64,000 bases of DNA from contig JBAQNM010000013.1 of assembly GCA_049303795.1 (NCBI GenBank), positions 78,415 to 142,414 of the forward strand. The letters are read 5' to 3'. The first letter of the stretch is position 1; the number at the start of each line of letters is the position of its first letter. Made by a program: the position numbers and the translations under genes. Under the pieces are notes generated by a model. That model was not told where the DNA came from, did not search any database, and saw only the letters and a list, made by a program, of their open reading frames with translations. Shown here one piece after another: positions 1 through 64,000 of this stretch. The DNA comes from Candidatus Moraniibacteriota bacterium. Lineage in GTDB: Bacteria; Patescibacteriota; Minisyncoccia; Moranbacterales; UBA2206.

Positions 1-832
1 TTAAATAGTATGGATCAACAGGAATACAATGTCCGCCGACACCTCGGCTTGGAAAATGAGCCATAAAAGCAAAAGGTTTTGTGGCGGCGCCTTCAATCAC
101 ATTTTTCACATTAATATCCATCTTGTCAAAACTCTTAGCTAGCTCATTGACAAAGGCAATATTGATATCGCGAAAAGAATTTTCCACTACTTTACAAGCC
201 TCAGCCTCTTTAATCGATCCCATTGGTTTTATCGGTGCGTCAATAATGGATTCATAGAAAGCTTGGGTGAGAGCCAATCCTTTTTTAGTTGTCGAACCAA
301 CTACACGAGCAATGTTGGATACATTAAAGCCTTTACTAATTGCATCTTTCCCGGGATTAATTCTTTCCGGACAATGAGCAATAAAATAATCTTTACCGTC
401 AACTAATTTAGCTTTTTCAAATAAAGGCATAAGCACTTCTTCACAAACACCAGGATTGATAGTGGACTCAACAACGATTAATTGTTTGGCTTTTCTATTT
501 TTTATAATCATTTCAATAGCCGAAACGAGTGGTTCAAAAATTGGATAGAATTTTTCATCAACTGGAGTAGGCACGCAAACAATTACAATATCAGCTTTCT
601 TGATTACAGAAGGATCAGTCGATGCATTAATTTTTGAAAGCATCTTTTTTCTCTTTTCAATAAATTCTTCTTTGAAAGGACTTTTTCCGCTCTTTATTGT
701 TTCAACTTTTTTTTCGTCCAAATCGAGCCCATAAACTTCGTAACCTTTTTCAGCGGTTCTTAACGCCAAAGGGAGACCAACATAGCCCAAGCCTATGACA
801 GCAACTTTTTTAGTCTTTTTTTCGTTTTTCAT
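1..832 (-). CDS. Nucleotide-sugar dehydrogenase (UDP-GlcNAc/UDP-glucose 6-dehydrogenase, WbpA/TviB-like); C-terminus lies beyond the window edge
   Basis: Reverse-strand translation from the ATG at 832-830 gives MKNEKKTKKVAVIGLGYVGLPLAL... (N-terminal Rossmann GxGxxG) and ends GGHCIPVDPYYL, the catalytic-Cys motif of the WbpA/TviB dehydrogenase family. The ORF runs open to position 1. Confidence 0.8.
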   Translation of the reverse strand, partial: MKNEKKTKKVAVIGLGYVGLPLALRTAEKGYEVYGLDLDEKKVETIKSGKSPFKEEFIEKRKKMLSKINASTDPSVIKKADIVIVCVPTPVDEKFYPIFEPLVSAIEMIIKNRKAKQLIVVESTINPGVCEEVLMPLFEKAKLVDGKDYFIAHCPERINPGKDAISKGFNVSNIARVVGSTTKKGLALTQAFYESIIDAPIKPMGSIKEAEACKVVENSFRDINIAFVNELAKSFDKMDINVKNVIEGAATKPFAFMAHFPSRGVGGHCIPVDPYYL

Positions 833-993
833 ATAAATAGTGTTTTTTTAATGTTTATTCCTAACTACTTAATAAAGCATACTGCAAAAAGAGGTTTTTG
901 CAAATAGGCGGATAGGGTAGCGCGGGGATTTGAATAATTCGGTTAAATCAGGTAATATTAAAATAATTAAGCATAATTTAATAAAATACTACT

Positions 994-2502
994 ATGTCGA
1001 ATAAAGATAACACTGACAACAAAGAAGAAAAAAAAGTTATTAATGACAAAATCACTCCCCGTAGCGTTGATTATTCAAAATGGTACCTCGATGTTATCGC
1101 TGCCGCAGAGTTATCAGATAATTCACCGGTGAGAGGTTGTATGGTAATTCGTCCTAATGGTTATGCTATCTGGGAAAATATTCAAAAAGTTTTGGATGCC
1201 ATGATCAAAGAAACCGGAGTGGTTAATGCTTATTTTCCTTTATTTATTCCCAAAAGTTTTTTTGAAGCGGAAGCTGCACATGTAGAAGGTTTTGCAAAGG
1301 AATGTGCCATTGTAACTCATCACCGTCTCAAGAATGATGGAAACGGCAAACTGTTGCCTGATGGAGAATTAGACGAGCCGCTTATTGTGAGGCCAACTTC
1401 AGAAACAATTATCTATCATATGTATGCAAAATGGATTAATTCCCATCGAGATTTACCACTTCTGCTTAATCAATGGTGTAATGTGGTTCGTTGGGAATTA
1501 CGCACGCGTCCTTTTCTTAGAACTACAGAATTTTTATGGCAAGAGGGACACACTGCTCATGCAACAAAAGCAGAAGCTGATGAGGAAACACTTAAAATGA
1601 TTGATATTTATCGAAAATTCTCCGAAGAATATTTGGCAATGCCTGTAATTGCTGGAATGAAATCCGAATCGGAGAAATTTGCCGGTGCTGAATATACGAC
1701 AACTATTGAAGCGATGATGCAAGATGGAAAAGCACTTCAATCAGGAACTTCTCATATGTTAGGTCAAAATTTTGCTAAAGCTTTTAAAGTTAAATTTTCA
1801 GATGAGAATGGTCAGGAGCAGTTAGTTTGGCAAACAAGTTGGGGAGTGAGTACGCGCATCTTGGGCGGACTCATTATGATACATAGTGATGATAAGGGCC
1901 TTGTTCTTCCTCCAAAAATCGCTCCGACACAAGTCGTGATTATTCCAATTCGTGGTTCGGATAATAATAGTGAATTGACAACAGCCAAAGCTAACGAGTT
2001 CGCTTCAGAGCTTCGTTTGGCTGGGCACACTGTCGTTGTTGATGCTCGCGATGAAAGACCAGGAGCAAAATATTTTGAATGGGAGAGAAAAGGCATTCCG
2101 GTTCGCATTGAGGTTGGACCAAAAGATATGGCAAATAAATCAGCCATGCTTGTTCGTCGCGACACTGGTGAAAAAATGGTTGTTAATGAAGATGTTTTAG
2201 TCCAAAGTGTAAAAGACCTGTTCGAAGCAATTCAAAATAATCTTTTTGCAAAAGCGTTGGCTTTTCGTAATGAAAACACTCGCGATGTTAATTCCTATGA
2301 AGAATTTAAAGAAATTCTGGAGGCTAAAGGGGGATTTCTTAAAGCGCATTGGTGTGGTGACGCAAATTGTGAAGCTAAAATCAAAGAAGAAACTAAGGCG
2401 ACGACAAGATGTATTCCTTTCGATCAAAAGGAAGAAGATGGTCAATGTGTTTATTGTGGAAAAAAATCTTCGAAGCGAATAATTTTTGCAAAAGCGTATT
2501 AA
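994..2502 (+). CDS. proS: Prolyl-tRNA synthetase, archaeal/eukaryotic-type class II with C-terminal Zn-binding domain
   Basis: 502 aa. Class II motifs and the anticodon-binding region are present. The C-terminal [13 protein letters not shown]...CVYCG cysteine cluster is typical of ProRS of this type. Confidence 0.9.
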
Positions 2503-2538
2503 ATTTATAGTTGTATCGAAAAAATAAAATATTTTTTC

Positions 2539-2568
2539 TTGCTACTTTTTAACTTAGTATGCTATAAT
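2539..2568 (+). promoter_or_regulatory. Sigma70-like promoter (TTGCTA, 18 nt spacer, TATAAT) driving mini transcription unit 1
   Basis: -35 at 2539-2544 and a perfect -10 TATAAT at 2563-2568, read directly from the sequence. Confidence 0.5.
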
Positions 2569-2598
2569 GTTGGCGTAAGGAAAGGGGGGGACAGATAT

Positions 2599-2682
2599 AT
2601 GTTGAAATTTTCCAGAAACAATTTAACGATACTCGAAATGTGTTATCAGATAGATAGCACAGTAGTTGGTTTTTTAAATTGA
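2599..2682 (+). CDS. Mini-ORF 1 (27 aa, MLKFSRNNLTILEMCYQIDSTVVGFLN); may instead be a non-coding sRNA
   Basis: ATG lies 9 nt downstream of a G7 run (2584-2590). The ORF sits between a consensus promoter and an intrinsic terminator. It is absent from the ORF track because it is under 60 aa. Confidence 0.3.
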   Translation: MLKFSRNNLTILEMCYQIDSTVVGFLN

Positions 2683-2693
2683 ATAGTTTTCCA

Positions 2694-2720
2694 AAAAACG
2701 CTGTGTGGCGTTTTTTTTTG
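2694..2720 (+). terminator. Intrinsic terminator (AACGC-TGTGTG-GCGTT followed by T9)
   Basis: Stem-loop plus U-run at 2697-2719. Confidence 0.6.
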
Positions 2721-2761
2721 TAGTTAAAGTGGCAATAGAAAGCCATTTAAAGCGTTTTGTC

Positions 2762-2790
2762 TTGACAAAATTGATTTTATCTGCTATTAT
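2762..2790 (+). promoter_or_regulatory. Sigma70-like promoter (TTGACA, 17 nt spacer, TATTAT) driving mini transcription unit 2
   Basis: Consensus -35 at 2762-2767 and -10 at 2785-2790. Confidence 0.55.
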
Positions 2791-2833
2791 TCCAAGTCAA
2801 TTTTAATAGGCAAGCAGTGGGGGGGGTAAGATT

Positions 2834-2911
2834 ATGAAAATGCTTAAAGTAAAATTAATAGGTTCCAAATCAACAAAACCAATCGTTTCTGTTATTGAGG
2901 TTTTGATTTAA
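2834..2911 (+). CDS. Mini-ORF 2 (25 aa, MKMLKVKLIGSKSTKPIVSVIEVLI); may instead be a non-coding sRNA
   Basis: ATG lies 7 nt downstream of a G8 run (2819-2826). Flanked by a consensus promoter and a terminator, with the same architecture and transcript length (~145 nt) as unit 1. Confidence 0.3.
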   Translation: MKMLKVKLIGSKSTKPIVSVIEVLI

Positions 2912-2920
2912 ATATTTACT

Positions 2921-2945
2921 AAACCGCTTTTTTGCGGTTTTTTTA
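2921..2945 (+). terminator. Intrinsic terminator (AAACCGC-TTTTTT-GCGGTTT followed by T-run)
   Basis: Perfect 7-bp stem at 2921-2940 followed by Ts. Confidence 0.65.
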
Positions 2946-2983
2946 TTGAAATAGTATTAATTAGTTTAGGTAAATAAAATTAT

Positions 2984-4012
2984 ATGGGTTTAAAAAAATC
3001 TGATCTACTAAAAAGTGAAGTAAAGCACATTGATATCAAAAAAATTGATGCAACTAATATTGTTGAATCAATGAAGAATATGTCGTTTACTGCGAGAGAT
3101 TTAGCTAGAGGTGCTGAAATTTTCAATCAAATGTTAGAGGATAAGGACTGTGTAACAATCTTAACTTTAGCTGGAAGTTCAAGTGCAGCAGGATGTATGC
3201 AGGTCTATGTTGATATGATAAAAAATAACATGATTGATGTTGTTGTTTCAACAGGTGCCAGTATTGTAGATATGGATTTTTTTGAAGCCTTGGGTTTTAA
3301 GCATTATAAAGGAACATCAACAATTGACGATACTCTCCTGCGAGGATTGTATATTGATAGAATTTATGACACATTTATTGACGAAGATGAATTGCAAAAA
3401 TGTGATTTAGTTATTGAAGAAATTGCCAATAGTCTTGATCCAAAAGCCTATTCTTCTCGAGAATTTATTTGGGAAATGGGAAAATATCTTTCAAAGCATG
3501 CTAAAAAGAAAGATTCTTTAGTTCAGGCTGCCTATGAAAACAACGTTCCAATTTTCTGTCCAGCTTTTTCTGACTCTAGCGCTGGCTTTGGCTTAGTAGT
3601 ACATCAAGTTAAAAATCCTGATAATCATATTTCTATCGATTCAGTGAAAGATTTTAGAGAGTTGACTGAAATAAAGATAAAATCAGGAAACACCGGAATG
3701 TTTATTATTGGCGGTGGTGTTCCAAAAAATTTCACACAGGATACAATTATTTGCGCAGAAACATTAGGACATACAGTTCCTATGCATAGATATGCAGTGC
3801 AGATTACCGTAGCTGATGTTCGTGATGGAGCTTGCTCCAGTTCAACCTTGAAGGAAGCTAGTTCATGGGGCAAGGTGGGAACCGCTTTTGAGCAAATGGT
3901 TTTTGCTGAAGCGACTTCCGTTCTGCCTTTAATGGCCAGCTATGTTTACCATAAAGGAGCTTGGAAAAACAGAAAGAAGCACGAATTAGCTAAAATGTTT
4001 GAGAAAAAATAA
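2984..4012 (+). CDS. Deoxyhypusine synthase-like protein (DHS family)
   Basis: 342 aa. VPIFCPAFSDSSAG matches the IPVFSPALTDGSLG motif, GMFIIGGGVPKNF matches GMIILGGGVVKHH, and EASSWGKV matches the catalytic-lysine motif EAVSWGKI of eukaryotic and archaeal DHS. Confidence 0.8.
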   Translation: MGLKKSDLLKSEVKHIDIKKIDATNIVESMKNMSFTARDLARGAEIFNQMLEDKDCVTILTLAGSSSAAGCMQVYVDMIKNNMIDVVVSTGASIVDMDFFEALGFKHYKGTSTIDDTLLRGLYIDRIYDTFIDEDELQKCDLVIEEIANSLDPKAYSSREFIWEMGKYLSKHAKKKDSLVQAAYENNVPIFCPAFSDSSAGFGLVVHQVKNPDNHISIDSVKDFRELTEIKIKSGNTGMFIIGGGVPKNFTQDTIICAETLGHTVPMHRYAVQITVADVRDGACSSSTLKEASSWGKVGTAFEQMVFAEATSVLPLMASYVYHKGAWKNRKKHELAKMFEKK

Positions 4013-4157
4013 AGATACTTCAAATCAAGAAAAAGCTTAAAAGAAAGTCATTTTCCTTGATTTCCTAAATAGGCCAGTTTTAAGGCCTGTTTTTGTGTAC
4101 TTAAAAATATCACGACTTATCTCTTGCTTTATATAAGCCAACAATATCTTACTGTGT

Positions 4158-4186
4158 TTGACAAAAAGGCATTTTAGGTGTATAAT
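4158..4186 (+). promoter_or_regulatory. Consensus sigma70 promoter (TTGACA, 17 nt spacer, tgTATAAT) upstream of the 4256 gene
   Basis: -35 at 4158-4163 and extended -10 at 4179-4186. RBS TAGGAGGG precedes the ATG at 4256. Confidence 0.6.
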
Positions 4187-4255
4187 TAAAAATCACTTAG
4201 CATAGGGCTTTGTGGTGAGTTACTTAAAAATAAAATATTTCCATAGGAGGGTGAA

Positions 4256-5257
4256 ATGCATATTCCAATGTGGTTGCTGTTTGCATTAATTTCGCCCTTC
4301 GCCAACGCCCTGGTGAATGTCGTAGATGTGTATTTTGCAAAGGGCGTATATGAAAATGAGTGGGACGGTGCTGCGGTCAGTTGTATGTTTAAGGTTTTTG
4401 TATTGCCCGCTCTGCTCATCTGGGTAGTTTGGCAAGGGGAATCCCAAATCGTTTTGAGTCAATTTTCCGAAATTGACAAAAATCTTTTTGGACTGGCATT
4501 TATCGGAGGGATATTTTATTCTCTCTCCAGTTACTTCTATTTCCGGGCAGTGATGTCTGGAAAAGCTGATGTAGTTTTCATTGAAGCCCTGTTCAACTTA
4601 ACGGCTGTGTTTGTTCCAGTGCTAGCAGTTCTTGTACTGGGCAAAGTTTTAACGGTCAATCAATGGATTGGGGTAGTCCTGGCATGCCTAGGAGCATTCG
4701 TGCTCTATGTCAGAGCTCAGGACTTGTCGGTGGAAAATCTCATTGGAAAGAAAACAGCATCGATGATTATGGCTTCAATTTGTCTTTCAATTTGTATTGT
4801 AATTGAAAACAAAGTTTATGAAGCTGCTCCGTTCATTCCCATTTTCTGCGTATTCTCTTGTGGATGTTTTATGACCGGATGCTCGTATGCTGTTGTGCGG
4901 AAAATGAAAAAAATGCAAAGTCTGAGCGGACTTTGCCGAAGATTTTTTCTCATTTTCATTATTATGGAAACTCTAGAGCTGATTGGTGTGCTCAACCAAG
5001 AACTCGCGCTGTCGATGACGGAATCGTATCACGTCTCTACGGTGTATTGTTTCCAGCCAGTATTCGCGCTAGTAATATCCGGTATGATGCTGGTCATATT
5101 CTCAACCATCGCCTTGTTTCCGAAAAGATTTCGGAAGCTTCAGGTGAAACTGAATGGACTTGCCAAAGAAGTTCATGCAGATCAGGCAGGCAACCTTTGG
5201 GCGAAAGCTTTCGGTATCGTGGCTATAACTATAGCTGTGATATTGGTTAGCTGTTAG
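4256..5257 (+). CDS. Polytopic membrane protein (~10 TM), possible DMT/EamA-like transporter; compositionally GC-rich relative to its neighbours
   Basis: 333 aa of hydrophobic repeats. Local GC is visibly higher than the flanking genes, and a spurious 130-aa overlapping ORF (4858-5250) appears in another frame, which is typical of higher GC. Confidence 0.5.
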   Translation: MHIPMWLLFALISPFANALVNVVDVYFAKGVYENEWDGAAVSCMFKVFVLPALLIWVVWQGESQIVLSQFSEIDKNLFGLAFIGGIFYSLSSYFYFRAVMSGKADVVFIEALFNLTAVFVPVLAVLVLGKVLTVNQWIGVVLACLGAFVLYVRAQDLSVENLIGKKTASMIMASICLSICIVIENKVYEAAPFIPIFCVFSCGCFMTGCSYAVVRKMKKMQSLSGLCRRFFLIFIIMETLELIGVLNQELALSMTESYHVSTVYCFQPVFALVISGMMLVIFSTIALFPKRFRKLQVKLNGLAKEVHADQAGNLWAKAFGIVAITIAVILVSC

Positions 5258-5291
5258 TCAGCGGTGAAATTAACTTTTCACCGCTTTTTTT
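5258..5291 (+). terminator. Intrinsic terminator (CAGCGGTGAAA...TTTCACCGCT followed by T7)
   Basis: 10-bp stem lies immediately after the stop codon at 5255-5257. Confidence 0.7.
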
Positions 5292-5292
5292 A

Positions 5293-5522
5293 TCTAAAAA
5301 TAGTTAGGTTATTTTTATTCTTGACGCTACGCTATAATTCATGCGATACTAAGCTTAGCGATATGCAAAATAATCACATAACAAAAAGAAGTTGTTGTTG
5401 TCTCGATATTAATATCTCGAGAAATTTTTGTTTTTGATTAAATAAGTTTAAAGATAGCTAAGCAAAAAATATTTCTCGAGACAATCGAGATTTTTTAATT
5501 TAATAAATAATAATTTAATTTT
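5293..5522 (+). promoter_or_regulatory. Structured leader upstream of cysteine synthase, with a -10 TATAAT at 5334-5339 and two terminator-like hairpins built from the same TCTCGA/TCGAGA arms (5401-5423 and 5474-5496)
   Basis: TCTCGA(5401)...TCGAGA(5418) followed by a T-rich tract. TCTCGAGA(5474)-CAA-TCGAGA(5485) followed by T6, ending ~30 nt before the ATG. Confidence 0.4.
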
Positions 5523-6425
5523 ATGATTTACAATAACATATTAGGACTAATTGGAAATACGCCGATGGTAAAAATTAATAAGTTTAAACTAAAAAAAGGA
5601 GTTGAAATTTTTGCTAAATTGGAAGGTGCCAATCCCGGAGGAAGTATTAAAGACAGGATTGCTTTGAAGATGATCCAAGAAGCAATTAAAAAAGGAAAAC
5701 TGACCAAGAAAAAAATTATCATTGAGCCGACTTCTGGCAATACTGGAATTGGTCTAGCTATGATCGGAACTATTTTGGGCTATTCAGTGGAAATCGTGAT
5801 GAGTGAATCCGTTTCAGTTGAAAGGCGAAAAATGATTGAAGCGTTTGGCGCTAAAATAATCCTAACTGATCCTGAGAAAGGGACGGACGGGGCAATCCTA
5901 AAAGCGCGGGAATTGGTCAGAAAAAATCCAAGGATATATTTCATGCCCGATCAATTTTCCAATAAGAATAATAAGTTGGCACATTATGAAGCGACGGCTA
6001 AAGAAATTTGGGCAGATATGAACGGAAAAATAGATTATTTAGTTTCTTCGATTGGAACTTCTGGCACGATAATGGGAGTGCGTGAATATCTGAAAAAACT
6101 AAATCCAAAAATAAAAATAGTTTGTGCTTATCCGGAAAAAGGCCACTACATTCAAGGACTTAAAAACATGGAAGAGGCGATTGTGCCAAAATTATATGAT
6201 AAAAATAAGATTGATGAGTTTATTACCATTCCAACCGAAAAAGCTTTTGAAATAGCAAGAGCCTTAGCTAGAAAGGAAGGTCTTTTTGTTGGCATGTCGA
6301 GTGGAGCGGCAATGCTGGGGGCACTAGAGATTGCCAAGAAAATTCGTTCTGGAAGAATCGTAGTCATTTTTCCAGATAGGGGGGAAAAATATTTGAGTAC
6401 GGAGTTGTTTGATAGGGCCGATTAA
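5523..6425 (+). CDS. cysK: Cysteine synthase / O-acetylserine sulfhydrylase family (PLP-dependent, CysK/CysM/CBS fold)
   Basis: 300 aa. The PLP-lysine motif (GGSIKDR) and the glycine-rich loop (TSGNTGIGLA) are present. Confidence 0.8.
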   Translation: MIYNNILGLIGNTPMVKINKFKLKKGVEIFAKLEGANPGGSIKDRIALKMIQEAIKKGKLTKKKIIIEPTSGNTGIGLAMIGTILGYSVEIVMSESVSVERRKMIEAFGAKIILTDPEKGTDGAILKARELVRKNPRIYFMPDQFSNKNNKLAHYEATAKEIWADMNGKIDYLVSSIGTSGTIMGVREYLKKLNPKIKIVCAYPEKGHYIQGLKNMEEAIVPKLYDKNKIDEFITIPTEKAFEIARALARKEGLFVGMSSGAAMLGALEIAKKIRSGRIVVIFPDRGEKYLSTELFDRAD

Positions 6426-6495
6426 GGTTTGGGCTATTTAATGCTATACTTTAGTAAAGAAGTTTTTTTAATCCCCAATCAATTTTATTAAATAA

Positions 6496-7008
6496 ATGCT
6501 TATATTTTTATGGATTTTTTGGTTGCTATTGATTTCGACAGCCTACGTTTATAAAACAACGAATGCTCCATTAATTCTCAGTCCTGAAAAAGGAACAATA
6601 TTGGCGCTTGAATTTATTAATCCTCAAAAAGGCGCTATTTTTTATGATTTAGGATGTGGAACAGGGAGGACTCTTATTTTAGCAGAAAAAAAATTCGGAT
6701 TGCGTTCGACTGGCTTTGAATTGGCTATCACTTCCTATGTGGTTGGTAAAATTAATCTTTTTTTGCGCAAATCAAAAAATTCGAAAATTATTTTTAAAAA
6801 TCTTTATAGGGTGCCACTCAATAAGGTGGATATCGTTTTTTGTTTTTTAAATATCAAAGCAATGGAAAAATTAGAGGAAAAACTTGAAAAAGAAATGAAG
6901 CAGGGAGGTTGGTTGATTTCCTATTGCTTTTCCTTAAAAAAAAGAAAACCCACAAAAATTATTATTTCAAAAAATAAACATACTTTCTATCTTTATAAAT
7001 ATTTATGA
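6496..7008 (+). CDS. Class I SAM-dependent methyltransferase with N-terminal TM helix
   Basis: 170 aa. DLGCGTG motif I is present, and there is an N-terminal hydrophobic segment. Confidence 0.6.
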   Translation: MLIFLWIFWLLLISTAYVYKTTNAPLILSPEKGTILALEFINPQKGAIFYDLGCGTGRTLILAEKKFGLRSTGFELAITSYVVGKINLFLRKSKNSKIIFKNLYRVPLNKVDIVFCFLNIKAMEKLEEKLEKEMKQGGWLISYCFSLKKRKPTKIIISKNKHTFYLYKYL

Positions 7009-7100
7009 TGCAATTGGTTTGATATAAACCTTATATTACATCCTGCTTTCCAATTTTAAACAACATGCTATATTGAAGGTATCTCAAGTAGTGCCATATA

Positions 7101-7952
7101 ATGTCAATTAATATGTGCCAAATAGAAACACCTCCATTTATATTCTATTCTTATATCTCAACAATAATCCTGAGTCTTATTACCGCTTTCAGCGTTATAT
7201 ACAAAAAAATGAAGTATTCCTTAAATCGGAATGCTTTTTATTTTATTCTGATTATAGCGCTATGGACGGTTGGAGACTTGATTTTGTGGATAGCACGTTA
7301 TTCATCAATAAATCAAGTTCTTTATAGGTCATCCTATCTTATCGATTCTTTTTTTATATTTTTTCTCTATTTTGCATATGATTTCGCCGGTGAAAAATTA
7401 AGCCAGAAAAGAAAACTGATTTTTGCCTTGCCACTTTTCGTTACGATTTTTTCAGTAATTAGTGGTTATGGAATTGGGCATATGGAAAATGACACTTGTA
7501 TTTATAAACCGGGTTGGCTAATTTATTATAGTCTCCCATTTAATCTTATATATTCCATTTGGGCATCAGTCGTGCTTATAAGAAAATATAAAGATCCTAT
7601 ATTGCTTTACAGAACAAAATCACAGATTAAACCTCTAGTTTTGGCGATTATGTTTTTTGTTTTGTGGACTATCGTCTATGAAGTGATGAATATTCTCAGT
7701 GAAATGAAAAAATTAAACATAGAAATCTCATCTTACTTTGTGTTGGGCAATTTATTTTTTATTACGCTTATAATTTTTAATATCGCTGAATGTGATCTTT
7801 TCGAATTTAAACTTATTGCCAGAAAATGGTTTATATTAGTTGTTTTTTCAATTATTTTTTTTGGCATGTTTTTTCTTTCTCTTGTTCCAATGTTTTATTT
7901 GATACTACTAATATTTTATATTGTAACCGTTTGGGTTTTTTTAAAGATGTAA
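7101..7952 (+). CDS. Standalone polytopic membrane sensor-like domain, paralogous to the N-terminal domain of the histidine kinase at 8929
   Basis: 283 aa with 7-8 TM helices. ALWTVGDLILWIAR aligns with SLWSFLDLILWAQN of the HK N-terminus. No cytoplasmic output domain. Confidence 0.55.
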   Translation: MSINMCQIETPPFIFYSYISTIILSLITAFSVIYKKMKYSLNRNAFYFILIIALWTVGDLILWIARYSSINQVLYRSSYLIDSFFIFFLYFAYDFAGEKLSQKRKLIFALPLFVTIFSVISGYGIGHMENDTCIYKPGWLIYYSLPFNLIYSIWASVVLIRKYKDPILLYRTKSQIKPLVLAIMFFVLWTIVYEVMNILSEMKKLNIEISSYFVLGNLFFITLIIFNIAECDLFEFKLIARKWFILVVFSIIFFGMFFLSLVPMFYLILLIFYIVTVWVFLKM

Positions 7953-8013
7953 TGTTATGAATTGGTATCGATGGTTGTCCTTTTTTGTTTTTAAGCAAAA
8001 CTGATATTTAAAT

Positions 8014-8042
8014 TTGAACAACAACAAATAGTATGTTATAAT
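8014..8042 (+). promoter_or_regulatory. Sigma70-like promoter (TTGAAC, 17 nt spacer, TATAAT) for the PRMT-like/HK operon
   Basis: -35 at 8014-8019 and -10 at 8037-8042. Confidence 0.5.
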
Positions 8043-8087
8043 AAAAAAAATGAATCAACATTTTAACTAAATTAAATTAAATTTTTT

Positions 8088-8924
8088 ATGTCTGAAGGAA
8101 AACAATATTGGTCAATGACAGAGGGCGCTTTTTATTGTCTGTATGATAAAAAAAGGACTTTGGCTTTTAGAAAAGCTATAAAAAATACGGTCAAAAAAGG
8201 AGATGTGGTTGTTGATATGGGAACTGGTACTGGAGTTTTGGCTATGTTTGCAGTAGATGCTGGAGCGAAAATTGTTTATGCTGTAGAGTATGACGAAGGT
8301 AATATTAGAACACTTGAGCAAATTTTTAAAACAAACGGATATGGCGAAAAGATAGTTTTGATTAAAGGCGATGTCACAAAAATTAATCTTTCACAAGAGG
8401 CAGATGTGATAATTGGAGAGATGATTGCTACTGGATTAGTTGAAGAGCTTCAGATACCTGCCATGAATAATATGCTGAGGTTTTTAAAAAAAGGTGGAAA
8501 AGTTTTACTAGATAGGTATGAAATATATATCGATTTAGTTTCAAATAAGGATAAATTTTATAATCGAAAATTTAAAATAATTCGCTATGAATTCCCAGAT
8601 AAACCTTCAATGAAGTCAGTTGGCTTATCTGAAAAAATTAATATCAGAAGTGTTGATTTTAATAGAAAAAATGAAGATAATAGGATTGATAAAAGAATAT
8701 CTATTGTCATTATGAAAGGCGGCATTATAAATGGAATAAGGATAAGTGGAGTTACTAGATTTTATGATGGCTCATCTTTTGGGGAATCTATCGCGTATAG
8801 TTTTCCGGTAATACTTCCTACTGATGATTTTGTAGTTAAAAAAGGAGATGTTTTTGTAGTAAACATTTCTTATGAAATGTGTAAGGGTTTTGAGGGTTTA
8901 GATTATTCAATTTGTAAAAAATAA
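8088..8924 (+). CDS. Protein arginine N-methyltransferase (PRMT)-like class I SAM methyltransferase
   Basis: 278 aa. YWSMTEGAFYCLYDKKRTLAFRKAI aligns with PRMT1 [28 protein letters not shown]. Motif I VVDMGTGTGVLAMFAVDAGAKIVYAVE, motif II DVIIGEMIATGL (DIIISEWMG in PRMT1) and FLKKGGKVL (LLKPGG) are present, followed by a ~130-aa C-terminal domain. Confidence 0.6.
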   Translation: MSEGKQYWSMTEGAFYCLYDKKRTLAFRKAIKNTVKKGDVVVDMGTGTGVLAMFAVDAGAKIVYAVEYDEGNIRTLEQIFKTNGYGEKIVLIKGDVTKINLSQEADVIIGEMIATGLVEELQIPAMNNMLRFLKKGGKVLLDRYEIYIDLVSNKDKFYNRKFKIIRYEFPDKPSMKSVGLSEKINIRSVDFNRKNEDNRIDKRISIVIMKGGIINGIRISGVTRFYDGSSFGESIAYSFPVILPTDDFVVKKGDVFVVNISYEMCKGFEGLDYSICKK

Positions 8925-8928
8925 AAAA

Positions 8929-10665
8929 ATGGAAAACTTATTTTGTGTTAAGGATGGACCACTTTTTTGGGTATATGCTAAGGATGTGCCAAATATTCTT
9001 TATTATTCTCATGTGCCAGCCGCTATCATTTCGTTAATGATGGGAATATTTATTTTCCTTAGCAATAGGAAACTATTAGGGAAAATTTTATTTTCCCTAA
9101 CTTTCGCTTTTTCATTATGGTCTTTCCTGGATTTAATTTTATGGGCTCAAAATGATAGTAGCATGGTGATGTTTTTTTGGGCTATGATTATCTTAGTTGA
9201 AGAGTTTATTTTTATCATGGGCCTTTATTTAACATATGTCTTTATTAGCAATAAAGATGCATCTTCGATTAAGAAAATTATTATTGGAATATTATTTTTA
9301 CCAGCTATTATTTTAACTTCTACAAAATTTAATTTGCTCGGGTTTAATCTGAGTGAGTGTGTAAGTATCGAAGGATTTATGGCTTTAAATTACGGGTATA
9401 TCTTAGAAATGGTTTTAATATTTTTAATAGTAATAGTTTCCTTTGTTGGTTATTTTAAACAAAAGGACATTGTAATTAAAAAACAAATAGCTTATTTCTC
9501 ATTAGGTATGATTTTATTTCTATTTTCATTTGCTGGTGCGAATTTAATAAGTAGTTTAACTGGAACGGATCTTGGTTGGGAGTATGGAAATTATGGACTT
9601 TTTGGCATGCCAATATTTATCGGCTTTCTTGCATATCTCATTGTTCGTTATAAAGCCTTTGATATCAAATTAATGGCTGTTCAGGCGCTGGTGATTGCGA
9701 TGATTATTCTGATTGGATCGCAATTCTTTTTTATTAGAAATTTCACTAATAAAGTTCTTACTGGGATTACGATAGTTCTTTCTGGTGTTGGTGGGTATAT
9801 GCTTATAAGATCAGTAAAAAAAGAAGTGCAAAAAAATGAGGAACTGGCGCTTGCTAATGCTGAAATTAATGAACGCAAAGAGCAATTACAAAAAATTTCC
9901 GATAGCTTGGCGGTTTCCAATGATAGATTGAAACAACTCGATACCGCTAAAACCGAATTTATTTCCATGGCTTCTCATCAATTGCGCACGCCAGTAACTG
10001 GAATCAAGGGCTATCTCTCGATGCTCCTAGAAGGTTCATATGGCGAAGTGACTTCCGAACAAAAAGTGGCCATGCAAAAAGCCTATGATAGCAATGAGCG
10101 AATGGTGACGCTTATTGAAGACTTGCTGAATGTTTCGCGCATTGAATCCGGTCGCTTGGAATATGTTTTTGCTAAAACTAAAATCGAAGATCTTTGTCAA
10201 GAGGTTGTAAATACTCTTTTCCCTAAAGCAGTCGATAGGGGTCTTTATTTGGAATATACCAAGCCGGAAATTGATTTACCGGAAATCTGGATTGATGGAA
10301 TCAAAGTGCGCGAGGTGATTTCCAATTTAGTTGATAATGCTTTGAAATATACGCCTAGAGGCGGGGTGCGACTTAAGGTTGACTTGTGTGATAGAAAAGA
10401 GGCTGAGTGTCTTTTGACGCCACACATACGCATCACTGTTTCTGACACAGGCATTGGTGTTCCCAAAGAAGAAATACCATATCTTTTCAATAAGTTTTCT
10501 CGTGGTAAAGATATTAGTCGCCTCAATGCTGGAGGAACTGGCCTGGGACTTTTTGTCGGTCGAAAAATGATCGAAGGTAATTCCGGAAAAGTTTGGCTTG
10601 AATCTGAAGGCAAAGATAAAGGCTCGAGATTTATTATCGAGTTGCCGATTGAGAAAGGGGAATAA
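8929..10665 (+). CDS. Sensor histidine kinase (multi-TM N-terminal sensor domain, coiled coil, HisKA, HATPase_c)
   Basis: 578 aa. H-box SMASHQLRTP, N-box DNALKYT, G-boxes DTGIGV and GGTGLGL. There is a 4-nt gap from the upstream gene, indicating an operon. Confidence 0.85.
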   Translation: MENLFCVKDGPLFWVYAKDVPNILYYSHVPAAIISLMMGIFIFLSNRKLLGKILFSLTFAFSLWSFLDLILWAQNDSSMVMFFWAMIILVEEFIFIMGLYLTYVFISNKDASSIKKIIIGILFLPAIILTSTKFNLLGFNLSECVSIEGFMALNYGYILEMVLIFLIVIVSFVGYFKQKDIVIKKQIAYFSLGMILFLFSFAGANLISSLTGTDLGWEYGNYGLFGMPIFIGFLAYLIVRYKAFDIKLMAVQALVIAMIILIGSQFFFIRNFTNKVLTGITIVLSGVGGYMLIRSVKKEVQKNEELALANAEINERKEQLQKISDSLAVSNDRLKQLDTAKTEFISMASHQLRTPVTGIKGYLSMLLEGSYGEVTSEQKVAMQKAYDSNERMVTLIEDLLNVSRIESGRLEYVFAKTKIEDLCQEVVNTLFPKAVDRGLYLEYTKPEIDLPEIWIDGIKVREVISNLVDNALKYTPRGGVRLKVDLCDRKEAECLLTPHIRITVSDTGIGVPKEEIPYLFNKFSRGKDISRLNAGGTGLGLFVGRKMIEGNSGKVWLESEGKDKGSRFIIELPIEKGE

Positions 10666-10698
10666 AACTTCGATTTGAAAATGAAAAAACTAACCTAA

Positions 10699-10848
10699 AT
10701 GAAGAATAAAAATTTTATTATACTAATAATAACATTAGCCATTCTCGCTGTTGGATTGGGAATTTTGAGGTGGGAGAGTGTGAAAAAAGCTAAAGAATTA
10801 AAGAAAATTGAAGAGCAAAGGAATGTTAAAGAGCAAGCTACTAGCTGA
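10699..10848 (+). CDS. Small single-TM protein (49 aa), hypothetical
   Basis: MKNKNFIILIITLAILAVGLGIL... Not in the ORF track because it is under 60 aa. Confidence 0.3.
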   Translation: MKNKNFIILIITLAILAVGLGILRWESVKKAKELKKIEEQRNVKEQATS

Positions 10849-10960
10849 GAAAAAAGAGTGTGGGTAATAAAAAAAACGATTTTGATTTATATCTATTTTT
10901 ATGATAGGTTGAAAATGAAGTTAGTTAAAAATTAAATTTTTTCAAAAACAAGTAAGAAAT

Positions 10961-11521
10961 ATGCACGATATAATGGCGATTTTAGCTATAATAGGTATTT
11001 TAGTTCTTGCAATACTACCTCTTATATTAGGGACGCTGAGTCTTTTAGTTGGGATTTTGCTTATATTAAAATGTATAAAGGAAAAAAAGAATAATTCAAA
11101 AAAAGCTATTTTATATTTAGTAGCTTTTTTCGTATGCATTTTAGTTAGTATTTATTTATTGTATTTTTTTGTTACTTTTCGTTCAAGATGGAATAGTTCA
11201 GTCGATCACAATTATGACGTAGAATCTTTCGCAGGATGTTATGGCCAAGGAAAAACGACTTGGGATTCATACGAAACCTTAACGGAAGATGAGATAGCTG
11301 AATCGATAAAGCAGTTGCATATTTCGAGGAAAAAATTTGAGGAAGTAAGGGATGAGTGTATAAAGTCTCAACAAATTTCATCATTTGCTGGATGTAGTGG
11401 AAGAAAACATAATTGGAGGCGCTGGGATGAAATGAATGAGAAAGAATTCGAAGACACTTTAAAATATTTTAATATAAGTAGAGAAAAATTTGAAAAAAGA
11501 AGAGAGAGCTGCTCAAATTAA
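10961..11521 (+). CDS. Membrane protein with two N-terminal TM helices and two tandem ~45-aa repeats (SFAGCxG...IS/TREKFE...C)
   Basis: 186 aa. The internal repeats are visible by eye (SFAGCYGQGKTTWDSYETLTEDE... and SFAGCSGRKHNWRRWDEMNEKE...). Confidence 0.5.
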   Translation: MHDIMAILAIIGILVLAILPLILGTLSLLVGILLILKCIKEKKNNSKKAILYLVAFFVCILVSIYLLYFFVTFRSRWNSSVDHNYDVESFAGCYGQGKTTWDSYETLTEDEIAESIKQLHISRKKFEEVRDECIKSQQISSFAGCSGRKHNWRRWDEMNEKEFEDTLKYFNISREKFEKRRESCSN

Positions 11522-11629
11522 CTAGAAATTATTTCTTTTTCAGAAAGTACAAATAGTTGTGCTTTTCGTATAAGGAAAGAATTTTAGTTCCTTAAAAAAT
11601 TAATATCAGACTATGGAAGGAGAAAGAAC

Positions 11630-13774
11630 ATGCATTATTTTCGAATGGTTTCTTTGGTAATCGGTGTCGTATTGGCAATGGCGAGTAACTCTTTTGCTAT
11701 TAATGATGACCTAAGTTGGGCGGCAAAGTGGCTTTTACCAGGTGATCAGTTTGATTCAAAAGATGAGAGAGAATGGACATCTGAAAAAGGCTATATCTAT
11801 GGACACGGCAATCTCATCACTGCAAAGCTTAGATTTGATGATGAAGCAATAAACACTTTCAGGCATCAAATTGGAGGTTCGTATCATTTTGGACTCGAGC
11901 TTGACATCGTTGAATGTAGTTGCGATGGAAATAGTCCGCAACTTGTAACTGCCAGCATTCAGCATTCTCTTCCTTTATCGACCAGGCCGGTTATGGACAC
12001 AGATTTTGGTGACAGTATAACTAACAGTGGAAATTGTAAATCGAACGGAGGCGACCCATATGTTGTTGGAGCGTTAATGATTAGAGAACCTCAATATTTG
12101 GAATCCGGTGTCGATTATTACGTCTTCTACTATCTTGAAGATTGTATTCCTGCATCAGGGGTTAATTTGCATTTAACCTTAAAACTCACTCAGTATGTGC
12201 CAGTTATCAAAGCATTGTCTTATGATTTCGTATACGGCAGTATTATTAATGGGATACGTATCTATTTTGGCAATGATGATGTCTTGGATATTTTTAATTA
12301 TTTTGTTGTTGAAAGCGATTCCTATGAAAGTTTTATCGCTAAGCCTACAGGATATAATGGAACGCGCTGGTCAGATAAAGTATTAAGTACTCCATGTGTC
12401 ATTGAAGATCATGATATGTGTGTTGGGCTCGAACAAAGTCAAGTAAAAAGAACATTTTTATCCCTCATTCCATCGTTTGTTTCAATAGCATATGCAAGCG
12501 ATTGCGTACCAACTAGTACTGCTTCCAAGCAAGCTATGTATGTTGGTGATCTTGGGATTCCTGTTGACTATGATGGGACATCTCCTCCAGGCGATCCTAT
12601 AATCCCAACTCTCCCCGGCCCATTTCCCAATCTCCACATCGAAGAGCTTAATCTCCACGATTCCGCCTACAATAAACTGCCCGACGACGGTACTGCCTAT
12701 CTCAAACCCGGCGAAACATATGAAATTCATGTCTGGCCAGAATCAACTGAAGAACATTGTCTGTGCGGAACAAATAATGAAGAAATCGAAGTCATCACCG
12801 ACACTTATGTTAAAATCGGAATTTCTCAAGAAGATGGAAATTGGATGCGCATCAAACGTTCCTATACGCACTGTAAATATATGGACGAAGATGATTCCAA
12901 AAAAGAAGTTTTCTTCTGGACGGTTCCTTTTGACGCTGCCGGAAAACTAATTGCCTTCAAAGCCAAAGTCGATTCAACTAACATCATCAGAGAATCTAAC
13001 GAAGATGATAATGGTTGCGATATTGAATATTATCCGGTTGAAGGCTATTGTCCTAGTTGTCCTGATTTTGTTTCCAAAAATGTCAAACTTACTTGCGGAA
13101 AAACCGAACTAAATCTTGGTGATAAATTCGGCTTAGAGGCTGATATTTTAAATCAAGGCAGTTCCGATTGTCCTATTGATATTCACGGCGCTTATTATCT
13201 CAAAACTCCCAATGCAACCAGCTGGGTAAATATCGCTGATGATACCAGTGGAGCTTCAGGACTTAGCGTTGGAGAAATTGAACACGAATACACAACGGAC
13301 TCTCCCTTCACCGCTAATGTTATTGGCACCTGGCAAGGCATGTTCTGCGCTGACTATCAAAATCAAGTTCGCGAACAAAACGAAGACAATAATTGTCAAA
13401 CTTTCAGCTTTAAAGTTAATCCGGTCGGACCGGATTTTATTGTCTCCAGCTTAGGCTTTAAGGAAGGATTATCCTTCAAACGTAAAATCTCATCCCACCC
13501 CTGGGCCATCATTAGAAACATTGGCAATCAAACTCCCAAATCCAGTATCCGCATTGCTTATTACATCGATGGAGTCTTTCGTGATGATGACACAATCGAA
13601 GCCAGCGAACTCACTCCCGGACGCGATCAATTCGAAAGCGTTCTTAACAACAGTATCAATCTTGGTGACTGGGGCACTAGAACCCTCACTGTCAAAGTGG
13701 ACATTGATGGCAAAGTCGTTGAACTCAATGAGAGCAACAACTCCTCATCAGTTAAATTCACTGTAATTCGATAA
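11630..13774 (+). CDS. Large secreted Cys-rich protein with C-terminal CARDB-like repeats
   Basis: 714 aa. Signal peptide MHYFRMVSLVIGVVLAMASNSFA. Many Cys pairs. Three C-terminal repeats end in E.NE.NN motifs (ESNEDDNGC, REQNEDNNC, ELNESNNSS) characteristic of CARDB domains. GGAGG RBS. Patches of elevated GC. Confidence 0.6.
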   Translation: MHYFRMVSLVIGVVLAMASNSFAINDDLSWAAKWLLPGDQFDSKDEREWTSEKGYIYGHGNLITAKLRFDDEAINTFRHQIGGSYHFGLELDIVECSCDGNSPQLVTASIQHSLPLSTRPVMDTDFGDSITNSGNCKSNGGDPYVVGALMIREPQYLESGVDYYVFYYLEDCIPASGVNLHLTLKLTQYVPVIKALSYDFVYGSIINGIRIYFGNDDVLDIFNYFVVESDSYESFIAKPTGYNGTRWSDKVLSTPCVIEDHDMCVGLEQSQVKRTFLSLIPSFVSIAYASDCVPTSTASKQAMYVGDLGIPVDYDGTSPPGDPIIPTLPGPFPNLHIEELNLHDSAYNKLPDDGTAYLKPGETYEIHVWPESTEEHCLCGTNNEEIEVITDTYVKIGISQEDGNWMRIKRSYTHCKYMDEDDSKKEVFFWTVPFDAAGKLIAFKAKVDSTNIIRESNEDDNGCDIEYYPVEGYCPSCPDFVSKNVKLTCGKTELNLGDKFGLEADILNQGSSDCPIDIHGAYYLKTPNATSWVNIADDTSGASGLSVGEIEHEYTTDSPFTANVIGTWQGMFCADYQNQVREQNEDNNCQTFSFKVNPVGPDFIVSSLGFKEGLSFKRKISSHPWAIIRNIGNQTPKSSIRIAYYIDGVFRDDDTIEASELTPGRDQFESVLNNSINLGDWGTRTLTVKVDIDGKVVELNESNNSSSVKFTVIR

Positions 13775-13810
13775 AAAGAATCATTATGAAAAAGCAAAAA
13801 ATGCTCTAAC

Positions 13811-13851
13811 CACGCTCAATCCTCAAAGGGGGTTGGGCGTGTTATTTTTTA
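13811..13851 (+). terminator. Intrinsic terminator (CACGCTCAA...TTGGGCGTG followed by T-run)
   Basis: Imperfect 9-bp stem followed by T7. Confidence 0.5.
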
Positions 13852-13991
13852 TTGAAAGCAATAATCCAGTAGACTCTTTTAATTTATCTTGATTTATGCT
13901 ATATTTTAATCATCAAAATAACTCACTGCTAAAGCTTGGCTTATATTTAAGGAAATTTGGAGACTAGTAAATTAATACGCTGTAAAATTAT

Positions 13992-15620
13992 ATGTCTAAT
14001 TTGAGGGAAAAAAATAACGGAAATTCAAAGGATCTCGTTTTCAATTACTATTTAAGTCGAATTAAAAAACGAGACGTTCATTTTCTTTTCATTATCCATC
14101 TCACTAGAACAATAGAAGTTTTTATTGAAAGTTGGCTGAAGAATTTTCCCAATGTAGGTGTTATATCAATCAATTATTCTGAGATTCCAGAAGTCAAAGA
14201 AAATATAAGCAAATATGCTCAAGTATATAGTCCTAGTGATGTCTCAGAAATACCAGAATTAATAACTAAAATTTGCAATCAAAATTTAAGCAAAAAAATT
14301 TGTACGATTGAAATTGGAGGATACTCTAGTCTAATAAAGAGAATCCCTGATAATATTATTGGAGCAGTTGAAGATACGAATCAAGGGCATTGGAGTTTCA
14401 AGCAAAATGAATCCCGGCTCACATATCCGGTCATAAGCATTGCCCAAACTAATCTTAAGAAAATTGAAAATAAATTTGTCGGATCTTCTATTAGTTATTC
14501 TTTGGAGAAATTCTTGCGAGATCATTTTCAAAGAGATCTGATAACGATCAAAAATATTTTAGTCATTGGTTATGGAGAAGTTGGCCGTGGAACAGCGAGA
14601 AAGCTTAAAAGCACACTAGCTAATGTTTTTGTTTATGACAGCGATCCAGTAAACACTATGCTGGCAAGATTGGATGGTTTTAATATCACTGATAGGATAT
14701 CAGCCATATCACAAGCAGACATAATTATTGGAGCATCAGGGCAGCAATCATTGCAAATGAGTGATTTTGTTTATTTAAAAAATAATTGCTTATTGATCAG
14801 TGCTTCATCTAGGCAAGTTGAATTTCCAATTGATGAAATAGAAAAAAATGTTATTAAAAAAAGTAGTTATATAAATTCCTATAGATCAGAAAACGGGCTT
14901 TTCTATGTCGCTTATAACGGATTTCCTATAAATTTTATCGATGATTCAGCTTTTGGAGAAATTTTTGATATCATTATGTCTAGCCTTCTTGTTGCTTCTG
15001 ACTATATTTTAGATTCAAATTTATTGCCAAAAGTTTATGACCTTGATTTGAGGTTGCAGCAAGATATAGTGAGAAAATATTTCGAATTATATGAAATGGA
15101 TAATCATGAAGTAATTTTTCAAACTGAGTTAATAAAAAATAAGCGTCATGATGCTGCTAGTGCTTTGATTGTTTCCAAAAATGCTTTTGGTAAATTATCT
15201 GTTCTACTATTAAATCATCCAAGAATTGGAAAGTGGATACCTATTGGAGGGCATGTGGAAAGATTTGAATCACCTGAAAGTGCTGTTCTGCGAGAATTGG
15301 AAGATGAAATAGGCATTTCTCCTATTTATTGGTTTGACAAAAAACTCAATCAACTAGTAACAGTGCCTGTTCTTTTTTGTGAAATGTTGGAAAAAATTGA
15401 TGCTCATAAAGATAGCCCTGTTCATTACCACAGAGATTATATTTATGTCGCCATGATTGATTATCAAATGGAGGATAAATTCACCGGGACAATTCCAACG
15501 GGAAGTTTAAAGTGGCTTGAAATTGATGATATTCTCAAGTTAGATATTGAAAAGACTACCCCTGAAACATTACAAATGATCAAGGATTTGAAGGTGCATG
15601 AAAAAGAATTGCTCGGGTAA
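13992..15620 (+). CDS. S-adenosyl-L-homocysteine hydrolase (SAHH)-like two-domain protein fused to a C-terminal NUDIX hydrolase domain
   Basis: 542 aa. [13 protein letters not shown] aligns with SAHH [44 protein letters not shown] aligns with [46 protein letters not shown]...[18 protein letters not shown] aligns with the NAD domain VAGYGDVGKGCA...TEIDPICALQAAMEGY. The C-terminal part carries a Nudix box, [24 protein letters not shown]. Confidence 0.6.
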   Translation: [542 protein letters not shown]

Positions 15621-15629
15621 CAAAAAGTA

Positions 15630-17117
15630 CTAGTGATTTTTTTTCTTAATAATAAGACTTTTAAAGAAGATTAAATCTTCTTTTTTTATTTCTCTTAGGG
15701 CAAAAAGTAAAACAAAATAAAATGATAATAAGATTAATGACCAAAAAATGAAGTAGTAGCTTTCATTGGAAAGTATAGTAGCAGCAAAATAAAGAGCTCC
15801 AGAGGCTAAAATGACCTTCAGAAGACTCTTGCCGCTAATTAACACATTAAACTCTCTGTAGAGAAAATAGACCATCAGGAGCATCGCTAGAAACGATGAA
15901 ATAGTTGTGGCCCAAGCTGAGCCCATAAGTCCGAATTTTAGGATAAAAAAATAATTCAAAACAGAATTCAAAATCAGGCCAATAATAGAGATAACCATTG
16001 GTATTTTGGTTTTTCCAGCGCCGTTCATAACAAAACTCATCACATAAAAAATAGTGAGAAATCCGACGCCATAAACCAAGACCGCCATCGGTTCAGCGGC
16101 GGCTAAATATTTCGCACTATAAAAAATTTTAATTATTGGCTTGGAAAAATAGGCCATCAGAATAATAGAAGGTGCTAAAAGAATTAACATTAAACGTAAA
16201 GAATTTCCAATAATCTGACTGGTTTTTTTATGATTATTTTCAGAAACACTTTTGGAAATTGTCGGAAGAAGAACTACAGTTAGGGCGTAGAAAATATAAT
16301 AGGGGATTCGTCCAACTGTAAGGGCGCCGTTATAAATTCCAGTTAAATAATCATCTCTCAAAATGCCTTTGACTAAATATAAATCAATACTGATGAAAAG
16401 CTCATAGGCCAAAAAGAAAAGGATAATTTGCCAAGCATAACGCATAAGTTTTTTATATTCAAAGACCACTTCCGCTTTATCAGGATTGAGTTTTATTTGA
16501 TTTTCAATTTCTGTTTTAATTTTAAACTTATCAATACACCAACCGATAATAAAAGTTAGAAACGGAGCAATAACATAACCCAAGATTGCCCCGGGCACTT
16601 TATAGAAATAGGCGAGAGCGACAATAATTGTCACTCTGAAAAGTGAACGCAAAGTTTTCAATAAGGATTGAATATTAAACTTATGCAAACCGGTATAGTA
16701 GGAAAAATAAAAAGAGGACATGGCAAAAGCGGGAATAATCAAACTGGAAAGACGAAAAAGATTAGTGAGTGTTGGATCTTTCAGTGCCCAAGCTAGGACT
16801 GGCGCTAGGAGAAAAAATATCACAGTCAGAAGTCCGATAATGACAGATTGCAAAATGATAGCTTTCTTTTTGATAACACCAATCATTTTTGGGTTAGCTT
16901 CAAAAACTTCACTCAGATATTTGGCCATGGCGGTCGGTACACCATTGCCAATAAGAATTATAATCATTGTGGTTAGCGTTATCACTATTCCATAACGACC
17001 GTAATCATTCGGACCAAGGATTCTTCCGGCAACAGAATGGATTACATAACCGGAAAGATTAAATAAGATCTCTGAAATCGTTACCCAAAAAACTGATTTT
17101 GCTAAACTGTTTTTCAT
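15630..17117 (-). CDS. Polysaccharide/oligosaccharide flippase (Wzx-like, MOP/PST superfamily)
   Basis: 495 aa with ~14 TM helices. N-terminal pattern typical of PST-family flippases. Confidence 0.7.
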   Translation of the reverse strand: MKNSLAKSVFWVTISEILFNLSGYVIHSVAGRILGPNDYGRYGIVITLTTMIIILIGNGVPTAMAKYLSEVFEANPKMIGVIKKKAIILQSVIIGLLTVIFFLLAPVLAWALKDPTLTNLFRLSSLIIPAFAMSSFYFSYYTGLHKFNIQSLLKTLRSLFRVTIIVALAYFYKVPGAILGYVIAPFLTFIIGWCIDKFKIKTEIENQIKLNPDKAEVVFEYKKLMRYAWQIILFFLAYELFISIDLYLVKGILRDDYLTGIYNGALTVGRIPYYIFYALTVVLLPTISKSVSENNHKKTSQIIGNSLRLMLILLAPSIILMAYFSKPIIKIFYSAKYLAAAEPMAVLVYGVGFLTIFYVMSFVMNGAGKTKIPMVISIIGLILNSVLNYFFILKFGLMGSAWATTISSFLAMLLMVYFLYREFNVLISGKSLLKVILASGALYFAATILSNESYYFIFWSLILLSFYFVLLFALREIKKEDLIFFKSLIIKKKNH

Positions 17118-17725
17118 AGAAATGATTTTATTTTTTCAAAAATTGCTTCTTTCTCTTGATTGCCGTTAATTATTTTCAAATTCCAATCAAGCGTTTTTTT
17201 ATCATATAACGCTTTTTTATTTTTCAGATAATCTATTCCCTGATCGGGTTTTCGATCACGTGACATAATAATTTGCGGATCAGCCTGAAGATAGATTGCC
17301 GTGTCAGGAGCTTTGATAAATTTTTCGCAAGGAATGGTTTTTTGCGAATCACTTAGAAAATAAATATTAATTATGCTGTCGTAGAAATAGCGGTCGCTTA
17401 AGATGTAATCGAAGTTTTCTTTTTCTAATTTTTTATGTAATTTTTTAAAGCGCCAAATGTCAATCATTAGAAATATTCGGCGAAGGATTATTTGAAGCTC
17501 ACTGGCGCGAGTGACACTTTTTTCTCTATATACATCACATCTCCCGGATAATCTACAAAACATGCAATATTTGTTTCGAAAATCAATAATTTTCTTAGCA
17601 AAACCCTGTTCAATGGCATGAAAATAAAAAACGCGCTTATTTTGCGATTCTAAATAATTTTTAAGCGTTTCTATTTGCGTTGATTTTCCCGATCCATCGA
17701 GACCGGAAATTGTAAGTAGTTTCAT
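17114..17725 (-). CDS. Thymidylate kinase-family P-loop kinase (Tmk-like) with Cys-containing insertion
   Basis: 203 aa. ISGLDGSGKSTQ P-loop, DRY..D..I.Y motif, and a DTAIYLQADPQ LID-region analogue. Overlaps the flippase start by 4 nt (ATGA). Confidence 0.55.
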   Translation of the reverse strand: MKLLTISGLDGSGKSTQIETLKNYLESQNKRVFYFHAIEQGFAKKIIDFRNKYCMFCRLSGRCDVYREKSVTRASELQIILRRIFLMIDIWRFKKLHKKLEKENFDYILSDRYFYDSIINIYFLSDSQKTIPCEKFIKAPDTAIYLQADPQIIMSRDRKPDQGIDYLKNKKALYDKKTLDWNLKIINGNQEKEAIFEKIKSFL

Positions 17726-17735
17726 TTAATTTATT

Positions 17736-19232
17736 TTAATACATCAAAACCGCCACCGGTTCCATCTTGGCAATAACTTTGACAATGTTATTATCTTCCA
17801 TTCCGGAGATTACTTCTTCCACATCTTTATAATACGAACTATCTTGCATGACGACGCCACTGGACGCAGCGTTATATAGTTTAACATTATTTTTTTGCAT
17901 TTTTTGAAACAATTCTTCTTTGCTATGTGTGGCATCAGAAAGAGGATTTTTTCGCCGTCCCGTGCCATGGCTAGCGGAATAGAAACTAGATTCATTGCCA
18001 TCTGTTCCGGCGCAAATATAAGCGGACGTACTCATTGATGAAGGAATGAAAACCGGCTCACCAGTCTTTGAAAAAAGCGGATGATCTTTCATTCTCTCAG
18101 GACTATTCGCTCTCACTGTGCCATTTCTGTGCACCCAAACATTACTGCCAAAATGATTTTCTTTATGGATATAGACATGAGGCATATCATAGAGCATATC
18201 CAACTCGGGATTTTTGCCTAATGTTTTTTCCAAGGCTAAATCCAATTGATGATTGAGAATTGAACGATTAGCATAGCCTTGATTGGCCGAAGCGTTATGA
18301 GCAGTAAGAAACAATTTTCCTTCCACGCTTTTTTCGTCATAAGAAAAATATTCTTTGTTATCTTTGGAGCTTTCAATTTTTTTCCACAAGCTCTTGAATT
18401 CTTTTTTATAATCAGTTTTGAAGAAAAATTTACCCAATTCCAATACTATTCTTTGACTCAAATGTTCTTTTCTTTTTGGTGTGTATAAATATGAAGCATA
18501 TTGACCAAGGAGTCCTGATCCGGTGTGTAGCAAGAAAATATATTGGCCATTTTTAAGTCCAAATTTTTCGGCGATTTCCGGATTTTTAATCTCACTAATT
18601 TTCATTAAATCCAAAAAATGATTGCCAGCTGCGCCCAGAATTCCCAGACGATATTTTCCGATATGCAAAAATAATTTTGGAATAGCATTTAAAATTTCTT
18701 TTTCACTGGGAATTTCTGAGAAAAAATTTCCACCTTCAAAGGTATTTTCAATTTCATTTTTAGTGCGCGCTTTGAAAAATTCTCGCACTGGAGCAACACC
18801 TTTGCGACAAATATCCATAATCAGAGAATAGGGGACTTTTGTACCAATATAGGTTTTTGTTGGAATAGCGGTGATTAATTCTTGGAAAAGCTTGTCAATC
18901 TTTTCAGTAGTCAAATCAGCATCTGTGAGGTTGGTTTTCAAAAAACGCATACCGCAATTTGGAGCCGTGTCGTTGATCTGAGGTAAGAGATGATGTTCGG
19001 AAACGACGACTGTTCCAGTTGGATTTTTGCGTCCTTTTTTACTATGCACATCACTCATGGCAGCCACATGATGAAAAACCTTTTTTTCACTCGAAACCGC
19101 TTCGATTTCAGCTAGCGTGGAATCATTAGGCATTAAATCTTCCGAGACATGCAAAAACGCCGGCACTTGCATTTTGTCGGTTTTGAATTCGCGTTTATTT
19201 TTTTGGATATTAGAAAATGTATATTTTGACAT
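17736..19232 (-). CDS. rtcB: RtcB-family RNA 3'-phosphate ligase
   Basis: 498 aa. AAMSDVHSKKG, TAPNCGMRF and SASHGTGR align with conserved RtcB metal-binding and active-site motifs. Confidence 0.7.
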   Translation of the reverse strand: MSKYTFSNIQKNKREFKTDKMQVPAFLHVSEDLMPNDSTLAEIEAVSSEKKVFHHVAAMSDVHSKKGRKNPTGTVVVSEHHLLPQINDTAPNCGMRFLKTNLTDADLTTEKIDKLFQELITAIPTKTYIGTKVPYSLIMDICRKGVAPVREFFKARTKNEIENTFEGGNFFSEIPSEKEILNAIPKLFLHIGKYRLGILGAAGNHFLDLMKISEIKNPEIAEKFGLKNGQYIFLLHTGSGLLGQYASYLYTPKRKEHLSQRIVLELGKFFFKTDYKKEFKSLWKKIESSKDNKEYFSYDEKSVEGKLFLTAHNASANQGYANRSILNHQLDLALEKTLGKNPELDMLYDMPHVYIHKENHFGSNVWVHRNGTVRANSPERMKDHPLFSKTGEPVFIPSSMSTSAYICAGTDGNESSFYSASHGTGRRKNPLSDATHSKEELFQKMQKNNVKLYNAASSGVVMQDSSYYKDVEEVISGMEDNNIVKVIAKMEPVAVLMY

Positions 19233-19339
19233 TATTATTAGATTGATAAAAAAATTAACTTATCTATATCTTATCATAAAAATAAAGAGAGTGAAACTTA
19301 AGTTTTAGCCGTATAATCCTGAGAATAGAGATTTTTTTA

Positions 19340-20224
19340 TTACCCCTTATAAATTAAATGAATCTTATTTATGCTTTCAAATGGATTTAGACGTTTTTTT
19401 AAATAATCCTGTCCTTTATTTTCCGATCCTTGCATTCCAAATAATCTGATAGTAGGATACTTACTTATAACAAATTCCATACTTTTGTATACTAAATATT
19501 TCATTATATTTCTTTCATGTCCACAAATTACCATATTGTAAAAACAGACGTCTTCTACTGGAGTTAAAAAAGATACACCAATTAGTTTATTATTTTCCAT
19601 ATGTTGGAGCATGATTTTTGTAGTAATAGAATCATCAAAAAAGAATTTGTGGGCGTTGACGACTTCTGAAGCGTAATCATTTCCTTTGTTTTCAGAATAT
19701 TTAGAAAAATCGATTAGCATTTTCATAACTTCAGAATTATATATATTTTCATAAGGAACTGTAGTGATATTTCTATTTTTTTCAAAATATCTTATTTGTC
19801 TTTTTATATCTTCTTTAAAGTCTCTTGTTTCTACTGTGTTTTTATGTATATTGTACTGAGCAAAAGAATTATCATCCATTGAGGAATATTTGCTCCACGG
19901 AGTATTTTTCTTTGAAAATCCATTTTCAATCCACCAATCAAGTTCCATTAAATCAACGTTTTTTATAATTATACACTTAATTTCTTTTTGTAATTTTTTG
20001 CATAAATTTAAGACCACTAGCTTTCTTTTGGGACCTAATGAATTGACAATAATAGCAGAGTCGTTATCTTTATAAGTATAATACACGATTGAATCAAGGC
20101 TTCTTTCAATGAAAAGGTTATCTCTCGTACTTTGTACTATATAGGTCCAATTATTCTCAAAAGCACCTAAGTTAATACCAGGGCTCGCCTTTAATAATTT
20201 ATAGAATTCGCTTTCATTATTCAT
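19340..20224 (-). CDS. Hypothetical protein; possible GNAT-fold/DUF2156-like acyltransferase (low confidence)
   Basis: 294 aa with no strong motif recognised. Confidence 0.3.
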   Translation of the reverse strand: MNNESEFYKLLKASPGINLGAFENNWTYIVQSTRDNLFIERSLDSIVYYTYKDNDSAIIVNSLGPKRKLVVLNLCKKLQKEIKCIIIKNVDLMELDWWIENGFSKKNTPWSKYSSMDDNSFAQYNIHKNTVETRDFKEDIKRQIRYFEKNRNITTVPYENIYNSEVMKMLIDFSKYSENKGNDYASEVVNAHKFFFDDSITTKIMLQHMENNKLIGVSFLTPVEDVCFYNMVICGHERNIMKYLVYKSMEFVISKYPTIRLFGMQGSENKGQDYLKKRLNPFESINKIHLIYKG

Positions 20225-20633
20225 TAAGATATTTTATTTTTTTAATGAAAGATTTCAAATCTTTTTCAGTTTTTTCGGTTAGGTTATACTTATCAATCCG
20301 ATTAAGATTTATCCAGTCAAAATTTTCACCTTCATTCAAAACAAATTCGGACTTGGTTTTTTCACTCAACGCATAAAAAACAAATCGATGGGTTTGAAAT
20401 TCTTCATTGAAATAATCGTAAAGTGTGATGACATCTTCTATTTTAAATTTAATTCCAATTTCTTCATTAATTTCTCTGACAAAACAATCAACTGGCGTTT
20501 CTGCACCTTCATTTAATCCTCCAAAAAATGCCCAATAATTGGGATTAAATTTAGTAGTTGAATCACGTTTATGTAATAAAACTGAATTATTTTTGGGATT
20601 ATATAAAAATCCACCAGCCCAGAATTTTTCCAT
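20217..20633 (-). CDS. NUDIX hydrolase
   Basis: 138 aa. Nudix box GGLNEGAETPVDCFVREINEEIGI. Confidence 0.8.
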   Translation of the reverse strand: MEKFWAGGFLYNPKNNSVLLHKRDSTTKFNPNYWAFFGGLNEGAETPVDCFVREINEEIGIKFKIEDVITLYDYFNEEFQTHRFVFYALSEKTKSEFVLNEGENFDWINLNRIDKYNLTEKTEKDLKSFIKKIKYLNE

Positions 20634-20651
20634 AAAAATAGGGGCTTATTA

Positions 20652-21308
20652 TTAGTTTATCTCAAGCCATTTTCCTTCACTAACGACTTCAATTTTACTA
20701 TCAACAATTTTTAGGGCGGACTCATCATCCAAAGCAAATATTTTTTCATTCATATCTTTGACTGCATTTCTGATAAAATCTTCTTGCAAATTTACGAAAT
20801 ATTCTGAATTCAAATGAGGCAGAAAATAGAAATCGACATAATTTAGACCAGTCATTTCGTAATCCTTATCTAAATCTTCACCATAAACAATTTGCGAAAT
20901 TTTGAGAGCTAAATCTTTGTTTGTTACCATGCTACCAGCACTTGCGCCGACATAAACCTTATCTTTCAATAATTCTGGCAACATTTTTGTTAATCCAGAT
21001 TTGTTCAACCAATCCATCAGATGATAAGTATTACCTCCCTCAAAATATAATACATCAGCGCATTCAATGCTGGGTTTCCATATTTTTTCGTCTACTGCTG
21101 AAATGTCGGTAATTTCGATTGACTTGAAATTCAATTTTTTCAAATTCAATAAATCATTAATAAACCAATCCTTGTCACCGATTTCGACATTTGAAGCAGT
21201 GGGGATAAAAACCACTGTTGTGTCCTCTGGTTTTTTTGCAGTTAAGCTGAATAGCGCATCGGCAATTGAGTTATTGGTGATGCCACCTGATGTTAAAAGT
21301 AGTTTCAT
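20652..21308 (-). CDS. Peptidase S51 / type-1 glutamine-amidotransferase-like protein (dipeptidase E / cyanophycinase family)
   Basis: 218 aa. The VYVGASAGSM nucleophile-elbow serine motif and overall S51 length and architecture are present. Confidence 0.6.
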   Translation of the reverse strand: MKLLLTSGGITNNSIADALFSLTAKKPEDTTVVFIPTASNVEIGDKDWFINDLLNLKKLNFKSIEITDISAVDEKIWKPSIECADVLYFEGGNTYHLMDWLNKSGLTKMLPELLKDKVYVGASAGSMVTNKDLALKISQIVYGEDLDKDYEMTGLNYVDFYFLPHLNSEYFVNLQEDFIRNAVKDMNEKIFALDDESALKIVDSKIEVVSEGKWLEIN

Positions 21309-21321
21309 ATATTTTTAAATT

Positions 21322-22479
21322 TTATAATATTTCGTAAATTTTTTGATAAATCGCAGAGATGTTTTTCAAATCAAAATTTTGCTTCACGAATTTTCTAGCT
21401 TCAATGCCAAGCGCTTTTCTTTTTTCCGAATTATTGTATAAATCTAAAATTGCTTCTGCGAGTTGCTTTGTATTACCTTTTTCTATTATAACAGAACTGT
21501 TTTTATTTCCCAATTCTGAAAGTATTGGAAGATCAGATAATATCACTGGTTTTTCGCAGGCCATTGGTTCGATGACTGCCAACGGAATATCGAATTTTCC
21601 ATACATATTTTGAACAGGAAAAATAATAATATCTGAAAGATTATATAATTTTGCCATATCCGGAAAAATATCAATAAAAATAACTAAATCGCCAGCTTTA
21701 TTTTCTTGAAGTTTTTGAACGACTTCCTTATTTTTTTCAATCGCCTGACGATCATTTTTTAATCGACAGGCAAAAATAATTTTTATTTTCTTTTCTCGCA
21801 GCGTTTTGGCATTTTCAATAATCATATTCACAATATCATCAGTTGCTCCAAGTCTGATATATTCACCAGGGAAAGTGACAATAAATTCATCTTCTTTTAA
21901 ACCAAGCTCTTTCAGGACTGTTTGATTTTTTGTTTTTGGAGAATAAATTTCTAAATCTATTCCCGGATAAACTCGCTTAACGTTTTTAAATCCCAGGGAG
22001 TTTAATTTATTTTTAGCATAATCGGAATAGGTAATAATAAGATCAGCAAAAAGTATTTCTTTGAAATCGTCATCGGAAAATAGATCTTCTCTAAGCGTGG
22101 CGATGGTTTGGATGGTTTTTGCTTTTCTGCTTTTTATGAAAGTTTTAAAGGAGAAAGAATTGAGTTTATTGGGCGTGAGCATATAGTGCAAAATATCAAA
22201 ATCAGTCCTGAGTATTTTTCGTAGTTTTAATAACCTAATTTTTTGCAAGTAGCTCAAATGATTTGATGTATAAATTGATTTTTGATGAATATGTGGTGGT
22301 AGATTGGGAATTGTGCCATTTGTCAGTAGATACATTTCAAACATATCTAAACTCTTTGCTAGATAATATGCAAAGTTTTTAGAAGCTTCGTCCCAAGGTG
22401 GAGCAATTGGACGAGTAATCAGTAATATTTTTTTTCCGCCCAAGGCGGATCCGCCTTGGGCGGACATAAATTTGTTCAT
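21322..22479 (-). CDS. Glycosyltransferase family 4 (the start may be the ATG at 22467 rather than 22479)
   Basis: 385 aa. C-terminal EPMACEKPVILSD GT4 motif. The first 15 codons are encoded by a 28-bp GC-rich perfect palindrome. Confidence 0.75.
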   Translation of the reverse strand: MNKFMSAQGGSALGGKKILLITRPIAPPWDEASKNFAYYLAKSLDMFEMYLLTNGTIPNLPPHIHQKSIYTSNHLSYLQKIRLLKLRKILRTDFDILHYMLTPNKLNSFSFKTFIKSRKAKTIQTIATLREDLFSDDDFKEILFADLIITYSDYAKNKLNSLGFKNVKRVYPGIDLEIYSPKTKNQTVLKELGLKEDEFIVTFPGEYIRLGATDDIVNMIIENAKTLREKKIKIIFACRLKNDRQAIEKNKEVVQKLQENKAGDLVIFIDIFPDMAKLYNLSDIIIFPVQNMYGKFDIPLAVIEPMACEKPVILSDLPILSELGNKNSSVIIEKGNTKQLAEAILDLYNNSEKRKALGIEARKFVKQNFDLKNISAIYQKIYEIL

Positions 22480-22481
22480 AA

Positions 22482-22838
22482 CTATAAATTCTTATAGATT
22501 TCTTTTATCTGATTATCACCTAAAACTCGAATGGTGATTTTTTTATTTGCAAAACTATTCTCGAAATTTATTTTTATTAACTTGGATTCTCCCTTATTTA
22601 CCTTAACATCACCCTCTCTAATCTTTTCTTTATCAGCCAGGACTATCCAATGAAAATCATTATTATCGCGGTGGTTTTCGATATTGGAGTCAATTGATTG
22701 ACTTCGAACATCATTAAAATATAAAAACCATAAATTTTGTGAATCGATATCCTTGCTTTTTATTCCGGCGTATGTAAGAAAGGAAAAGCTGATGAATAGG
22801 AATCCGATAAAAGTGTAGATTATTATTTTATTTTGCAT
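22482..22838 (-). CDS. Small membrane-anchored protein, hypothetical (start placed at the internal Met to avoid overlap with the upstream gene; the ORF track start is 22883)
   Basis: N-terminal TM (MQNKIIIYTFIGFLFISFSFL) followed by a soluble domain. Confidence 0.4.
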   Translation of the reverse strand: MQNKIIIYTFIGFLFISFSFLTYAGIKSKDIDSQNLWFLYFNDVRSQSIDSNIENHRDNNDFHWIVLADKEKIREGDVKVNKGESKLIKINFENSFANKKITIRVLGDNQIKEIYKNL

Positions 22839-22848
22839 AATAGCTTGA

Positions 22849-24783
22849 TTAGTTAGTTTTATAAAATATGGAAATATCTTCACCGGAATAAACTTTCCAG
22901 AAATTTTTTATTTTAATGAATTGCGTTGAATCATATTTTGGATTTACCACTAAAAAATTTGTTTTTGTCTCGGTAAAACATTTTTTTGCTTCTGGTCCGC
23001 TAGGAATGGAAATCATTAAATTTGTGCATTGTTCGCGTACTTTTGTTTCATCTTCATAACGCTTAAAGTAGCCGCGAGAAAGGGGATAGGTATAGCCACG
23101 CATAAAATATAGTTTCATCCAGGAGTCAGCTGTTACGTAGTTGTGGTCTTTTAATATCATGTCTTTATCAGAGGTTCTTTTTGCTAGAAATTCTGAAGCA
23201 TTGTATGTTTCAAGTGCTGCATTGATGTTGAGCTTAGTATTGAGAGTTGCTGTGTTTTCGCGTAATCCATTTATACCAGAAAATGTAAAGATAAGAAGGA
23301 AGGCAGTTAATATAAAGTTTGGGTTAAGATATTGCTTCTTTTCTTTGGAATTTTTGAGTAGTTCGAAAAAATAAACAAAAGCAAAACCGCTTATTATTGA
23401 AAAGGGGAATACGCTATAATCAGCAATGCGGTCAGAAGGGATGTCTATATAAAACCAGCCTGGCTTAAGTGATATAGCCATTATTGAAATGGCCCAGCCT
23501 AGCAGAAAAGCGCTGGCATAACTTTTGCGTTTTTTGCTTAACATTAGAAGTGCAATTCCAAAAACACCTAAAGCCATACGAATTTTTCCTGCTGATTCAG
23601 AGAGTTGGCTAAAAGTAACTCCTTCTCGGGTTGCTTTGGAGGGTGTGCCAACGGCAGTATCAATTGCTTTTACATTGAAATATGTTGGCATATAGACAGA
23701 AAAAATAAAGATTAAACTAAGTAATATTATAATTAATGGGGCAGGTTTAAAAATAAGTTTAACCCATTCAAATAGCATTTTCAGACTACTCTTGAAATTA
23801 AAAATAATAAAAAATAAACAAGCAAAAATAAAAATAAATATAAAAACAAAAGTACTTAAGTGGTGAGTATAGGCCATTCCTAGCGATATGAAGATTCCCA
23901 AAGATAATAATAGCGAATTTTTTTCAACTAGTGCTCGTAGAAATAAATAAATGATGAGTGGTATGAAAAAATCACCAAGCATGTTTCCAATTACGCCACC
24001 ACTAACAAATTTTACTTGTGGGGAAGCAAGTGCATAAAGCGGTCCGATAAAAAGTAATGCGATAACTGAGATAGCATTTGCGTTTTTATAATCTTTGAAT
24101 AATAATCGCGTAAGCATAAACATTGTCAGAATTCCCATCAAGTGAATCAAAAAAAGAATAAGTGATGGAAAATAGGAAACAAAATCAATTCCTGAAATAA
24201 GATTGATAGCAGCAAAAATCAAATGTTCTCCGACGATAAAATCATCAATTGGCTCAGGCTCAGTTAGCGAGCTTGTTTCAATGTTGATGTCTACTTTCTC
24301 ATATTTAGGCACTTCTCCTGTAGTTGAAATTGTTTTAGCCCAATACATATGATGACCAAGATCTGTTGAAGTTGGCATGATTGTTTTTTGCAGATAAACT
24401 GTTTTAATGAAAAAAGTCAAAAAAATTAACACAATAACAGCAGCGAATTGAGCTTTGGAAAAGTCAGGAAATTTGTTTTCAAGTTCAACTGCTAGTTCTT
24501 TTTTTCTATGCCATAAGAAAAAAATACTTCCAGAGATAGTGGAAAATAGGGCAATAGAAAGAACAATATTAGTTACATTTAAGTAAGGGCCAAATCTTCC
24601 GAGTATAAGCATGACAAAGTCAGTAATTACGATGCTTAGCCCAAAAGAAATGAAGAAAGCTTCTAGCTTTGAAAAAGGCCATTTTTTTCCAAAAAGAGCA
24701 AAAAACAAAGAATAACCGGGAATAAAAAATATCAGGATAATAGCAAAATAAAATAAAAATTGTGATTGAATAAAAGCAAACAT
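22849..24783 (-). CDS. GT-C fold polytopic membrane glycosyltransferase (PMT/ArnT-like)
   Basis: 644 aa with >12 TM helices and a C-terminal soluble domain. Architecture resembles the lipid-carrier-dependent glycosyltransferases at 57751 and 61340. Confidence 0.55.
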   Translation of the reverse strand: MFAFIQSQFLFYFAIILIFFIPGYSLFFALFGKKWPFSKLEAFFISFGLSIVITDFVMLILGRFGPYLNVTNIVLSIALFSTISGSIFFLWHRKKELAVELENKFPDFSKAQFAAVIVLIFLTFFIKTVYLQKTIMPTSTDLGHHMYWAKTISTTGEVPKYEKVDINIETSSLTEPEPIDDFIVGEHLIFAAINLISGIDFVSYFPSLILFLIHLMGILTMFMLTRLLFKDYKNANAISVIALLFIGPLYALASPQVKFVSGGVIGNMLGDFFIPLIIYLFLRALVEKNSLLLSLGIFISLGMAYTHHLSTFVFIFIFIFACLFFIIFNFKSSLKMLFEWVKLIFKPAPLIIILLSLIFIFSVYMPTYFNVKAIDTAVGTPSKATREGVTFSQLSESAGKIRMALGVFGIALLMLSKKRKSYASAFLLGWAISIMAISLKPGWFYIDIPSDRIADYSVFPFSIISGFAFVYFFELLKNSKEKKQYLNPNFILTAFLLIFTFSGINGLRENTATLNTKLNINAALETYNASEFLAKRTSDKDMILKDHNYVTADSWMKLYFMRGYTYPLSRGYFKRYEDETKVREQCTNLMISIPSGPEAKKCFTETKTNFLVVNPKYDSTQFIKIKNFWKVYSGEDISIFYKTN

Positions 24784-24795
24784 ATAGTTATAATT

Positions 24796-25251
24796 TTATT
24801 TTGTCATTTCTAAGGCTTTTTTGCAATAGAATTTAACGTTTTCCACTAGATTAAATTTAGCATCATCCAAGTCTTCACTTTTAAACCAGCGAATAGCATC
24901 ATGCTCTTCTTCGTTGAGGATGATAGTATTGGTTTTTGCTTTTGCAAAATACTCAAATGCAATATGCTTATGAGTATCACTAATCTTATGAATATCAAGA
25001 AATGCGGGCAAAGGAAGAGGTTTAAAATCTTTAAATTTCATATTAGGCTGTTGACTGATAATTTCCACTTCTAATCCGCATTCTTCTTTTATCTCTCTGA
25101 AAAGTGCTTCTTCCGGATCTTCGGATAGTTCAATGTGACCTCCAATGGGAAGCCAAATTCCAAGCTGTTTGTGCTTGATCAATAGAACTTTATTGTCATA
25201 TGTAATGTAGGCATTTATTACAAAATCTATTAAATTATGAATATGTCCCAT
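24796..25251 (-). CDS. NUDIX hydrolase (paralog of the NUDIX domain of the 13992 protein)
   Basis: 151 aa. Nudix box GGHIELSEDPEEALFREIKEECGL. W.PIGGH.E..E.PE.A..RE is shared with residues ~415-450 of the 13992 product. Confidence 0.8.
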   Translation of the reverse strand: MGHIHNLIDFVINAYITYDNKVLLIKHKQLGIWLPIGGHIELSEDPEEALFREIKEECGLEVEIISQQPNMKFKDFKPLPLPAFLDIHKISDTHKHIAFEYFAKAKTNTIILNEEEHDAIRWFKSEDLDDAKFNLVENVKFYCKKALEMTK

Positions 25252-25257
25252 AAGCTA

Positions 25258-26391
25258 TTAATTATTAGTAACTTTTCTTATTACCTCGAGGTATTTTCTG
25301 GAAATTTCTTTCCATGTGAAATTTGCTATCACAAATTCTTGGGCTTTTTGTCCAAATTCTTTTCTGAAGTTATCATCTTCCAAAACTTCTTTTATTTTTT
25401 TTGACCATGCATCGGCATTCCCTGGATCAACCAGAAAGCCATTTTTGCCATTAATAATAGCATCTTTCAATCCTTCAAGATTAGATGCGAGCACTACACG
25501 ACCACAACCACTACCTTCAATTGCTGTTATACCAAAACCTTCCATTGATCCAGGAACTTTAATATTGGGAGAAATATAAAGGTCAACTGTATTAAACAAT
25601 ATTCTCATCTTGCTTTCTAAGAGATTTGGAAACAGTTTGACGCGATTTTCTAAACCTAATCCTTTGATTGCTTGAAGACACTTTGGATAATAATTTTCAT
25701 CTCCAACAGTTTTTCTAGCCACTACACCACCAGCAGCAACTAAGATATAATTTTCGGGAAGTTTCGGCATTACAGTACGAATAAACCATTCCACTCCTTT
25801 ATGTTTCACAAATCTTCCTCCGCGAAAAATAACCCTTTTATTATCTAGGGGCATATTCAAAAGAGCTTCTAACTCTTTCCTTTCGTGTGGCTCTGCTTTT
25901 TCTGATACGTCCATGCCGTTGGGAATAAAAACGCATTTTTCTCTTTGAATTCCAATTTTAACCGCTTGATTAATTGTTTCATTGCCAACCATAATTAGTT
26001 TATCCATTCTTTTTTGAGCGGGAATATTAATTGATCGAAATATTTTCCCTAGAATAGATTTTTTATAAGCAAAAGTTATATCAAGACCATGAATAATTGA
26101 AATAAATTTCTTTTTTGGATAAAAAAATCTTAAAAATACTCCAAGCGGAGTAAGCACGCCATCTCCAAACAAAACCACGTCATAGTTTGATAAAATAAAT
26201 AGACTTTTAAGAACAACCCAAGGCAAAAAAAGCGGCAAAAACTTCTTACCATGTTTATTGGCGATTATTTTTGTTTCTGTTAATTCGGAAAGAGATTTGG
26301 CAATTCCATAGTTTTGCATTTCAATTCCGCCTAGAACTGGTGGATATGCACGTGAAATAAAAAGCAGCTTAATTTTTTTTTCAGTATTCAT
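25258..26391 (-). CDS. Glycosyltransferase family 4
   Basis: 377 aa. GT-B fold with the GT4 EGFGI motif near the C-terminus. Confidence 0.75.
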   Translation of the reverse strand: MNTEKKIKLLFISRAYPPVLGGIEMQNYGIAKSLSELTETKIIANKHGKKFLPLFLPWVVLKSLFILSNYDVVLFGDGVLTPLGVFLRFFYPKKKFISIIHGLDITFAYKKSILGKIFRSINIPAQKRMDKLIMVGNETINQAVKIGIQREKCVFIPNGMDVSEKAEPHERKELEALLNMPLDNKRVIFRGGRFVKHKGVEWFIRTVMPKLPENYILVAAGGVVARKTVGDENYYPKCLQAIKGLGLENRVKLFPNLLESKMRILFNTVDLYISPNIKVPGSMEGFGITAIEGSGCGRVVLASNLEGLKDAIINGKNGFLVDPGNADAWSKKIKEVLEDDNFRKEFGQKAQEFVIANFTWKEISRKYLEVIRKVTNN

Positions 26392-26407
26392 GAATTAAAA
26401 CAGTTAG

Positions 26408-27391
26408 CTATTTTTTATAACGTTCTTTTTTTAGAAGATACATCTGCTCCTCGGTTAAGTTACGACTGGTTTTTATCATATCAGCGATTAAGGCAAAAAT
26501 TAGCAATTGAGAACCGACAAAAAGTAATGCAGCCGAAAGAAAAAGATAGTTACGATAGGTTGTAATTTGGAAAGTTTGAAAATATTGAATAAGAAAAAGA
26601 CAAAAAACCAAAAAAGAGGCAAGTGCAATAGCTAATCCTGGTAAGCCAAAAAATTTCATAGGTCTTACGTCACGAACTGCTTTAAGGATTATTTTAGCCG
26701 AATCAGATACAAATTTCCAGACTGATTTTACAATTCTAGACTTACGATCATCAAAATAGGAAACCTCGACTGATACCCAGCGTAATTTTAAATTTTTTCC
26801 GATTGCGTCAATGATTGTTTCTTGGGTGTATGTGAAATTAACGTTAGTTACGTTTAGGCGTAACATCGTTTCGCGACTATGAGCCCGAAATCCGCAAGTT
26901 AAATCATCAATCGGATAATTTAAAAAATAGCCAATCAACCTTGCTGCAAAACGATTGATATGGTATTTTATTTTTGGCATATTTTTGGCTACATGTTCTC
27001 CAAATCGGTTGGCAATCACCATATCACATTGACCAAGTAGGATTGGAGAAAGTAGCTTAGGAATATCATTAGGATTGAATTGTCCATCAGCATCAATATT
27101 TACCATGAAATCAGCCCCGTTTTCTAGGGAGTTTTCCACGGCGCGCTTGAAGGAATAAGCGAGGCGGCGGTTTGGTTTATAGGATACAATCAAATCTGCG
27201 CCAGCTTCTTTAGCGATTTTGACAGTGTTATCAGTTGAGCCATCATCAACAATTTGGATTAATTTTTCTGTAATGCTCGCTCCATCACCATTATTATAGA
27301 AATCAGCAGAAAAACTGGATTTGATATGTTTGATTGTTTCTCCAATTTTAGCTTCTTCATTGTAGGCAGGAATATTAACAATAAGTTTCAT
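26408..27391 (-). CDS. Glycosyltransferase family 2 (polyprenyl-phosphate sugar synthase, DPM1/GtrB-like, with C-terminal TM helices)
   Basis: 327 aa. NIPAYNEE...VDDGSTDNT...D.D GT2 motifs and two C-terminal TM helices. Confidence 0.75.
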   Translation of the reverse strand: MKLIVNIPAYNEEAKIGETIKHIKSSFSADFYNNGDGASITEKLIQIVDDGSTDNTVKIAKEAGADLIVSYKPNRRLAYSFKRAVENSLENGADFMVNIDADGQFNPNDIPKLLSPILLGQCDMVIANRFGEHVAKNMPKIKYHINRFAARLIGYFLNYPIDDLTCGFRAHSRETMLRLNVTNVNFTYTQETIIDAIGKNLKLRWVSVEVSYFDDRKSRIVKSVWKFVSDSAKIILKAVRDVRPMKFFGLPGLAIALASFLVFCLFLIQYFQTFQITTYRNYLFLSAALLFVGSQLLIFALIADMIKTSRNLTEEQMYLLKKERYKK

Positions 27392-27409
27392 AGCTTTGTA
27401 AATTTATAA

Positions 27410-27643
27410 TTATTTCTTTTTATTGATTATTAATTTTGGATCAGCACAATTAAAATTACATTTAGCATTATCAATGCCATTATGAATAACATCATTCTTG
27501 CATTCATCCAATCTTTTTTGACACTCTTCCTTGCTCACGTTGAAATAATCTTTATTTACTTCATAACCAAAATAACCTAAAACAAAATAACTAACAACTG
27601 CTACACCACAAACCCAAATAACTAACTTTAGAAGTGAAAACAT
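27410..27643 (-). CDS. Small membrane protein with Cys-rich C-terminal tail, hypothetical
   Basis: 77 aa. One TM helix, then ECQKRLDECKND...CNFNC. Confidence 0.35.
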   Translation of the reverse strand: MFSLLKLVIWVCGVAVVSYFVLGYFGYEVNKDYFNVSKEECQKRLDECKNDVIHNGIDNAKCNFNCADPKLIINKKK

Positions 27644-27770
27644 AAGTATATTATTAACTCTTAAGGCTTATTTAAAACTATCTATATCATAACTTGAATT
27701 TTGTTTTTCGTAAAGCGATTAATAAAAAAATAAATTATACAAAATTTATAAATAATGCTAGAATGATTTT

Positions 27771-28949
27771 ATGAAAATAGGAATCAATGCTTCTTTTTCG
27801 CGAAAACCTTATTCGGGAATTGGACAAGTGACAATAAGCTTCCTTAGAAAGCTTATTAGCGAAGAGGCGAAAAATAAGAAGCAGAAAACTAAACACGAAT
27901 TTATTCTTTATTTGGAAGAGGACTTGCCGAGGGGTTTTAAGTTGCCTAAGAATTTTCAGAAAAAAATCTTTTTGCCAATCTATAAACGGGATGATTTAAT
28001 TCGTAAAATTTGGTGGGAAAAATATCTTCTTCCCAAAAAAATCAAACGTGATAGGTGTGACATTTTTTTTAGTCTTTATCAATGTCCAACCATTCTCAAT
28101 AATGACATAAAACATTTGATGTTGGTGCATGATATAATCCCTAGTCTTTTTCGTGAATATCTTAATAATTCAAGAAAAAAACAATATCAAAAACTAACCG
28201 AGGAAGCCATTAAAAAGGCAGATAAGATTCTGACTGTTTCCAATAGAACAGAAAAAGATCTTATTCAACAATTGGGAATTTCAGCGGATAAAATTTCACT
28301 TAATTATATTAGTATTGATGAAGTTTATCAAAAAAAGATTTCAGCGGAAAAGAACAAAAAGGTTCTTAAAAAATATAAATTAAATCCTGGCTATATTTTT
28401 GCCGGTGGGGGAATGGAGGTTAGAAAAAATATTGAAGGCGTGATTCGCGCTTACCAAATACTTTTAGAAAAAAATAAAAAGGCTTTATTTGTTGAAGCTA
28501 TGCCAAAATTAGTGATCTACGGCAAAGAACTTCCAGGCTTATCACTTGCAACTGATGCTAGAAAGATAATTAAAGAATTAAAGTTGACTAAATTTGTGAA
28601 ACTTTTAGGCGCTGTGCCTCAAGATGATATGCCTGTTCTTTTTAAAAACGCCTTGTTTTTTGTTTATCCGTCACATTATGAAGGTTTTGGTATGCAGATA
28701 TTGGAAAGTATGAGTCAGGGCACTCCAGTTATTAGTTCTAAAAATTCATCCCTTCCTGAGGTTGGCATGGACAGTGTGCTTTATTGTCACGCTTATGATG
28801 TTGAAGAAATTGCGTATGTCATGAGAAAAGTCTTAACAGAACCTGCTTTACGCAAAGTTCTTTCTGAGAGAGGATATAATAGATCTAAGCTTTTTTCATG
28901 GGAAAAATTCACAAAGAAGTTTTATCATATTATTGAAAATGGTTTATGA
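27771..28949 (+). CDS. Glycosyltransferase family 4
   Basis: 392 aa. EGFGMQILESMSQGTPVI GT4 motif. Confidence 0.75.
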   Translation: MKIGINASFSRKPYSGIGQVTISFLRKLISEEAKNKKQKTKHEFILYLEEDLPRGFKLPKNFQKKIFLPIYKRDDLIRKIWWEKYLLPKKIKRDRCDIFFSLYQCPTILNNDIKHLMLVHDIIPSLFREYLNNSRKKQYQKLTEEAIKKADKILTVSNRTEKDLIQQLGISADKISLNYISIDEVYQKKISAEKNKKVLKKYKLNPGYIFAGGGMEVRKNIEGVIRAYQILLEKNKKALFVEAMPKLVIYGKELPGLSLATDARKIIKELKLTKFVKLLGAVPQDDMPVLFKNALFFVYPSHYEGFGMQILESMSQGTPVISSKNSSLPEVGMDSVLYCHAYDVEEIAYVMRKVLTEPALRKVLSERGYNRSKLFSWEKFTKKFYHIIENGL

Positions 28950-30535
28950 AAAAATGGTTTTTAGCGTTTTTAAATACTAAAAATAAGAATAGTTATTATT
29001 TGGCCTTTGCTAATGTTTTTTTAGTTTTATTTCTAATTATATTTAGCAATTTAAAACTAATTCCCTTAAGTTTGGGAAATTTTATTTTTTTTACCTTGCT
29101 AGTCTTAGCTTTTACCCTCTATCGTCCTGGCTGGGTGTTTTTATTTTTTATCGGCTCTATTGCTTTGGAAAATATCAATCTTGCCCCAGTAAATCTGAAC
29201 TTACTTATTAGACCATATCAATTTTTTGGGGGATTACTTTTTTTGGCATTGTTTATTCGCTATATTTCCCGGAGGATAAATTTAAAATTACCAAAATTTT
29301 CTTGGCAGGATTTTTTGATTTTCATCATTCCGCTGGCAGCTTTTTTACAACTGACTATTTCACCAAATAAGGCGGCTGGATTGAAATTAATCATTGTTTT
29401 GTTTTCTTTTTGTATTTTATATTTATTGACAAAAGTATATATTCAGGACATATATGACCTTAAAAAAATTCTACCTTATATTTTTGGGTCTTCAATCGTC
29501 ATTATTTTCTATGGTTTTTGGCAAAATTTACGTTTTGCTAATGGACTCGCTTCTTTTGAGGTGATGCCTGGAAGACCTAATAGCACACTAATGGAAGCGG
29601 ATTGGTTTGGACTTTATCTATTATTATTACTCAGTGCCAGCTATGCTTTAATTTTTTATTTAACAAAAAAATCGAGCAGTATTAAAAAACTGATTCTGAC
29701 TTATGTTTATTTGTTTTTTGTTTTTATTGCACTGATTATTTCTGTTTCTCGTAGTGCTTGGCTGGGAGCTATCGCGACAACCATTCTATTCCTGTTTTAT
29801 GTTTTTACTGGTTTTAAAATAAATATTAAAAATTGGCAATGGAAACTTATAACCAAAATTAAACCGAGCATTCTTTTTGTTTTCATTCTTAGTCTTGGCG
29901 CAGTTTATTTTTTCAATCTAACGAGCTTCCAATTATTTAATCGAGCAAAAAGCACTGCAACCGGATTGCAAAAAATAACAATTAGTTGCGAGAAAGAAGT
30001 TGAATTGCCTGATAAAATAAACAAAATTGAAGAGTTGGCAATAATTAATTGTCGTCATATTAATTTAGAAGAGATCGATTCGGAAAAAGCGAGTAATAAA
30101 TTTATCGCGGAAATTTATCGTACAGATCCCAATGTTAATGTTCGCAGTGAAATATATAAAAAAGCTTGGTCTGAAATAAAAATACATCCGCTCATTGGCG
30201 TTGGTTTTGAAAACGTTGCTATAATTTTGGGACAAGACGGAAGAGGCGCTTCTTTGAATTCCAGTAATATCTTTCTGGAAATTTGGCTTGGAAGTGGAAT
30301 ACTCGGCTTCTTAGCTTTTGTTTATTTTTTAATCTATTTATTTTTAAAGGCTGTTAGAAATATTTGGTTAAGAGATGAATTGGAAGAAAGAGTTTTAGGT
30401 TTATTTGTTTTGATTTCCGGATTTGGAATAATAGTTTTCAACTTATTTAATGCTGGAATCATGTTGGGAATTTTTTGGGTTTGGCTTGGTATTGCTAATT
30501 CGATTAAGACTGAAAAATATGAAAATCGGAATTGA
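28946..30535 (+). CDS. O-antigen ligase / Wzy-like polytopic membrane protein
   Basis: 529 aa with ~12 TM helices and a periplasmic loop, in glycan-locus context. Stop overlaps the next gene. Confidence 0.55.
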   Translation: MKKWFLAFLNTKNKNSYYLAFANVFLVLFLIIFSNLKLIPLSLGNFIFFTLLVLAFTLYRPGWVFLFFIGSIALENINLAPVNLNLLIRPYQFFGGLLFLALFIRYISRRINLKLPKFSWQDFLIFIIPLAAFLQLTISPNKAAGLKLIIVLFSFCILYLLTKVYIQDIYDLKKILPYIFGSSIVIIFYGFWQNLRFANGLASFEVMPGRPNSTLMEADWFGLYLLLLLSASYALIFYLTKKSSSIKKLILTYVYLFFVFIALIISVSRSAWLGAIATTILFLFYVFTGFKINIKNWQWKLITKIKPSILFVFILSLGAVYFFNLTSFQLFNRAKSTATGLQKITISCEKEVELPDKINKIEELAIINCRHINLEEIDSEKASNKFIAEIYRTDPNVNVRSEIYKKAWSEIKIHPLIGVGFENVAIILGQDGRGASLNSSNIFLEIWLGSGILGFLAFVYFLIYLFLKAVRNIWLRDELEERVLGLFVLISGFGIIVFNLFNAGIMLGIFWVWLGIANSIKTEKYENRN

Positions 30536-31658
30536 TATAAGATTGATTGGGAAAAAACAAACTGGCAGCGAGGCAGTGTTTTTTAATTTAACAAAAAATC
30601 TAGCGGCGCTTGATGAAAAAAATGAATATTTGTTATTTACTGATAATACAGATCAAAGCAGCTTAATAAAAATAAAACAAGATTTGAAAATAGAAAATAA
30701 AAATAATTTTAAAATTATTTCACTAAAATGTAGGAATAAGTTTATTTGGAATTTTTGGACGCTACCTAATTATTTGCGTAAAAATCCTTTAGATATATAT
30801 CTGACCCAATATGTTACACCTTTTTTTGTCTCGCGAAAAATAAAAATAATCACAATTATTCATGACGTGTCTTTTTGTGTTTTTCCAAAGTTAATCAAAT
30901 TTAGCGATTTATTTTTTCTTCGCATGCTAATTCCATTAGCAATTAAAAGAGCGGATAAGGTGATAGGTGTTTCGAGGTTCACGCATGATGAAATTATCAA
31001 ATACTACAATGTGAATTCTGAAAAGGTTGAATATATCTACAATGCTGTGGCGGATAATTTTTTATTACAAAAATATTCACAAAAAGAGTTTCAGAATATT
31101 AGGGAAAAATATAGCTTACCTCAGAAATTTATCCTTTATCTTGGCACATTGCAGCCTAGAAAAAATATTCCAACGCTCATAGAGGCTTATGCTAAAATTA
31201 AAGAACAAATTTCTGGAGTAAGTTTAGTTTTGGCTGGAGGAAGAAATCATAACTACGATTTAAATATTGACAATACAATTCGGAAATTTTCCCTTAAAAA
31301 AACAGATGTGTTACTGCCTGGTTTTGTAGCAGAAGAAGACAAGAAAGCCTTGATGATGCTCTCGGATTGTTTTTGCTTTCCTTCATTATATGAAGGTTTT
31401 GGTATTCCGATTTTGGAAGCTTTTAGTTGTAATGTTCCTTGTGTTATTTCGCAAATTCCGCCACATCTTGAAGTGGCTAAAGATGCAGCTTTGTTTTTTG
31501 AGCCAAAAGATAGTGATGAATTATCTAAAAAATTACTCCAGGTATTTACTCAGGAAAATTTAAGAAGCAATATTTTGAAGAAAGAGGAGGAGCAGTTTTT
31601 AGAGTTTTCCTGGCTAAAAACAGCCAAAAAAATGCTTCGAATTTTTGAAGAAATATAG
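30519..31658 (+). CDS. Glycosyltransferase family 4 (start placed at MKIGIDIRL; the ORF track start 30450 is probably an upstream extension)
   Basis: EGFGIPILEAFSCNVPCVIS GT4 motif. The N-terminus MKIGIDIR matches the paralog at 27771 (MKIGINAS). Confidence 0.75.
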   Translation: MKIGIDIRLIGKKQTGSEAVFFNLTKNLAALDEKNEYLLFTDNTDQSSLIKIKQDLKIENKNNFKIISLKCRNKFIWNFWTLPNYLRKNPLDIYLTQYVTPFFVSRKIKIITIIHDVSFCVFPKLIKFSDLFFLRMLIPLAIKRADKVIGVSRFTHDEIIKYYNVNSEKVEYIYNAVADNFLLQKYSQKEFQNIREKYSLPQKFILYLGTLQPRKNIPTLIEAYAKIKEQISGVSLVLAGGRNHNYDLNIDNTIRKFSLKKTDVLLPGFVAEEDKKALMMLSDCFCFPSLYEGFGIPILEAFSCNVPCVISQIPPHLEVAKDAALFFEPKDSDELSKKLLQVFTQENLRSNILKKEEEQFLEFSWLKTAKKMLRIFEEI

Positions 31659-31769
31659 AGTTGAAAGTTGATTGACAAATTCCAAATAAAACGTAGAATA
31701 TATAAGTTGTATAAAATGAGCTAAAACCAGCTTATTTTTAAATAAAAAATAATATTTAATTTGAAAAAA

Positions 31770-32987
31770 ATGATCGATACAAAAATAGGTCGCGAAAATA
31801 ATATAAAAGCAAGAAAACACTTCTATTCAAAAGTGTGGTTTAAAGTGGTGACTGTTATTTTTGTCGTACTGATAATTATTGGTGGAATTTTCTTGTGGAA
31901 AGCGGATAGTGTAATTAAAAAAATTTCCCAAGGTGGGATTATCGGTTCTCTGGTGCATTCCATTCCTGGAGTCAAAGATGAGCTAAAAGGAGAGAAGGAC
32001 GGGAGGATTAACATCGCCCTACTAGGCATGCGAGGAGAAGGCGTTACTGGTGGAGGTTTATTGGCAGATACAATAATGGTTGCTAGTATGGCACCAAAAG
32101 AAAATAAAATTTCCATGATTTCAATTCCACGCGATCTCTACGTGACCGTTCCTGGAACACAAGATAAGCAAAAAATTAATGCCGTTCATTTTTACGGAGA
32201 AGAAAAAGGCAAAGGCAAAGGATTAGAAGATATGAAAACTGTTTTATCAGAAGTTACCGGACTACCTATTCACTATGCTGTCAGTATAAATTTTGCCGGA
32301 TTTAAACAGCTAGTTGATGCTGTTGGTGGCATAGATATAACACTCGAACAACCTTTTAACGAAGCAATGCAATTCAATGAAGAACACATTTGCAATTCAT
32401 TTTTCACTATTCCCACCGGAAAATATGAAAATAAAACTGTTAAATATTTCAGCAAATCCACACAGGTTTATAAAACTAGAATTGTAGCTAGTTATCCTTT
32501 ATGCACTGCACCTGCAGACACATTGGAATGTGGAGGAAATTTTAAACTTCCTGCCGGAAAACAAACGCTTGATGGAGAGAAAGCTCTTTGTTACGCTCGC
32601 TCCAGAAAAACATCTAATGATTTTGAACGAGCTAAAAGACAACAACTACTACTACAACTTTTAAAAGACAAGATGTTTAGCGCAGGCACACTGGTTGATT
32701 TTTCTAAAGTCAATGATATTCTCAATAGTCTTAGTGATAATGTAAGAAGTGATTTACAAGCTTGGGAGATACAAGAATTTTATAACCTTTATAAAAAAAT
32801 GATCAACCCCCAAGTTTATCAAAGAGTATTGGAAAATTCCGAAGAGGGTTTTCTGTATAATCCAACTGATATGCCAAAAGAGGTTGGCTATATCCTTTTA
32901 CCTATTGGAAATAATTACGATCGTATTCATGAAATGGCAGCTAACATTTTCACTATTGCCCCTCAATCAGATATAAAACCTAAATAA
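31770..32987 (+). CDS. LytR-CpsA-Psr (LCP) family cell-envelope glycopolymer transferase
   Basis: N-terminal TM, then INIALLGMRGEG...ADTIMVASM...ISIPRDLYV, which are LCP core motifs. Confidence 0.75.
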   Translation: MIDTKIGRENNIKARKHFYSKVWFKVVTVIFVVLIIIGGIFLWKADSVIKKISQGGIIGSLVHSIPGVKDELKGEKDGRINIALLGMRGEGVTGGGLLADTIMVASMAPKENKISMISIPRDLYVTVPGTQDKQKINAVHFYGEEKGKGKGLEDMKTVLSEVTGLPIHYAVSINFAGFKQLVDAVGGIDITLEQPFNEAMQFNEEHICNSFFTIPTGKYENKTVKYFSKSTQVYKTRIVASYPLCTAPADTLECGGNFKLPAGKQTLDGEKALCYARSRKTSNDFERAKRQQLLLQLLKDKMFSAGTLVDFSKVNDILNSLSDNVRSDLQAWEIQEFYNLYKKMINPQVYQRVLENSEEGFLYNPTDMPKEVGYILLPIGNNYDRIHEMAANIFTIAPQSDIKPK

Positions 32988-32996
32988 AGAACAATC

Positions 32997-33806
32997 ATGG
33001 AACTTTCCATTATAGTTACTAATTTCAAAAACCCCGAGTTGCTAAGGCTTTGTTTGAATTCAATCAAAAAAAACTATACTGGATCGGACTATGAATTGAT
33101 TGTGGCTGACAGTGCGACAGAAGAAAATATGGAAATGATGATGCGTGAAGATTTTCCAGAAGTTATATTTGTTCCATCTAAGAAAAATGTTGGTTTTGGT
33201 GGGGCAGCAAATAATGGTTATAAAAAAAGTAGTGGAGAATATGTTTTGATTTTGAATGGCGATACGATAATAAAAAAAGATTCCATAGAGATTCTTTTGA
33301 GTTATATTAAAAATAATCCATCAGTAGGTATTGTTGGCCCTCAACTCCTGGGTTTTAATGAAAAATTCCAACCATCTTGTTTTCGATTTTATACCCCAAT
33401 GACCATTTTGTACCGTAGAACTTTTTTAGGAAAATTGCCTTTTGCCAAAAAACATCTCGCCTGGTTTTCAATGCAAGATTTTGATCATAAGAGTATTCGC
33501 AAAGTCGGTTGGCTTATGGGATCGGCATTAATGACAAAAAGAACGGCCATAGAGGAAGTTGGTCTGATTGATTCAAATTTCTGGATGTATTTTGAGGATA
33601 CTGATTGGTGTCGGAGATTCTGGGAAAAAAAATACAGTGTAGTTTATAATCCAAATGCCCAAATCTATCATTATCATGGAAAGGGTTCGGCTGGAAAAAA
33701 TATTCTAAGGACATTAATTTCAAATAGGTTGACTTGGGCACATATTGCTAGTGCCATTTATTACTTTAAGAAATATTTTAAAAAACCAATACCCAAAATT
33801 GATTAA
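32997..33806 (+). CDS. Glycosyltransferase family 2
   Basis: 269 aa. SIIVTNFKNPE...ADSATEEN...GD GT2-A motifs. Confidence 0.75.
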   Translation: MELSIIVTNFKNPELLRLCLNSIKKNYTGSDYELIVADSATEENMEMMMREDFPEVIFVPSKKNVGFGGAANNGYKKSSGEYVLILNGDTIIKKDSIEILLSYIKNNPSVGIVGPQLLGFNEKFQPSCFRFYTPMTILYRRTFLGKLPFAKKHLAWFSMQDFDHKSIRKVGWLMGSALMTKRTAIEEVGLIDSNFWMYFEDTDWCRRFWEKKYSVVYNPNAQIYHYHGKGSAGKNILRTLISNRLTWAHIASAIYYFKKYFKKPIPKID

Positions 33807-33816
33807 AAGAAGAACT

Positions 33817-35088
33817 ATGGAAGAATTTGAAATATCTCCTAATGAGGAGTTAGCAGAAAATAGAATAATATTCAAAAAAGCCCTTTTGTTTTTTTTCGTT
33901 CTCTTGCTTATGTTTGGAAGCTATCTTCTCGGATTAAAGAGAGGTGAAAATAACGAAACTATTTCTAGTAAGGGGGTTTCGCTTGAACTTGCAACTCTAG
34001 AAAATACATCACCTCCTGAAGGTGTGAGTGTGGATTTTGGTCTTTTTTGGAAAACTTGGAATATTCTAAAGGAAAGACATATCGATCGAGATAAGTTGGA
34101 TGCCCAAAAGATGGTTTACGGAGCGATTAGCGGGATGTTAAAAGCTACTGGTGATCCGTATACTTCTTTTTTTGATCCTGAAGAAAAGAAGGCTTTTTCC
34201 GAAGATTTGGGTGGCAGTTTTGAAGGGATTGGTGCTGAACTTAGCATTAAAGATAATCTCTTAACTGTCATTGCACCACTTGATGAATCACCGGCGCAAA
34301 AAGCGGGACTAAGAGCTGGAGACAGAATATTAAAAATTGATGATAAGATTATTTCTGATATGACGATTGATGAATCTGTAAGTTTGATTCGAGGAAAAAA
34401 AGGTACAGAGGTAAGACTTACTATTCTGCCAAAAGAAGATCAGAATACTAAGGAAATTACTATTGTTCGTAACACTATTGAGGTAAAAAGCGTTAAGCTT
34501 GAATTTAAGGATGGTGGTATCGCTGTGATTGAAATCACTAAATTTGGAGAAAATACTGATAAGGAGTTTAATGATATAGTTTCAAAAGTGCTTTCTACTA
34601 ATGTAAAAGGAATAATTCTTGATTTGCGTAATAATCCTGGTGGACTTCTTGATAAATCAATTAAGATTGCTAGCAAGATGATACCAAAAGGAAAAGTTGT
34701 TGTAATAGAGGAAGATAGTTTCGGAAAAAAATCAGATTTTAAAACGCTAGGTGGTGATGTACTTAGTCAGATTCCGACTGTAGTCTTGATTGATGAGGGT
34801 AGCGCTAGTGCTTCAGAAATTCTGGCTGGTGCGCTTCGTGATGATCAAAAAATAACACTTGTAGGCATGAAATCATTTGGAAAGGGAAGCGTTCAGGAAT
34901 TAATTAGTCTCGGAGACTCTAGTGTGAAAATTACTGTTGCTAAATGGTTGACTCCGAATGGTGATTATATAATGGAAAAAGGAATTAATCCTGATATTGA
35001 AGTTAAAATGACAGCCGAAGATTATAAAGATAACAAAGACCCACAATTGGATAAAGCCATAGAAACATTAAAAGAAAAAATAAAATAA
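33817..35088 (+). CDS. C-terminal processing peptidase (S41, Ctp) with PDZ domain (start placed at MEEFEIS; the ORF track 33745 is an upstream extension that overlaps the previous gene)
   Basis: PDZ segment (GLRAGDRILKIDDK) and the S41 catalytic region (DLRNNPGG...GSASASEILAGAL...K) are present. Confidence 0.8.
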   Translation: MEEFEISPNEELAENRIIFKKALLFFFVLLLMFGSYLLGLKRGENNETISSKGVSLELATLENTSPPEGVSVDFGLFWKTWNILKERHIDRDKLDAQKMVYGAISGMLKATGDPYTSFFDPEEKKAFSEDLGGSFEGIGAELSIKDNLLTVIAPLDESPAQKAGLRAGDRILKIDDKIISDMTIDESVSLIRGKKGTEVRLTILPKEDQNTKEITIVRNTIEVKSVKLEFKDGGIAVIEITKFGENTDKEFNDIVSKVLSTNVKGIILDLRNNPGGLLDKSIKIASKMIPKGKVVVIEEDSFGKKSDFKTLGGDVLSQIPTVVLIDEGSASASEILAGALRDDQKITLVGMKSFGKGSVQELISLGDSSVKITVAKWLTPNGDYIMEKGINPDIEVKMTAEDYKDNKDPQLDKAIETLKEKIK

Positions 35089-35133
35089 ACCAGCTCTATT
35101 TTCAAAATTAATTTTTTTAGTTATAATAAAACT

Positions 35134-35577
35134 ATGCAAATAATATTACTCCAAGATGTCAACGACCTAGGCAAAAAAGGTGATCTGAAAAATGTTTCTG
35201 ATGGCTATGCTCGCAATTTTCTGTTTGCTAAGAAATTGGCGGAAAAAGGGACTAAGGAGGCGATTGAAAAAATGAATTTAATTAGAAAAAAAGAGAAAAG
35301 TGAAGAACTGGCAAAGATGGAAAATTTAAGAAAAATAGCCGAATCACTAAAAAATAAAAACATTCAAATTAAAGCTCCTGGAAAAAACGGAAAATTATTT
35401 GGGTCAATTACGGCTAAGGATATTGTGCAGGAATTGAAAAAAGAAAATATTGAAGTTGATGATAAATCGATTGAATTGGAAGGAAAGCATATTAAGAAAA
35501 TCGGTGAACATGAAGTGCGAATTGTTTTAACGCCAGGAATCGAGTCGAAAATAAAGGTAATTATTTCAGAGGTTTAA
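35134..35577 (+). CDS. rplI: 50S ribosomal protein L9
   Basis: [30 protein letters not shown] is a classic L9 N-terminus. 147 aa. Confidence 0.85.
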
Positions 35578-35602
35578 ATTTGATCTTATACATAAAAACA
35601 AA

Positions 35603-35629
35603 AAAAGTCGCGGGGAGGGCGACTTTTTG
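35603..35629 (+). terminator. Intrinsic terminator (AAGTCGC-GGGGAGG-GCGACTT followed by T5)
   Basis: Stem-loop lies directly after rplI. Confidence 0.65.
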
Positions 35630-35768
35630 TCTGGAGAAAAGATTAAATAAAGAATTTTTATTAGTTTAATAAGTTAATTTTTTTTAAATTAAGAATAATA
35701 TCAAGGAATAGAAAATAAAAAAAGCTTAGTTTATTGTTTTTTATTCATTGCACATTGTTCAGAGAAAA

Positions 35769-37416
35769 TATGAAACAAAACAGAAAGTTCATCTTTATCG
35801 TCGGGGGAGTAATGAGTGGAGTGGGGAAAGGGATTGCTACATCATCAATTGGAATTATTCTTAAGGCACGAGGTCTTTCTGTTACTGCTATAAAAATCGA
35901 TCCATATATCAATGTTGATGCTGGAACGATGAATCCAACAGAGCATGGTGAGGTTTTTGTTTTAGATGATGGCTATGAAACTGATCAAGACATGGGGAAT
36001 TATGAGCGTTTTCTTGATATTGTATTGCCGAATGACAACTACATGACAACCGGACGTGTTTACGAGTCAGTTATTCATCGTGAACGAAATTTGGGCTATA
36101 ACGGGCGTTGTGTGGAAGTTGTTCCGCATATTCCATTGGAAGTGATTGAGCGCATTGAAAATGCTTCTGAGAAAGCTAAATCAGATGTGACATTAATTGA
36201 AATAGGTGGAACGATTGGCGAATATCAAAATATCTTATTTCTAGAAGCTGCTAGAATGCTTAAAATCAAATACCCTGATGATGTTATGTTTGTTATGGTG
36301 AGTTATTTACCAATTCCTTCCAAGGTTGGAGAAATGAAGACTAAGCCAACACAATATGCCGTTCGAACTTTAAATGGAGCTGGCATTCAACCGGATGTGA
36401 TTATTGCCCGTAGCGAAACATTTCTTGATCAAAAAAGAAAAGAAAAACTAGGAATGTTTTGTAATATTTCAGAGCGCTATGTTATCTCTGCTCCAGATGC
36501 TGATAATATTTATGAAATCCCTATTAACTTTGAACGTGATGATTTAAGTCGTTTGATTTTGAAAAAACTAAATTTACCGGAAAACAAAAAATCAAACATG
36601 AAAGAATGGTATGATTTTGTTGAGAATATTAAAGCATCCAAAGAAAAAATCAAGATTGGTCTTGTAGGAAAATATTTTGGTACAGGGGATTTTGTTCTTT
36701 CTGATGCCTATATCAGTGTAATTGAGGCGATTAAGCATGCTGCTTTTAAAAATAATTTAATTCCGGAAATTCAGTGGATTAATAGTGAACTTTTTGAAAA
36801 AGAACCAAATAGATTGGAAGATCTAAAAAATTATGACGGAATAATAGTACCAGGTGGTTTTGGATCGCGTGGTATTGAAGGAAAAATCAGTACTATAAAA
36901 TTCTTACGAGAAAATAAGATTCCTTTTTTTGGATTGTGCTATGGTATGCAACTTGCGGTGATTGAATATGCTAGAAATGTTTTAAAGCTGAAAGATGCTA
37001 ACACAACTGAGATTGATCGCAAAACTAAGAATCCTGTAATTGATATTATGCCAGAGCAGAAAAAGAACTTGAAAGATAAGAATTATGGAGCAACTATGCG
37101 ACTCGGAGCCTATCCAGCAATTATTAAAAAAGGTACCGTTGCTTATGGTGCATATAAAAAAGTCAAAATTTCTGAACGCCATCGCCATCGCTGGGAGGTT
37201 AATCCAGAATATGTTTCAAGAATTGAAAAGGCCGGTTTGATTTTTTCGGGCAAATCGCCAAATGGAAATTTGATGGAAATCGCCGAGCTTCCAGTTTCAG
37301 TTCATCCATTTTTTGTTGGGGTACAATTCCATCCAGAATTAATTTCCAGACCACTTTCTTCGCATCCATTATTTTTTGAATTTATAAAAACGTGTGCAAA
37401 AAATAAGAAAAAATAA
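35769..37416 (+). CDS. pyrG: CTP synthase
   Basis: Synthetase domain (FIFIVGGVMSGVGKGI...GNYERF) and C-terminal glutamine amidotransferase domain (GLCYGMQL, HPE). Start placed at MKQNRKF. Confidence 0.9.
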
Positions 37417-37422
37417 GGTTAC

Positions 37423-37455
37423 AAAAAAAATCCCGAATAAAATCGGGATTTTTTT
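37423..37455. terminator. Bidirectional intrinsic terminator (A8-TCCCGA-ATAAAA-TCGGGA-T7) between convergent pyrG and rpmA
   Basis: Hairpin flanked by an A-run and a T-run. Confidence 0.65.
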
Positions 37456-37473
37456 ATCGCATAGTTTTTCTAA

Positions 37474-37809
37474 TTAGGCTTTGACTTTCTTCGCTGTTGG
37501 TCTTGCCTTGGCTTTACCTTCAAGTTCTTTTTTAACTTCAATCACAGAAACAATTCTTCTTTCAACGAGTTTTCCTGTGAAAGCGCGAACTTTTTTTGTT
37601 GTGAATTTCACAAGGCCATTTTTTAGTGAAAATAATGTATCATCTTCACCTCGTTTCACATTTTTACCAGGAAAAAACTTTGTTCCGCGTTGACGGATGA
37701 TAATTTGTCCGGTTTCTACTTTTTGATCACCAAAGATTTTCACACCTAATCTTTTAGATATCGAATCTCGTCCAAGTTGGGTAGAACCACCTGCTTTTCT
37801 ATGTGCCAT
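37474..37809 (-). CDS. rpmA: 50S ribosomal protein L27 with Lys-rich C-terminal extension
   Basis: [29 protein letters not shown]...[10 protein letters not shown] matches the L27 consensus. 111 aa versus ~85 typical. Confidence 0.85.
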
Positions 37810-37876
37810 AGTTGTATTAAAAGGTTATTTTTATTACTCTCAGCATTGTATCAATTTTATGGTATAATGTCAACTA

Positions 37877-38272
37877 ATGGGCAAACTTAAAGAATTTTTA
37901 ATTAAACATGAAATAAAACTGGTACTAACTATCGGATTTGTTTTAGTTGCTTTAATTTCTTTTCAGACTGGCTATTTGGAAGGCAGGAAAGTCCAAGGAA
38001 AATCAATTATCATTGAAAATCCGACTGAAGTTAATATTAATCAGAAACCACCAGAAGGTCAAAATTTGCCCTCAGAAGAAAAAAATAGCACAACTAGCTC
38101 TACTGATCAATCAAAAAACTGTGCTTTTGTAGGGTCAAAAAATTCAAACAAATATCACTTGCCAAATTGCCGTTGGGCAAAAAGTATCAAGCCAGAAAAT
38201 TTAGTTTGCTTTTCTGATGAAAATGATGCAAAATCAAAAGGGTATTTACCAGATAAAAATTGTATAAAATAA
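37877..38272 (+). CDS. Membrane-anchored protein with C-terminal Ada-type Zn-binding-like motif
   Basis: N-terminal TM, low-complexity linker, then C-terminal YHLPNCRWAKSIKPENLVCF...AKSKGYLPDKNC, resembling the Ada metal-binding domain pattern. Confidence 0.4.
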   Translation: MGKLKEFLIKHEIKLVLTIGFVLVALISFQTGYLEGRKVQGKSIIIENPTEVNINQKPPEGQNLPSEEKNSTTSSTDQSKNCAFVGSKNSNKYHLPNCRWAKSIKPENLVCFSDENDAKSKGYLPDKNCIK

Positions 38273-38279
38273 AAAAACT

Positions 38280-38993
38280 ATGAAAAATAACATCATTGTA
38301 GTTTCTCTTGGTGGATCATTGATTGTTCCAAAAGAAATTGATTGGCAGTTTTTGAAGAAATTTCGCGAGCTGATTATTTCTGAAATTAAAAAAGGCAAAC
38401 GATTTGCGATTATCACTGGCGGAGGATATACTTGTCGCGAATATCAACAAGCAGCTATGAAAGTGATCAAACTTGCAAAAGACGATAGGGATTGGCTAGG
38501 GATACATACAAGTCGATTAAATGCACATCTTATCAAAACTATTTTTCGAGCTTATGCCAATCAGAGAATTAACAAAAATCCACGCACTAAGGAAGATTTA
38601 ACGACTCATTTTGCCAATGGAGAGGGGATTATGGTTGCTGCTGGCTGGCGACCAGGTTGGTCTACGGATTATGTTGCCACAATTATTGCGGAAAGGCTGG
38701 GCGCTAAAAAACTTATCAATCTTTCCAATATAAAATATGCTTGCGACAAAGATCCGAAAAAATATCCAGATGCTAAAATAATTAAAGAAATTAATTGGAA
38801 AAATTTTCGTAAAATTGTTGGAAACCGCTGGGATCCAGGACTCAATATGCCCTTCGATCCAGTCGCTTCAAAATTGGCCCAAGAAAACAACCTTGAGGTC
38901 ATCATTGCTGAAGGAAAAAATCTTAAAAATTTGAAAAATATTTTAGAGGAGAAGATGTTTCAAGGGACCGTGATAAAAAATGATATCCAATAA
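38280..38993 (+). CDS. pyrH: Amino-acid-kinase-family protein, probable archaeal-type uridylate kinase
   Basis: 237 aa. N-terminal VVSLGGSLI nucleotide-binding start of the AAK fold. Lies adjacent to pyrG. Confidence 0.55.
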   Translation: MKNNIIVVSLGGSLIVPKEIDWQFLKKFRELIISEIKKGKRFAIITGGGYTCREYQQAAMKVIKLAKDDRDWLGIHTSRLNAHLIKTIFRAYANQRINKNPRTKEDLTTHFANGEGIMVAAGWRPGWSTDYVATIIAERLGAKKLINLSNIKYACDKDPKKYPDAKIIKEINWKNFRKIVGNRWDPGLNMPFDPVASKLAQENNLEVIIAEGKNLKNLKNILEEKMFQGTVIKNDIQ

Positions 38994-39021
38994 ATAAATC
39001 AGCGTTAAATAACATCTTGAC

Positions 39022-39050
39022 AAATAGCACGTTTAGTGCTATTTTTATTT
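39022..39050 (+). terminator. Intrinsic terminator (ATAGCAC-GTTTA-GTGCTAT followed by T-run) after the pyrH-like gene
   Basis: 7-bp perfect stem plus Ts. Confidence 0.55.
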
Positions 39051-39133
39051 GTTGTTCTTTTTTCATGAAAATAGAAACATAGCAAAAGGAATATTTTAAT
39101 TATTTCAATATAATACTAAAAAACGGAGGACTT

Positions 39134-39328
39134 ATGAAATTACAAGAAGTATTAAATCTGTACCAAAAATTTTATTCCGAAGAAGCTAAGCGTTTTTATT
39201 TATCAGAGGAATTGCAAGAAGTTTATGCAAAATTCCTAAATGGCGATGCTGAAATCGACAATCTTGGATTTCTCCATGTCCGAATGTTTGGGAGTTTTAT
39301 AAAAACAAACTTCCGCATTGAAAAATAA
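39134..39328 (+). CDS. Small hypothetical protein (64 aa)
   Basis: ORF with an AGGAGG-like RBS (acggaggac) and a downstream long-stem terminator. Confidence 0.35.
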   Translation: MKLQEVLNLYQKFYSEEAKRFYLSEELQEVYAKFLNGDAEIDNLGFLHVRMFGSFIKTNFRIEK

Positions 39329-39346
39329 GCCTTTTCGGCACTTATA

Positions 39347-39391
39347 ACGGTTACGATTTATACCTTAGTATGAATCGTAGCCGTTTTTTTA
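39347..39391 (+). terminator. Intrinsic terminator (ACGGTTACGATT...AATCGTAGCCGT followed by T7)
   Basis: 12-bp stem with one G-U pair. Confidence 0.6.
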
Positions 39392-39392
39392 T

Positions 39393-39848
39393 TTAGAGAC
39401 TGCTAGTATTTTTATTTTTATACTTCAACAAAAAATAAATCAAGAAATAAAAAACTAAAGCGATAATTCCGGCGGTGATGAGAAAACCGACGATAAGAGG
39501 TAGAACTAATTCGAAAAAAATAATCTTACTCAAGAAAAATTTTAGTCCTAATTTGTAGGTCGAATTAAAATTAGCAATCAATTCTTGCGGATTGGTTTGG
39601 AAGATAAAGGCCCCGACTCCGGCTGAAATTGGCAAAATTACAACTGTAGCCCACATATTAAAAGCTAAAACTCCGGCGGTAGCTGACAAGCGATTAAAAT
39701 GAAAGAGTGAGGCCAAAACCAGAGTGGCTAAAACGCCTTCTCCTGGAATAATGCCTAGAAAAATTCCAAGAGCCGCTCCAGCCGCAATTTTATGCGGAGT
39801 GTCGTCAATGAGAAAGAATTTTTTGAGAAAAGCGCTTATTCTTTTCAT
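39393..39848 (-). CDS. DUF2062-like small polytopic membrane protein
   Basis: 151 aa with 3-4 TM helices, HK..AGAALGIF..IIP pattern. Confidence 0.4.
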   Translation of the reverse strand: MKRISAFLKKFFLIDDTPHKIAAGAALGIFLGIIPGEGVLATLVLASLFHFNRLSATAGVLAFNMWATVVILPISAGVGAFIFQTNPQELIANFNSTYKLGLKFFLSKIIFFELVLPLIVGFLITAGIIALVFYFLIYFLLKYKNKNTSSL

Positions 39849-39872
39849 AATATTTTCATTATAAACAAAATC

Positions 39873-40997
39873 CTAGCCCTTCTTGATGATCAAACTCTTT
39901 GTTTCTTTATCAACCATCTTAGCTTTCTCAATTTCTTTTTTTATTTCACCAGGAAGTGATTCTGAAATATTTTTCAAAGCAGTTTTATCTAATTTCAAAA
40001 CTGCTTGCCACTTTTCTAGTGGTTGAAGTATGCTTTGAATTTTTTCTTCGTCATATTTATAGGTTGTGCGAATACTTCTAGCAATAATTCCACCTTTGCC
40101 AAAAACACGCTCCACGCCTTCTTGTTCCATATAGGTCGTGACGTCTTCTTGAAGTTTAGCCAAGCGATCCTTGGTTAGAGACATAGCTGATTTCAAATCA
40201 ATATATTCTTCGATTATGCTATTAATTTCTTCGTTATCAATCTTGCGTGTTTCCTTGAATTTATGTTTCCACATGGGACAAATATTTTGATAACCACACC
40301 AATCGCAAAGCGGTGAGATATTTGGTTCGAACTTTTTTTCTTCAATCAAGGCTATCGTTTCGAGAAAAGCTGCTTCGTTTTCCTTTAATTGTTCTTCGTT
40401 TCTTTTGGCGGAAAGTTTCACGCCATGTTTTAGATAATATAAACTTACTTTAATATTTTCCAAATTGTTTTTTTCTTCCGGATAGTGAGAAAGAAAAGCT
40501 TGAAGATAGACTGTCAACTGCATGCTATTTTCAACACTTTCTTGGGTTGGCATTTTTTTAGTTGTCTTGTAGTCAATTATTTCAAAGCCATTTTCCGTCC
40601 GATCAATACGATCAATTATTCCAGAAACAATATGCTTATTATCAACTTCTCCGATTTCAATTTGAAAACGTGATTCCAAATTGACAATATTATAGTCGGC
40701 TGGATTGTGTTTTTGATAGTAATCTTGAATAATTTTCACTCCCTGAACGAAAGCAGCCCGTTCTTCCTCAGGAGAAGCAAAAACAGAAGGATTCCAAGTG
40801 TTTGAAAAATATTCCATCGCTTGCTCTAAAGTAGGCGAGAGTATGCCTGGAGTGTGAATAAATTTTAATGTGGAATGTAGGATAGTACCAAAAACAGCCT
40901 CCTTGGATTTCGGAGTTCTAATTTTATCAATTTCTTGAAACTTATACTTCAAAGGGCAGTTTTTGTAAGTTTCAAGGGATGAATATGAAACACGCAT
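39873..40997 (-). CDS. PD-(D/E)XK nuclease (RecB/Cas4-like) with predicted Fe-S cysteine cluster and C-terminal coiled-coil extension
   Basis: 374 aa. Cys14, then IIDRIDRTENGFEIIDYKT (the D...E/D-x-K nuclease core), then CDWCGYQNIC. Confidence 0.55.
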   Translation of the reverse strand: MRVSYSSLETYKNCPLKYKFQEIDKIRTPKSKEAVFGTILHSTLKFIHTPGILSPTLEQAMEYFSNTWNPSVFASPEEERAAFVQGVKIIQDYYQKHNPADYNIVNLESRFQIEIGEVDNKHIVSGIIDRIDRTENGFEIIDYKTTKKMPTQESVENSMQLTVYLQAFLSHYPEEKNNLENIKVSLYYLKHGVKLSAKRNEEQLKENEAAFLETIALIEEKKFEPNISPLCDWCGYQNICPMWKHKFKETRKIDNEEINSIIEEYIDLKSAMSLTKDRLAKLQEDVTTYMEQEGVERVFGKGGIIARSIRTTYKYDEEKIQSILQPLEKWQAVLKLDKTALKNISESLPGEIKKEIEKAKMVDKETKSLIIKKG

Positions 40998-41052
40998 AAA
41001 ATAGATTTTAAAAGCTAGTTAACTTTAATATTATAGCATTTTTATTTAAAAT

Positions 41053-41080
41053 TTGACAGAAATCACAAAAACGTTATAAT
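41053..41080 (+). promoter_or_regulatory. Sigma70-like promoter (TTGACA, 16 nt spacer, TATAAT) for the iscR-iscS-iscU operon
   Basis: -35 at 41053-41058 and -10 at 41075-41080. Confidence 0.5.
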
Positions 41081-41114
41081 TAAAGCATACTAAAGTAGTA
41101 GGATATTAAACGCT

Positions 41115-41504
41115 ATGAAGTTTTCTACAAAAGCAGAGTATGGTCTTCGAGCAATGGTCAATCTGGCCGGCTGTTTTCCTGAGCTAAAAAATATTAAAAA
41201 TATCTCACAAGAAGAAAAAATTTCAGCTAAATATCTGGAAAGATTAATCGGAGAATTGCGAGAAAAAAATTTATTAAAAAGTTTGAAAGGGAAAAATGGG
41301 GGATACGTTCTAGCGCGAAAACCTCAAGAGATAACCGCTGGAGAAATTATCGAAACTATGGAAGGTCCGATGGTACCAAAATGTTATGGTAATCAATGCA
41401 CTCACATGAAAGATTGCGCCTCGAGTTTTGTTTGGATAAAACTAGGCGAACAAATTAAAAAAACTTTATATGGAATTAAACTAAGTGATTTAATTAAAAA
41501 ATAA
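41115..41504 (+). CDS. iscR: Rrf2-family transcriptional regulator (IscR-like, three-Cys cluster ligands)
   Basis: 129 aa. N-terminal wHTH (KAEYGLRAMVNLA) and CYGNQCTHMKDC. Confidence 0.8.
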   Translation: MKFSTKAEYGLRAMVNLAGCFPELKNIKNISQEEKISAKYLERLIGELREKNLLKSLKGKNGGYVLARKPQEITAGEIIETMEGPMVPKCYGNQCTHMKDCASSFVWIKLGEQIKKTLYGIKLSDLIKK

Positions 41505-41508
41505 TATT

Positions 41509-42711
41509 ATGAAAAAATCAATCTATTTAGACTATGCGGCAACCACCCCAGTGGACAAAAAAGTATTAAAAGAAATGTTGCCCTACTTCAATGAAAATTA
41601 TGGCAACGCGTCTTCGCTTCATTTTTTTGGCCAAGAAGCATCGCAGGCTGTGGAAAAAGCCAGACTGCAAGTCGCTGATTTTTTTGGCGCCCAACCTCAG
41701 GAAATTATTTTTACCAGCGGAGCAACAGAGTCAAATAACTTGGCTATAAAAGGAGTGGATAAAGCTTATTTTAAAAAAGAGAAAAAGAAACCGCATGTAA
41801 TCACAACTTCATTTGAACATCATTGCGTTCTAGATACCATTAAAAAATTAGAAAAAGAAAATTTAATTGAGGCCACTTTTATAAATCCAGAAAGGGATGG
41901 GATTATAGATATCAATGATATAAAAAACGCACTCAAATCAAATACTCTTTTGGTTTCTGTGATGTATGTAAATAATGAAATTGGCACAGTGCAACCAATC
42001 GCGGAAATCGGAAAGATGTTGAAAGAATATAATTCAAAAATAATTTTTCATACTGATGCGACGCAAGCAGTTAATTATTTTGATTGCAACGTCGAAAAAT
42101 TAGGTGTGGATTTACTTTCGATGTCAGCCCATAAAATCTATGGACCAAAAGGCGTTGGGGTTCTTTATGTCAAAAAAGGGCTTAATATAGCCAAAATTCA
42201 AGATGGTGGAGCGCAAGAATTTGGATTACGCGCAGGTACGCTAAATGTTCCAGGAATAGTTGGACTTGGAAAAGCAATTGAACTAGTCGAAAAAGGAAAA
42301 TCAAAAAATAAAAACATAGAGGAGCTAAGAGATTATTTTATAAATAAAATATTAAAAGAAATTCCAGATTCAGTTTTGAATGGATCGAAAATAAAAAGGT
42401 CACCCAATAATATTAATGTAAATTTTTTGCGAGTTGAAGGGGAGAGTCTGCTTATGATGCTTTCGGCAAACGGGATTTTTGTTTCAACTGGTTCAGCTTG
42501 CTCGTCTGGTTCACTTTCACCATCTCATGTTCTTCTTGCTCTCGGATTGAAGCCGGAAGAAACACATGGATCACTTCGACTAACACTAGGAAAAAATACT
42601 ACTAAAAAAGAAATTGATTCTGCCGTAAAGATAATAAAAAAATCAGTTGAACAATTAAGAAATATTTCCGGCAATGTTTTAAGTGATTATTATTTAAATA
42701 ATAAAAAATAA
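41509..42711 (+). CDS. iscS: Cysteine desulfurase (class V aminotransferase, IscS/NifS)
   Basis: 400 aa. The PLP lysine (SAHKIYGPKG) and catalytic Cys loop (SACSSG) are present. Confidence 0.9.
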   Translation: MKKSIYLDYAATTPVDKKVLKEMLPYFNENYGNASSLHFFGQEASQAVEKARLQVADFFGAQPQEIIFTSGATESNNLAIKGVDKAYFKKEKKKPHVITTSFEHHCVLDTIKKLEKENLIEATFINPERDGIIDINDIKNALKSNTLLVSVMYVNNEIGTVQPIAEIGKMLKEYNSKIIFHTDATQAVNYFDCNVEKLGVDLLSMSAHKIYGPKGVGVLYVKKGLNIAKIQDGGAQEFGLRAGTLNVPGIVGLGKAIELVEKGKSKNKNIEELRDYFINKILKEIPDSVLNGSKIKRSPNNINVNFLRVEGESLLMMLSANGIFVSTGSACSSGSLSPSHVLLALGLKPEETHGSLRLTLGKNTTKKEIDSAVKIIKKSVEQLRNISGNVLSDYYLNNKK

Positions 42712-42715
42712 ATTT

Positions 42716-43096
42716 ATGTATAGCAAAAAAGTATTAGAACACTTTACCAAACCCCATAATCAAGGAGCAATAAAAAATCCAAGTGGCGTTGGTATGGTTG
42801 GTAATCCAACTTGCGGAGATTTGATGAAAATTTATATCAAAGTAAAAAAAGATTCCAAAAAGAGGGAAGTGATAAGCGACATTAAATTTGAGACGCTAGG
42901 ATGCGCTAGCGCAATTGCGACCTCATCTATGATCACTGATTTAGCAAAAAACAAGACTTTGGAAGACGCATTGAAAATTACACGAAATGATGTGGCCGAA
43001 GCGCTTGAAGGTTTGCCACCACTAAAGATGCATTGTTCAAATCTAGCCAGCGAGGCATTAAGTGAGGCGATACAAGACTATCAAAAGAAAAAATAA
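42716..43096 (+). CDS. iscU: Fe-S cluster assembly scaffold (IscU/NifU-like)
   Basis: 126 aa. Three conserved Cys: GNPTCGD, LGCASA, HCSNLA. Confidence 0.9.
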   Translation: MYSKKVLEHFTKPHNQGAIKNPSGVGMVGNPTCGDLMKIYIKVKKDSKKREVISDIKFETLGCASAIATSSMITDLAKNKTLEDALKITRNDVAEALEGLPPLKMHCSNLASEALSEAIQDYQKKK

Positions 43097-43524
43097 GAAT
43101 TTATTTTATTTTTATTTAGTTATATTAAAAATAACAAAATATTTTTTCTTCTTCAAAAATAATAAATTTAGATAGGGAAGGGTGGTTTTTGAAATACTGA
43201 GCGTGTCGCACAAGGTAACTTTTGCGACATTGCTAGGCTTTTGAAGTGCCCGCCTGTTGCGAGCTTTGATGTTCTTGCCTACATCGCGGACTATCTGAAA
43301 GGATTAAATCGCTTTGATTATAAACTTAAAGCTTATTCTTGGGAACGCTACTTTATGCTTATCAATATTACTCCGTTAAAAGCTCTTGAGATTTATTGCT
43401 TTAGTTTAATTTATTAATATTTTAAATTACTAATACATCTACCCCTTAATATTAATCAAATCTTCTCCTAGCTTAAATTTGAGGCTAGTTTTTTTTATGA
43501 TTATAAAAAATATAAAAACATATT

Positions 43525-44871
43525 CTAATTATTATATATAATCATTTGATCAACTGACGTCCCACTATCAACTCCTAGTTTTCCCACCAGGGCTCGAGAG
43601 GTTCCCAGGTAAAGATTAGCACCAAAATATGGATCATGCACAATATAATCTTTATTATCTTTGCCAGTAATTACAACATAATGACCACCTCTCCCGTTAC
43701 TTTTTTTAATATGAACGATCACTGGATTTCCCTTGGAAATCTGAGTGTCAATGGTCGACTTACTATAATTACCATGGGAAGTAGAAGACACTAATTTAAT
43801 TCCAGGATCCCAAGCAGTTGGCCACTTAATTAAGTCGCCGGAAAATATTTTTTGTTTCGCCATTTTACCAGGATCGATATTCGATCCATTTTTTCTAAAT
43901 ATCATTGATACGGACGTAACTGCGCATCCCCAATCTTTCATTGATGACCTTGAATTACCAATTGTTGTATTGCCCCAGCGTGAATCTTTTTGTGAAAAAT
44001 ACCAGCTAGTAGAAGCTAGGTTTTTAGAAGGTTTCGGATAACTATTAACACTCGAACTAACCTCATCGATATTACTAGCGGAGCTAAAATTAAACAGTTC
44101 TGATTTTTGAGTTTCAATATGAGCAAGCATTTGTTGATACTTCGCTTCCTCTCCTTGTGTTTGAATAAGCAAGTTTGTTTTTTGATTCTCAGTTGCTTGC
44201 AGACTATTTTTTTTATCTAATAAATCTAATTTTATTTCATCACTCGCTTCCTTTTTCTGATTCAATTCGTTTTGATCATTTATGAGTTCTTGTTTTGTAT
44301 TTGTAATTTCGATCAGTACGTCAGATACTTTTGTGCCAGATTGTCCAATATAATCAGATTGACTTAAAATATCAGAAAAGTTACCGTCCGTTAGCATTAT
44401 TGATAAAACTCCTTGCTGATCATAATCATAATAAGCTTGCATTAAATTTGCTAAAATTATTTTTTGATAACTCAACATGGCTTCTTTATTTTTAATGTCC
44501 TTGGATATACTTTCGATTTGCTGTTCTAATGTTTGAACTTGTTTTTGAGTTTCTTGCAGTTGTGCCAGCGTCTTTATTTGCTCATTATTAATATTATTTA
44601 ATTGATCTGCTAGCACGCCTTGCTGTTTATTTTTTAACTGTATCATTTTTTCATAAATCGCTGCTTTTTTTTCTAAATCTTCACAATTTTTTTCACAGGT
44701 ACTTTCATTTTTTGCATCATTGGGATATTTGCCATAACTTAGAAAATAATTTTTACAATCATCTTCACAATCGCTGGCTTGTATTTTTCCAAAATTTAAA
44801 AAAGTAAAAATAAAAATTACTATAATAAAGAATATTGATTTTATAATATTTTTTAGCCTTTTATTTATCAT
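43525..44871 (-). CDS. Secreted coiled-coil protein with C-terminal C39-like (papain-fold) peptidase domain; putative cell-wall hydrolase
   Basis: 448 aa. N-terminal TM/signal, ~250 aa of Q/N/L-rich coiled coil, then DWGCAVTSVSMIF...GGHYVVITG...VHDPY, typical of the Peptidase_C39_2 family. Confidence 0.55.
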   Translation of the reverse strand: MINKRLKNIIKSIFFIIVIFIFTFLNFGKIQASDCEDDCKNYFLSYGKYPNDAKNESTCEKNCEDLEKKAAIYEKMIQLKNKQQGVLADQLNNINNEQIKTLAQLQETQKQVQTLEQQIESISKDIKNKEAMLSYQKIILANLMQAYYDYDQQGVLSIMLTDGNFSDILSQSDYIGQSGTKVSDVLIEITNTKQELINDQNELNQKKEASDEIKLDLLDKKNSLQATENQKTNLLIQTQGEEAKYQQMLAHIETQKSELFNFSSASNIDEVSSSVNSYPKPSKNLASTSWYFSQKDSRWGNTTIGNSRSSMKDWGCAVTSVSMIFRKNGSNIDPGKMAKQKIFSGDLIKWPTAWDPGIKLVSSTSHGNYSKSTIDTQISKGNPVIVHIKKSNGRGGHYVVITGKDNKDYIVHDPYFGANLYLGTSRALVGKLGVDSGTSVDQMIIYNN

Positions 44872-44876
44872 TGATT

Positions 44877-46382
44877 TTAACCTCGTATTATTAAATTTAT
44901 GGCATTTTTAATTCTTTCTAAACTTTCACTTTTTCCCAAAACCCAAGCGCATTCAAAAGGTGATGGTGATTTTTGTGCACCTGTTAATGCTGCGCGTAAA
45001 GGCCAAAGTAGCTCTCCCCTATTTTCTCCAGCCGTTTCTATTAGGATTTTTTCCAGATTTTCTCGCGTCCAATTTTCTTGTGAAATATTTTCAAAAACGC
45101 TTGAGGATTTTTCCAATGATTTTTTCAAATCTTCATCATTCATATTTTTCCAGCGCAAAAGTTCTTTGTTGAGATTTGCGTCGTGAAAAAAGAACTGGTT
45201 ACTCTCCCCCACTTCAGATAAATTTACAAGACGATCCTGTTCGATTGATAAAAATTTTTTGACATATTCTTCGGATTTTTTTTCTTCGCTAGCATTTTTA
45301 TAAAATTCTTTTTCCACTAAAAATTCCAAAGATTTTTCATATAATTCTTCAAGGGAAAGTTTTTTGATCCATTGTGAGTTTATCCAATCTAATTTTTTAA
45401 TATCAAAAACTGCGCCCGCCTTGTGAACATGCAACAAGTCAAATTTTTCCACTAATTCGTCGAGCGTGAAAATTTCTTGTGTTTCTCCTGATCCAGGATT
45501 CCAACCCAACATTGCCACAAAATTAATTATTGCTTCTTTGAGATAGCCTTTCTTAATATAATCTTCCACCGCAACATCGCCTTGACGCTTGGAAAGTTTG
45601 GATTTGTCGGGATTAAGAAGAAGTGGTAAATGAGCAACTTCCGGAATTTTCCAGCCAAAATTTTCATAGAGTTGAATATATTTAGGTGTACTGGAGACAT
45701 ATTCTTCTCCACGAAAAACATGAGAAATTTCCATCAAATGATCGTCAACTACATTAGCGAAATTATAGGTTGGATAGCCGTCAGATTTCAAGAGGATCTG
45801 ATCATCCAAAAGATCATTTTTTATCTCGACTTTTCCACGAATTAAATCATTAAATATGGTTGATCCCTCGATATTTATTTTTTGTCGAATGACATATTTT
45901 TCTCCGGCGCTTATTCTTTTATTAATTTCATCTTGAGATAATTCAAAACAATGTCGATCATAAATCGGCGCTTTTTTTTGTGACAACTGAACCTGACGCA
46001 TTTCCTCAAGCCTTTCTGTTGTGCAAAAACAATAATAAGCATGTCCGCTTTTTACTAATTCTTCGACATATTTTTTATAAATTTCTAGTCTTTGTGATTG
46101 CGTGTATGGTCCAAAATCTCCTTTTTCTATGATCTTGCCATCTTCAAAATAGACTCCTTCTGTGTATTCAAACCCAGCCCATCTTATGATGGCTACTAAT
46201 TTTTCCAGAGCATCCTCGACTTGTCTTTTTCGATCCGTATCCTCAATGCGCAAGATAAAATCACCGCCGTTTTTTTTGGCAAAAAGATATCCATACAGAG
46301 CTGTTCGAAAGTTTCCGATGTGCATATAGCCTGTTGGTGATGGCGCAAATCTAGTTCTGATTTTGTTCATAAATTTAAACAA
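44877..46382 (-). CDS. gltX: Glutamyl-tRNA synthetase
   Basis: Class I HIGH (PSPTGYMHIGN) and KMSKS (KLSKR) motifs. 501 aa. Confidence 0.9.
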   Translation of the reverse strand: MFKFMNKIRTRFAPSPTGYMHIGNFRTALYGYLFAKKNGGDFILRIEDTDRKRQVEDALEKLVAIIRWAGFEYTEGVYFEDGKIIEKGDFGPYTQSQRLEIYKKYVEELVKSGHAYYCFCTTERLEEMRQVQLSQKKAPIYDRHCFELSQDEINKRISAGEKYVIRQKINIEGSTIFNDLIRGKVEIKNDLLDDQILLKSDGYPTYNFANVVDDHLMEISHVFRGEEYVSSTPKYIQLYENFGWKIPEVAHLPLLLNPDKSKLSKRQGDVAVEDYIKKGYLKEAIINFVAMLGWNPGSGETQEIFTLDELVEKFDLLHVHKAGAVFDIKKLDWINSQWIKKLSLEELYEKSLEFLVEKEFYKNASEEKKSEEYVKKFLSIEQDRLVNLSEVGESNQFFFHDANLNKELLRWKNMNDEDLKKSLEKSSSVFENISQENWTRENLEKILIETAGENRGELLWPLRAALTGAQKSPSPFECAWVLGKSESLERIKNAINLIIRG

Positions 46383-46602
46383 TTTCTTTTTCCTCTTTAT
46401 CTTTTTTAATTATTATCCAGTGAAGAAGACAAATTGGTAGGGCGACAAGAAGCATTGTGAATGAGTCGACATAGTTTGTTTGTCTTTCTCTTTTATAACA
46501 AATATCACCGGAATTATTTTCTTTCCAGTTTTTATAATCAACCAGAAGAGATGCTAGCTGATCTTTTTGTTCTTGAGTTGTTATTTCACTATCTTTTTCA
46601 TT

Positions 46603-46809
46603 TTATATGTACTTGGAAGCTGTAAGCTCATACATCGGAGGCTCATTTCTGCACATTCCATACCCTCCTTTTTCCGCTTCTGGAAAAACATATGCCTTTA
46701 GGGTCGTGTTTATAATTCTTCCTGCTCCAACAGCTACGAAAATAAGGCTGATAAGTGCTGCCAGATACAAATAAATTGATCGAACTAATCTTGTTGTTTT
46801 TGTTGTCAT
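46603..46809 (-). CDS. Small membrane protein (68 aa), hypothetical. The same frame stays open for 63 more codons past its TAA.
   Basis: N-terminal TM helix. Confidence 0.3.
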   Translation of the reverse strand: MTTKTTRLVRSIYLYLAALISLIFVAVGAGRIINTTLKAYVFPEAEKGGYGMCRNEPPMYELTASKYI

Positions 46810-46813
46810 AAAT

Positions 46814-47599
46814 TTATTTTTTAATAATTATTTTAATTGGAAAAATTATCACTGCGTGAAAAATTCTGTGAAGTCTTTCTTTTTTGAATTTCCATTCTTG
46901 CAATTGAAATGTTCGCCATAGCCATTCTAAACCTAAGAAGCTCAAAAATTTTGGAGCGCGACGGACTTTTTCAGTGAGAAAATCAAAACTTCCGCCAACT
47001 CCCATTGCTAGCCGTATTGTATCACATTTTTGCGAATTGATAAAGATTTCTTGATAAGGAGCGCCAAAATTGCAAAATAGAATAGTGTCATTCCCGCATA
47101 TGCGGGAATCTAGTGTGAAAACTGAATGATTTGAGACTGGATTCCCGTTTTCACTGGAATGACAATCAAAATCTCTCCCGTTAATTTTCAACTCAGGATA
47201 AATTTTCAATATAGCGTTTTTAATTTCTTCAAAAGTGCTTAGGCCATCCTTATTTATTGCCAAAAAAATAGAGAGCTTTTTTTTATCGGCTATCTTCAAA
47301 ACTTTCGACATCAAATCGGCTCCAGCAATCCTCGCTTTTAGATGCTTGCCAAATCGCCAAAAGGCCAATTTTATCCCAAATCCATCAGCCACATTCAATG
47401 CGCAATTATTTAGGATATTTTTAAATCCTAGATTTTTTTGTGCTTCCAAAATAAATTCAGGATTGATCGTAGCGATTTGATGAAATTTTTCTTCAAGAAA
47501 AAAACCTTCGATTTTTTCGAATAATTCTTTTTTATTAAAATTATCAATGCGCACACCGAGAATAAAATTCTGCTCCATAATTTTTATTTCAATGGGCAA
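46814..47599 (-). CDS. WecB/TagA/CpsF family glycosyltransferase (GT26)
   Basis: 261 aa. ...GVRIDNF...INPEF... core with GT26 length and architecture. Contains a 20-bp perfect palindrome at 47090-47109. Confidence 0.7.
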   Translation of the reverse strand: MPIEIKIMEQNFILGVRIDNFNKKELFEKIEGFFLEEKFHQIATINPEFILEAQKNLGFKNILNNCALNVADGFGIKLAFWRFGKHLKARIAGADLMSKVLKIADKKKLSIFLAINKDGLSTFEEIKNAILKIYPELKINGRDFDCHSSENGNPVSNHSVFTLDSRICGNDTILFCNFGAPYQEIFINSQKCDTIRLAMGVGGSFDFLTEKVRRAPKFLSFLGLEWLWRTFQLQEWKFKKERLHRIFHAVIIFPIKIIIKK

Positions 47600-48126
47600 C
47601 TTTCAATCAAAACAAAGCTATTTTTCCCTTCTCCAAAATGACTAGCCATAATATCCACAGATTCAACGTTAACAGCAAAGGATATTTTTTCATTAATTAT
47701 TGGTTTTTCTAAAAGTGCATCCCATTGAATTTTTCTAATTTTTCCTAATGTTATATGAGGTGCAAAAGCTTTTTTTTCTGCAACAAAAATACCTAATTCT
47801 TTCTCTATGGCTGTATGTAGATTTTTTATTAGATTACTGGCTTTTCCTGAAATTTGAATACTTTGAGCTTTATCTTGGTTTGGCGCGAGAATTAATCTTT
47901 CAAATTCTAAGTCAAAAATATCAAAATCTTTAACAGCTTTCCGTACTTTTTCGCAAATATCAATAACGACTTCATTATCAACGTAACCAATAAAAAATAA
48001 GGTAATACATAGATTGGCCTCCTTTGCCCATTTAACTGGTAATTTTTGCCATTTTTCAACGCTAGCTATCAATCTACGCTTAGTTTTATCTGGAATATTG
48101 ATATTAATATAGATTTTTCTTTTCAT
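47584..48126 (-). CDS. 2H phosphoesterase (ThpR/LigT-like RNA 2',3'-cyclic phosphodiesterase) with Cys in place of the first catalytic His
   Basis: 180 aa. Second motif APHITLGK is intact. The first motif reads NLCITLFFIGYV, where E. coli ThpR has NLHLTLAFLGEV. Confidence 0.55.
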   Translation of the reverse strand: MKRKIYININIPDKTKRRLIASVEKWQKLPVKWAKEANLCITLFFIGYVDNEVVIDICEKVRKAVKDFDIFDLEFERLILAPNQDKAQSIQISGKASNLIKNLHTAIEKELGIFVAEKKAFAPHITLGKIRKIQWDALLEKPIINEKISFAVNVESVDIMASHFGEGKNSFVLIESCPLK

Positions 48127-48234
48127 AGGTATTTTTTTAGTATAATGTCATTTTACCATAAAATAAGACAGATGCCTATTTCTTAGCCAAACAAAAAGCC
48201 GCCCCATAAAGAGCAGCTATTTGTTGATTTTTGA

Positions 48235-48687
48235 TTATTTTTTTAATTCTTCTTCAACAATCTTTCGCACCAAATCTCCATCAACTTGACCTTTTAATTT
48301 TGCCATAGCAGTTCCCATGACTTTTCCTATGGCGGAAATATCAGTTACTCCTAGTTGGGAAATTACTTCCTTAACAGAATTTCGAACGACATTTTCGTCT
48401 AATTGAGCTGGAAGATAGTTTGCCAGAATTTTAATTTCTTCTTGTTCTTTTTCTGCTAAATCAGCTCTTCCCCCTGACTCAAATTGTGCCGCGGCGTCCT
48501 TTCTTTGCTTAACAGCTCTAGTAATGACGTCTTGCACTTCTTCTTCTGAAAGACCAACTTCTCTTTTCTTTTTTTCAATTTCAACGTTTTTAATCATTGA
48601 ATCAAGCATGCGAAGCACGTCTCGCTTCCCAGTATCCCCTGCCTTCATCGCAGCCTTGAGATCATCAAGTATTTGTTGTTTTAACAT
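48235..48687 (-). CDS. yqeY: GatB/YqeY domain protein
   Basis: 150 aa. Conserved rpsU-yqeY gene pair. Confidence 0.75.
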   Translation of the reverse strand: MLKQQILDDLKAAMKAGDTGKRDVLRMLDSMIKNVEIEKKKREVGLSEEEVQDVITRAVKQRKDAAAQFESGGRADLAEKEQEEIKILANYLPAQLDENVVRNSVKEVISQLGVTDISAIGKVMGTAMAKLKGQVDGDLVRKIVEEELKK

Positions 48688-48698
48688 ATTTTTATTTC

Positions 48699-48953
48699 TT
48701 ACTTGATTAGTTTCTTTTTTACATTTTTAAAGTTTTGTTCATCAAACTTACCCATTTTTTTGAGTCGGTTAACTACTTTGCGCACTTTAACTTTATACAT
48801 AGCGCCTTGTCTGAGTTCCGTTTTACTTTTTTCTTCAACTCGAAAACGCACTTTTCTGGCACGCATTAAAACACCGCTTTGTTGAATTCTACGGCTAAAA
48901 CGTCTAATTAAGCTTTCTGGTGACTCGCGATCTTTTCTTTTAACCTCAATCAT
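48699..48953 (-). CDS. rpsU: 30S ribosomal protein S21
   Basis: 84 aa, basic. IEVKRKDRESPESLIRRFSRRIQQSGVL matches the S21 pattern. Confidence 0.75.
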   Translation of the reverse strand: MIEVKRKDRESPESLIRRFSRRIQQSGVLMRARKVRFRVEEKSKTELRQGAMYKVKVRKVVNRLKKMGKFDEQNFKNVKKKLIK

Positions 48954-48973
48954 AAAAACCCTCCCTTCTAATA

Positions 48974-49354
48974 TTATTCATTAATATCTGTCCATGGACG
49001 AATATTTTCATATAATTTGGCTCCACCAATCAAATGTAGATGGATATGCGGCACTTCTTGACCTCCCCATTCGCCAACCCGAAATAATAGTTTATACCCT
49101 TTTTCCGAAATGTCAAAATCAGTGGCAATTTTCTTGGCAATCAAAATCAATTTTCCTGCTAATTCAATATCCGCATCAGCTAGATCGTTAATACTTTCAA
49201 TGTGTTTTTTTGGGATGATTAGGATGTGATTCGGAGCGATGGGATGGACATCTTTAAATGCTAAAACGGTATCGTCTTCATAAACTATCTCGCTGGGAAT
49301 TTCCTTATTGATAATTTTACAAAAAATACACATAATTTTATTTTTTGTTAACAA
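48974..49354 (-). CDS. HIT-family (histidine triad) nucleotide hydrolase
   Basis: HIHLHLIGG histidine triad and an N-terminal C..C zinc motif. Confidence 0.8.
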   Translation of the reverse strand: MLTKNKIMCIFCKIINKEIPSEIVYEDDTVLAFKDVHPIAPNHILIIPKKHIESINDLADADIELAGKLILIAKKIATDFDISEKGYKLLFRVGEWGGQEVPHIHLHLIGGAKLYENIRPWTDINE

Positions 49355-50757
49355 TGCTCCCCTTCTCCATTATGATAAATAACAACATTATCTGTTTTTA
49401 GTTTTTTCTTAATAAGGTCAACTAATTTTTCCATACTAACCGTTTCTTGCGCTCCTGTTGCCATGTTTTTAACAATCACTGTTCCATCAAGGGCCTCTTT
49501 TTGGCCTAGCATTAATGTAATTTCTGCACCTAGTCGGTTGGCAATTTTTAGCTGTGATTTTAAGCTACCTCTGCCAAAACTTTCAGCCACTAAAATTCCA
49601 TTTTTTTCTAATTCAGCAAATAATTTTAAACTTTTCTTTTTTGCTAAAGTACCAAGTTGTGCTAAAAATACACGTGGCCTCAATGGTTTATAGGCTTTCG
49701 CTTGTACTCTTTTCATTTCTATTATAATTCGCTCTATGCCCATTCCAAAACCAATAGCCGGAGTTTCTTCTCCGCCCATTGTTTTTATTAGTCGATCATA
49801 GCGGCCACCACCAAATAAAGCGCTTTGCTTGCCCTCTTCTTGTCCGGACCAAACCTCAAAAACAGTTTTTGTATAATAATCTAAACCTCTGACTAGATGC
49901 GGGTTAATAGTATATGGCAAATCTAATTCATCTAAATATTCAAGCAGTGTCTTGAAATGTACTCGACATTCATCACATAAATGATCAACTGTTTGTGGGG
50001 CAATGGTAGTTACTTGAATGCATTTATCTTCTTTACAGTCTAAAACACGAAGAGGATTAATTTCTAATCTTCTCTTGCAATCCTGACATAGTTTTGTTTT
50101 TTTAGATTCTAGATAGTTTATGAGCAGGTCGCGATAATTTTTTCGACATGTTGGACAACCAATTGAATTAACTTGAATCTGAACAGCTTTAATACCAAGG
50201 CATTGAACTAGTCGATGAGCGACTTGAATTATTTGGGCATCCAAAATTGGATCCTGCTCTCCAAAAGCGTCAAAATTAACTTGATGATGCTCTCGATAAC
50301 GTCCTTCTTGTGGACGTTCATAGCGATAAACTGGACCAGTCGAAAAAATCTTAACCGGCTTTGTCATAACATTCATACCGTGTTGAATATAGGCTCGACA
50401 ATTACCAGCAGTTAATTCAGGACGAAGAGCTACTTGATCTCCACCGCGAGTCGTGAAAGAATACATTTCTTTTTCAACGATGTCGGTGCCTTCTCCAATA
50501 CTACGAATAAAAAGATTGGCATATTCAGCAATTGGAGTATCTAAGCGCAAAAAACCATAATCACGAGCCAGTCTTTCGCTGACTCTTCTAACTTGCTCCC
50601 AATAGAGTTGCTCTTGAGGTATAACATCTTTCATTCCGCGTAGGGTTTGGAGCACTAGTGGCTCTTTTATTTTTTCTGCTTTTGACTTGCCAGTAGACTT
50701 TTTTGCTGTAGTTTTTACAGACTTTTCTTTGGCATTTTTCTTTTTAAGTTTAACCAT
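49348..50757 (-). CDS. hisS: Histidyl-tRNA synthetase with Lys-rich N-terminal extension
   Basis: Class II motifs (RGMKDV...YRYERPQEGRYREHHQ...GGGRYD) and a C-terminal anticodon-binding domain. ~40-aa K-rich leader. Confidence 0.9.
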   Translation of the reverse strand: MVKLKKKNAKEKSVKTTAKKSTGKSKAEKIKEPLVLQTLRGMKDVIPQEQLYWEQVRRVSERLARDYGFLRLDTPIAEYANLFIRSIGEGTDIVEKEMYSFTTRGGDQVALRPELTAGNCRAYIQHGMNVMTKPVKIFSTGPVYRYERPQEGRYREHHQVNFDAFGEQDPILDAQIIQVAHRLVQCLGIKAVQIQVNSIGCPTCRKNYRDLLINYLESKKTKLCQDCKRRLEINPLRVLDCKEDKCIQVTTIAPQTVDHLCDECRVHFKTLLEYLDELDLPYTINPHLVRGLDYYTKTVFEVWSGQEEGKQSALFGGGRYDRLIKTMGGEETPAIGFGMGIERIIIEMKRVQAKAYKPLRPRVFLAQLGTLAKKKSLKLFAELEKNGILVAESFGRGSLKSQLKIANRLGAEITLMLGQKEALDGTVIVKNMATGAQETVSMEKLVDLIKKKLKTDNVVIYHNGEGEHC

Positions 50758-50791
50758 AAAAATACATAAATAAATTAAAAAATAAAAAAGA

Positions 50792-51430
50792 CTAGAATAT
50801 TTTAATTTCGTTTAGTGGCCAAGCTCGAATTAAAACCTCTCCGATTATTAAATTATCAGCTATTGGACCCCAATAGCGCGAATCAGAACTGAACATTCTA
50901 TTATCACCCATCATAAAATACTCAGTATCTTTTAATGTCATAGTCATATCTCCGACTGTTCTCACATCTTTAGAAAGATAGCTTCCCTCATCAAGCACAA
51001 AACCATTTGGATTTTCAGTATTGAAAATTTTAACAGCTCCATTTTTTATTTCTATTTTTTCACCAGGAAGTCCAATTACTCTTTTTATAAAATACTGTTT
51101 TGGATTTTTAGGATAGCGAAAAACTAGCACTTTTTGTCTTTCAATCTTACGAAAAGGATTTACTGAAAAAAGATTGATATCCTTAATGCCGATCGTAGTT
51201 TTCTTGAAGCCAAACTCATTTATTATGAGGTATTGTTCATTTTCAAAGGTTGGTTCCATGGAAGCACCTTGAACAAAAAATGGTTGAAACAAAAAAACTC
51301 TAATCGGAACGATTATGATAAAAGCTAATAGGATTATTTTTATTATCTCCAAAACAAACCCTCCCACACCAATATATTCCTTTTCATTAAGCCTCTTTTT
51401 CTTATTATCTTTCAAATCCTCATTGTTCAT
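50792..51430 (-). CDS. lepB: Signal peptidase I
   Basis: TM anchor, GASMEPTF (Ser nucleophile) and RVIGLPGE boxes. Confidence 0.85.
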   Translation of the reverse strand: MNNEDLKDNKKKRLNEKEYIGVGGFVLEIIKIILLAFIIIVPIRVFLFQPFFVQGASMEPTFENEQYLIINEFGFKKTTIGIKDINLFSVNPFRKIERQKVLVFRYPKNPKQYFIKRVIGLPGEKIEIKNGAVKIFNTENPNGFVLDEGSYLSKDVRTVGDMTMTLKDTEYFMMGDNRMFSSDSRYWGPIADNLIIGEVLIRAWPLNEIKIF

Positions 51431-51663
51431 TTAATTGCACTTTTAGAGAAATTATCGCTTAAGCGGTGTTTTAATCATAGCAGAAATTTATTTTTTTGGC
51501 AAGGCCTATATTTGTCTTTATAAAGCCATAATTTGACGATAGTAGCCTTTTTAAGTTATTATTATAATGCTTTATTCATATGAGACAATTGGCATTTTTT
51601 GAATTAAAAATTCTCGTCTAAAAAATTTACAAGATATACGTTTAAATTATAGTTTAATTAAGG

Positions 51664-53127
51664 ATGTTAAAAAAAATACTTATAAAAATAATTCTTTGGC
51701 TAATCTTTTTAGTCATGCTTAGCGCTGTTATTTTTGGTGGGTTTTTTTTGTATAAAATAAATTCTATTAGCAATAAGATAAGTATTGATAACGAGCCAAT
51801 AAGCCTTATCAGTACACTTGGCTCTATAATCAAATCTGTTGATAATAATACGGATCTAAAAAAATCTCCAGAAGGAAGAATAAATATATTGCTTCTGGGA
51901 ATTGCTGGAAAAGGTAAGCCTGGGCAAAATTTGACTGATACAATAATGATTGCCAGTATTAATCTTAAAACTAATCAAGTGGCGCTACTTTCATTGCCTC
52001 GTGATTTTTATGTTTCATCAGCTGAAATCGGAATTCAAACTAAAATAAATTCGATCTATCAAATAGGTTTAAATAGTTTTAAAAATGATAGTGAGGCAAT
52101 CAAGCCACTTCTTTCCAGTATTAAAGAAATTACTTCTCTAGATATTAATTACTACGTCGTGCTTAACTTCGATGGTTTTAAAAAGATTATAGATGCTATT
52201 GATGGTGTGAATATTTCTAATGAGCGTGATATTTATGATCCTCGTTATCCAGGACCAAATTATAGTTATGAGGTCTTTGAATTAAAAAAGGGTTTTCAGC
52301 ATCTGGACGGAGAGGCGGCTCTAAAATATGCTCGCGAACGCCATGATGACCCCGATGGTGATTTTGGTCGCTCTAGACGTCAACAACAGATCATTCAAGC
52401 AGTAAAAAATAAAGTATTTTCGACCAAAACATTATTTGACGTAGGATCATTAAATAATTTATTTAATACGCTTGGGGATAATATTAAAACTGATATTTCT
52501 CCTGAAGAGTTGGCTAGTTTTTTTGAATTGACGAAAAAATTAGATACAGTTAACATTACCAATGCTGCTGTTGATGCTTGGAATAAGGATAGCCTTTTGA
52601 AAGTCTCCCATATTTTTTATGGGGAGAAAGCTGCCTTTGTTCTCATTCCTCGTGTTGGAAATTATAGTGAAATTCAAGACTTAGCTCAAAATATTTTTGA
52701 TCTCAATAAGATTAAAAGACGAAGAGAGGAAATTTCCAAAGAAGACGCGTCTATTATCCTTATCAATAAAAGCCAAAATAGCATCATTATAAATAAAATT
52801 AAGAAACTACTAAGCGAGAATTTGGTTTATAAGAATGTTTCGATTATCGATGATTATTTTCCTAGCTTTGAAGAAAAAACTTTCGTCTACGATCTGACTA
52901 ATGGAACAAAGCCATTTACTCTTGATGAGTTAGCTACAAGACTTCCGGCAACTGTTTCTTATTCTTTTCAGGAAAAGTATAAAAAAATCATTGAAAAAAG
53001 TCAACCGGATTTAGTGCTTATTGTTGGCAAAGATTTAATTTCACGTTACAATATGGTAGAGGATTCTATTGAAGACTTTAAAAAAGCTCAAGATAGTCAG
53101 GATTATTTTATTAACCCAATTGATTAA
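51664..53127 (+). CDS. LytR-CpsA-Psr (LCP) family protein (second copy)
   Basis: RINILLLGIAGKGKPG...TDTIMIASI...LSLPRDFYV core plus an extended C-terminal domain. Confidence 0.75.
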   Translation: MLKKILIKIILWLIFLVMLSAVIFGGFFLYKINSISNKISIDNEPISLISTLGSIIKSVDNNTDLKKSPEGRINILLLGIAGKGKPGQNLTDTIMIASINLKTNQVALLSLPRDFYVSSAEIGIQTKINSIYQIGLNSFKNDSEAIKPLLSSIKEITSLDINYYVVLNFDGFKKIIDAIDGVNISNERDIYDPRYPGPNYSYEVFELKKGFQHLDGEAALKYARERHDDPDGDFGRSRRQQQIIQAVKNKVFSTKTLFDVGSLNNLFNTLGDNIKTDISPEELASFFELTKKLDTVNITNAAVDAWNKDSLLKVSHIFYGEKAAFVLIPRVGNYSEIQDLAQNIFDLNKIKRRREEISKEDASIILINKSQNSIIINKIKKLLSENLVYKNVSIIDDYFPSFEEKTFVYDLTNGTKPFTLDELATRLPATVSYSFQEKYKKIIEKSQPDLVLIVGKDLISRYNMVEDSIEDFKKAQDSQDYFINPID

Positions 53128-53131
53128 AAAT

Positions 53132-53677
53132 ATGAAGCTAATTATTGGCCTAGGCAATCCAGGAGAGAAATATAAAAGTACTCGTCATAACGTAGGCTTT
53201 ATTTTTCTAGATAGATTGCAAACGATTTGGAAATCACCACCTTTCGCATTAAATAAAAAATTTGAAGCAGAAATTTCACAGGTCAATCTTGGTGATGAAA
53301 AAATTATTCTTGCTAAGCCTCAAACCTTTATGAATCTTTCGGGTATGGCTGTACAAAAGATTCTGGCATTCTATAAGTTAACTCCTAGTGAAATGTTAGT
53401 TTTACATGATGATAAGGATATTGTTTGTGGAAAATATAAACTAGCAACTAACTCCTCTTCTGCCGGACACAATGGCGTGCAAAATATTATTAACGTTCTT
53501 GGTACAAAAAAATTTAAGCGTTTACGTATCGGAATTAAAAATAAAAACGAGGACACTAATGCGTCCTCACAAATGGAAACTAGTGATTTTGTTTTGAGTA
53601 AATTAACAGACGAAGATTCGAAAAATATCGAAGCTATGGAAGTTGATATTTTTAAGGAGATTAATAATAATTTATAA
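53132..53677 (+). CDS. pth: Peptidyl-tRNA hydrolase (start placed at MKLIIGLGNPG)
   Basis: GLGNPG...TRHNVGF...HDD...GHNG are Pth motifs. Confidence 0.9.
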   Translation: MKLIIGLGNPGEKYKSTRHNVGFIFLDRLQTIWKSPPFALNKKFEAEISQVNLGDEKIILAKPQTFMNLSGMAVQKILAFYKLTPSEMLVLHDDKDIVCGKYKLATNSSSAGHNGVQNIINVLGTKKFKRLRIGIKNKNEDTNASSQMETSDFVLSKLTDEDSKNIEAMEVDIFKEINNNL

Positions 53678-54241
53678 TTAGCTTAAGATTTTTTTCATCA
53701 TTTTATCGACTTGCTTTTTTAGATCTTCAGCTGTTCCATTGTTATTCATCTTAAAATTAGCACTTCTTCCAATCTCGTGAATAGAAATTTCTGTCAACTT
53801 GCCTTCTTCTTCTAAGAATTGCTCGAGGGTTGCATCCGCTTCACCAGCCTTGTCTTTGCGTAATCTAGTTCTCGCATAGCGCAATTCTAGATCAGCTGTG
53901 ACATAAGCTAAATAGAAATTTTTTTTATACTTTTTGCGGAAAGGCTCAACATCTCCATGCATACGAATACCATCAGCAATAATTACATCAGCACCATTTC
54001 TCTCCATATCATGAATCAATGAATCAATAATCACGGATGGACCATAACCTTCCTTAAGCACTAATGCTAGCTTTATAAGATTGTCTCTTGTGACGGGCAA
54101 ATGCAAATCTTCTAGCGTCCTTCTGAGGATTTTAGATGTTCCATAATGTACTGCTGAATATTTTTCAATTAAATGTTCAGATACAGTCCCCTTTCCGGCT
54201 CCTTTTTCTCCAATTAAGCCAATGATAATTTTCTTTTTCAT
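53678..54241 (-). CDS. P-loop nucleoside/nucleotide kinase-family protein
   Basis: 187 aa. GLIGEKGAGKGT Walker A. About the size of an adenylate or dephospho-CoA kinase. Specific substrate unknown. Confidence 0.4.
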   Translation of the reverse strand: MKKKIIIGLIGEKGAGKGTVSEHLIEKYSAVHYGTSKILRRTLEDLHLPVTRDNLIKLALVLKEGYGPSVIIDSLIHDMERNGADVIIADGIRMHGDVEPFRKKYKKNFYLAYVTADLELRYARTRLRKDKAGEADATLEQFLEEEGKLTEISIHEIGRSANFKMNNNGTAEDLKKQVDKMMKKILS

Positions 54242-54274
54242 TTTATTTTTTTAAAATCTAAAAGTTATTTAGCA

Positions 54275-54310
54275 AAAGAAAAATTCCCGAGAACTGGCTC
54301 GGGAATTTTT
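54275..54310. terminator. Bidirectional intrinsic terminator (A-run, TTCCCGAG-AACTGG-CTCGGGAA, T5)
   Basis: Perfect 8-bp stem between rplA and the downstream kinase gene. Confidence 0.6.
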
Positions 54311-54317
54311 AGTTTAA

Positions 54318-55007
54318 TTATAGTGTAATTTTCAATCCTACTCCCATAGTTGAACAGATCGAAATATTTTTTATAAGTTTTCCTTTTAGTGATGCTGGTT
54401 TAGTTTTTTCTACGCTTTCCAAGAAAGCTTTAACATTTTCAATTATCTTATCATCTGTGAAAGAAAGCTTTCCTACGGCTTGATGGACGTTTCCTGAATT
54501 ATCAGTTTTATATGCCGCACGCCCCTTTTTTAGAGCTAAAACTGTTTCTTTGACTTTCGTTGTAACAGTTTCAGTTTTGGGATTAGGCATCAAACCTTTT
54601 GGCCCTAATATTTTAGCCACAACAGCTAATTTTGGCATCATCTCTGGGGTTGCTACAAGAACATCAAAACCTCCCATTTCTGAAAATATTTTTCCACTTT
54701 TTATTTCAGCAATTAATTCTTCACCACCAATCAGTTCAGCGCCAGCTTCTTTAGCTTCAGCAGCTCCTGTTGACGTAATTACGGCTACCCGCTTAGTTTT
54801 TCCAGTTCCATGTGGCAGAGAAACGGCAGAGCGAATTTGTTGATCAGTTTTCTTCAAATCAATGCCGGTTTTTATATGAACCTCAATCGATTCATCAAAT
54901 TTAGCAGTTTTGTTTTCTCTTATGATTGTCAGTGCTTCATTTAGCGGATAAATTTTTTCTCGATCGATTTTTTCCGCTACCGCGCGATACTTTTTTCCAT
55001 GCTTCAT
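54318..55007 (-). CDS. rplA: 50S ribosomal protein L1 (start placed at MKHGKKY; the ORF track extension to 55052 translates the leader)
   Basis: Typical L1 sequence throughout. Confidence 0.9.
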   Translation of the reverse strand: MKHGKKYRAVAEKIDREKIYPLNEALTIIRENKTAKFDESIEVHIKTGIDLKKTDQQIRSAVSLPHGTGKTKRVAVITSTGAAEAKEAGAELIGGEELIAEIKSGKIFSEMGGFDVLVATPEMMPKLAVVAKILGPKGLMPNPKTETVTTKVKETVLALKKGRAAYKTDNSGNVHQAVGKLSFTDDKIIENVKAFLESVEKTKPASLKGKLIKNISICSTMGVGLKITL

Positions 55008-55077
55008 ATATTTTCGTGGTAATATCGTCCCGAATAATCGGGACTCCCACAATTTAATAATAAATAAATTTAAAAAA
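55008..55077 (-). promoter_or_regulatory. Probable L1 autoregulatory mRNA leader (hairpin GTCCCGA-TTAT-TCGGGAC between rplK and rplA)
   Basis: GGGAGUCCCGAUUAUUCGGGAC lies on the transcribed (minus) strand immediately upstream of rplA, at the position where L1-binding rRNA-mimic leaders occur in L11 operons. Confidence 0.5.
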
Positions 55078-55503
55078 CTAACCTTCGATTTTCACACCCA
55101 TTGATCTTGCTGTGCCGGCAATGATTTTCATTGCTCCATCAACATCATTAGCATTAAGATCCGTCATTTTCTTTTCAGCAATTTCCTTTAATTTAGTTTG
55201 AGTAATTGTTCCAACTTTATCTTTCAATGGATTTCCAGCGCCTTTCTCAACTCCTGCTGCTTTCCTCAATAAGTCAGAAGCCGGAGGAGTTTTTAAGATA
55301 AAAGTAAAACTTCTATCTTCAAAAATTGTAATTTCGGCTGGGATAATATCACCCATTTTATCTTTGGTTGCGTCATTAAATTTGGCACAAAAATCGCCAA
55401 TATTAATTCCGTGTTGTCCCAGGGCTGGTCCGACTGGAGGTGCTGGGTTTGCTTTTCCTGCTTGAATTTGTAATTTAATTACTACTTTAATTTTCTTAGC
55501 CAT
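55078..55503 (-). CDS. rplK: 50S ribosomal protein L11
   Basis: [25 protein letters not shown] is the L11 hallmark. Confidence 0.95.
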
Positions 55504-55526
55504 ATATTGTCTATCTAAAAATTTAA

Positions 55527-56072
55527 TTATAATTTATTAATCTGCAAAAAGTCTAATTCTACTGGTGTTTCTCTGCCGAAAATTGAAACTAGTACTTTTA
55601 CGCGACCTTTTTCTTCATCAACTTCACTCACTTTTCCATCAAATTCCTTAAATGGACCATCAATAATTCTAACTGTCTCACCTTCCTTAACATCCATCTT
55701 ATATTTAGGTTCGGCGACGCCCATACGTTTTTTAAGCATTTCAATTTCTTTTGGATCAACTGGCGTTGGTGTTGTTCCGAGTCCAATAAATCCTGTAACA
55801 TTTGGTGTGTTTCGAACGACATACCAAGATGCATCAGTAACAATCATATCAACTAAAACATATCCGGGATAAATTCGCTCCTCAATGACAGTTCTTTTTC
55901 CCGCTTTAATTTTTATTTTCTTTTCCACGGGAACCATTACGTCAAAAATATAATCCTGCATGTCCATTGATTCAATTCTCTGTTTTAGATTGCGAGATAC
56001 ATTATCTTCATAGCCAGAATAGGTATGTAGCACATACCAAGATCTTCCGTGATGTTGTGATTGTTTTGCCAT
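55527..56072 (-). CDS. nusG: Transcription termination/antitermination factor NusG
   Basis: NGN domain ([11 protein letters not shown]) and C-terminal KOW ([11 protein letters not shown]). Confidence 0.9.
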
Positions 56073-56099
56073 TGTTTTCTCAAAAACTTATTAAATTAA

Positions 56100-56291
56100 T
56101 TATTTTAAAATAAATGTTTTTAACATATATTCAAATATAAGATCCAAGCCTCCTAAAAATAGAGATACTGCTAAACTAATACCAATTACAGTTAGAGTAT
56201 AATTGATGGTTTGTTGCTTTGTCGGCCAATTAACTTTGGAAAGCTCCACTTTGGCTTCTATTAAAAATTGAACAATTCTATTTTTACGCAT
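56100..56291 (-). CDS. secE: Preprotein translocase subunit SecE
   Basis: 63 aa, single TM. VELSKVNWPTKQQ is a SecE motif. Conserved secE-nusG-rplK-rplA order. Confidence 0.8.
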   Translation of the reverse strand: MRKNRIVQFLIEAKVELSKVNWPTKQQTINYTLTVIGISLAVSLFLGGLDLIFEYMLKTFILK

Positions 56292-56310
56292 AAGACTTTT
56301 TTTAAGCTTT

Positions 56311-56338
56311 TTTAAAAGCCCCTTTGGGCTTTTTATGA
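56311..56338 (-). terminator. Hairpin (AAAGCCC-CTTT-GGGCTTT) with flanking U-runs between the REC gene and secE
   Basis: 7-bp stem at 56315-56334. Confidence 0.45.
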
Positions 56339-56359
56339 TATTTTTAGGATATAGTATTT

Positions 56360-56785
56360 TTATTTTTTTGTCAAATCGTCAAATCTATCTAATTGCATTT
56401 TGACTGACAATAATTCGGCGACCCTTTTAGATAGGTCTGTTGGTGTGATTTGGGTTTTTACAAAAAAAGATTCAACACCCATTTTTTCTACTTTTTTCTG
56501 TGTTTCAATATCAACTGAGGCTGAAATTATGATAACCGGCGTATCTTTAGTTTTTTCATCTTCTTTTAATTTTACCACAACTTCATCTCCACTCATTGCT
56601 GGCATCATCATGTCAATAATAAATAAATCAAACTCGCCACTTAAAGCTTCTTTGATTCCCCAAGCACCATTTTTTGCCGACAAAACCTCAAAGCCAGCCT
56701 TTCTGAGGCTCTCACTAAACATATCCACAAAAATCTCTTCGTCTTCAATTAATAAAATCTTAGGCATAAGTTTCTTGTAATCCAA
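56360..56785 (-). CDS. Standalone response-regulator receiver (REC, CheY-like) domain protein
   Basis: LLIEDEE, FIIDMMMP (phospho-acceptor Asp), IIISAS and K in FFVK form the REC signature. No output domain. Confidence 0.8.
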   Translation of the reverse strand: MDYKKLMPKILLIEDEEIFVDMFSESLRKAGFEVLSAKNGAWGIKEALSGEFDLFIIDMMMPAMSGDEVVVKLKEDEKTKDTPVIIISASVDIETQKKVEKMGVESFFVKTQITPTDLSKRVAELLSVKMQLDRFDDLTKK

Positions 56786-56874
56786 CTTAATCCCTACGTA
56801 TTTAATTATAGTATAGGCTACTAAACAAAGAAGCGCAACTATATTAATAAATCAAATTAAAGCACCACCTATTT

Positions 56875-57429
56875 TTAGTTGTTGAATTTTTTTTCATATT
56901 CTGCTTGAGCAACTTTAATAATTGCATAAGCATCTTCTGGTCCGAGAAATCTTCCAACTTTCACACTATCCTTTCCTGTTTGAGGAATTTTATAAGTTTC
57001 CATAAAAGTTTTTAAATCCTTTCTTTCGTATGGAGTTAGATTATCAACATGTGTAACATGCTCGTAGCGTGGATCCTTGGCATTTACACAAATAATTTTA
57101 TGATCCACTTCTCCATTATCTTCCATTTCCATTATTCCGACGACACGTCCTTTTACGAGGACTCCTGGAATAATTGGTGCGGAACTAAAAACCACAGCAT
57201 CAAGAGGGTCTTCATCGCCTGTATTCCAAGTGCTAGGTACATCACAATAATTTACAGGATAAAAAGTTGGACCATAAAGAACTCTGTCGAGTTCTAATAT
57301 CCCAAGCTCTTTATTATATTCATATTTATTCATGTCTCCTTTTGTTATTTCCACAATCAGATTTAATACCTCAGGAGCTTTATCTTGAGAGATGTTGTGA
57401 AAATGGGACGAGATGTTTTTTTCTGGCAT
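56875..57429 (-). CDS. ppa: Inorganic pyrophosphatase (family I)
   Basis: EITKGDMNKYEY...DPLDAVV...DHKII are family I PPase motifs. Confidence 0.9.
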   Translation of the reverse strand: MPEKNISSHFHNISQDKAPEVLNLIVEITKGDMNKYEYNKELGILELDRVLYGPTFYPVNYCDVPSTWNTGDEDPLDAVVFSSAPIIPGVLVKGRVVGIMEMEDNGEVDHKIICVNAKDPRYEHVTHVDNLTPYERKDLKTFMETYKIPQTGKDSVKVGRFLGPEDAYAIIKVAQAEYEKKFNN

Positions 57430-57750
57430 AATAATTTTGTTAATATTTATTTAAATTAAAAATAAGACGTAATATCATACTTAAGTTATAATATCATTAT
57501 CGACTTATTAAATCAACCCCTGATTTCTTAATTATTTTCCACCCACGACAAGTCCTTTGTCATATTTGATAAATTCGGCAAAGTATTTTTGAACAAAATA
57601 AATATTAGAAGTAATAGGCGTTAAGAATGATGCAATGATTTTACTGGTTTTTTTATCTCGTTTTTCTTTATATCTTAGGGGAAATAAAAAAAGACGATAT
57701 TCTTTATTTCAAAAATATCGTCCGAAAGAATAAAGCTATCGCTTAAGTCA

Positions 57751-59376
57751 TTATTTCCTATCTCTCACTTCATATATCGCTATTCTTCTAAATCTTTCTG
57801 AACTCAAGATTTCATATTTTTCTTCGAAACTTTTTGACACCTTTTGACCTTCCTCGGGGTTGTTTATAATATTAACAAAAAATAGTTGATCATTTTCATG
57901 CAATGTTTGCTCTTTACTGCGTTCCATTATTTTAAATCCATAGGGATCGGTAAAATATTTTATTGGTTTTGTGATTTTGAAAAGTTCGGCAGTCTTGCCT
58001 TCGAGATAATTATTTTTTGTTTCATTGCTATGTAAGCGGATAAACTCCGCCATGAATTTCACCTCACCCAAAGTTATTTCATCAAAATCTTCATCCTGGT
58101 TATTTTTTCCAGCCAAATAATCCGCTTTATTTTTAATCGAATAGATATTGAGTGTCGATAGTAATACGAGAAAGATACTCAAAATTATGATGGATTTTTT
58201 TCCAAGATGTTCACGAAGAAACTTAATCCATAGACCAACGAAAACAAAAGGGATGAAAATCAACGGCAAAAAGAAACGCATAGAAGTTTCAAGAGCGAGC
58301 GGTATTAAGATAATAAATAAAACAGACGCATATAAAAGCAAAATTCCTAAGAAGTTTTTCTTCTCAAAGCTTTTTTCTTTTTTCCAATAGTAAATTAATA
58401 AGGCTAATCCACCCAGAGAAAATAAAATACTCAAAATGACATTACTTATTACACCGGTATTTTTTAGTATCTTGGCTGGATCTTTTTTATTTTGTTTAAT
58501 TTTTTTATTAAATTTCATCAAATCACATTCATTGTCATTTCCAACGGACGATAAGATGAAACCACTCGCTTGCATATGACAAACAACATTCAGGCCTAAT
58601 TTCTCTCCAAGAGATGCGCTCCTGGATGATTTATTATCAAAAGCGACAATAAAAGCGCGTGAATTCTTCTCAAGACTTGTGAATTCATTGATTATTTGCG
58701 GGATGTTTAAAAAGATAACGACCATAATAACTATCCAAGCCTTTTTCCAAGCAGGATTTTTTTTAAAAAAAAGAAAAGCAAAATAAATCATCGTGACTAT
58801 TGGAAAGGAAAAAAGCACAAGTGAATGAAGCTGAATGCCGATTCCCAAGGCTACGCCTAAGATTATAAACCAGAAGACTTTTCTTTTTTGCTCATAGTTC
58901 CCTATCTCATTCAAGCTAAAAAGAAAAAGCAAAGCAAAGAATGGTGTGGAATTTGGATTCCAGGCGAAACGAGCATATTTTATGGCATAAAAAGAAACTG
59001 CGAATAGTGCGACAGAAAGAAGTGCTGCTTTTGAATTGAAATATTTTCTCAAAAATAAATACAAAAGAGGAATGGAGAGAACGGAAAAAAACAAATCCGG
59101 ATAGGCTACTTTTTCCGGTGCGCTTCCAAATATTTTCGCTGATATAAGTTGAAAATAATAGAAAACCGGACCTAATCTGAAATCAGTTCCTCCGGCTTGC
59201 GGTCCCATGAGTGGCAAGTCTGCTTTTTCATTTATAATATCTCGAATTATTCCAGCGTCACGTGCCTGATCTGGGTTGAATCTGAGATAATCAGAAAAAT
59301 GATAGGTACGAAAAAATATTCCGATTAGAATAATTAAAAATAATATTGCGAGGTTTTTTTTGTTTTCAATTTTCAT
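57751..59376 (-). CDS. GT-C fold lipid-carrier-dependent glycosyltransferase (PMT/ArnT-like), paralog A
   Basis: 541 aa. The N-terminal loop FRTYHFSDYLRFNPDQARDAGIIRDI with the D-x-D/E motif typical of GT-C. Many TM helices. Confidence 0.65.
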   Translation of the reverse strand: MKIENKKNLAILFLIILIGIFFRTYHFSDYLRFNPDQARDAGIIRDIINEKADLPLMGPQAGGTDFRLGPVFYYFQLISAKIFGSAPEKVAYPDLFFSVLSIPLLYLFLRKYFNSKAALLSVALFAVSFYAIKYARFAWNPNSTPFFALLFLFSLNEIGNYEQKRKVFWFIILGVALGIGIQLHSLVLFSFPIVTMIYFAFLFFKKNPAWKKAWIVIMVVIFLNIPQIINEFTSLEKNSRAFIVAFDNKSSRSASLGEKLGLNVVCHMQASGFILSSVGNDNECDLMKFNKKIKQNKKDPAKILKNTGVISNVILSILFSLGGLALLIYYWKKEKSFEKKNFLGILLLYASVLFIILIPLALETSMRFFLPLIFIPFVFVGLWIKFLREHLGKKSIIILSIFLVLLSTLNIYSIKNKADYLAGKNNQDEDFDEITLGEVKFMAEFIRLHSNETKNNYLEGKTAELFKITKPIKYFTDPYGFKIMERSKEQTLHENDQLFFVNIINNPEEGQKVSKSFEEKYEILSSERFRRIAIYEVRDRK

Positions 59377-59379
59377 AAG

Positions 59380-60240
59380 TTATTTTATCTTATCTAACTT
59401 AAAATTTTTCACTTCGTATTTTCCATTGTTCGCTTCGATTACATAATAACTCCCCTCATGATCCTTGAGGGTAAATGGAAAAACTGTTTTATATTGAATT
59501 CCATTGAGAAAGAAATCTTTTTCTTTATGTAATGATCCGGAAATAACAATTTTTACTTTTCCACTTTCACGCAGGATAATTTCCAATTCTTCAAATTTTG
59601 AAAGCAGAATTTCTTTGTCATAGTCTATTATGGGAATATGCATAGCTATGATAATATTCAAATTTGTCTCTGTTAATCTTTCTTTGAGCCAAAGCAATTG
59701 TTTTTCATCGGGTTTATTTTCTTCATCAGTTAAATTTAAGATGATTATTCTTGTTTTTTTTGTATCGAAAAAATAATAGTACGGAGATTCAATGTTAAAA
59801 TGTTCCATGGTTCTAGTGTTTTCTCTGTCATGATTTCCACGCACCCAAAGAACTTTTAAATCATAATTATCTGCAATTTTTTTTAAATTTTCAGCCTGTT
59901 CACTTTCACCATCATTAGTCATATCTCCGGTAACAACTATCGTTTTGATATTTTTCGATTGCATTTTTTCAAAGAAAGTCGGCAAGTATTCTTTATATAC
60001 ACTGGAATAAATAATGTCACTATCATTGATTTCAACAATTTCGTTTTTATCTGCATGTAAATCCGTTATCCAGCCAATTCTTTCCGTTTCTTCCTTATCA
60101 TTTGTTTCCATTTTAATTATTGCTTCATCTTGCTTATCGGCAGAATAAAAAACAACAAACAATAAGATAAAAAACATCAAGAGTAAAATCCAGACGAGTT
60201 TATTTTTTAAGTTTATTTCCTCCATACTAATTCTTTCCAA
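59380..60240 (-). CDS. Membrane-anchored calcineurin-like metallophosphoesterase
   Basis: GWITDLHAD...VVTGDMTND...GNHD are phosphoesterase motifs I-III. N-terminal TM. Confidence 0.7.
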   Translation of the reverse strand: MERISMEEINLKNKLVWILLLMFFILLFVVFYSADKQDEAIIKMETNDKEETERIGWITDLHADKNEIVEINDSDIIYSSVYKEYLPTFFEKMQSKNIKTIVVTGDMTNDGESEQAENLKKIADNYDLKVLWVRGNHDRENTRTMEHFNIESPYYYFFDTKKTRIIILNLTDEENKPDEKQLLWLKERLTETNLNIIIAMHIPIIDYDKEILLSKFEELEIILRESGKVKIVISGSLHKEKDFFLNGIQYKTVFPFTLKDHEGSYYVIEANNGKYEVKNFKLDKIK

Positions 60241-61331
60241 TCAAGCTCTCCTACTTTTTTCTTTATTTCAAATTTCTCTGCACGCTCACCATGTTTTTCA
60301 ATGGCTATTTTCGCCTCTTTGGTATATTTATTATATTTAGCCTCCATTGAAGTGAAATTTCCTAAAACTTCAAATGAAGCCAAATTTCCATTAATAATAT
60401 AATTTATTCCATCAACATTCTGAAATTTATAGCCCGGCTCATGCCCGGAGGCAACAAGAACAAGATTGTTATATTGTTTTAAAAAATTGTGCAATTCAAG
60501 TCCTTGTGAAAGATTTTTGTCATTAGAAATTAAATTTCCATCTAGTTCATCCGGTCTTGATGTGTGATGAGAGAAAAGAATAGTGGGCCTTTCTGTGTCT
60601 AACGCAATTTTGAGCCAATTAAATTCAGCTTCACTCACAAAACCCTCAATGTAATAATTTGGTCCCAAGTCAGATCCATCTTTTTTGAAATTAGTATCCA
60701 TCAGGACGAATCTCCAATCACCCAAATCAAAATAGCTATGATTATCTGCCATTCCAAGGATAGCTCTTAGTTCTTCCTTTGTAAGATCTCGCAAATCATG
60801 ATTTCCAAAAACATATCCCCTTTTCGCTTGTAATTTTGAAAAAATTGCATTTATTTTTCCAAATTGTTCAATGGTGGTATTTTTTTTAGAGATAGAGCTT
60901 TCCACTAAATCTCCTCCGGCAATCACAATTTCCGGATGGAATTCATTATTAAAGTATGCTACAGCCTTTTCCAGCGCCTCAGGCGCTTTATTGGTTGGTT
61001 TATTTCCGACGTTATTTTTATATCCATATTCCCAATCAGCTGTAAATCCAATTTTCAAGCTAGTTTCTGACTTTAGAATTACATTATTCCAATAAAAATA
61101 ACTAGCTAATCCTAGACCGGCTATGATGAAAAATAATACAGCAATTACTATGTAAAGCCAATTATGTTTTCGTGGCTTTCTAGTCACTTTTTTATTTATT
61201 AGAATTTCTTCTGAAGGTTTTTCTTCACTTTTTTTTTCTGTGATATTATCTTCTGCGACCGTTTCTTTGTCTTTCTTTTTTGTTATTATTTTTGTTTCTT
61301 TTTTAAAAAAACGCTTGAAATATTTTTTCAT
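60213..61331 (-). CDS. Membrane-anchored calcineurin-like metallophosphoesterase (second tandem copy)
   Basis: IGFTADWEYG...IAGGDLVE...GNHD...HH...SGHEPGY. Lys-rich N-terminus followed by a TM helix. Confidence 0.7.
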   Translation of the reverse strand: MKKYFKRFFKKETKIITKKKDKETVAEDNITEKKSEEKPSEEILINKKVTRKPRKHNWLYIVIAVLFFIIAGLGLASYFYWNNVILKSETSLKIGFTADWEYGYKNNVGNKPTNKAPEALEKAVAYFNNEFHPEIVIAGGDLVESSISKKNTTIEQFGKINAIFSKLQAKRGYVFGNHDLRDLTKEELRAILGMADNHSYFDLGDWRFVLMDTNFKKDGSDLGPNYYIEGFVSEAEFNWLKIALDTERPTILFSHHTSRPDELDGNLISNDKNLSQGLELHNFLKQYNNLVLVASGHEPGYKFQNVDGINYIINGNLASFEVLGNFTSMEAKYNKYTKEAKIAIEKHGERAEKFEIKKKVGELDWKELVWRK

Positions 61332-61339
61332 TTTTTTGA

Positions 61340-62983
61340 TTAGTTATTTTTTAAAATATAAATATCGACTGGCGAAAAATGTTTTCCGTTTATTACCTCA
61401 TAATCTCCTATAAACCCTTTTATTTTTTCATCATTGAAATTTTTAATGTAAAAAAAGTTTTCACCATTTGGAATCATATCATCAATATTGCTGGCGTCAA
61501 TTTCAACCATTCTTATATTTTCCCGAGAAACCATATGATTCAACGGCCCCTCAAAACGATTAAGGTATTTTCGTTCCCCACTTAGGTATATAACTTCTTT
61601 TTCATTGGAATTTTTAACGATAAACTTTCCAACATTCTCCGCCCAACCAAGATTGGAATTTTCTAAATTATTATCTAAACCATTTTTGAAATAAAAATAA
61701 TTTTTTGTATTAAAAAAGATAATACTGGAAAATATGCCAATAAATATGAGCAGAGAAATTATTTTTCCAACTAGCTTACCTCTTTTTGAGAGAAATTCTT
61801 GAATCATTCCAATAAAGACAAATGGAATGAAAAATAAAATATTAAAATAACTAATCGATATGGACGATATAATCGGAATTAAAAATAAAAGCGCGCAAAA
61901 ATTATAAACAAAAACTAAGATTAAAAAGTTTTTGCGATCTTTTGATTTTTCCTTGATTAAATTGTAGAACATTAGAGAATATCCAAAAACAAAAAACACA
62001 AAAATGATTATAATGCTAGCTATATATACACCTTTTCTTAATGATTTATCTTTTATTTCTCCAAAAAGTTCCTTGGCTCCCTTTTTTATATCAAGATCAA
62101 TTGATTTAGAACATTCATTTTCCGCCGGAAAACTAGAAATCATATTTACATTAGCTTTTGCTTGACATATAAAAGCTTCCCGACTCTTTTTAAGAAAAGA
62201 GCTATCCGAATCTTCATTGCTGACAATAGCAGCAAAGAAGTTTTCTTTATTTTGACCTCTTGTATTATATTCGCTTATAAATTGGGGAATATTTAAAAAT
62301 AAAGCGATAATAAAAACCAACAGTAGTTGTTTAAAATTTAGCAATCCCCAATGATCGTAAATAATAAAAATCAGAAAAATAAAAACGGGCGTAAGAACTA
62401 GCAATGTTGTATGAAGCTGAACAGCAATTCCAAATGAAATCCCTAAAACTGAAATCCAGATCCATTTTTTCACCGAACTTCCGTTTATTAATTTTAGAAA
62501 TGCATAAAGAATAAGTAAAACAAAAAATGGAATTAAATGAGGATTGGAAGAAAAACGAGAATCCTCAATGAAGAAGTAGGAAAAGCTGATAATAGCTGTT
62601 AAAAATAAGGAAGTGTTCTTACTAAAATATTCCTTGAGAAATAAAAAAAGCAGTGGAATCGTTAGGATTGCGAAAAATAAACTTGGATAAGCTATTTTAT
62701 CGGGATAATTTCCAAATAGCTTAGCTGAGATAATGGAGAAATAATAATAAACAGGACCTAGGTGAAAATATGTTCCACCTGCTAATGGACCAAGCAACGG
62801 AAAGTTGATTTTCCCCTCAACTACATCACTGATGATTTGTGCGTCGCGCGACTGATCCATGCTAAATCGCAACCAGTCATGAAAATTATAGGTGCGTAGA
62901 AAAATTCCAATCATAATTATCGCCAAAAGAATCCAAATATGCCTTGGGATTTTAGCTAGTTTGTCTTTTAAATATTTAAACAT
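61340..62983 (-). CDS. GT-C fold lipid-carrier-dependent glycosyltransferase (PMT/ArnT-like), paralog B
   Basis: 547 aa. FLRTYNFHDWLRFSMDQSRDAQIISDV aligns with paralog A. The C-terminal soluble domain is also homologous. Confidence 0.65.
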   Translation of the reverse strand: MFKYLKDKLAKIPRHIWILLAIIMIGIFLRTYNFHDWLRFSMDQSRDAQIISDVVEGKINFPLLGPLAGGTYFHLGPVYYYFSIISAKLFGNYPDKIAYPSLFFAILTIPLLFLFLKEYFSKNTSLFLTAIISFSYFFIEDSRFSSNPHLIPFFVLLILYAFLKLINGSSVKKWIWISVLGISFGIAVQLHTTLLVLTPVFIFLIFIIYDHWGLLNFKQLLLVFIIALFLNIPQFISEYNTRGQNKENFFAAIVSNEDSDSSFLKKSREAFICQAKANVNMISSFPAENECSKSIDLDIKKGAKELFGEIKDKSLRKGVYIASIIIIFVFFVFGYSLMFYNLIKEKSKDRKNFLILVFVYNFCALLFLIPIISSISISYFNILFFIPFVFIGMIQEFLSKRGKLVGKIISLLIFIGIFSSIIFFNTKNYFYFKNGLDNNLENSNLGWAENVGKFIVKNSNEKEVIYLSGERKYLNRFEGPLNHMVSRENIRMVEIDASNIDDMIPNGENFFYIKNFNDEKIKGFIGDYEVINGKHFSPVDIYILKNN

Positions 62984-62986
62984 AAA

Positions 62987-64000
62987 TTAAATAGCTACCT
63001 TATAAATTATAATTTTCCCGAATTTTTTATAATCCTTAATTGTATAATTCCCAATTAATCCACTTTCACAATACTTCAGATCATCTGTTATGTAAAATAG
63101 CGCCTTACCAGAAAGCATCTTTTCATTTTCATTTTTATAGATATTGAAATTTTCTTTTTTAGCGATATATGAAAAAGGTGGAAAGAAAAGGGCTCTATAA
63201 TCCTTACTGCCAACAAAATAGGCTTCATTGAGGTTATCAGAATTTTCAATTATATATTCCATCATCAATTTTGTTTCTCCTAAAATAGTAACATGAGCGT
63301 CACTTCTAGATTTGGAGAATAACTGTTTGGCTATTGATTTTGTAGAATTAAAATTAGTTATTATGAAAAATAAAAATAACAAAAAAATAACTGGTAGTAA
63401 GAATTTAGAAGATTTCTTATTCAAATAATTTGCAATCAACCCTAAGAAAATAAATGGCATGAAAAAGATATGATTAAAATATCTAAAAGAAGCAAAGGTT
63501 TCGTCCGAGACCGGTAACATAATAATAAAAGACAAAACTAAATAACTCAATATGAGTGCCAAGAAATATCTCTTTGGATTTTTTTCTTCTTTGTGAAAAT
63601 TATAAATTAAAAGCCAAATTCCAAAAATAAAAAATAGCGCATTTAAAAAAATCCGCACTATAAAAATAGGATTTTTAATTTCTTTTATGAATTTTTTTGA
63701 GTTGCTTCCATTAATCAATTTGGCGTATGTGAAAGAGCAATCACTAGATCCGACAGAAGAGATTATATAAGCATTTGCCTCAATGTGGCAACTCATATTT
63801 TCAACCAAATTTTCTAGAAATTTTTTCTTTTCTGTCGAATTTTCCACTATTGCAGAATTTAATAGAATTTTTGAGTTGGAAAAGTCGGTCTTTATCTCAG
63901 ATATTAATTGCCCAAGATTTAAAATAGCCACAATCCCAATTACAAATATAATTTTTTTCCATAATCTCCAGTTACTCTTTATTAGATATAGAGAAATTAA
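62987..64000 (-). CDS. GT-C fold glycosyltransferase paralog C, N-terminus beyond the window edge
   Basis: The 314-aa ORF in the track (GTG start at 63931) aligns to the C-terminal halves of paralogs A and B. The same frame stays open upstream to position 64000 (LISLYLIKSNWRLWKKIIFVIGIVAI...), so the gene continues past the window. Confidence 0.55.
   Translation of the reverse strand, partial: LISLYLIKSNWRLWKKIIFVIGIVAILNLGQLISEIKTDFSNSKILLNSAIVENSTEKKKFLENLVENMSCHIEANAYIISSVGSSDCSFTYAKLINGSNSKKFIKEIKNPIFIVRIFLNALFFIFGIWLLIYNFHKEEKNPKRYFLALILSYLVLSFIIMLPVSDETFASFRYFNHIFFMPFIFLGLIANYLNKKSSKFLLPVIFLLFLFFIITNFNSTKSIAKQLFSKSRSDAHVTILGETKLMMEYIIENSDNLNEAYFVGSKDYRALFFPPFSYIAKKENFNIYKNENEKMLSGKALFYITDDLKYCESGLIGNYTIKDYKKFGKIIIYKVAI

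Follow-up and report, generated by a model that had tools for sequence, protein, structure and literature searches.

Several bacterial small RNAs also encode a short peptide, and such dual-function sRNAs or small structured mRNAs include Staphylococcus aureus RNAIII with its 26-aa hld ORF, Escherichia coli SgrS-SgrT and Bacillus subtilis SR1-SR1P. Short ORFs are also found 5' of polyamine genes: E. coli speFL encodes an ornithine-sensing arrest peptide upstream of speF-potE, and eukaryotic AdoMetDC mRNAs carry an upstream ORF (uORF). A literature search on small RNAs and small proteins of Patescibacteria (CPR) found nothing. Here we describe a small-ORF/small-RNA cassette family of Candidatus Moraniibacteriota (CPR) that lies upstream of a polyamine gene cluster; the family is undescribed and is contained in no curated library.

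The stretch of DNA that we analysed (referred to as the window) is 64,000 nt long and has a GC content of 33%, instead of the ~30% given in a preliminary description of the locus, which was right in taking the genome to be that of a CPR bacterium. All features below are on the forward strand. The spacer between proS (prolyl-tRNA synthetase, ProRS; 994-2502, Pfam match) and a DHS-like gene (deoxyhypusine-synthase family PF01916; 2984-4012, Pfam match) contains two mini-genes of about 150 nt. Unit 1 begins with promoter P1 (2539-2568; TTGCTA-18-TGcTATAAT, with a TG-extended -10), which the promoter scan placed 37 nt after the proS stop codon. The homopurine leader tract GGAAAGGGGGGG (2579-2590), which includes a G7 run (2584-2590), ends 8 nt before the ATG of a 27-codon ORF (2599-2682) that encodes MLKFSRNNLTILEMCYQIDSTVVGFLN and is the most conserved block of the spacer. 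Inside the ORF, fold prediction gives a central hairpin, UGUGUUAUC-AGAUA-GAUAGCACA (2639-2661), that abuts GUAGUU; comparison across lineages delimits a stop box, TAAATTGAATAGTT (2675-2688; AAT TGA, then ATAGTT); and the terminator scan found terminator 1 (2693-2720), AAAAAACGC-UGUGUG-GCGUUUUUU, with its stem at 2693-2716 followed by T9 (hairpin folding energy -8.8 kcal/mol).

Promoter P2 (2762-2790; TTGACA-17-TGcTATTAT, again with a TG-extended -10, from the promoter scan) drives the DHS gene, which places unit 2 within the leader of DHS. From 2809 to 2948, the unit 2 body, made up of leader, G8 run, ORF and terminator, forms a 140-nt indel in the pairwise alignment with the related lineage L001. 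The G8 run (2819-2826), found like the G7 run by a G-run search, ends 7 nt before the ATG of a 25-codon ORF (2834-2911, from the ORF listing) encoding MKMLKVKLIGSKSTKPIVSVIEVLI, and terminator 2 (2921-2947; AAACCGC-UUUUUU-GCGGUUU, stem 2921-2940, then T7; terminator scan, -9.3 kcal/mol) lies 37 nt upstream of the start codon of DHS. Within 60 kb, about 14 promoter-like sites reach a score of at least 11/12, or of 10/12 with a TG; P1 and P2 are two of them, and each has a terminator-like site 125-130 nt further along the same strand. The preliminary description had reported these extended -10 sigma-70 promoters, the G7 and G8 runs, the 27- and 25-codon ORFs and the intrinsic terminators at the same positions. 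It had missed that terminator 1 is shared with proS, and that P2 drives DHS and places unit 2 in its leader. Because terminator 1 is the sole terminator 3' of proS, we propose that unit 1 is also transcribed as the 3' end of the proS mRNA. Gene callers skipped both units in every assembly examined, and no tRNA or tmRNA was found.

Comparison of three lineages (the window, L085 and L001, i.e. the window clade) indicates that unit 1 is strongly constrained. Its ORF is open and free of indels in all three, and only 6 of its 84 columns vary (7%), two at each codon position; in ProRS, the corresponding variation by codon position is 6%, 3% and 39%, and the third positions of unit 1 differ from those of ProRS at P=0.0002. 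The neighbouring genes have dS values of 0.55-0.71, and the synonymous divergence of unit 1 is one third of that. The conserved block, ~93 nt long in unit 1, begins at the ATG: variable columns make up 7% of the ORF block, 27-38% of the 5' leader, 30% of the linker and 80% of the spacer after the terminator. The hexamers and TG of P1 are kept in L001 (TTGCCA / TGcTATTAT) and in L085, and the promoter spacer varies. The constraint is also strong in L085, where AdoMetDC, DHS and P2 have all been lost and EamA has its own perfect promoter. By these comparative measures, unit 1 (2539-2720), which has a promoter of its own, evolves under purifying selection, and the earlier claim that the spacer is not empty holds.

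Relatives of unit 1 were found in other Moranbacteria; the result that the preliminary description had named as refuting its claim, no conservation of either unit in any related genome, was thus not obtained. We defined the family from L096, L090 and L098, and only about 5 independent lineages are known. Its members consist of a sigma-70 promoter, a leader with an A-run followed by a G-run, a 25-32-codon ORF, a UGA-AUAGUU stop box and an intrinsic terminator. When an nhmmer profile was made from outgroup sequences alone, it detected unit 1 in the window (E=5e-5), in L085 (8e-5, nearly full length) and in L001 (3e-4), and the covariance model of unit 1 matches L090 twice, at its duplicated copies. 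At the nucleotide level, no block is better conserved between lineages than the surroundings of the stop codon: the window clade and the two L090 copies share all 14 nt of the stop box, L096 and L098 retain TTGAATA, and unit 1 fits the pattern TTGAATA(G/T)T with an intrinsic terminator in the next 8-15 nt. Unit 1 and L090 also have in common blocks in the leader, UUUCC and GUAGUU, and terminator 1 is homologous to the L090 terminator, AAAACGC..GTGGCGTTTTTTTGT. No further copy of either unit was found in the window or in 92 loci; a DNA-pattern scan of JGI metagenomes re-found only the L090 lineage, and a peptide-pattern scan of the same resource found no relative of unit 1. A mobile, phage or plasmid element was considered and rejected: there were no meaningful BLASTN matches in phage and plasmid collections, none in IMG/VR, and no terminal inverted repeats.

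Cassettes of the same architecture lie upstream of AdoMetDC in L096, L098/L099 and L100, and the outgroup cassettes sit upstream of the promoter of the AdoMetDC-DHS-EamA cluster. The cassette is always co-oriented with the next gene and lies 40-110 nt 5' of its promoter (41 nt upstream of P2 for unit 1), and the EamA-family transporter gene (4256-5257 in the window) is its syntenic partner in all lineages. P2 aligns with the promoter upstream of AdoMetDC in L096, L090, L098 and L005; by this alignment, it is the ortholog of the AdoMetDC-operon promoter. The window clade has lost AdoMetDC. In L005 the operon promoter is present, the cassette is absent and AdoMetDC follows ProRS; the cassette is likewise absent 3' of ProRS in the distant relatives L086 and L087. 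Since it follows unrelated genes in other lineages, the link to proS is positional and secondary; judged by gene order, the cassette tracks the polyamine/EamA cluster, not proS.

Unit 2 is known from one strain. Its body is absent from L001, the closest relative having the DHS gene, although the DHS of L001 is 97% identical, so conservation is not supported for unit 2; P2 is conserved in L001 and would drive DHS directly there. The only sign of homology is a weak match to the unit 1 covariance model, which covers 2808-2945 over its full extent (26.6 bits; E about 0.003-0.007, under a rough calibration), and the boundaries of unit 2 coincide with both the edges of the L001 indel and this full-length match. 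No similarity of unit 2 to unit 1 or to the outgroup profile was found by BLASTN or nhmmer; the local similarity at its 3' end was equalled by 13 of 500 shuffles, its stop box is the looser TTTAAATATTT, and its peptide is unrelated to the outgroup peptide motif. The duplication suggested earlier is therefore seen in the architecture but not in the sequence. That unit 2 arose from unit 1 by a recent duplication was rejected, as the two have no detectable identity although the dS between the window and L001 is only about 0.64. Unit 2 probably represents one more copy of the cassette that has diverged strongly and lies between the operon promoter P2 and DHS; it is either old and deleted in L001 or acquired from elsewhere. 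The junction of unit 2 creates a weak promoter-like sequence, TTGAAA-19-TAAAAT, that could drive DHS.

The G-runs, on which the preliminary description had put its emphasis, are less distinctive across the family. In the 64 kb, on both strands, the only runs of at least seven Gs are those of units 1 and 2, in the same spacer and on the same strand. Across the family, however, the run ranges from G2 to G8 within a ~12-nt homopurine leader with a shifting A/G boundary: the window clade has G7, G5 and G6, L090 has G5 and L096 has G4, and no more than GG is present in L098 and L100. The leader tract reads GGAAA-TGGGGG in L001, GGAAAAGGGGGG in L085, A8G5 in L090_i and A8G4 in L096, the differences between lineages being A/G substitutions and one indel, and the distance from the purine tract to the ATG is 7-19 nt. 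Read across the alignment, each G-run is no more than the G-rich end, itself variable, of a leader rich in purines. The G-run of unit 1 is predicted to be mostly unpaired (p about 0.78). There is no other run of at least five Gs within 250 nt on the same strand except that of the other unit; with a single G-tract per unit, the four tracts of a G-quadruplex are lacking, which speaks against the quadruplex proposed for them. Slippage or phase variation finds no support at the level of assemblies either, as G7 and G8 are constant in four independent assemblies of one strain from different samples. About 50 of 60 window genes lack a Shine-Dalgarno (SD) sequence, whereas the cassettes retain an SD-like tract.

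The 25-32-codon ORFs are open in every version of the cassette. The peptides of the outgroup cassettes are 30-32 aa long, and their coding signature is modest (omega about 0.4); between L096 and L090, omega is about 0.34-0.46 in the ORF frame and about 1 in the other two frames. The ORF is kept despite 26-35 substitutions plus indels per pair, with lengths of 84, 93 and 99 nt that differ by multiples of 3, and when the observed number of substitutions was placed at random in simulations, a stop arose in 54-58% of them. For two of the three pairs, peptide similarity was above that of the simulation in 98.5-99.3% of trials; L096/L098 showed no excess. Arg5 is encoded by CGC, CGA and AGG across lineages, and the outgroup substitutions show no third-position bias. 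Codon periodicity is also missing in the window clade (the 2/2/2 pattern above), which by itself favours a non-coding RNA. Unit 1 does not fit the outgroup motif MxxFR[KP]..Q[IV][IF]F..S[PT]..L[VM]..LNL..[SN], with which it shares only an N-terminal MxxF[SR][RK]N and a terminal N-stop, and its global similarity to the outgroup peptides is not significant (p = 0.2-0.45). The peptide has been remodelled in the clade without AdoMetDC, whereas it is conserved between the much more distant lineages that keep AdoMetDC. Pfam and NCBIfam gave no match to the peptides at E<=1 except a chance one to S27e (E=0.22). The peptides are too short and too polar for typical membrane peptides (no hydrophobic stretch of about 18 or more residues), and none of the six contains a repeated codon class or a regulatory codon run. 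A gene on the minus strand (65-aa ORF, 2549-2746) was rejected, since neither its start nor its stop is conserved, the changes in it are non-conservative and L001 carries a premature stop.

Structure was predicted at the RNA level too. The fold of unit 1 has a z-score of -3.2, and a hairpin of at least 9 bp arose at the central spot in 18 of 5000 shuffles. Both substitutions in the stem of the central hairpin preserve pairing (U-A to U-G and U-G to U-A) yet change amino acids. L090 and L096 have a 7-8 bp hairpin at the equivalent spot with a different 5' strand, and the ORF-internal hairpin is not kept in L098. No compensatory double changes were seen in the window clade, where three sequences are too few for covariation. 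The z-score of unit 2 as a whole, +0.66, gives no sign of structure other than the terminator. With the 3' arm left out, folding gave an alternative pairing of at most 4-5 bp as a candidate antiterminator, namely a 5-bp long-range pairing in unit 2 (AGUGG:CCGCU) and none that is conserved in unit 1.

We tentatively favour, with somewhat less than even confidence, the reading that units 1 and 2 are copies of one Moraniibacteriota small-ORF cassette family and function as translated, structured small mRNAs. The ancestral cassette would have been located just upstream of, and co-oriented with, the AdoMetDC-DHS-EamA promoter, and unit 1 would be its positional ortholog after the loss of AdoMetDC. 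P1 would give a unit 1 RNA of about 146 nt, besides the 3' end of the proS mRNA, and the purine/G tract would act as an SD-like ribosome-binding element in a mostly SD-less genome, leading to translation of the short ORF. The RNA fold (a 5' helix around the AUG, the ORF-internal hairpin and the terminator) would be selected as well, which would make the unit a structured small mRNA or a dual-function sRNA whose peptide and/or RNA presumably acts in trans on the polyamine/EamA functions encoded next to it. Terminator 2 would, in the window strain, also have to attenuate P2-driven transcription of DHS.

A different and rather unlikely possibility is that the units are translation-coupled leaders or attenuators, in which the position or stalling of the ribosome at the UGA, 8-15 nt before the terminator stem, sets read-through into the polyamine/EamA genes; DHS would then be attenuated by unit 2, and unit 1 and its orthologs would supplement the operon promoter with regulated read-through. 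Such a layout requires the ORF and terminator to be in the transcript of the regulated gene with no promoter between. Unit 2 fits this, having the order promoter, leader ORF, terminator and gene with no scanned promoter in between, and as DHS is strongly constrained (dS 0.64 and omega 0.023 between the window and L001), its expression must go through or past terminator 2. The layout does not hold for unit 1 or the outgroup cassettes: each ancestral cassette is followed by a conserved operon promoter, which is present in the cassette-less L005 too. The constant orientation, the position 40-110 nt 5' of the next promoter, the strongly conserved stop context and the remodelling of the peptide where AdoMetDC was lost would suit such a leader, as would the analogy with the E. 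coli speFL and tnaC leaders and the eukaryotic AdoMetDC uORF. However, unit 1 remains constrained in L085 without AdoMetDC, DHS or P2, there is neither a convincing antiterminator nor a regulatory codon run, and the weak promoter at the unit 2 junction could drive DHS. Quite improbable, in our view, is the more specific idea of a bacterial counterpart of the AdoMetDC uORF or speFL, whose peptide would sense a polyamine-pathway metabolite, stall at UGA-AUAGUU, block the terminator and boost AdoMetDC-DHS-EamA, with unit 2 as the sensor redeployed in the DHS leader after AdoMetDC loss.

The units could also be non-coding sRNAs acting in trans with incidental ORFs, the ~93 nt block being an RNA scaffold or seed, the G-run a pairing or protein-binding site, and unit 1 a proS 3'-UTR-type sRNA with its own promoter. 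The uniform conservation over codon positions and low synonymous divergence point this way, as do the significant fold, the stem changes that keep pairing at the cost of amino acids, the unpaired G-run, and the fact that unit 1 and L090 have nucleotide blocks in common while peptide similarity to the outgroups is not significant. We nevertheless consider it unlikely, because an ORF from leader to terminator is kept in all versions with length steps in multiples of 3, omega is below 1 in the ORF frame alone, the conserved block starts at the ATG, and there is no Rfam match and no double-change covariation in the clade. Barely credible is the explanation that the spacer has no dedicated function, terminator 1 belonging just to proS and P2 just to DHS, and the rest being AdoMetDC remains or chance ORFs in AT-rich DNA. 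The usual place of AdoMetDC is indeed the interval from the operon promoter to DHS (in L005 the gene comes after ProRS), the 480-nt spacer has roughly the length of an AdoMetDC gene, and unit 2 is strain-specific; but when the spacers were searched by tblastn with three AdoMetDC proteins, nothing but noise appeared, and an intact AdoMetDC is found beside the cassette in L096, L090, L098 and L100, so the cassette is not an AdoMetDC remnant. For unit 1 this explanation is contradicted by a conservation far above that of the neighbours' synonymous sites and the flanking spacer. The original wording, 'small proteins, leader peptides or sRNAs', was wide enough to cover the explanations still standing.

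The locus offers a concrete, evolutionarily supported small-ORF/small-RNA cassette with defined boundaries and relatives in several Moranbacteria, linked through gene order to a cluster of polyamine (AdoMetDC/DHS-like) and EamA transporter genes. It also indicates that strong purine-rich leaders resembling ribosome-binding sites persist at a few small genes of a genome that is otherwise largely SD-less. Rfam 15 gave no matches in the 64 kb at gathering thresholds, and only terminator-driven noise in 2450-3050 at E<=10. Like the dual-function sRNAs, the cassette would be an RNA of ~150 nt with its own promoter, an intrinsic terminator, a 25-32-codon ORF and selection beyond what coding needs; unlike them, it has no sequence or Rfam relation to any of them, and its putatively translated ORF fills nearly the whole RNA. 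The trpL, hisL and pheL attenuators have a similar series of promoter, leader ORF of ~25 codons and intrinsic terminator soon after the stop, but the cassettes show no run of cognate regulatory codons and no credible alternative between antiterminator and terminator. As in DapZ and MicL (3'-UTR-type sRNAs with their own promoters), P1 is near the proS stop and unit 1 ends at the only terminator of proS; the difference is that the cassette follows unrelated genes in other lineages. Tandem units of ~150 nt with small ORFs, a partly sequestered start and duplicates (as in L090) recall type I toxin-antitoxin systems and tandem repeats such as ibs/sib, ldr and zor-orz, whereas none of the peptides is a hydrophobic transmembrane helix, the ORF on the minus strand lacks conservation, and the promoter scan found no promoter-like site on the minus strand in 2500-3000. 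With speFL and the AdoMetDC uORF the cassette shares a short conserved ORF, co-oriented and directly 5' of polyamine genes, and unit 2 has its ORF and terminator in the DHS leader. It differs from them in the promoter between the ancestral cassette and the operon, in peptides without similarity, in outliving the polyamine genes (L085), and in a terminator that is intrinsic, not Rho-dependent. If it were a translation-coupled polyamine regulator, the cassette would be a bacterial parallel to the AdoMetDC uORF; otherwise it would be one more lineage-restricted small gene.

The spacer at 2503-2983, between the prolyl-tRNA synthetase gene (proS, 994-2502) and a deoxyhypusine-synthase-family gene (DHS; PF01916, 2984-4012), contains all the elements that a preliminary description had assigned to two tandem transcription units. 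Unit 1 comprises promoter P1 (2539-2568; TTGCTA-18-TATAAT, TG extended -10), a G7 run (2584-2590), a 27-codon ATG ORF (2599-2682) and a terminator hairpin with T-run (2693-2716; folding energy -8.8 kcal/mol). Unit 2 comprises promoter P2 (2762-2790; TTGACA-17-TATTAT, TG extended -10), a G8 run (2819-2826), a 25-codon ATG ORF (2834-2911) and a terminator hairpin with T-run (2921-2940; -9.3 kcal/mol). P1 and P2 rank within the ~14 best promoter-like sites of 60 kb, and the G-runs are indeed conspicuous for this genome: neither strand of the 64 kb has any other run of at least seven G. Against Rfam, the spacer scored no match at gathering thresholds, and what appeared below these was noise driven by the terminators; the entire 64-kb window is without tRNA, tmRNA or Rfam family at these thresholds. 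Among named genomes, the closest is a MAG of Candidatus Moraniibacteriota.

Comparison with related genomes, proposed as a check at the outset, showed that unit 1 is conserved in two close relatives, contigs L001 (DHS 97% identical to the window; dS ~0.64) and L085 (ProRS 95% identical), and in the outgroup cassettes described below. The spacer is identical in three other assemblies of the window strain. In both L001 and L085, unit 1 lies directly 3' of proS and retains its promoter hexamers, ATG start, stop codon and terminator, all intact; L085 is without DHS, P2 and unit 2, and the promoter of the EamA gene comes next. In the alignment of the three lineages (window, L001, L085), variable columns make up 27% of the spacer before P1, 17% of P1, 27–38% of the unit 1 leader, 7% of its ORF, 30% of the linker, 14% of terminator 1 and 80% of the spacer after it. 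ProRS varies at 6%, 3% and 39% of codon positions 1, 2 and 3, as compared to 2/28, 2/28 and 2/28 in the unit 1 ORF, which thus shows no codon periodicity and has far more conserved third positions (P=0.0002). Judged from these alignments, purifying selection acts on unit 1 as a nucleotide sequence, because its third positions are conserved, its synonymous divergence is ~1/3 of that of neighbouring genes and its ORF varies so little. Within this clade, neither the retained ORF (P=0.73) nor the set of four conservative replacements (P=0.08) carries much information. A minus-strand ORF, considered as a gene, is not conserved in the relatives.

The predicted fold of unit 1 (z = -3.2) consists of a 5' helix (GGAAAG/UUUUCC) surrounding the G-run and AUG, a long helix, an ORF-internal 9–11-bp hairpin and the terminator. 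Both stem substitutions in the window clade (window strain, L001 and L085) preserve pairing; double-sided stem changes were not found among the three lineages. The hairpin, matched in 18/5000 shuffles, abuts a GUAGUU box.

The same cassette (promoter, purine leader, 25–32-codon ORF, stop box and terminator) was found in other Moranbacteria, giving a family known from only about five independent lineages. The L090 contig, reached via its DHS homolog, gave additional matches to the unit 1 covariance model: two copies with 94% identity across 147 nt, in which the 14-nt stop box TAAATTGAATAGTT is exactly that of unit 1 and the terminator AAAACGC..GTGGCGTTTTTTTGT is likewise shared; copy i further has a promoter and an A8G5 leader in common with unit 1. 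These copies (256-402 and 2288-2434) lie on either side of a 2,032-bp segment that codes for two proteins, one with DUF6973 and one of 151 aa; the junction 151aa-cassette-DUF6973 occurs in contig L093, whose head and tail (1-217 vs 2032-2251) are 88% identical at equal spacing. This indicates a tandem duplication or recombining element in the L090 lineage, with the cassette as repeat. EamA homologs led to L096 (83% identity), L098/L099 (53%) and L100 (52%), each with AdoMetDC-DHS-EamA and a cassette in the ~430–580-nt spacer upstream of AdoMetDC. With a profile built from L096, L090 and L098 alone, unit 1 is found again in the window (E=5e-5), L085 (8e-5) and L001 (3e-4).

P2 aligns with the promoter 5' of AdoMetDC in L096, L090, L098 and L005, the last without a cassette (window 2762-2790; L096 1321-1350; L090 2477-2505; L098 4333-4361; L005 ~7548-7577). 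This operon promoter has an unusual conserved extended -10 (TGTGCTAGGCT, TGTGCTAGTCT or TGTGCTAAGCT, i.e. TGnTAnGCT), changed to near-consensus TATTAT in the window clade, and a conserved early leader (GTTATAAATTTAATAATT). We infer the ancestral order cassette - operon promoter - AdoMetDC - DHS - EamA, with AdoMetDC presumably lost in the window clade and P2 and DHS afterwards lost in L085. In related Moranbacteria DHS follows an AdoMetDC homolog, a gene that no member of the window clade has (window 2503-4255 compared with L005, L088, L090, L096, L098, L100 and L085), and a tblastn search of the spacer detected no remnant of AdoMetDC. Despite this loss, DHS is under strong purifying selection in the window and L001 (omega 0.023), and the polyamine pathway would seem to have been rewired, not just left to decay. 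The DHS-like protein is 72–77% identical to Bacteroidales-, Omnitrophica-, Deltaproteobacteria-, Aenigmarchaeota- and Nanoarchaeota-labelled proteins, some of which are named 1,9-bis(guanidino)-5-aza-nonane synthase; identity this high between phyla points to horizontal spread. A related metagenomic contig (L087) carries two tandem prolyl-tRNA synthetase genes (1941-3458 and 3686-5245).

Unit 2 fared differently from what had been expected of both units: L001 keeps P2 and about the first 20 nt of the P2 transcript, but the 140-nt body at 2809-2948 (G8, ORF 2, terminator 2) is absent there, and its P2 drives DHS by way of a plain ~85-nt leader. Its fold outside the terminator is not significant (z = +0.66). 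The proposed duplication holds for architecture, both units having the same elements, but not for sequence, where BLASTN and nhmmer find no similarity. Their 3' ends align weakly (score reached by 13/500 shuffles), and unit 2 is the best non-self match of the unit 1 covariance model (full length, 2808-2945; 26.6 bits; rough E 0.003–0.007), with ends coinciding with the indel boundaries; the outgroup profile does not recover it. These matches hint weakly at homology, and unit 2 may be an old copy that L001 has lost by deletion, or else an acquisition from elsewhere.

As for coding, the outgroup peptides MFAFRKNQNYEQVIFSSPVILVSDCGLNLELS (L096), MSAFRPNPNNEQIIFESPVMLVSSYGLNLVVN (L090) and MQIFRKKPGQIFFGLSTMLMNSYHLNLVSN (L098) are clearly related to each other. 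Counted in favor are the L096–L090 comparison (ORF frame: pS 0.48, pN 0.22; both alternative frames: ratios close to 1), simulations in which the observed number of substitutions, placed randomly, gave a stop in 54–58% of trials and reached the observed peptide similarity in just 1.5% and 0.7% of trials for two pairs, though in 23% for the third, ORF lengths (84, 93 and 99 nt) differing by multiples of three, and synonymous Arg5 codons (CGC, CGA, AGG). Counted against a plain protein gene are the lack of third-position concentration of substitutions among outgroup cassettes, the unit 1 peptide, not significantly similar to theirs beyond the N-terminal MxxF[SR][RK]N and stop context, and the GUAGUU-box hairpin with differing stems (8 bp in L090, 36/5000 shuffles; 7 bp in L096; not kept in L098). 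No cassette peptide matches Pfam or NCBIfam. The data fit a putative translated small ORF within an RNA of constrained sequence and structure.

No Shine-Dalgarno-like sequence occurs within 30 nt upstream in ~50/60 long window ORFs, so a G-rich tract 7–8 nt before ATG is unusual here. Among the exceptions are the EamA gene at 4256 (GGAGGG, e.g. region 4240-4258, with a perfect TTGACA-17-TATAAT promoter at 4158-4186) and the gene at 11630 (11610-11632). An unlisted 64-codon ORF at 39136-39330 (+), beginning MKLQEVLNLYQKFYSEEAKRF, is a further small gene with strong, canonical GGAGG in an otherwise SD-poor genome, near a promoter-like site (TTGACA-17-TATTTT with TG, 39017-39045) and followed by an 18-bp terminator hairpin (39346-39385). 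A -10-like box just 7–10 nt 5' of ATG at 35134, 37877, 39393 and 27771 suggests leaderless or very short-leader mRNAs. Family-wide, the cassette leader has a homopurine tract of ~12 nt, 7–19 nt from ATG: GGAAAG7 (window), GGAAAAG6 (L085), GGAAATG5 (L001), A8G5 (L090_i), A8G4 (L096) and A5GGAAG (L098). Given this variation, the long G-runs are the extreme of a variable A/G boundary rather than a conserved feature. Of the roles proposed for them, an intramolecular G-quadruplex is impossible from one G-tract, and slippage gains no support from the four same-strain assemblies, among which run length does not vary; binding of ribosomes, through an SD-like or purine-rich element, would be a plausible role.

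We tentatively prefer, somewhat short of an even chance, that the cassette is a small structured mRNA that is translated, or a dual-function sRNA, and that it acts in trans, because unit 1 keeps its own promoter, is separated from the downstream genes by theirs, remains under strong constraint in L085, where all polyamine genes are gone, and has its ORF maintained family-wide. A leader or attenuator, which would best fit unit 2 since DHS (omega 0.023) is situated behind terminator 2, seems unlikely: folding revealed no antiterminator, and an independent operon promoter follows the ancestral cassettes. A purely non-coding sRNA would account for the substitution pattern within the window clade, but ORF retention makes it a slightly more doubtful reading still, and absence of function, contradicted for unit 1, is highly improbable. 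The cassette has no entry in the curated libraries searched, and none of the assemblies examined annotates it as a gene; small ORF/sRNA genes are, as a kind, already well known.

Follow-up and report, generated by a model that had tools for sequence, protein, structure and literature searches.

A PRMT-fold methyltransferase encoded beside a sensor histidine kinase in Candidatus Moraniibacteriota, a predicted guanidino-N-methyltransferase with polyamine-gene partners

We analyzed a stretch of 64,000 nucleotides from a Candidatus Moraniibacteriota bacterium (contig JBAQNM010000013.1, positions 78,415 to 142,414), referred to here as the window. It carries a gene for a SAM-dependent methyltransferase, which is followed by a sensor histidine kinase gene and preceded by a gene for a kinase-less relative of the kinase sensor (Table 1). 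The positions of these three reading frames agree with a preliminary description of the locus. Further upstream, the window encodes SpeY, for which all deoxyhypusine synthase models scored below their own cutoffs, and which is a candidate supplier of the methyltransferase substrate. Between SpeY and the methyltransferase lie four genes that look unrelated, and no decarboxylase gene was found within the 64-kb window. Downstream, an AdoHcyase_NAD–NUDIX fusion protein shows a weak association with the pair and could possibly remove S-adenosylhomocysteine for the methyltransferase; in a distant locus (L163), genes for AdoHcyase and SAM synthetase lie a few genes upstream of the methyltransferase–kinase pair.

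Table 1. Features of the window discussed in the text (positions in nucleotides from the first letter of the window).
Feature	Position	Strand	Remarks
SpeY, G44G synthase	2984-4012	+	Pfam DS 325 bits; NCBIfam NF002699.1 579.7 bits (cutoff 500)
EamA/DMT-family membrane transporter	4256-5257	+	candidate carrier of cationic product (putative role)
Kinase-less sensor paralog	7101-7952	+	283 aa; both conserved Cys kept; alternative start 7113
Promoter-like site	8014-8042	+	TTGAAC-17-TATAAT, extended -10 TG; 10/12 match; in 135-nt gap before methyltransferase gene
Methyltransferase ORF	8088-8924	+	278 aa; SAM-dependent, PRMT-fold; predicted guanidino-N-methyltransferase
Stop codon of methyltransferase gene	8922-8924	+	TAA
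Sensor histidine kinase ORF	8929-10665	+	578 aa; ATG at 8929, 4-nt gap after methyltransferase stop
AdoHcyase_NAD–NUDIX fusion protein	13992-15620	+	
Stand-alone receiver (REC) protein	56360-56785	-	candidate phosphoryl acceptor

The methyltransferase is a real PRMT-fold enzyme, built from a Rossmann domain and a C-terminal beta-barrel, and is neither PrmA nor RsmC. PRMTs dominate the matches of a fold search, and the class I SAM-binding domain contains the motifs VVDMGTGTG (41–49), E67, DVIIGEMI (106–113), and KKGGKV (133–138), which HMMER aligns to PRMT6, PRMT7, and CARM1 and which are invariant or nearly so among 25 orthologs. The PRMT signature read from the sequence earlier is thereby upheld, as is the fold proposed with it. 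In the ortholog alignment, D20, R23, the motif I residues D39, G45, G47, and G49, and the post-I residue E67 are unchanged; the D..RT..Y segment before motif I is likewise present, except that the position given as Y is F27 in this protein. The double-E loop of PRMTs comprises two glutamates, nine residues apart, which bind the substrate guanidinium. Its counterparts E111 and E120 are both invariant in the 25 orthologs, and their loop has the PRMT6 double-E loop (sEwmgygllhEs) as its HMMER alignment partner. Other PRMT features are altered or missing. In PRMTs, the THW loop supplies a histidine that pairs with an Asp in the D..RT helix; no THW motif occurs in the methyltransferase, although this Asp (D20) is kept. 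From a manual alignment with the PRMT1 sequence, we take the THW segment to correspond to AYS[YF]P (235–240), which would place Tyr237 at the His position. Compared with PRMT cores, some 40 residues are missing, and the predicted model contains no helices of four or more residues within 153–183, where type I PRMTs have their helical dimerisation arm; this region is an irregular segment with an invariant RYE[YF]PD motif. The CheR family was absent from the 21 Pfam matches and from the 25 NCBIfam matches listed.

The kinase contains a HisKA domain (PF00512, residues 340–408, 69.5 bits) and a HATPase_c domain (PF02518, residues 456–575, 83.1 bits), and belongs to the HisKA class, with H350 invariant and the N, D, and G boxes conserved in 22 orthologs. 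Its N-terminal 300 residues or so form a multi-helix sensor, with nine helices in the predicted model and conserved C6 and C144. The HisKA_7TM profile (PF16927) did not match the window kinase itself at E ≤ 0.1; it matched 5 of 15 orthologous sensor domains (best E 6.6e-9), and close homologs of the kinase bear a precomputed PF16927 label. The 4-nt gap proposed to mark an operon was confirmed, and the linkage is conserved in related genomes. In 27 of 48 non-redundant ortholog loci, the methyltransferase is followed on its own strand by the orthologous kinase, which has this same sensor domain, and the two genes lie 1–15 nt apart in 17 of the 26 loci for which the kinase ORF was extracted. The pair is retained in L163, though the methyltransferase there is only 34% identical. 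In two Peregrinibacteria-labelled loci a different kinase accompanies the methyltransferase, directly upstream on the same strand (L017) or 868 nt upstream on the opposite strand (L015). Part of the gene order in CPR is inherited from common ancestors, which makes adjacency seen solely within CPR less telling than it might seem.

The product of the upstream gene (279 aa in the NCBI gene call) had been described as a paralog of the kinase sensor, which holds: the BLASTP match is weak (2e-5), but HHalign aligns the two solidly (98.4%, E 5e-15, 232 columns). A stand-alone sensor paralog directly upstream of the methyltransferase was seen in no contigs but those from the same strain as the window, and kinase-less HisKA_7TM paralogs form tandem arrays elsewhere in these bacteria. 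The consensus promoter assigned to the methyltransferase gene exists as a site, but in this AT-rich region such matches are no more common than in shuffles (26 versus 28 ± 5), so the promoter is plausible rather than demonstrated. The REC gene is the only one in the window, as had been noted; its product is 42% identical to the C-terminal REC of a REC–REC protein encoded after the orthologous kinase in locus L003, and might be the partner of the window kinase.

Bacterial relatives of the methyltransferase are not as rare as was first supposed, with 259 among GTDB species representatives and 243 cluster representatives that reach E ≤ 1e-30. Orthologs that are 47–55% identical are found, without an adjacent kinase, on high-GC contigs labelled Actinobacteria or Proteobacteria (labels taken from metagenome bins), and an alignment that includes four such kinase-free sequences has 47 invariant columns. 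The enzyme is also better conserved than the kinase, with identities of 50–62% versus 30–56%.

The most widespread partners of the methyltransferase are agmatine and polyamine genes. Over the 48 ortholog loci, neighbours include homologs of SpeD-type decarboxylases (14), GARS-like ATP-grasp enzymes (13), SpeY (8), LPG_synthase_C-like proteins (8), EamA transporters (8), and SET domains (6, the SET domains being partners in proteobacteria-labelled loci). At least one of these six is present in 34 of the 48 loci, on both CPR and high-GC contigs. A pyruvoyl arginine decarboxylase (PvlArgDC), a GAMT homolog, GNAT, and NNMT-like proteins also occur among the partners. Where a SpeD homolog is clustered with SpeY it acts as an arginine decarboxylase, and SpeY converts agmatine into G44G (PMC10407285, PMC13625781, PMC10981699), joining two agmatine molecules into one bis-guanidino polyamine (PMC13625781; PMC10981699). 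The SpeD homologs found here score 74–81 on TIGR03330 (cutoff 75.65) and could be either arginine decarboxylases or true AdoMetDC.

Gene fusions add to this picture. PvlArgDC is fused to a PRMT-like domain in seven distinct 90% clusters, a Rosetta-stone arrangement; these fusions fall in a sister clade with only 33% identity to the window enzyme, and in one of them (P0281) the methyltransferase domain keeps the double-E loop and shows this 33% identity along the entire length of the enzyme. On a Thermomicrobiales contig, an unfused operon has the order PvlArgDC, PRMT-like, LPG_synthase_C, and GNAT. Further fusions join PRMT-like to LPG_synthase_C, SET to PRMT-like, PRMT-like to NNMT/PNMT-like, and PvlArgDC to NNMT-like domains. 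In loci L087 and L098, a full-length GAMT homolog (E 9e-40 to rat GAMT) is encoded between the PRMT-like gene and the kinase. Taken together, arginine decarboxylases, SpeY, the GAMT homolog, and NNMT-like, SET, LPG_synthase_C-like, GNAT, and EamA proteins, as neighbours or fusion partners across phyla, point to a small guanidino substrate. In Chloroflexota-type loci, SARP/MalT-type regulators flank the cassette, and by analogy the kinase would fill their role in CPR.

We therefore favour, with moderate confidence, a model in which the enzyme is a guanidino-N-methyltransferase of small molecules such as arginine, agmatine, or bis(guanidino)homospermidine-type compounds, and the kinase is a cluster-situated sensor or regulator. 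The double-E loop would clamp a guanidinium group, and the subfamily would most likely have free arginine, agmatine, or a cation derived from agmatine as its substrate, methylated at a guanidino nitrogen, and not arginine in proteins. In Parcubacteria-type CPR, the methyltransferase gene would have become translationally coupled to a HisKA_7TM kinase, a putative sensor or regulator of this cationic-metabolite module. The kinase may respond to the product, its precursor, or an envelope state affected by the product, and a stand-alone REC protein presumably receives its signal; the kinase-less paralog of the sensor could serve as a co-receptor or decoy, and the EamA/DMT transporter is a candidate carrier for the cationic product. 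What we infer in this model is which substrate the enzyme uses, which way information passes between it and the kinase, which REC protein is the partner, and what the transporter does. A bolder and improbable version would make the two genes a synthase–receptor pair, in which an N-methylated guanidino-polyamine (such as methyl-agmatine or methyl-G44G) is made, exported by EamA/DMT, and sensed outside by the GPCR-like kinase, with kinase-less paralogs as co-receptors or decoys. If so, ultra-small CPR bacteria would possess a methyl-guanidinium-based signal for cell–cell or host sensing, and PRMT chemistry would have been used on small cationic metabolites earlier than, or in parallel with, the methylation of arginine in proteins.

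The favoured model has to be weighed against the fact that enzymes with a PRMT fold are, elsewhere, mostly known to methylate arginine in proteins. The substrate could instead be an arginine in another conserved protein, such as a translation factor or a ribosomal protein, or in a peptide made on the ribosome, with polyamine genes and the kinase as neighbours for regulatory or historical reasons. The very high cross-phylum conservation of the enzyme suggests a conserved substrate, and proteins or peptides are also among the substrates that LPG_synthase_C-like and ATP-grasp enzymes can modify. SET domains, which are neighbours and also occur fused to a PRMT-like domain, are known as protein-lysine methyltransferases, so a protein or peptide substrate keeps some probability. 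Bacterial PRMT relatives have also been described as peptide methylases of secondary-metabolite operons (PMC3417536). Against this, the enzyme is repeatedly fused to or adjacent to arginine decarboxylases of two unrelated folds, a GAMT homolog, and small-molecule methyltransferases of NNMT-like type, and it has metabolite-transporter neighbours; the neighbourhoods examined show no consistent gene for a candidate substrate protein or precursor peptide. We regard a protein or peptide substrate as unlikely, though it is the strongest of the alternatives.

Somewhat less probable is that the adjacency of methyltransferase and kinase merely reflects inherited gene order and a shared transcript, the kinase controlling something unrelated. 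Compactness and synteny are typical of CPR genomes, the kinase is missing beside orthologs outside CPR, and the pair is interrupted in six loci, by another gene or by about 230–1,400 nt of unannotated sequence. Yet the two genes stay linked although their surroundings differ greatly on either side, and the linkage outlasts divergence of the kinase to 31% identity. The short gaps in 17 loci, the different kinases beside the same methyltransferase in Peregrinibacteria-labelled loci, and the distant pair in L163 likewise argue for a functional coupling.

The preliminary description had proposed that the enzyme methylates arginines of the kinase, its REC partner, or the sensor paralog and so tunes signalling in the manner of CheR and CheB. 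The tight, conserved operon, the PRMT fold, and the intact catalytic loop would fit this proposal, and in Salmonella a response regulator has been reported to be methylated on arginine (PMC8546571). However, orthologs that share the invariant residues of the CPR sequences lack an adjacent kinase, and the enzyme is more conserved than its supposed target, in which no arginine is conserved at 90% or more across 22 kinase orthologs (the H-box arginine reaches only 70–90%). Domain searches found no CheR, CheB, or MCP domains at the locus, no demethylase or CheB-like partner was seen, and the fusions involve arginine decarboxylase and small-molecule methyltransferases, never kinase or REC domains. 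The proposal is thus unsupported, and we consider it doubtful. Finally, the identity of the protein as ribosomal protein L11 methyltransferase (PrmA), under which name the identical protein P0001 stands at NCBI and which is also the top Pfam match (49.5 bits), is refuted as far as sequence and fold can tell, because that match is limited to the Rossmann part (profile positions 153–256 of 296), the NCBIfam PrmA equivalogs score 26–39 bits against cutoffs of 183–327, the N-terminal L11-binding domain of PrmA is absent, and a PRMT beta-barrel is present. The public name is probably wrong, and the model would correct a widespread misannotation, since public records give many members the name 50S ribosomal protein L11 methyltransferase or that of a predicted RNA methylase.

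If guanidino methylation of small molecules is correct, PRMT-fold methylation of agmatine-type or bis-guanidino polyamines would be a new activity and a new branch of the recently discovered agmatine/SpeY/G44G pathway, which would explain clusters without the expected ureohydrolase. It would also bear on the origin of eukaryotic PRMTs, since here is a bacterial clade with many members that has kept the double-E loop intact and apparently acts on small molecules. The locus would then be one of few conserved, testable Patescibacteria signalling modules, with the candidate ligand class of the kinase encoded alongside.

Several known systems resemble this locus in part. Compared with the cores of eukaryotic type I–III PRMTs (PRMT1, PRMT3, PRMT6, CARM1, and PRMT7), the window enzyme is shorter, has the RYE[YF]PD segment in place of the dimerisation arm and AYS[YF]P in place of the THW loop, and lacks N-terminal targeting domains; its context is agmatine and polyamine metabolism and a histidine kinase, and its predicted substrate is a small molecule. 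GAMT likewise methylates a guanidino nitrogen of a small molecule, as predicted for the window enzyme, but is a single-domain class I methyltransferase without beta-barrel or double-E loop, homologous only through the Rossmann fold. CheR and CheB share with the locus a genetic link between SAM-dependent methylation and a membrane signalling protein, but CheR belongs to a different methyltransferase family and methylates chemoreceptor glutamates, and CheB is an esterase. CqsA/CqsS, AgrBD/AgrC, and cluster-situated regulators also couple a biosynthetic gene to a membrane kinase without a large extracytoplasmic domain; the likeness to CqsA/CqsS and AgrBD/AgrC is a functional analogy, as neither enzyme nor sensor is homologous to these.

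Closer in setting are the bacterial PRMT-like peptide or arginine methylases of secondary-metabolite clusters (Aravind et al, as cited in PMC3417536), and the arginine-guanidino methyltransferase SznE/StzE, which makes N-omega-methyl-L-arginine (PMC11705231). These share the small-molecule or peptide operon setting and act on non-protein guanidino groups, as predicted for the window enzyme (SznE being compared by description only). Their partners are NRPS, dioxygenases, and N-nitrosating enzymes, whereas those found here are arginine decarboxylases, SpeY, LPG_synthase_C-like, GNAT, GAMT-like, and EamA proteins, and a dedicated HisKA_7TM kinase is a feature of the CPR members. The SpeDA/SpeY (CdmS) pathway from agmatine through G44G to homospermidine likewise clusters a SpeD-type homolog with SpeY. 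In that pathway, guanidino groups are removed by a SpeB-type ureohydrolase or an AguA-type iminohydrolase, and its descriptions do not mention a methyltransferase (PMC10407285, PMC13625781, PMC10981699); in the clusters described here, no ureohydrolase or iminohydrolase gene was noticed beside SpeY, and a PRMT-fold methyltransferase is present instead.

Sequence comparisons identified the 278-aa methyltransferase as a predicted PRMT-fold enzyme with intact SAM- and guanidinium-binding residues, which is not a textbook PRMT. The preliminary description had proposed a PRMT-type fold rather than PrmA, and this is borne out by PDB-sequence matches, invariant motifs and sub-cutoff PrmA equivalog scores. 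PRMTs accounted for all 60 of the matches listed in a PDB sequence search, from PRMT7 (5e-17) to Hsl7/PRMT5 (9e-6), and with a profile of 25 orthologs PRMT7 improved to 5e-29. Invariant across the alignment of these orthologs are D20 and R23 in the D..RT helix, the motif I glycines, the post-I residue E67, and E111 and E120, which lie nine residues apart and are aligned by HMMER to both glutamates of the PRMT6 double-E loop. In the predicted model, residues 153-183 are irregular and form no helical dimerisation arm; this segment contains an invariant RYE[YF]PD. The ortholog alignment also contains no THW motif, and the segment that we take to be its equivalent, placed by aligning PRMT1 by hand, reads AYS[YF]P. 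Because the arm and the THW loop are missing and protein-arginine activity is only putative, we classify the enzyme as PRMT-fold and not as a PRMT.

A Candidatus Moraniibacteriota assembly encodes an identical protein (P0001), annotated as a 50S ribosomal protein L11 methyltransferase; public names in its family are inconsistent, with predicted RNA methylase and, at times, protein arginine N-methyltransferase 1 also in use. In Pfam, PrmA is the top match (49.5 bits, covering only the Rossmann part of the model), and the PRMT5 model also scores above its cutoff. A PrmA identity was rejected, as the NCBIfam PrmA equivalogs reach 26-39 bits against cutoffs of 183-327, and neither the fold nor the equivalog scores support the L11 methyltransferase name. 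A CheR-like assignment was discarded as well, with no CheR match in Pfam or NCBIfam searches. An aminopropyltransferase using decarboxylated SAM, considered because of SpeD neighbours, was judged unlikely, since Arg23, which binds the SAM carboxylate, is invariant, as is the entire PRMT SAM-binding set.

The three reading frames of the sensor paralog, the methyltransferase and the kinase lie exactly where they had been placed, all on the plus strand (Table). Four nucleotides separate the methyltransferase stop codon (TAA, 8922-8924) from the kinase ATG, and a spacer of 135 nt precedes the methyltransferase gene. The consensus promoter proposed in this spacer, TTGAAC-17-TATAAT with an upstream TG, does exist, but its significance did not hold up: promoter-like matches in the AT-rich region number 26, against 28 +/- 5 in shuffled sequence, without enrichment. 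Because such sites are no commoner than in shuffles, the promoter is plausible, not demonstrated. Within the kinase coding region, near codons 50-58, lies a near-perfect 25-nt palindrome with an 11-bp stem (TTAGGGAAAATTTTATTTTCCCTAA), flagged as terminator-like on both strands. The small methyltransferase MT170 has one N-terminal hydrophobic helix, and its top NCBIfam match is an archaeal protein-lysine N-methyltransferase model (57 bits, cutoff 200). MT170, the PALP gene and the sensor paralog, the last directly 5' of the methyltransferase, adjoin it in same-strain contigs only and in none of the other genomes compared. Likewise, two genes 3' of the kinase were found in this strain's contigs only; one product looks secreted and has a CARDB domain (precomputed Pfam hit), and the other is a membrane protein in which a Cys-containing motif is internally repeated. 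An AdoHcyase_NAD-NUDIX fusion gene follows 3.3 kb downstream of the kinase, and in the Paceibacterota locus L163 the methyltransferase-kinase pair is preceded, a few genes away, by genes for S-adenosylhomocysteine hydrolase and SAM synthetase.

Table. Coordinates of genes and sites in the window and in the compared loci
Sequence	Feature	Position	Strand	Remarks
Window	ProRS	994-2502	+	
Window	SpeY	2984-4012	+	
Window	EamA	4256-5257	+	
Window	PALP enzyme	5523-6425	+	
Window	MT170, small methyltransferase	6496-7008	+	170 aa
Window	Sensor paralog	7101-7952	+	283 aa
Window	Promoter-like site	8014-8042		
Window	PRMT-like methyltransferase	8088-8924	+	278 aa
Window	Kinase	8929-10665	+	578 aa
Window	Palindrome	9076-9100		
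Window	Membrane protein, Cys motif	10961-11521	+	186 aa
Window	CARDB protein	11630-13774	+	714 aa
Window	AdoHcyase_NAD-NUDIX fusion	13992-15620		
Window	REC gene	56360-56785	-	
L004	Pfam-less polytopic protein	3642-5970		two copies
L091	Pfam-less polytopic protein	2572-3663		
L166	Pfam-less polytopic protein	8136-8963		
L006	Tandem PRMT-like paralogs	4949-5800, 5986-6825		
L008	SET-SET-methyltransferase	4788-6834		GC 0.62
L011	SET-SET-methyltransferase	4731-6831		GC 0.62
L018	Small Cys-rich acidic protein	5536-5973		
L093	Small Cys-rich acidic protein	4596-4955		
L094	Small Cys-rich acidic protein	3217-3651		
L102	Small Cys-rich acidic protein	3795-4301		
L087	GAMT homolog	968-1681		
L098	GAMT homolog	2404-3114		
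L163	SAM-cycle genes and pair	1-6236		
L164	Kinase-less sensor array	1-8066		
L169	PvlArgDC::PRMT-like operon	6001-9242		
L170	Unfused PvlArgDC operon	5405-8633		Thermomicrobiales
L171	PvlArgDC::PRMT-like operon	6001-9197		

One genome per species and metagenome contigs were scanned, which together with contig look-ups yielded 48 non-redundant loci with methyltransferase orthologs (42-62% identical). When the neighbours were clustered and searched against Pfam and NCBIfam, six types of recurrent partner emerged: SpeD/AdoMet_dc homologs (14 of the 48 loci), GARS-like ATP-grasp proteins (13), deoxyhypusine-synthase homologs (SpeY), LPG_synthase_C-like proteins and EamA transporters (8 each), and SET-domain proteins (6). 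At least one of them is present in 34 loci (35 with the window's own upstream genes), in CPR and high-GC contigs alike. For example, on an actinobacterium-like 1-Mb contig (L166) the methyltransferase is convergent with SpeY and a SpeD homolog; a complete Campbellbacteria genome (L168) encodes a SpeD homolog, an ATP-grasp protein, the methyltransferase and the kinase in series; and two Sulfuritalea-labelled loci (L008, L011) have the order LPG_synthase_C-like, SET, SET, methyltransferase, EamA. The SET-SET-methyltransferase cassette of these betaproteobacteria-labelled contigs is also found in L009. The SpeD homologs score around the TIGR03330 cutoff, which does not tell AdoMetDC and SpeDA arginine decarboxylase apart; in published work, SpeD homologs that cluster with SpeY have neofunctionalised into arginine decarboxylases (PMC10407285). 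Almost none of 110 more distant PRMT-like loci (<42% identity) have polyamine or kinase partners, which rules out an association across all bacterial PRMT-like proteins and limits the guanidino inference to the window subfamily and the PvlArgDC-linked sister clade. A Pfam-less polytopic membrane protein, about 30% identical between CPR and actinobacterium-like copies, adjoins the PRMT-like gene in three loci (Table) and may be a dedicated transporter.

Fusions and inserted genes point in the same direction. A whole-library profile search returned 243 cluster representatives at E <= 1e-30, some with extra domains. In P0281, the PRMT-like part, which shares 33% identity with the full length of the window enzyme and retains the double-E loop, is fused to a pyruvoyl-dependent arginine decarboxylase (PvlArgDC). 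This fusion is recurrent (seven distinct 90% clusters from several sources, 54-79% identity) and occurs in operons with LPG_synthase_C-like and GNAT genes; a Thermomicrobiales contig carries the unfused PvlArgDC, PRMT-like, LPG_synthase_C and GNAT genes as an operon with overlapping stop and start codons. The cassette (P0281, P0347-P0352, P0444) is present in Thermomicrobiales-labelled and other high-GC contigs, where SARP/MalT-type regulators flank it, and looks like an undescribed cassette for an agmatine-derived metabolite. Other fusions join the PRMT-like domain to LPG_synthase_C (P0249), SET (P0252) or NNMT/PNMT/TEMT-type small-molecule methyltransferases (P0309, P0320, P0332), or PvlArgDC to an NNMT-like domain (P0444). 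Furthermore, in two CPR contigs a full-length homolog of guanidinoacetate N-methyltransferase (GAMT; E 9e-40 to the rat enzyme) is inserted between the PRMT-like gene and a HisKA_7TM kinase. A sister group, comprising 19 of the 150 best representatives (P0233, P0237, P0240, P0243 and 15 more), shares a 100-155-aa N-terminal extension, which in two of six members scanned matches a winged-helix domain (HTH_45 in P0240, TrmB in P0243) ahead of the PRMT-like domain.

The main reason to propose a small guanidino substrate is that two unrelated arginine decarboxylase folds, an enzyme that couples agmatine and a second small-molecule methyltransferase specific for guanidino groups all converge on the PRMT-like enzyme. 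SpeY joins two agmatines to form the bis-guanidino polyamine G44G (caldomycin), which is normally converted to homospermidine by ureohydrolases or iminohydrolases (PMC13625781, PMC10981699); the papers on the SpeD/SpeY pathway (PMC10407285, PMC13625781, PMC10981699) mention no methyltransferase. By analogy with these homologs, an arginine decarboxylase would supply agmatine and SpeY would form G44G; no decarboxylase gene was found within the 64-kb window. The 278-aa enzyme, with its predicted PRMT-type SAM site and guanidinium clamp, would then N-methylate the guanidino group of arginine, agmatine, G44G or an aminoacyl or acyl agmatine conjugate, and EamA or other polytopic carriers might move the methylated product. 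The kinase, which may respond to the product, to a precursor or to an envelope state, may serve as a cluster-situated sensor or regulator that signals to a stand-alone REC protein, a role for which the SARP/MalT-type regulators flanking the same cassette in Chloroflexota-type loci would be the counterpart. We give this model, a guanidino-N-methyltransferase for small molecules with an associated regulatory kinase, roughly even chances. Bacterial PRMT relatives have been described as peptide methylases of secondary-metabolite operons (PMC3417536), and another protein or peptide deserves some weight as the substrate; set against the convergence on guanidino metabolism, we consider it unlikely.

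The operon linkage put forward in the preliminary description is conserved in related genomes. An orthologous kinase follows on the same strand in 27 of the 48 loci, at a distance of 1-15 nt in 17 of the 26 loci with an extracted kinase ORF. These kinases share the sensor domain (31-49% identity there, 26-58% in the catalytic half). All 27 kinase-linked loci have a GC content of at most 0.54, and those with a name carry the labels Moraniibacteriota, Paceibacterota, Parcubacteria, Campbellbacteria or Saccharibacteria. Shared ancestry inflates the adjacency within CPR to some extent, and the kinase link could represent inherited synteny only, which we regard as improbable: the pair is kept in L163, where the methyltransferase is only 34% identical. 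In two Peregrinibacteria-labelled loci a different kinase lies upstream of the methyltransferase, directly and on the same strand (L017) or 868 nt away on the opposite strand (L015). In the Paceibacterota locus L006 the kinase is preceded by two PRMT-like paralogs in tandem, with 32% and 54% identity to the window enzyme; tandem paralogs also occur in L090.

In 14 loci whose downstream sequence extends for 1 kb or more, no HisKA_7TM-type kinase adjoins the methyltransferase. Most are high-GC contigs (0.54-0.69), unlabelled or labelled from metagenome bins as Acidimicrobiales, Sulfuritalea, Rhodocyclaceae or Haliea. Their methyltransferases remain 47-55% identical to the window enzyme, and four of them are among the 25 aligned sequences with 47 invariant columns; the constraints on catalysis and on the substrate-facing side are thus maintained in loci that lack the kinase. 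The methyltransferase is also more conserved than the kinase, and across 22 full-length kinase orthologs every arginine falls short of 90% conservation, even that of the H-box (70-90%). With these kinase-free orthologs, and with no demethylase or CheB-like gene seen among domain and neighbour annotations and no CheR match, the CheR/CheB-like methylation of the kinase or its partner that had been suggested from the operon is not supported: the kinase is probably not the substrate, and the kinase or REC protein as methyl acceptor is an improbable reading.

In the kinase itself, some 300 residues of membrane helices are followed by a HisKA (340-408) and a HATPase_c (456-575) domain. Its homologs are labelled HisKA_7TM (PF16927), a model matched by 5 of 15 orthologous sensor domains (best E 6.6e-9). 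The predicted sensor model (pLDDT 82) has nine helices and a beta-hairpin (136-148); a fold search found no solved relative at E <= 1e-3, and the top weak matches are GPCR seven-helix bundles (E 0.03-0.2, TM about 0.5). C6 and C144 are conserved among kinase orthologs and present in the 283-aa protein, and their positions suggest an extracytoplasmic disulfide. By profile comparison (HHalign probability 98.4%, E 5e-15, 232 columns), the latter is a genuine kinase-less paralog of the kinase sensor, as had been recognised earlier. In L164, at least four kinase-less HisKA_7TM proteins (336-354 aa) follow a HisKA_7TM kinase in tandem, with a single REC gene at the end; the L164/L165 array also contains interleaved small proteins and a fifth similar-sized protein without a Pfam match on record. 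REC genes directly follow the kinase in L003 and L086 and lie within 1-6 kb in several other loci. The window has one REC gene, as stated before, whose product is 42% identical to one of the kinase-associated RECs. Small proteins without a Pfam match, which combine a single N-terminal membrane helix with a Cys-rich and very acidic domain, adjoin the methyltransferase, kinase or kinase-less sensors (Table; also L001, L003, L010, L084 and L164/L165), in two loci between methyltransferase and kinase; they could be extracytoplasmic cation-binding accessories.

Literature searches returned no relevant report of a bacterial PRMT linked to a histidine kinase, of agmatine or guanidino-polyamine methyltransferases, or of HisKA_7TM ligands, and no description of a PRMT-fold enzyme tied to an agmatine/SpeY/G44G module, arginine decarboxylase fusions or a HisKA_7TM kinase. 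From the model one would predict a new enzymatic activity as well as an additional branch of a polyamine pathway that has only just been discovered. For an orphan family of sensors in CPR bacteria it suggests a class of candidate ligands; the work also bears on PRMT origin and corrects a common misannotation as L11 methyltransferase. Among known systems, SznE/StzE methylates the guanidino group of free arginine (PMC11705231). Compared with PRMTs, the window enzyme is the same by fold and differs in its missing arm and THW loop.

What the first reader, a model, noticed from the sequence alone, without database searches (positions are those of the whole stretch)
13992..15620. SAHH-like two-domain protein fused to a NUDIX hydrolase: an unrecognised domain fusion
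The first ~400 aa align motif-by-motif with S-adenosylhomocysteine hydrolase. The substrate domain ([13 protein letters not shown] vs [35 protein letters not shown] vs [22 protein letters not shown]) and the NAD domain ([27 protein letters not shown] vs TEIDPICALQAAMEGY) both match, but the CNIFSTQD region has diverged. The last ~140 aa carry a canonical Nudix box ([24 protein letters not shown]) and are paralogous to the standalone NUDIX gene at 24796. SAHH enzymes act on adenosyl-ribose substrates using tightly bound NAD. Nudix enzymes cleave nucleoside-diphosphate-X. A single polypeptide joining them suggests a dedicated pathway for an adenosine- or ADP-ribose-containing metabolite, or SAH salvage coupled to nucleotide hydrolysis. 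I do not recognise this architecture from standard SAHH or Nudix families. The gene sits between a secreted CARDB protein and the glycan locus.
Basis: partly seen in the sequence, partly recalled or inferred. Interest (0 to 1): 0.7.

Follow-up and report, generated by a model that had tools for sequence, protein, structure and literature searches.

The report
Divergent SAHH-like enzyme fused to Nudix
This gene really does encode one protein that joins a strongly altered relative of S-adenosylhomocysteine hydrolase to a Nudix nucleotide pyrophosphatase. It belongs to a large, unstudied enzyme family that repeatedly pairs with nucleotide-cleaving enzymes and transporters, so it probably remodels the ribose of a nucleotide rather than recycling SAH.

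Summary
ORF 13992-15620 (+, 542 aa) is intact. It is conserved as a fusion in at least 19 protein clusters, down to 39% identity, and is identical on three independent assemblies. It is not a frameshift or mis-assembly.

Residues ~12-367 adopt the full two-domain SAHH fold (Foldseek TM 0.78; family profile vs T. maritima SAHH E=4e-47). Residues 385-542 are a Nudix domain with an intact Nudix box.

It is not an adenosylhomocysteinase. It scores 93 bits against a 275-bit cutoff. The NAD site and the 3'-oxidation residues are kept (GxGxxG, D216, N314, K156, E127/D128/T129, H36). Asp131, His301 and His353 are replaced by Ile, Ser and Phe, and new invariant residues appear (Y111, E159, S272-S273-K/R274).

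It belongs to an uncharacterised family with at least 150 representatives at 50% identity, spread across bacteria and archaea. The family has no dedicated Pfam or NCBIfam model and no solved structure.

Its partners recur: Nudix (fused at either end, or adjacent), YpgQ/PenF-like HD phosphohydrolases, HIT proteins, kinases and transporters. Some copies sit on Lactiplantibacillus, Staphylococcus and Streptomyces plasmids.

The best reading is an NAD-dependent, redox-neutral ribose-modifying enzyme that acts on a nucleotide and is coupled to pyrophosphate hydrolysis. This resembles nucleoside-antimetabolite pathways (Pur10/Pur7, PenF, AgmF). The substrate is unknown.

The parts
13811..13841 (+). 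Intrinsic-terminator-like hairpin (14-bp stem, 8 G-C pairs, followed by a T-run) after the upstream CARDB gene. It marks the fusion gene as a separate transcription unit.
   Evidence: scan; sequence
13992..15620 (+). Complete ORF, 542 aa plus stop: SAHH-like-Nudix fusion protein.
14025..14528 (+). SAHH-type substrate-binding domain, N-terminal part (res ~12-179). It carries H36 (SAHH His55), I-x-Y62-S63 (SAHH NxFS), E107-I-G-G-Y111 (SAHH DDGGD), E127-D-T129-N-Q-G (SAHH EETTTG) and K156-K-I-E159-N160 (SAHH K186..F189-D190).
   Evidence: Profile alignment; fold match; conservation
14529..14939 (+). NAD-binding Rossmann domain (res ~180-316). It carries G193-Y-G-E-V-G198 (GxGxxG), D216 (SAHH Glu243), G247-A-S-G250, S270-A-S-S-R-Q-V-E277 (replaces SAHH N-I-G-His301-F-D-V-E) and P312-I-N314-F (SAHH Asn346).
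   Evidence: Pfam PF00670 E=2.2e-16
14940..15092 (+). Return segment of the substrate-binding domain (res ~317-367). It includes D317-D-S-A-F321-G, where SAHH has G-C-A-M-G-His353-P.
   Evidence: helices 323-341 and 353-367 in the model
15093..15143 (+). Linker helix between the two enzymes (res ~368-384). It is the region of lowest confidence in the model after the N-terminus (pLDDT ~57-75).
   Evidence: variable in length among fusion homologues
15144..15617 (+). Nudix hydrolase domain (res 385-542) of the 3F6A / 1K2E subfamily.
   Evidence: Pfam PF00293; subfamily profile vs PDB 3f6a E=1e-29
15249..15317 (+). Nudix box GX5EX7REUXEEXGU (res 420-442: [23 protein letters not shown]).
   Evidence: Read directly from the sequence; G419, G420, H421, E426, R434, E435 and E439 are invariant in 16 fusion homologues
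15423..15437 (+). H478-x-H480-x-D482 motif. It is specific to the Nudix subfamily that partners with SAHH-like proteins.
   Evidence: both His residues invariant in 13 partner domains

Best explanation
**What it is.** The gene encodes a bifunctional enzyme. The N-terminal ~370 residues belong to a large, uncharacterised sister family of S-adenosylhomocysteine hydrolase.

**The SAHH-like half (inferred from residue conservation).** It keeps the tightly bound-NAD machinery and the residues that oxidise the ribose 3'-OH: K156, E127/D128/T129 and H36. It has lost the residues SAHH uses to eliminate and re-add the 5'-substituent of SAH (Asp131, His301, His353). It has gained Y111, E159 and a Ser-Ser-Lys/Arg loop. 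I read it as a redox-neutral enzyme that transiently makes a 3'-keto intermediate. It then epimerises, eliminates or substitutes a neighbouring ribose position on a phosphorylated nucleoside that is not SAH.

**The Nudix half (inferred from an intact catalytic box).** The C-terminal ~160 residues are an active-looking Nudix pyrophosphohydrolase. It would convert the tri- or diphosphate (or NDP-X) form of the substrate or product to the monophosphate.

**The coupling (shown by comparative genomics).** The two steps are linked in independent fusions and in conserved gene pairs.

**Biological role (inferred).** The gene is sporadic and often plasmid- or island-borne, and related copies sit next to transporters. 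The most likely role is making, or detoxifying, a ribose-modified nucleoside or nucleotide antimetabolite. This follows the logic of Pur10+Pur7 (puromycin), PenF with SAHH homologues (vidarabine) and AgmF (angustmycin). The exact substrate and product are unknown.
For: **Fold and homology**
- Foldseek top 50 hits are all SAHH, TM 0.75-0.78 over ~390 columns.
- The family profile matches T. maritima SAHH at E=4e-47 across both domains.

**Residues across 172 family members**
- Kept: K156 171/172, E127 171/172, H36 160/172, N314 167/172, GxGxxG, D216.
- Changed: the His301 position is Ser in 170/172 and never His. The His353 position is never His. The Asp131 position is mostly Ile/Val.
- New: E159 171/172, Y111 162/172, K/R274 162/172.

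**Not an AhcY**
- NCBIfam 93 bits vs a 275 cutoff, and 81 vs 497.6.
- No hit to Pfam AdoHcyase PF05221.

**Family size**
- At least 150 representatives at 50% identity score above 267 bits. Solved SAHH structures score at most 164 bits against the same profile.

**Coupling to nucleotide phosphohydrolases**
- C-terminal Nudix fusion in 19 clusters.
- Independent N-terminal Nudix fusions P0166/P0172. Their SAHH-like part is only 24-27% identical to the C-terminal fusions, and their nearest relatives are stand-alone proteins.
- Among 52 non-redundant loci: 10 fused Nudix, 6 adjacent Nudix, 5 adjacent HD, 8 loci with the conserved Chlamydiae-type operon containing HIT protein(s) and adenylate kinase, and 3 Tmk-like.
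- Further partners: a P-loop-kinase fusion (P0048/P0051) and a PfkB kinase that overlaps the SAHH-like gene in L015.
- The HD partner is one orthologous YpgQ/YedJ-like family, 38-43% identical between Firmicutes plasmids and CPR/DPANN.

**Plasmid modules**
- MFS-HD-SAHH-like in Lactiplantibacillus; 41 of the 66 plasmid records with a match are Lactiplantibacillus, and the module was inspected in one of them.
- An S. epidermidis cluster that also has NUDIX, PyrE-like, PLP and flavin-monooxygenase-like genes.
- Streptomyces clusters of GNAT, SAHH-like, methyltransferase, phosphoribosyltransferase and HAD.

**Literature precedents**
- PenF, a YpgQ-like HD protein, is an Ara-AMP-preferring 5'-nucleotidase (PMC11592144). 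Its cluster also holds two SAHH homologues and an MFS exporter (PMC12648386).
- AgmF is an SAHH homologue with bound NAD that dehydrates psicofuranine and does not accept SAH (PMC8599513).
- Pur10 (NAD-dependent ATP dehydrogenase) and Pur7 (Nudix, NTP to NMP) work together in aminonucleoside pathways (PMC11641026).

**Nudix box**
- Catalytic residues are invariant in fusion homologues.
Against: - There is no biochemical data for any family member. Substrate, product and even NAD binding are inferred.
- The Moranbacteria-type fusion genes have no conserved neighbours and no adjacent transporter in an operon. The 'antimetabolite' role is extrapolated from distant relatives.
- The Lactiplantibacillus and Staphylococcus plasmid proteins score only 153-158 bits against the family profile and lack the S-S-K/R-Q-x-E loop. 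They form a sister clade, not the same subfamily.
- The adenylate-kinase neighbour in Chlamydiae passes the housekeeping adk subfamily cutoff (172 vs 168 bits). It may be ordinary synteny.
- About 20 of the 52 loci show none of the listed partners.
- The proposal that the S-S-K/R loop binds phosphate was not tested on coordinates.
Confidence: 0.55

Rival explanations
1. It is a true adenosylhomocysteinase fused to a Nudix enzyme. SAH would be hydrolysed and the adenosine-nucleotide pool adjusted.
For: The best database and PDB matches are all adenosylhomocysteinases. K186, E155/E156, T157 and H55 equivalents and the NAD site are kept. JGI auto-annotation calls a homologue 'S-adenosylhomocysteine hydrolase/ADP-ribose pyrophosphatase'.
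Against: Asp131, His301 and His353 equivalents are Ile, Ser and Phe, and Asp190 is Asn. The score is 93 bits vs a 275 cutoff. There is no PF05221 hit. Mutating the equivalent His/Asp residues abolished activity in the SAHH homologue AgmF (PMC8599513). The family is sporadic and plasmid-borne, not housekeeping.
Confidence: 0.06
2. It works on a nucleotide-sugar for the neighbouring glycan locus. The Nudix domain would hydrolyse an NDP-sugar, and the SAHH-like domain would modify the nucleotide or sugar. The role would be to regulate or supply envelope-glycan synthesis in CPR bacteria.
For: In the window the gene abuts a flippase/glycosyltransferase block that holds two further Nudix genes. In Levybacteria the stand-alone homologue is followed by an RmlA-like nucleotidyltransferase, two GT1 genes and a PIG-L gene (L014/L047). 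In L006/L036 it is followed by HD and GT2. In the Moranbacteria loci L004 and L039 a full-length UDP-glucose/GDP-mannose dehydrogenase lies convergent downstream (Pfam on L004). In L010 only a 231-aa piece of the same cluster is seen at the contig end.
Against: The gene is a separate transcription unit, with a terminator upstream and a convergent neighbour. Glycan genes are absent from the DPANN, Chlamydiae, Firmicutes-plasmid and Streptomyces contexts. The SAHH fold binds a nucleoside ribose, and no SAHH-fold enzyme is known to act on the sugar of an NDP-sugar (my own knowledge). Glycan loci are common in small CPR genomes, so adjacency may be chance.
Confidence: 0.13
3. It is part of an anti-phage or conflict system. 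It would destroy or modify a nucleotide (a signal, NAD/ADP-ribose derivative or dNTP) on infection.
For: Family members lie beside toxin-antitoxin genes: AbiEii in L004/L010/L014, and PIN/Phd in L006. Others lie beside a predicted pPIWI-associated nuclease (L029/31/32) or an integrase (A. fabrum plasmid). The distribution is sporadic and mobile.
Against: The SAHH-like part has no PADLOC hit, and the Nudix box gives only a weak one (E=9e-4). There are no relatives in 2.9 million viral contigs. Transporter, phosphoribosyltransferase and phosphatase partners look biosynthetic rather than defensive. No literature link was found.
Confidence: 0.1
4. The SAHH-like half is a non-catalytic ligand sensor, as in AHCYL1/IRBIT or Nudix-like NrtR regulators. 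It would control the Nudix domain allosterically.
For: Several SAHH catalytic residues are lost. One N-terminal Nudix fusion (P0172) has a degenerate Nudix box, so not every copy needs both activities.
Against: The catalytic Lys, the E-D-T ribose-binding motif, His36, the NAD-site residues and new residues (E159, Y111) are almost invariant across 172 diverse sequences. That pattern fits an active site, not a decaying one. Most family members are stand-alone proteins with nothing to regulate.
Confidence: 0.05
5. The fusion is an artefact: a frameshift, mis-assembly or read-through of two adjacent genes.
For: None was found. Separate adjacent SAHH-like and Nudix genes do exist in other lineages (L015, L033).
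Against: The ORF is continuous. The same architecture occurs in 19 clusters down to 39% identity, with a conserved linker. The identical protein occurs on three independent assemblies. The model is confident on both sides of the junction.
Confidence: 0.01

Closest known systems
S-adenosyl-L-homocysteine hydrolase (AhcY/SAHH), e.g. T. maritima 3X2E, human 1LI4
   Same: It has the same two-domain fold and NAD-binding domain (GxGxxG, acidic residue after beta-2, Asn346 equivalent). The catalytic Lys186, Glu155/Glu156-Thr157 and His55 equivalents are kept.
   Different: Asp131, His301 and His353 equivalents are Ile, Ser and Phe. Asp190 is Asn here (Asp in many relatives). New invariant residues are Y111, E159 and S272-S273-K/R274. 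The adenine-contact position Glu59 is Thr. The SAHH C-terminal tail is replaced by a linker and a Nudix domain. Scores are far below the curated cutoffs. The family is sporadic and mobile rather than housekeeping.
AgmF, the NAD-dependent psicofuranine dehydratase of angustmycin biosynthesis (PMC8599513)
   Same: It is an SAHH homologue with tightly bound NAD. It acts on a nucleoside other than SAH in a redox-neutral cycle, inside a nucleoside-antibiotic pathway with a phosphoribosyltransferase and a phosphatase.
   Different: AgmF keeps the canonical H/D/K/D/H set, and mutating them kills activity. This family has replaced three of them. AgmF is annotated as an ordinary SAH hydrolase and is not fused to Nudix. 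No sequence comparison was run here.
Vidarabine (Ara-A) part of the pen cluster: PenD/PenG (SAHH homologues), PenF (HD 5'-nucleotidase preferring Ara-AMP), PenE (MFS) (PMC12648386, PMC11592144)
   Same: The gene set matches the MFS-HD-SAHH-like plasmid module and the SAHH-like+HD(+Nudix) pairs found here. The HD partner is of the same YpgQ/YedJ type as PenF. A phosphorylated, ribose-modified nucleoside intermediate is implied.
   Different: In the window the phosphohydrolase is a fused Nudix, not an HD protein, and no transporter is in the operon. PenD/PenG are described as SAH hydrolases supplying adenosine, not as epimerases.
Pur10 + Pur7 (+Pur4, Pur3) of puromycin, A201A, cystocin and ADG biosynthesis (PMC11641026)
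   Same: The logic is the same: NAD-dependent oxidation of a nucleotide's ribose 3'-OH combined with a Nudix hydrolase that turns NTP into NMP. It is followed by further tailoring and dephosphorylation.
   Different: The resemblance is analogous, not homologous. Pur10 was not compared with the query here; the source says only that it resembles RifL. In that pathway the keto intermediate is transaminated rather than re-reduced. No aminotransferase lies next to the window gene.
Nudix proteins 3F6A (C. perfringens), 1JRK/1K26/1K2E (Pyrobaculum aerophilum) and 3FCM
   Same: They belong to the same Nudix subfamily as the fused domain. They share the HK..G.W.PGGH.E box context and the downstream HxH(x)D motif (E=1e-29 and 1e-22).
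   Different: They are stand-alone proteins deposited without a specific enzyme name ('Hydrolase, NUDIX family', 'Nudix homolog'). They do not reveal the specificity.
AHCYL1/IRBIT (SAHH-like, non-catalytic)
   Same: It is an SAHH-fold protein that has lost SAH hydrolase function and acquired an extra region.
   Different: IRBIT is a eukaryotic regulator. Here the pattern of near-invariant active-site residues argues for catalysis.

Membership tests
Adenosylhomocysteinase (AhcY, TIGR00936 / NF004005) | Two-domain SAHH fold (substrate-binding domain plus inserted NAD domain) | tested here: met
   Foldseek TM 0.75-0.78 over ~390 columns. Profile alignment across both domains, E=4e-47.
Adenosylhomocysteinase (AhcY, TIGR00936 / NF004005) | NAD-binding residues: GxGxxG, acidic residue (Glu243), Asn346 | tested here: met
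   G193-x-G195-x-x-G198, D216 and N314 are near-invariant in 172 sequences.
Adenosylhomocysteinase (AhcY, TIGR00936 / NF004005) | 3'-oxidation residues Lys186, Glu156/Thr157, His55 | tested here: met
   K156, D128/T129 (E127 also kept) and H36.
Adenosylhomocysteinase (AhcY, TIGR00936 / NF004005) | Elimination/hydration residues Asp131, His301, His353 (and Asp190) | tested here: not met
   I108, S273, F321 and N160. There is never a His at the 301 or 353 positions in 172 members.
Adenosylhomocysteinase (AhcY, TIGR00936 / NF004005) | Score above the curated family cutoff | tested here: not met
   93.2 vs 275 bits (NF004005) and 81.4 vs 497.6 bits (TIGR00936). No Pfam PF05221 hit.
Adenosylhomocysteinase (AhcY, TIGR00936 / NF004005) | [quoted passage not shown] | not testable with these tools
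   Needs an enzyme assay.
Nudix hydrolase superfamily (PF00293) | Nudix box GX5EX7REUXEEXGU with catalytic Glu residues | tested here: met
   Res 420-442. E426, R434, E435 and E439 are invariant. E438 is Asp in this protein and Glu in most homologues.
Nudix hydrolase superfamily (PF00293) | Score above the Pfam gathering threshold; relatives with a solved Nudix fold | tested here: met
   37 bits in the full protein and 41.2 bits for the domain alone, vs a 21.1 threshold. 3f6a at E=1e-29 with the subfamily profile.
Nudix hydrolase superfamily (PF00293) | Pyrophosphohydrolase activity, and on which substrate | not testable with these tools
   The closest solved relatives carry no specific enzyme name in the PDB.
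New SAHH-like family proposed here (signature H..-IPYS-E[IV]GGY-[VI]EDT..G-K..E-GxGxxG-D-S.SS[KR]..E-P.NF) | Family profile score well above that of canonical SAHH, and the signature residues present | tested here: met
   522.8 bits for the window protein, vs at most 164 bits for solved SAHHs. All signature residues are present.
New SAHH-like family proposed here | Fused or adjacent nucleotide phosphohydrolase (Nudix, HD or HIT) | tested here: met
   Fused Nudix in the window. About 29 of 52 non-redundant loci carry such a partner.
AgmF-type SAHH-like dehydratases | Conserved H56, D129, K184, D188 and H299, all essential (PMC8599513) | tested here: not met
   By SAHH numbering, the equivalents of D129 (Asp131) and H299 (His301) are Ile and Ser, and D188 (Asp190) is Asn. 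AgmF itself was not aligned.
Ara-A (pen) type module | SAHH homologue together with a PenF-like HD 5'-nucleotidase and an MFS exporter | tested here: not met
   The window has no HD or MFS gene next to the ORF. The module is present in relatives. The kinship of PenD/PenG with this family was not tested.
Known anti-phage defence systems (PADLOC-DB 2.0) | Match to a defence-system protein model | tested here: not met
   The only match is a weak Nudix-box hit to candidate PDC-S07 (E=9e-4). Three stand-alone relatives gave nothing.

The most novel reading that the evidence does not exclude
This would be a widespread, previously unrecognised SAHH-derived enzyme family that isomerises or eliminates on the ribose of a nucleotide through a transient NAD-dependent 3'-keto intermediate. 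Candidate reactions are 2'-epimerisation to arabino-nucleotides or loss of the 5'-phosphate to give 4',5'-unsaturated nucleosides. Together with a dedicated NTP/NMP phosphohydrolase it would form a minimal, mobile cassette for making nucleoside antimetabolites. Hosts would include CPR bacteria, DPANN archaea, Chlamydiae, food lactobacilli and skin staphylococci. The window protein would be the single-polypeptide version of that cassette.
Probability: 0.25. Interest if true: 0.8.

Novelty: new variant of a known kind. Interest (0 to 1): 0.6.

Why it matters
SAHH is one of the best-conserved enzymes known, and only a few functional offshoots have been described, such as AgmF and inosyl-homocysteine hydrolase.

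A sister family with hundreds of sequence clusters and a rebuilt active site would add a new reaction type to the SAHH fold. The family also links systematically to Nudix, HD and HIT phosphohydrolases, kinases and exporters.

It would also flag candidate nucleoside-antimetabolite cassettes in organisms of practical interest. These include Lactiplantibacillus plantarum plasmids, a Staphylococcus epidermidis skin-isolate plasmid and Streptomyces plasmids. Obligate symbionts (CPR, DPANN, Chlamydiae), which live on host nucleotides, carry it too.

The link could also bear on the still unresolved 2'-epimerisation step of vidarabine biosynthesis, where an HD nucleotidase specific for Ara-AMP sits beside SAHH homologues.

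For genome annotation, it shows that 'adenosylhomocysteinase' and 'NAD(P)-dependent oxidoreductase' labels on these proteins are misleading.

Tried and rejected
- **Mis-assembly or frameshift.** Rejected.
- **Generic Rossmann dehydrogenase unrelated to SAHH.** It is rejected because the N-terminal substrate domain is also homologous.
- **Riboswitch or other known RNA upstream.** None found. The best Rfam E-value is 0.36, far below gathering scores.
- **Relatives in viral contigs.** None.
- **PADLOC defence models.** No meaningful hit.
- **Second SAHH-like gene in the window.** None.
- **Thymidylate-kinase-like neighbour (17114-17725) as a conserved partner.** It shares only P-loop similarity with the Tmk-like gene near P0025 and lies in the convergent glycan operon. 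I left it as coincidence, although Tmk-like genes recur near three other family members.
- **AbiEii toxin-antitoxin pair upstream of the fusion gene.** It occurs in two Moranbacteria loci and near a Levybacteria homologue. I judged it mobile-element hitch-hiking. The AbiEii-Nudix protein P0020 looks like a deletion chimera.
- **Staphylococcal 6-thioguanine tgs operon as the identity of the S. epidermidis plasmid cluster.** The gene content differs and tgs has no SAHH-like gene (PMC7994395).
- **AFDB Foldseek search.** The library was unavailable.
- **Literature searches for the fusion or the family.** Nothing relevant.
- **N-terminal extensions of some high-GC homologues (L054, L058, L066).** Probably artefacts of my longest-ORF calling.


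Full report
**1. The observation**

The ORF listing gives an ATG-started ORF at 13992..15620 (+), 542 aa, exactly as reported. Pfam finds AdoHcyase_NAD (PF00670, E=2.2e-16, res 183-291) and NUDIX (PF00293, E=4e-9). It does not find the SAHH substrate-domain model PF05221. NCBIfam's best hits are adenosylhomocysteinase equivalogs, but far below their cutoffs: 93 vs 275 bits and 81 vs 497.6 bits. Against PDB sequences the protein alone matches SAHHs only over res 117-363, with the T. maritima enzyme at E=4e-20.

**2. The fusion is not an artefact**

The 5.8-billion-protein search returned 19 clusters with the same AdoHcyase_NAD+NUDIX architecture, from 100% down to 39% identity. Both halves and the linker align throughout. 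The identical protein is encoded on contigs of two NCBI assemblies and one independent Logan assembly, with the same neighbours. NCBI names it 'NUDIX domain-containing protein [Candidatus Moraniibacteriota bacterium]'.

**3. Both SAHH domains are present**

An AlphaFold2 model built on 26 homologues is confident (mean pLDDT 88.8; only res 1-11 and the linker near 370-380 are weak). Foldseek against the PDB returns only SAHHs in the top 50. About 390 aligned columns cover nearly the whole 401-residue T. maritima enzyme (TM 0.78). A profile of 15 family members aligns to T. maritima SAHH from profile position 10 to 381 (chain residues 16-397, E=4e-47). The N-terminal 116 residues are therefore the divergent SAHH substrate-binding domain.

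**4. It is not an SAH hydrolase**

I mapped the profile alignment onto human SAHH numbering from my own knowledge of that sequence. The numbering is consistent with the rat His54/Asp130/Glu155/Lys185/Asp189 papers cited in PMC8599513.

| SAHH residue | Window protein | Status |
|---|---|---|
| His55 | H36 | kept |
| Thr57 | T38 | kept |
| Glu59 | T40 | changed |
| Phe82-Ser83 | Y62-S63 | Ser kept |
| Asp130-Asp131-Gly-Gly-Asp134 | E107-I108-G-G-Y111 | Asp131 and Asp134 changed |
| Glu155-Glu156-Thr157 | E127-D128-T129 | kept (Glu156 to Asp) |
| Lys186 | K156 | kept |
| Phe189 | E159 | new acidic residue |
| Asp190 | N160 | changed |
| GxGxxG | 193-198 | kept |
| Glu243 | D216 | kept (acidic) |
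| Asn298-Ile-Gly-His301-Phe-Asp-Val-Glu305 | S270-A-S-S273-R274-Q-V-E277 | His301 changed |
| Asn346 | N314 | kept |
| His353 | F321 | changed |

Conservation over 172 family sequences:
- K156 171/172, E127 171/172, E159 171/172, E277 172/172.
- S273 170/172. There is never a His at this position or at position 321.
- K/R274 162/172, Y111 162/172, H36 160/172, N314 167/172.

The NAD site and the 3'-OH oxidation apparatus are under strong constraint. The residues that SAHH and AgmF need for chemistry at C4'/C5' have been exchanged for a different, equally conserved set.

**5. The family**

An exhaustive HMMER scan of 1.84 billion cluster representatives lists 150 proteins scoring 267-529 bits. 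Solved SAHHs score at most 164 bits against the same profile.

Most members are stand-alone proteins of 360-420 aa. The exceptions are informative:
- P0166 and P0172 carry a Nudix domain at the N-terminus.
- P0048 and P0051 carry an N-terminal P-loop kinase-like domain.
- P0084 carries a C-terminal methyltransferase.

The N-terminal Nudix fusions are only 24-27% identical to the window protein in the SAHH-like part. Their nearest relatives are unfused proteins, so the fusion arose at least twice.

Genome and metagenome scans found members in many lineages. These include Moranbacteria, Levybacteria, DPANN archaea (Nanohalobium, Micrarchaeota), many Chlamydiae and Verrucomicrobia. Caldilineaceae, Nitrospira, Betaproteobacteria and the isolate Tenacibaculum caenipelagi also carry it. 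None were found in viral contigs. No Pfam or NCBIfam model is specific for the family. No member has a solved structure.

**6. Partners**

I called ORFs in 52 non-redundant loci, clustered them and annotated the clusters.
- Ten loci have the fused Nudix.
- Six have a separate Nudix gene next to the SAHH-like gene. Examples:
  - L015: PfkB kinase, SAHH-like, Nudix, HD.
  - L033: SAHH-like, Nudix.
  - L055: ANT-like nucleotidyltransferase, SAHH-like, HD, Nudix, acetyltransferase, MatE.
- Five have an adjacent HD phosphohydrolase, and three more have one within five genes.
- Eight Chlamydiae/Verrucomicrobia loci share one operon. Its order is EamA transporter, HIT protein, cysteine-desulfurase-family PLP enzyme (TIGR01977, above cutoff), a ~100-aa protein, adenylate kinase and SAHH-like. 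A second HIT gene sometimes follows.
- Three loci have a Tmk-like kinase.
- Others have a nucleoside phosphorylase and a cytidine deaminase (L079, L082), or a weak phosphoribosyltransferase-like gene (L034, L084).
- About 20 loci show none of these. Several of them are contig ends.

The Nudix partners form one subfamily with an extra HxHxD motif. Its solved relatives (3F6A, 1K2E, 3FCM) carry no specific enzyme name in the PDB. The HD partners form one orthologous YpgQ/YedJ-like family, 38-43% identical between Firmicutes plasmids and CPR/DPANN genomes.

**7. Plasmids**

tblastn against PLSDB found more distant relatives on 66 plasmids.
- **Lactiplantibacillus.** 41 of the 66 records are Lactiplantibacillus. 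In the L. plantarum plasmid inspected the arrangement is MFS transporter, HD phosphohydrolase, 'S-adenosyl-L-homocysteine hydrolase'.
- **S. epidermidis, 24.9-kb plasmid.** One co-directional block runs as follows:
  - ParB-N protein, HpaB-like monooxygenase, NUDIX and Xaa-Pro peptidase-family protein;
  - PLP enzyme, PyrE-like phosphoribosyltransferase and HD protein;
  - SAHH-like 'NAD(P)-dependent oxidoreductase' and MFS transporter.
- **Streptomyces.** Two plasmids carry GNAT, SAHH-like, hypothetical, methyltransferase, phosphoribosyltransferase and HAD genes. One of them adds a radical-SAM gene.

These proteins keep H36, GGY, EDT, KxxED and NF and lack both histidines. They score only 153-234 bits and differ in the S-S-K/R loop. 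I treat them as sister clades.

**8. Interpretation**

The following points are shown:
- The fold.
- The retained and replaced residues.
- The intact Nudix box.
- The repeated, independent association with enzymes that cleave nucleotide phosphates (Nudix, HD, HIT) or add them (kinases).
- The frequent association with transporters.
- The mobility of the gene.

The rest is inferred. The SAHH-like domain would carry out a redox-neutral reaction through a 3'-keto intermediate on a phosphorylated nucleoside. The Ser-Ser-Lys/Arg loop sits where SAHH places His301 next to the 5'-substituent, and it may bind the phosphate. The Nudix domain would trim the tri- or diphosphate form.

Three published systems show that this logic exists.
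- Pur10 (NAD-dependent ATP dehydrogenase) works with Pur7 (Nudix, NTP to NMP) in aminonucleoside pathways (PMC11641026).
- PenF is a YpgQ-like HD enzyme that prefers Ara-AMP (PMC11592144). Its cluster also holds two SAHH homologues and an MFS exporter (PMC12648386).
- AgmF is an SAHH homologue with bound NAD that dehydrates a nucleoside and does not accept SAH (PMC8599513).

I cannot tell which reaction applies: 2'- or 3'-epimerisation, 4',5'-elimination, or oxidation feeding a transaminase or sulfur transferase.

**9. The window context**

A strong terminator-like hairpin (13811-13841) follows the CARDB gene. No Rfam family matches the 217-nt leader. The downstream flippase gene is convergent and ends 9 nt after the ORF's stop codon. 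The gene is therefore monocistronic.

Neighbours of close homologues differ, so the fusion protein appears self-contained. I keep it as a rival at about 0.13.

**10. Verdict**

The finding is real and more interesting than a single odd fusion. It is a window onto an unstudied SAHH-derived enzyme family.

The 'SAH salvage' reading is unlikely. The 'dedicated nucleotide-metabolite pathway' reading is supported in general terms. Function remains unproven without biochemistry.

I rate it a new variant of a known kind, interest 0.6.

Noticed in passing
P0020 (308 aa); L004 228-1083 and L010 5024-5879: P0020 joins an AbiEii (PF08843) N-terminal part directly to the same Nudix domain (60% identical to the window's), with the SAHH-like part missing. 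In two Moranbacteria loci an 85-aa gene and an AbiEii gene (Pfam on L004) lie immediately upstream of the fusion gene. P0020 therefore looks like a deletion chimera.
   Followed up: partly
window 24796..25251 (-) and 20217..20633 (-): Two further stand-alone Nudix genes sit inside the glycosyltransferase block. The 151-aa one belongs to the same HxH Nudix subfamily as the fused domain. The 138-aa one does not.
   Followed up: partly
window 17114..17725 (-), 17736..19232 (-), 19340..20224 (-): Three genes lie between the flippase gene and the glycosyltransferases. The first is a thymidylate-kinase-like P-loop protein whose gene overlaps the flippase gene by 4 nt. The second is an RtcB-like RNA ligase homologue. 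The third is a 294-aa protein with no Pfam match. This is an unusual mix for a glycan locus.
   Followed up: no
L089 (S. epidermidis plasmid NZ_CP121498.1, locus 1-8409): Ten co-directional CDS look like an undescribed nucleoside or nucleobase antimetabolite cluster on a skin-isolate plasmid. They are ParB-N, HpaB-like monooxygenase, NUDIX, Xaa-Pro peptidase family, PLP enzyme, PyrE-like, HD, SAHH-like and two adjacent MFS-annotated CDS. The cluster differs from the published 6-thioguanine tgs operon.
   Followed up: partly
L090 (L. plantarum plasmid NZ_CP017376.1, locus 3708-6900): On this plasmid a three-gene module (MFS transporter, YpgQ-like HD phosphohydrolase, SAHH-like protein) is annotated. 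41 of the 66 plasmid records with a match are Lactiplantibacillus. Pediococcus (4 records), a Levilactobacillus plasmid and a Lentilactobacillus plasmid also match. Most matching plasmids are typed mobilizable or conjugative.
   Followed up: partly
L017, L018, L020, L024, L025, L026, L038, L062: A conserved operon in Chlamydiae and Verrucomicrobia runs EamA, HIT, cysteine-desulfurase-family protein, ~100-aa protein without a Pfam match, adenylate kinase, SAHH-like. Several neighbouring genes overlap. The ~100-aa protein resembles MazG-like NTP pyrophosphohydrolases by eye only.
   Followed up: partly
L029, L031, L032 (upstream of the SAHH-like gene): Three conserved genes precede the stand-alone homologue in Nitrospira, Steroidobacteraceae and Methyloceanibacter MAGs. 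One of them matches Pfam pP_pnuc_1 (predicted pPIWI-associated nuclease, E=8e-13). This hints at a defence-island setting.
   Followed up: no
P0172 (551 aa), residues ~75-100: One of the N-terminal Nudix fusions has a degenerate Nudix box. The REUxEE glutamates are replaced (…SKRLLKGFG…), while the HYHHD motif is kept.
   Followed up: no
window 11630..13774 (+): The upstream 714-aa CARDB-domain protein has a signal-peptide-like N-terminus and many Cys residues. It ends at a strong hairpin terminator (13811-13841).
   Followed up: no
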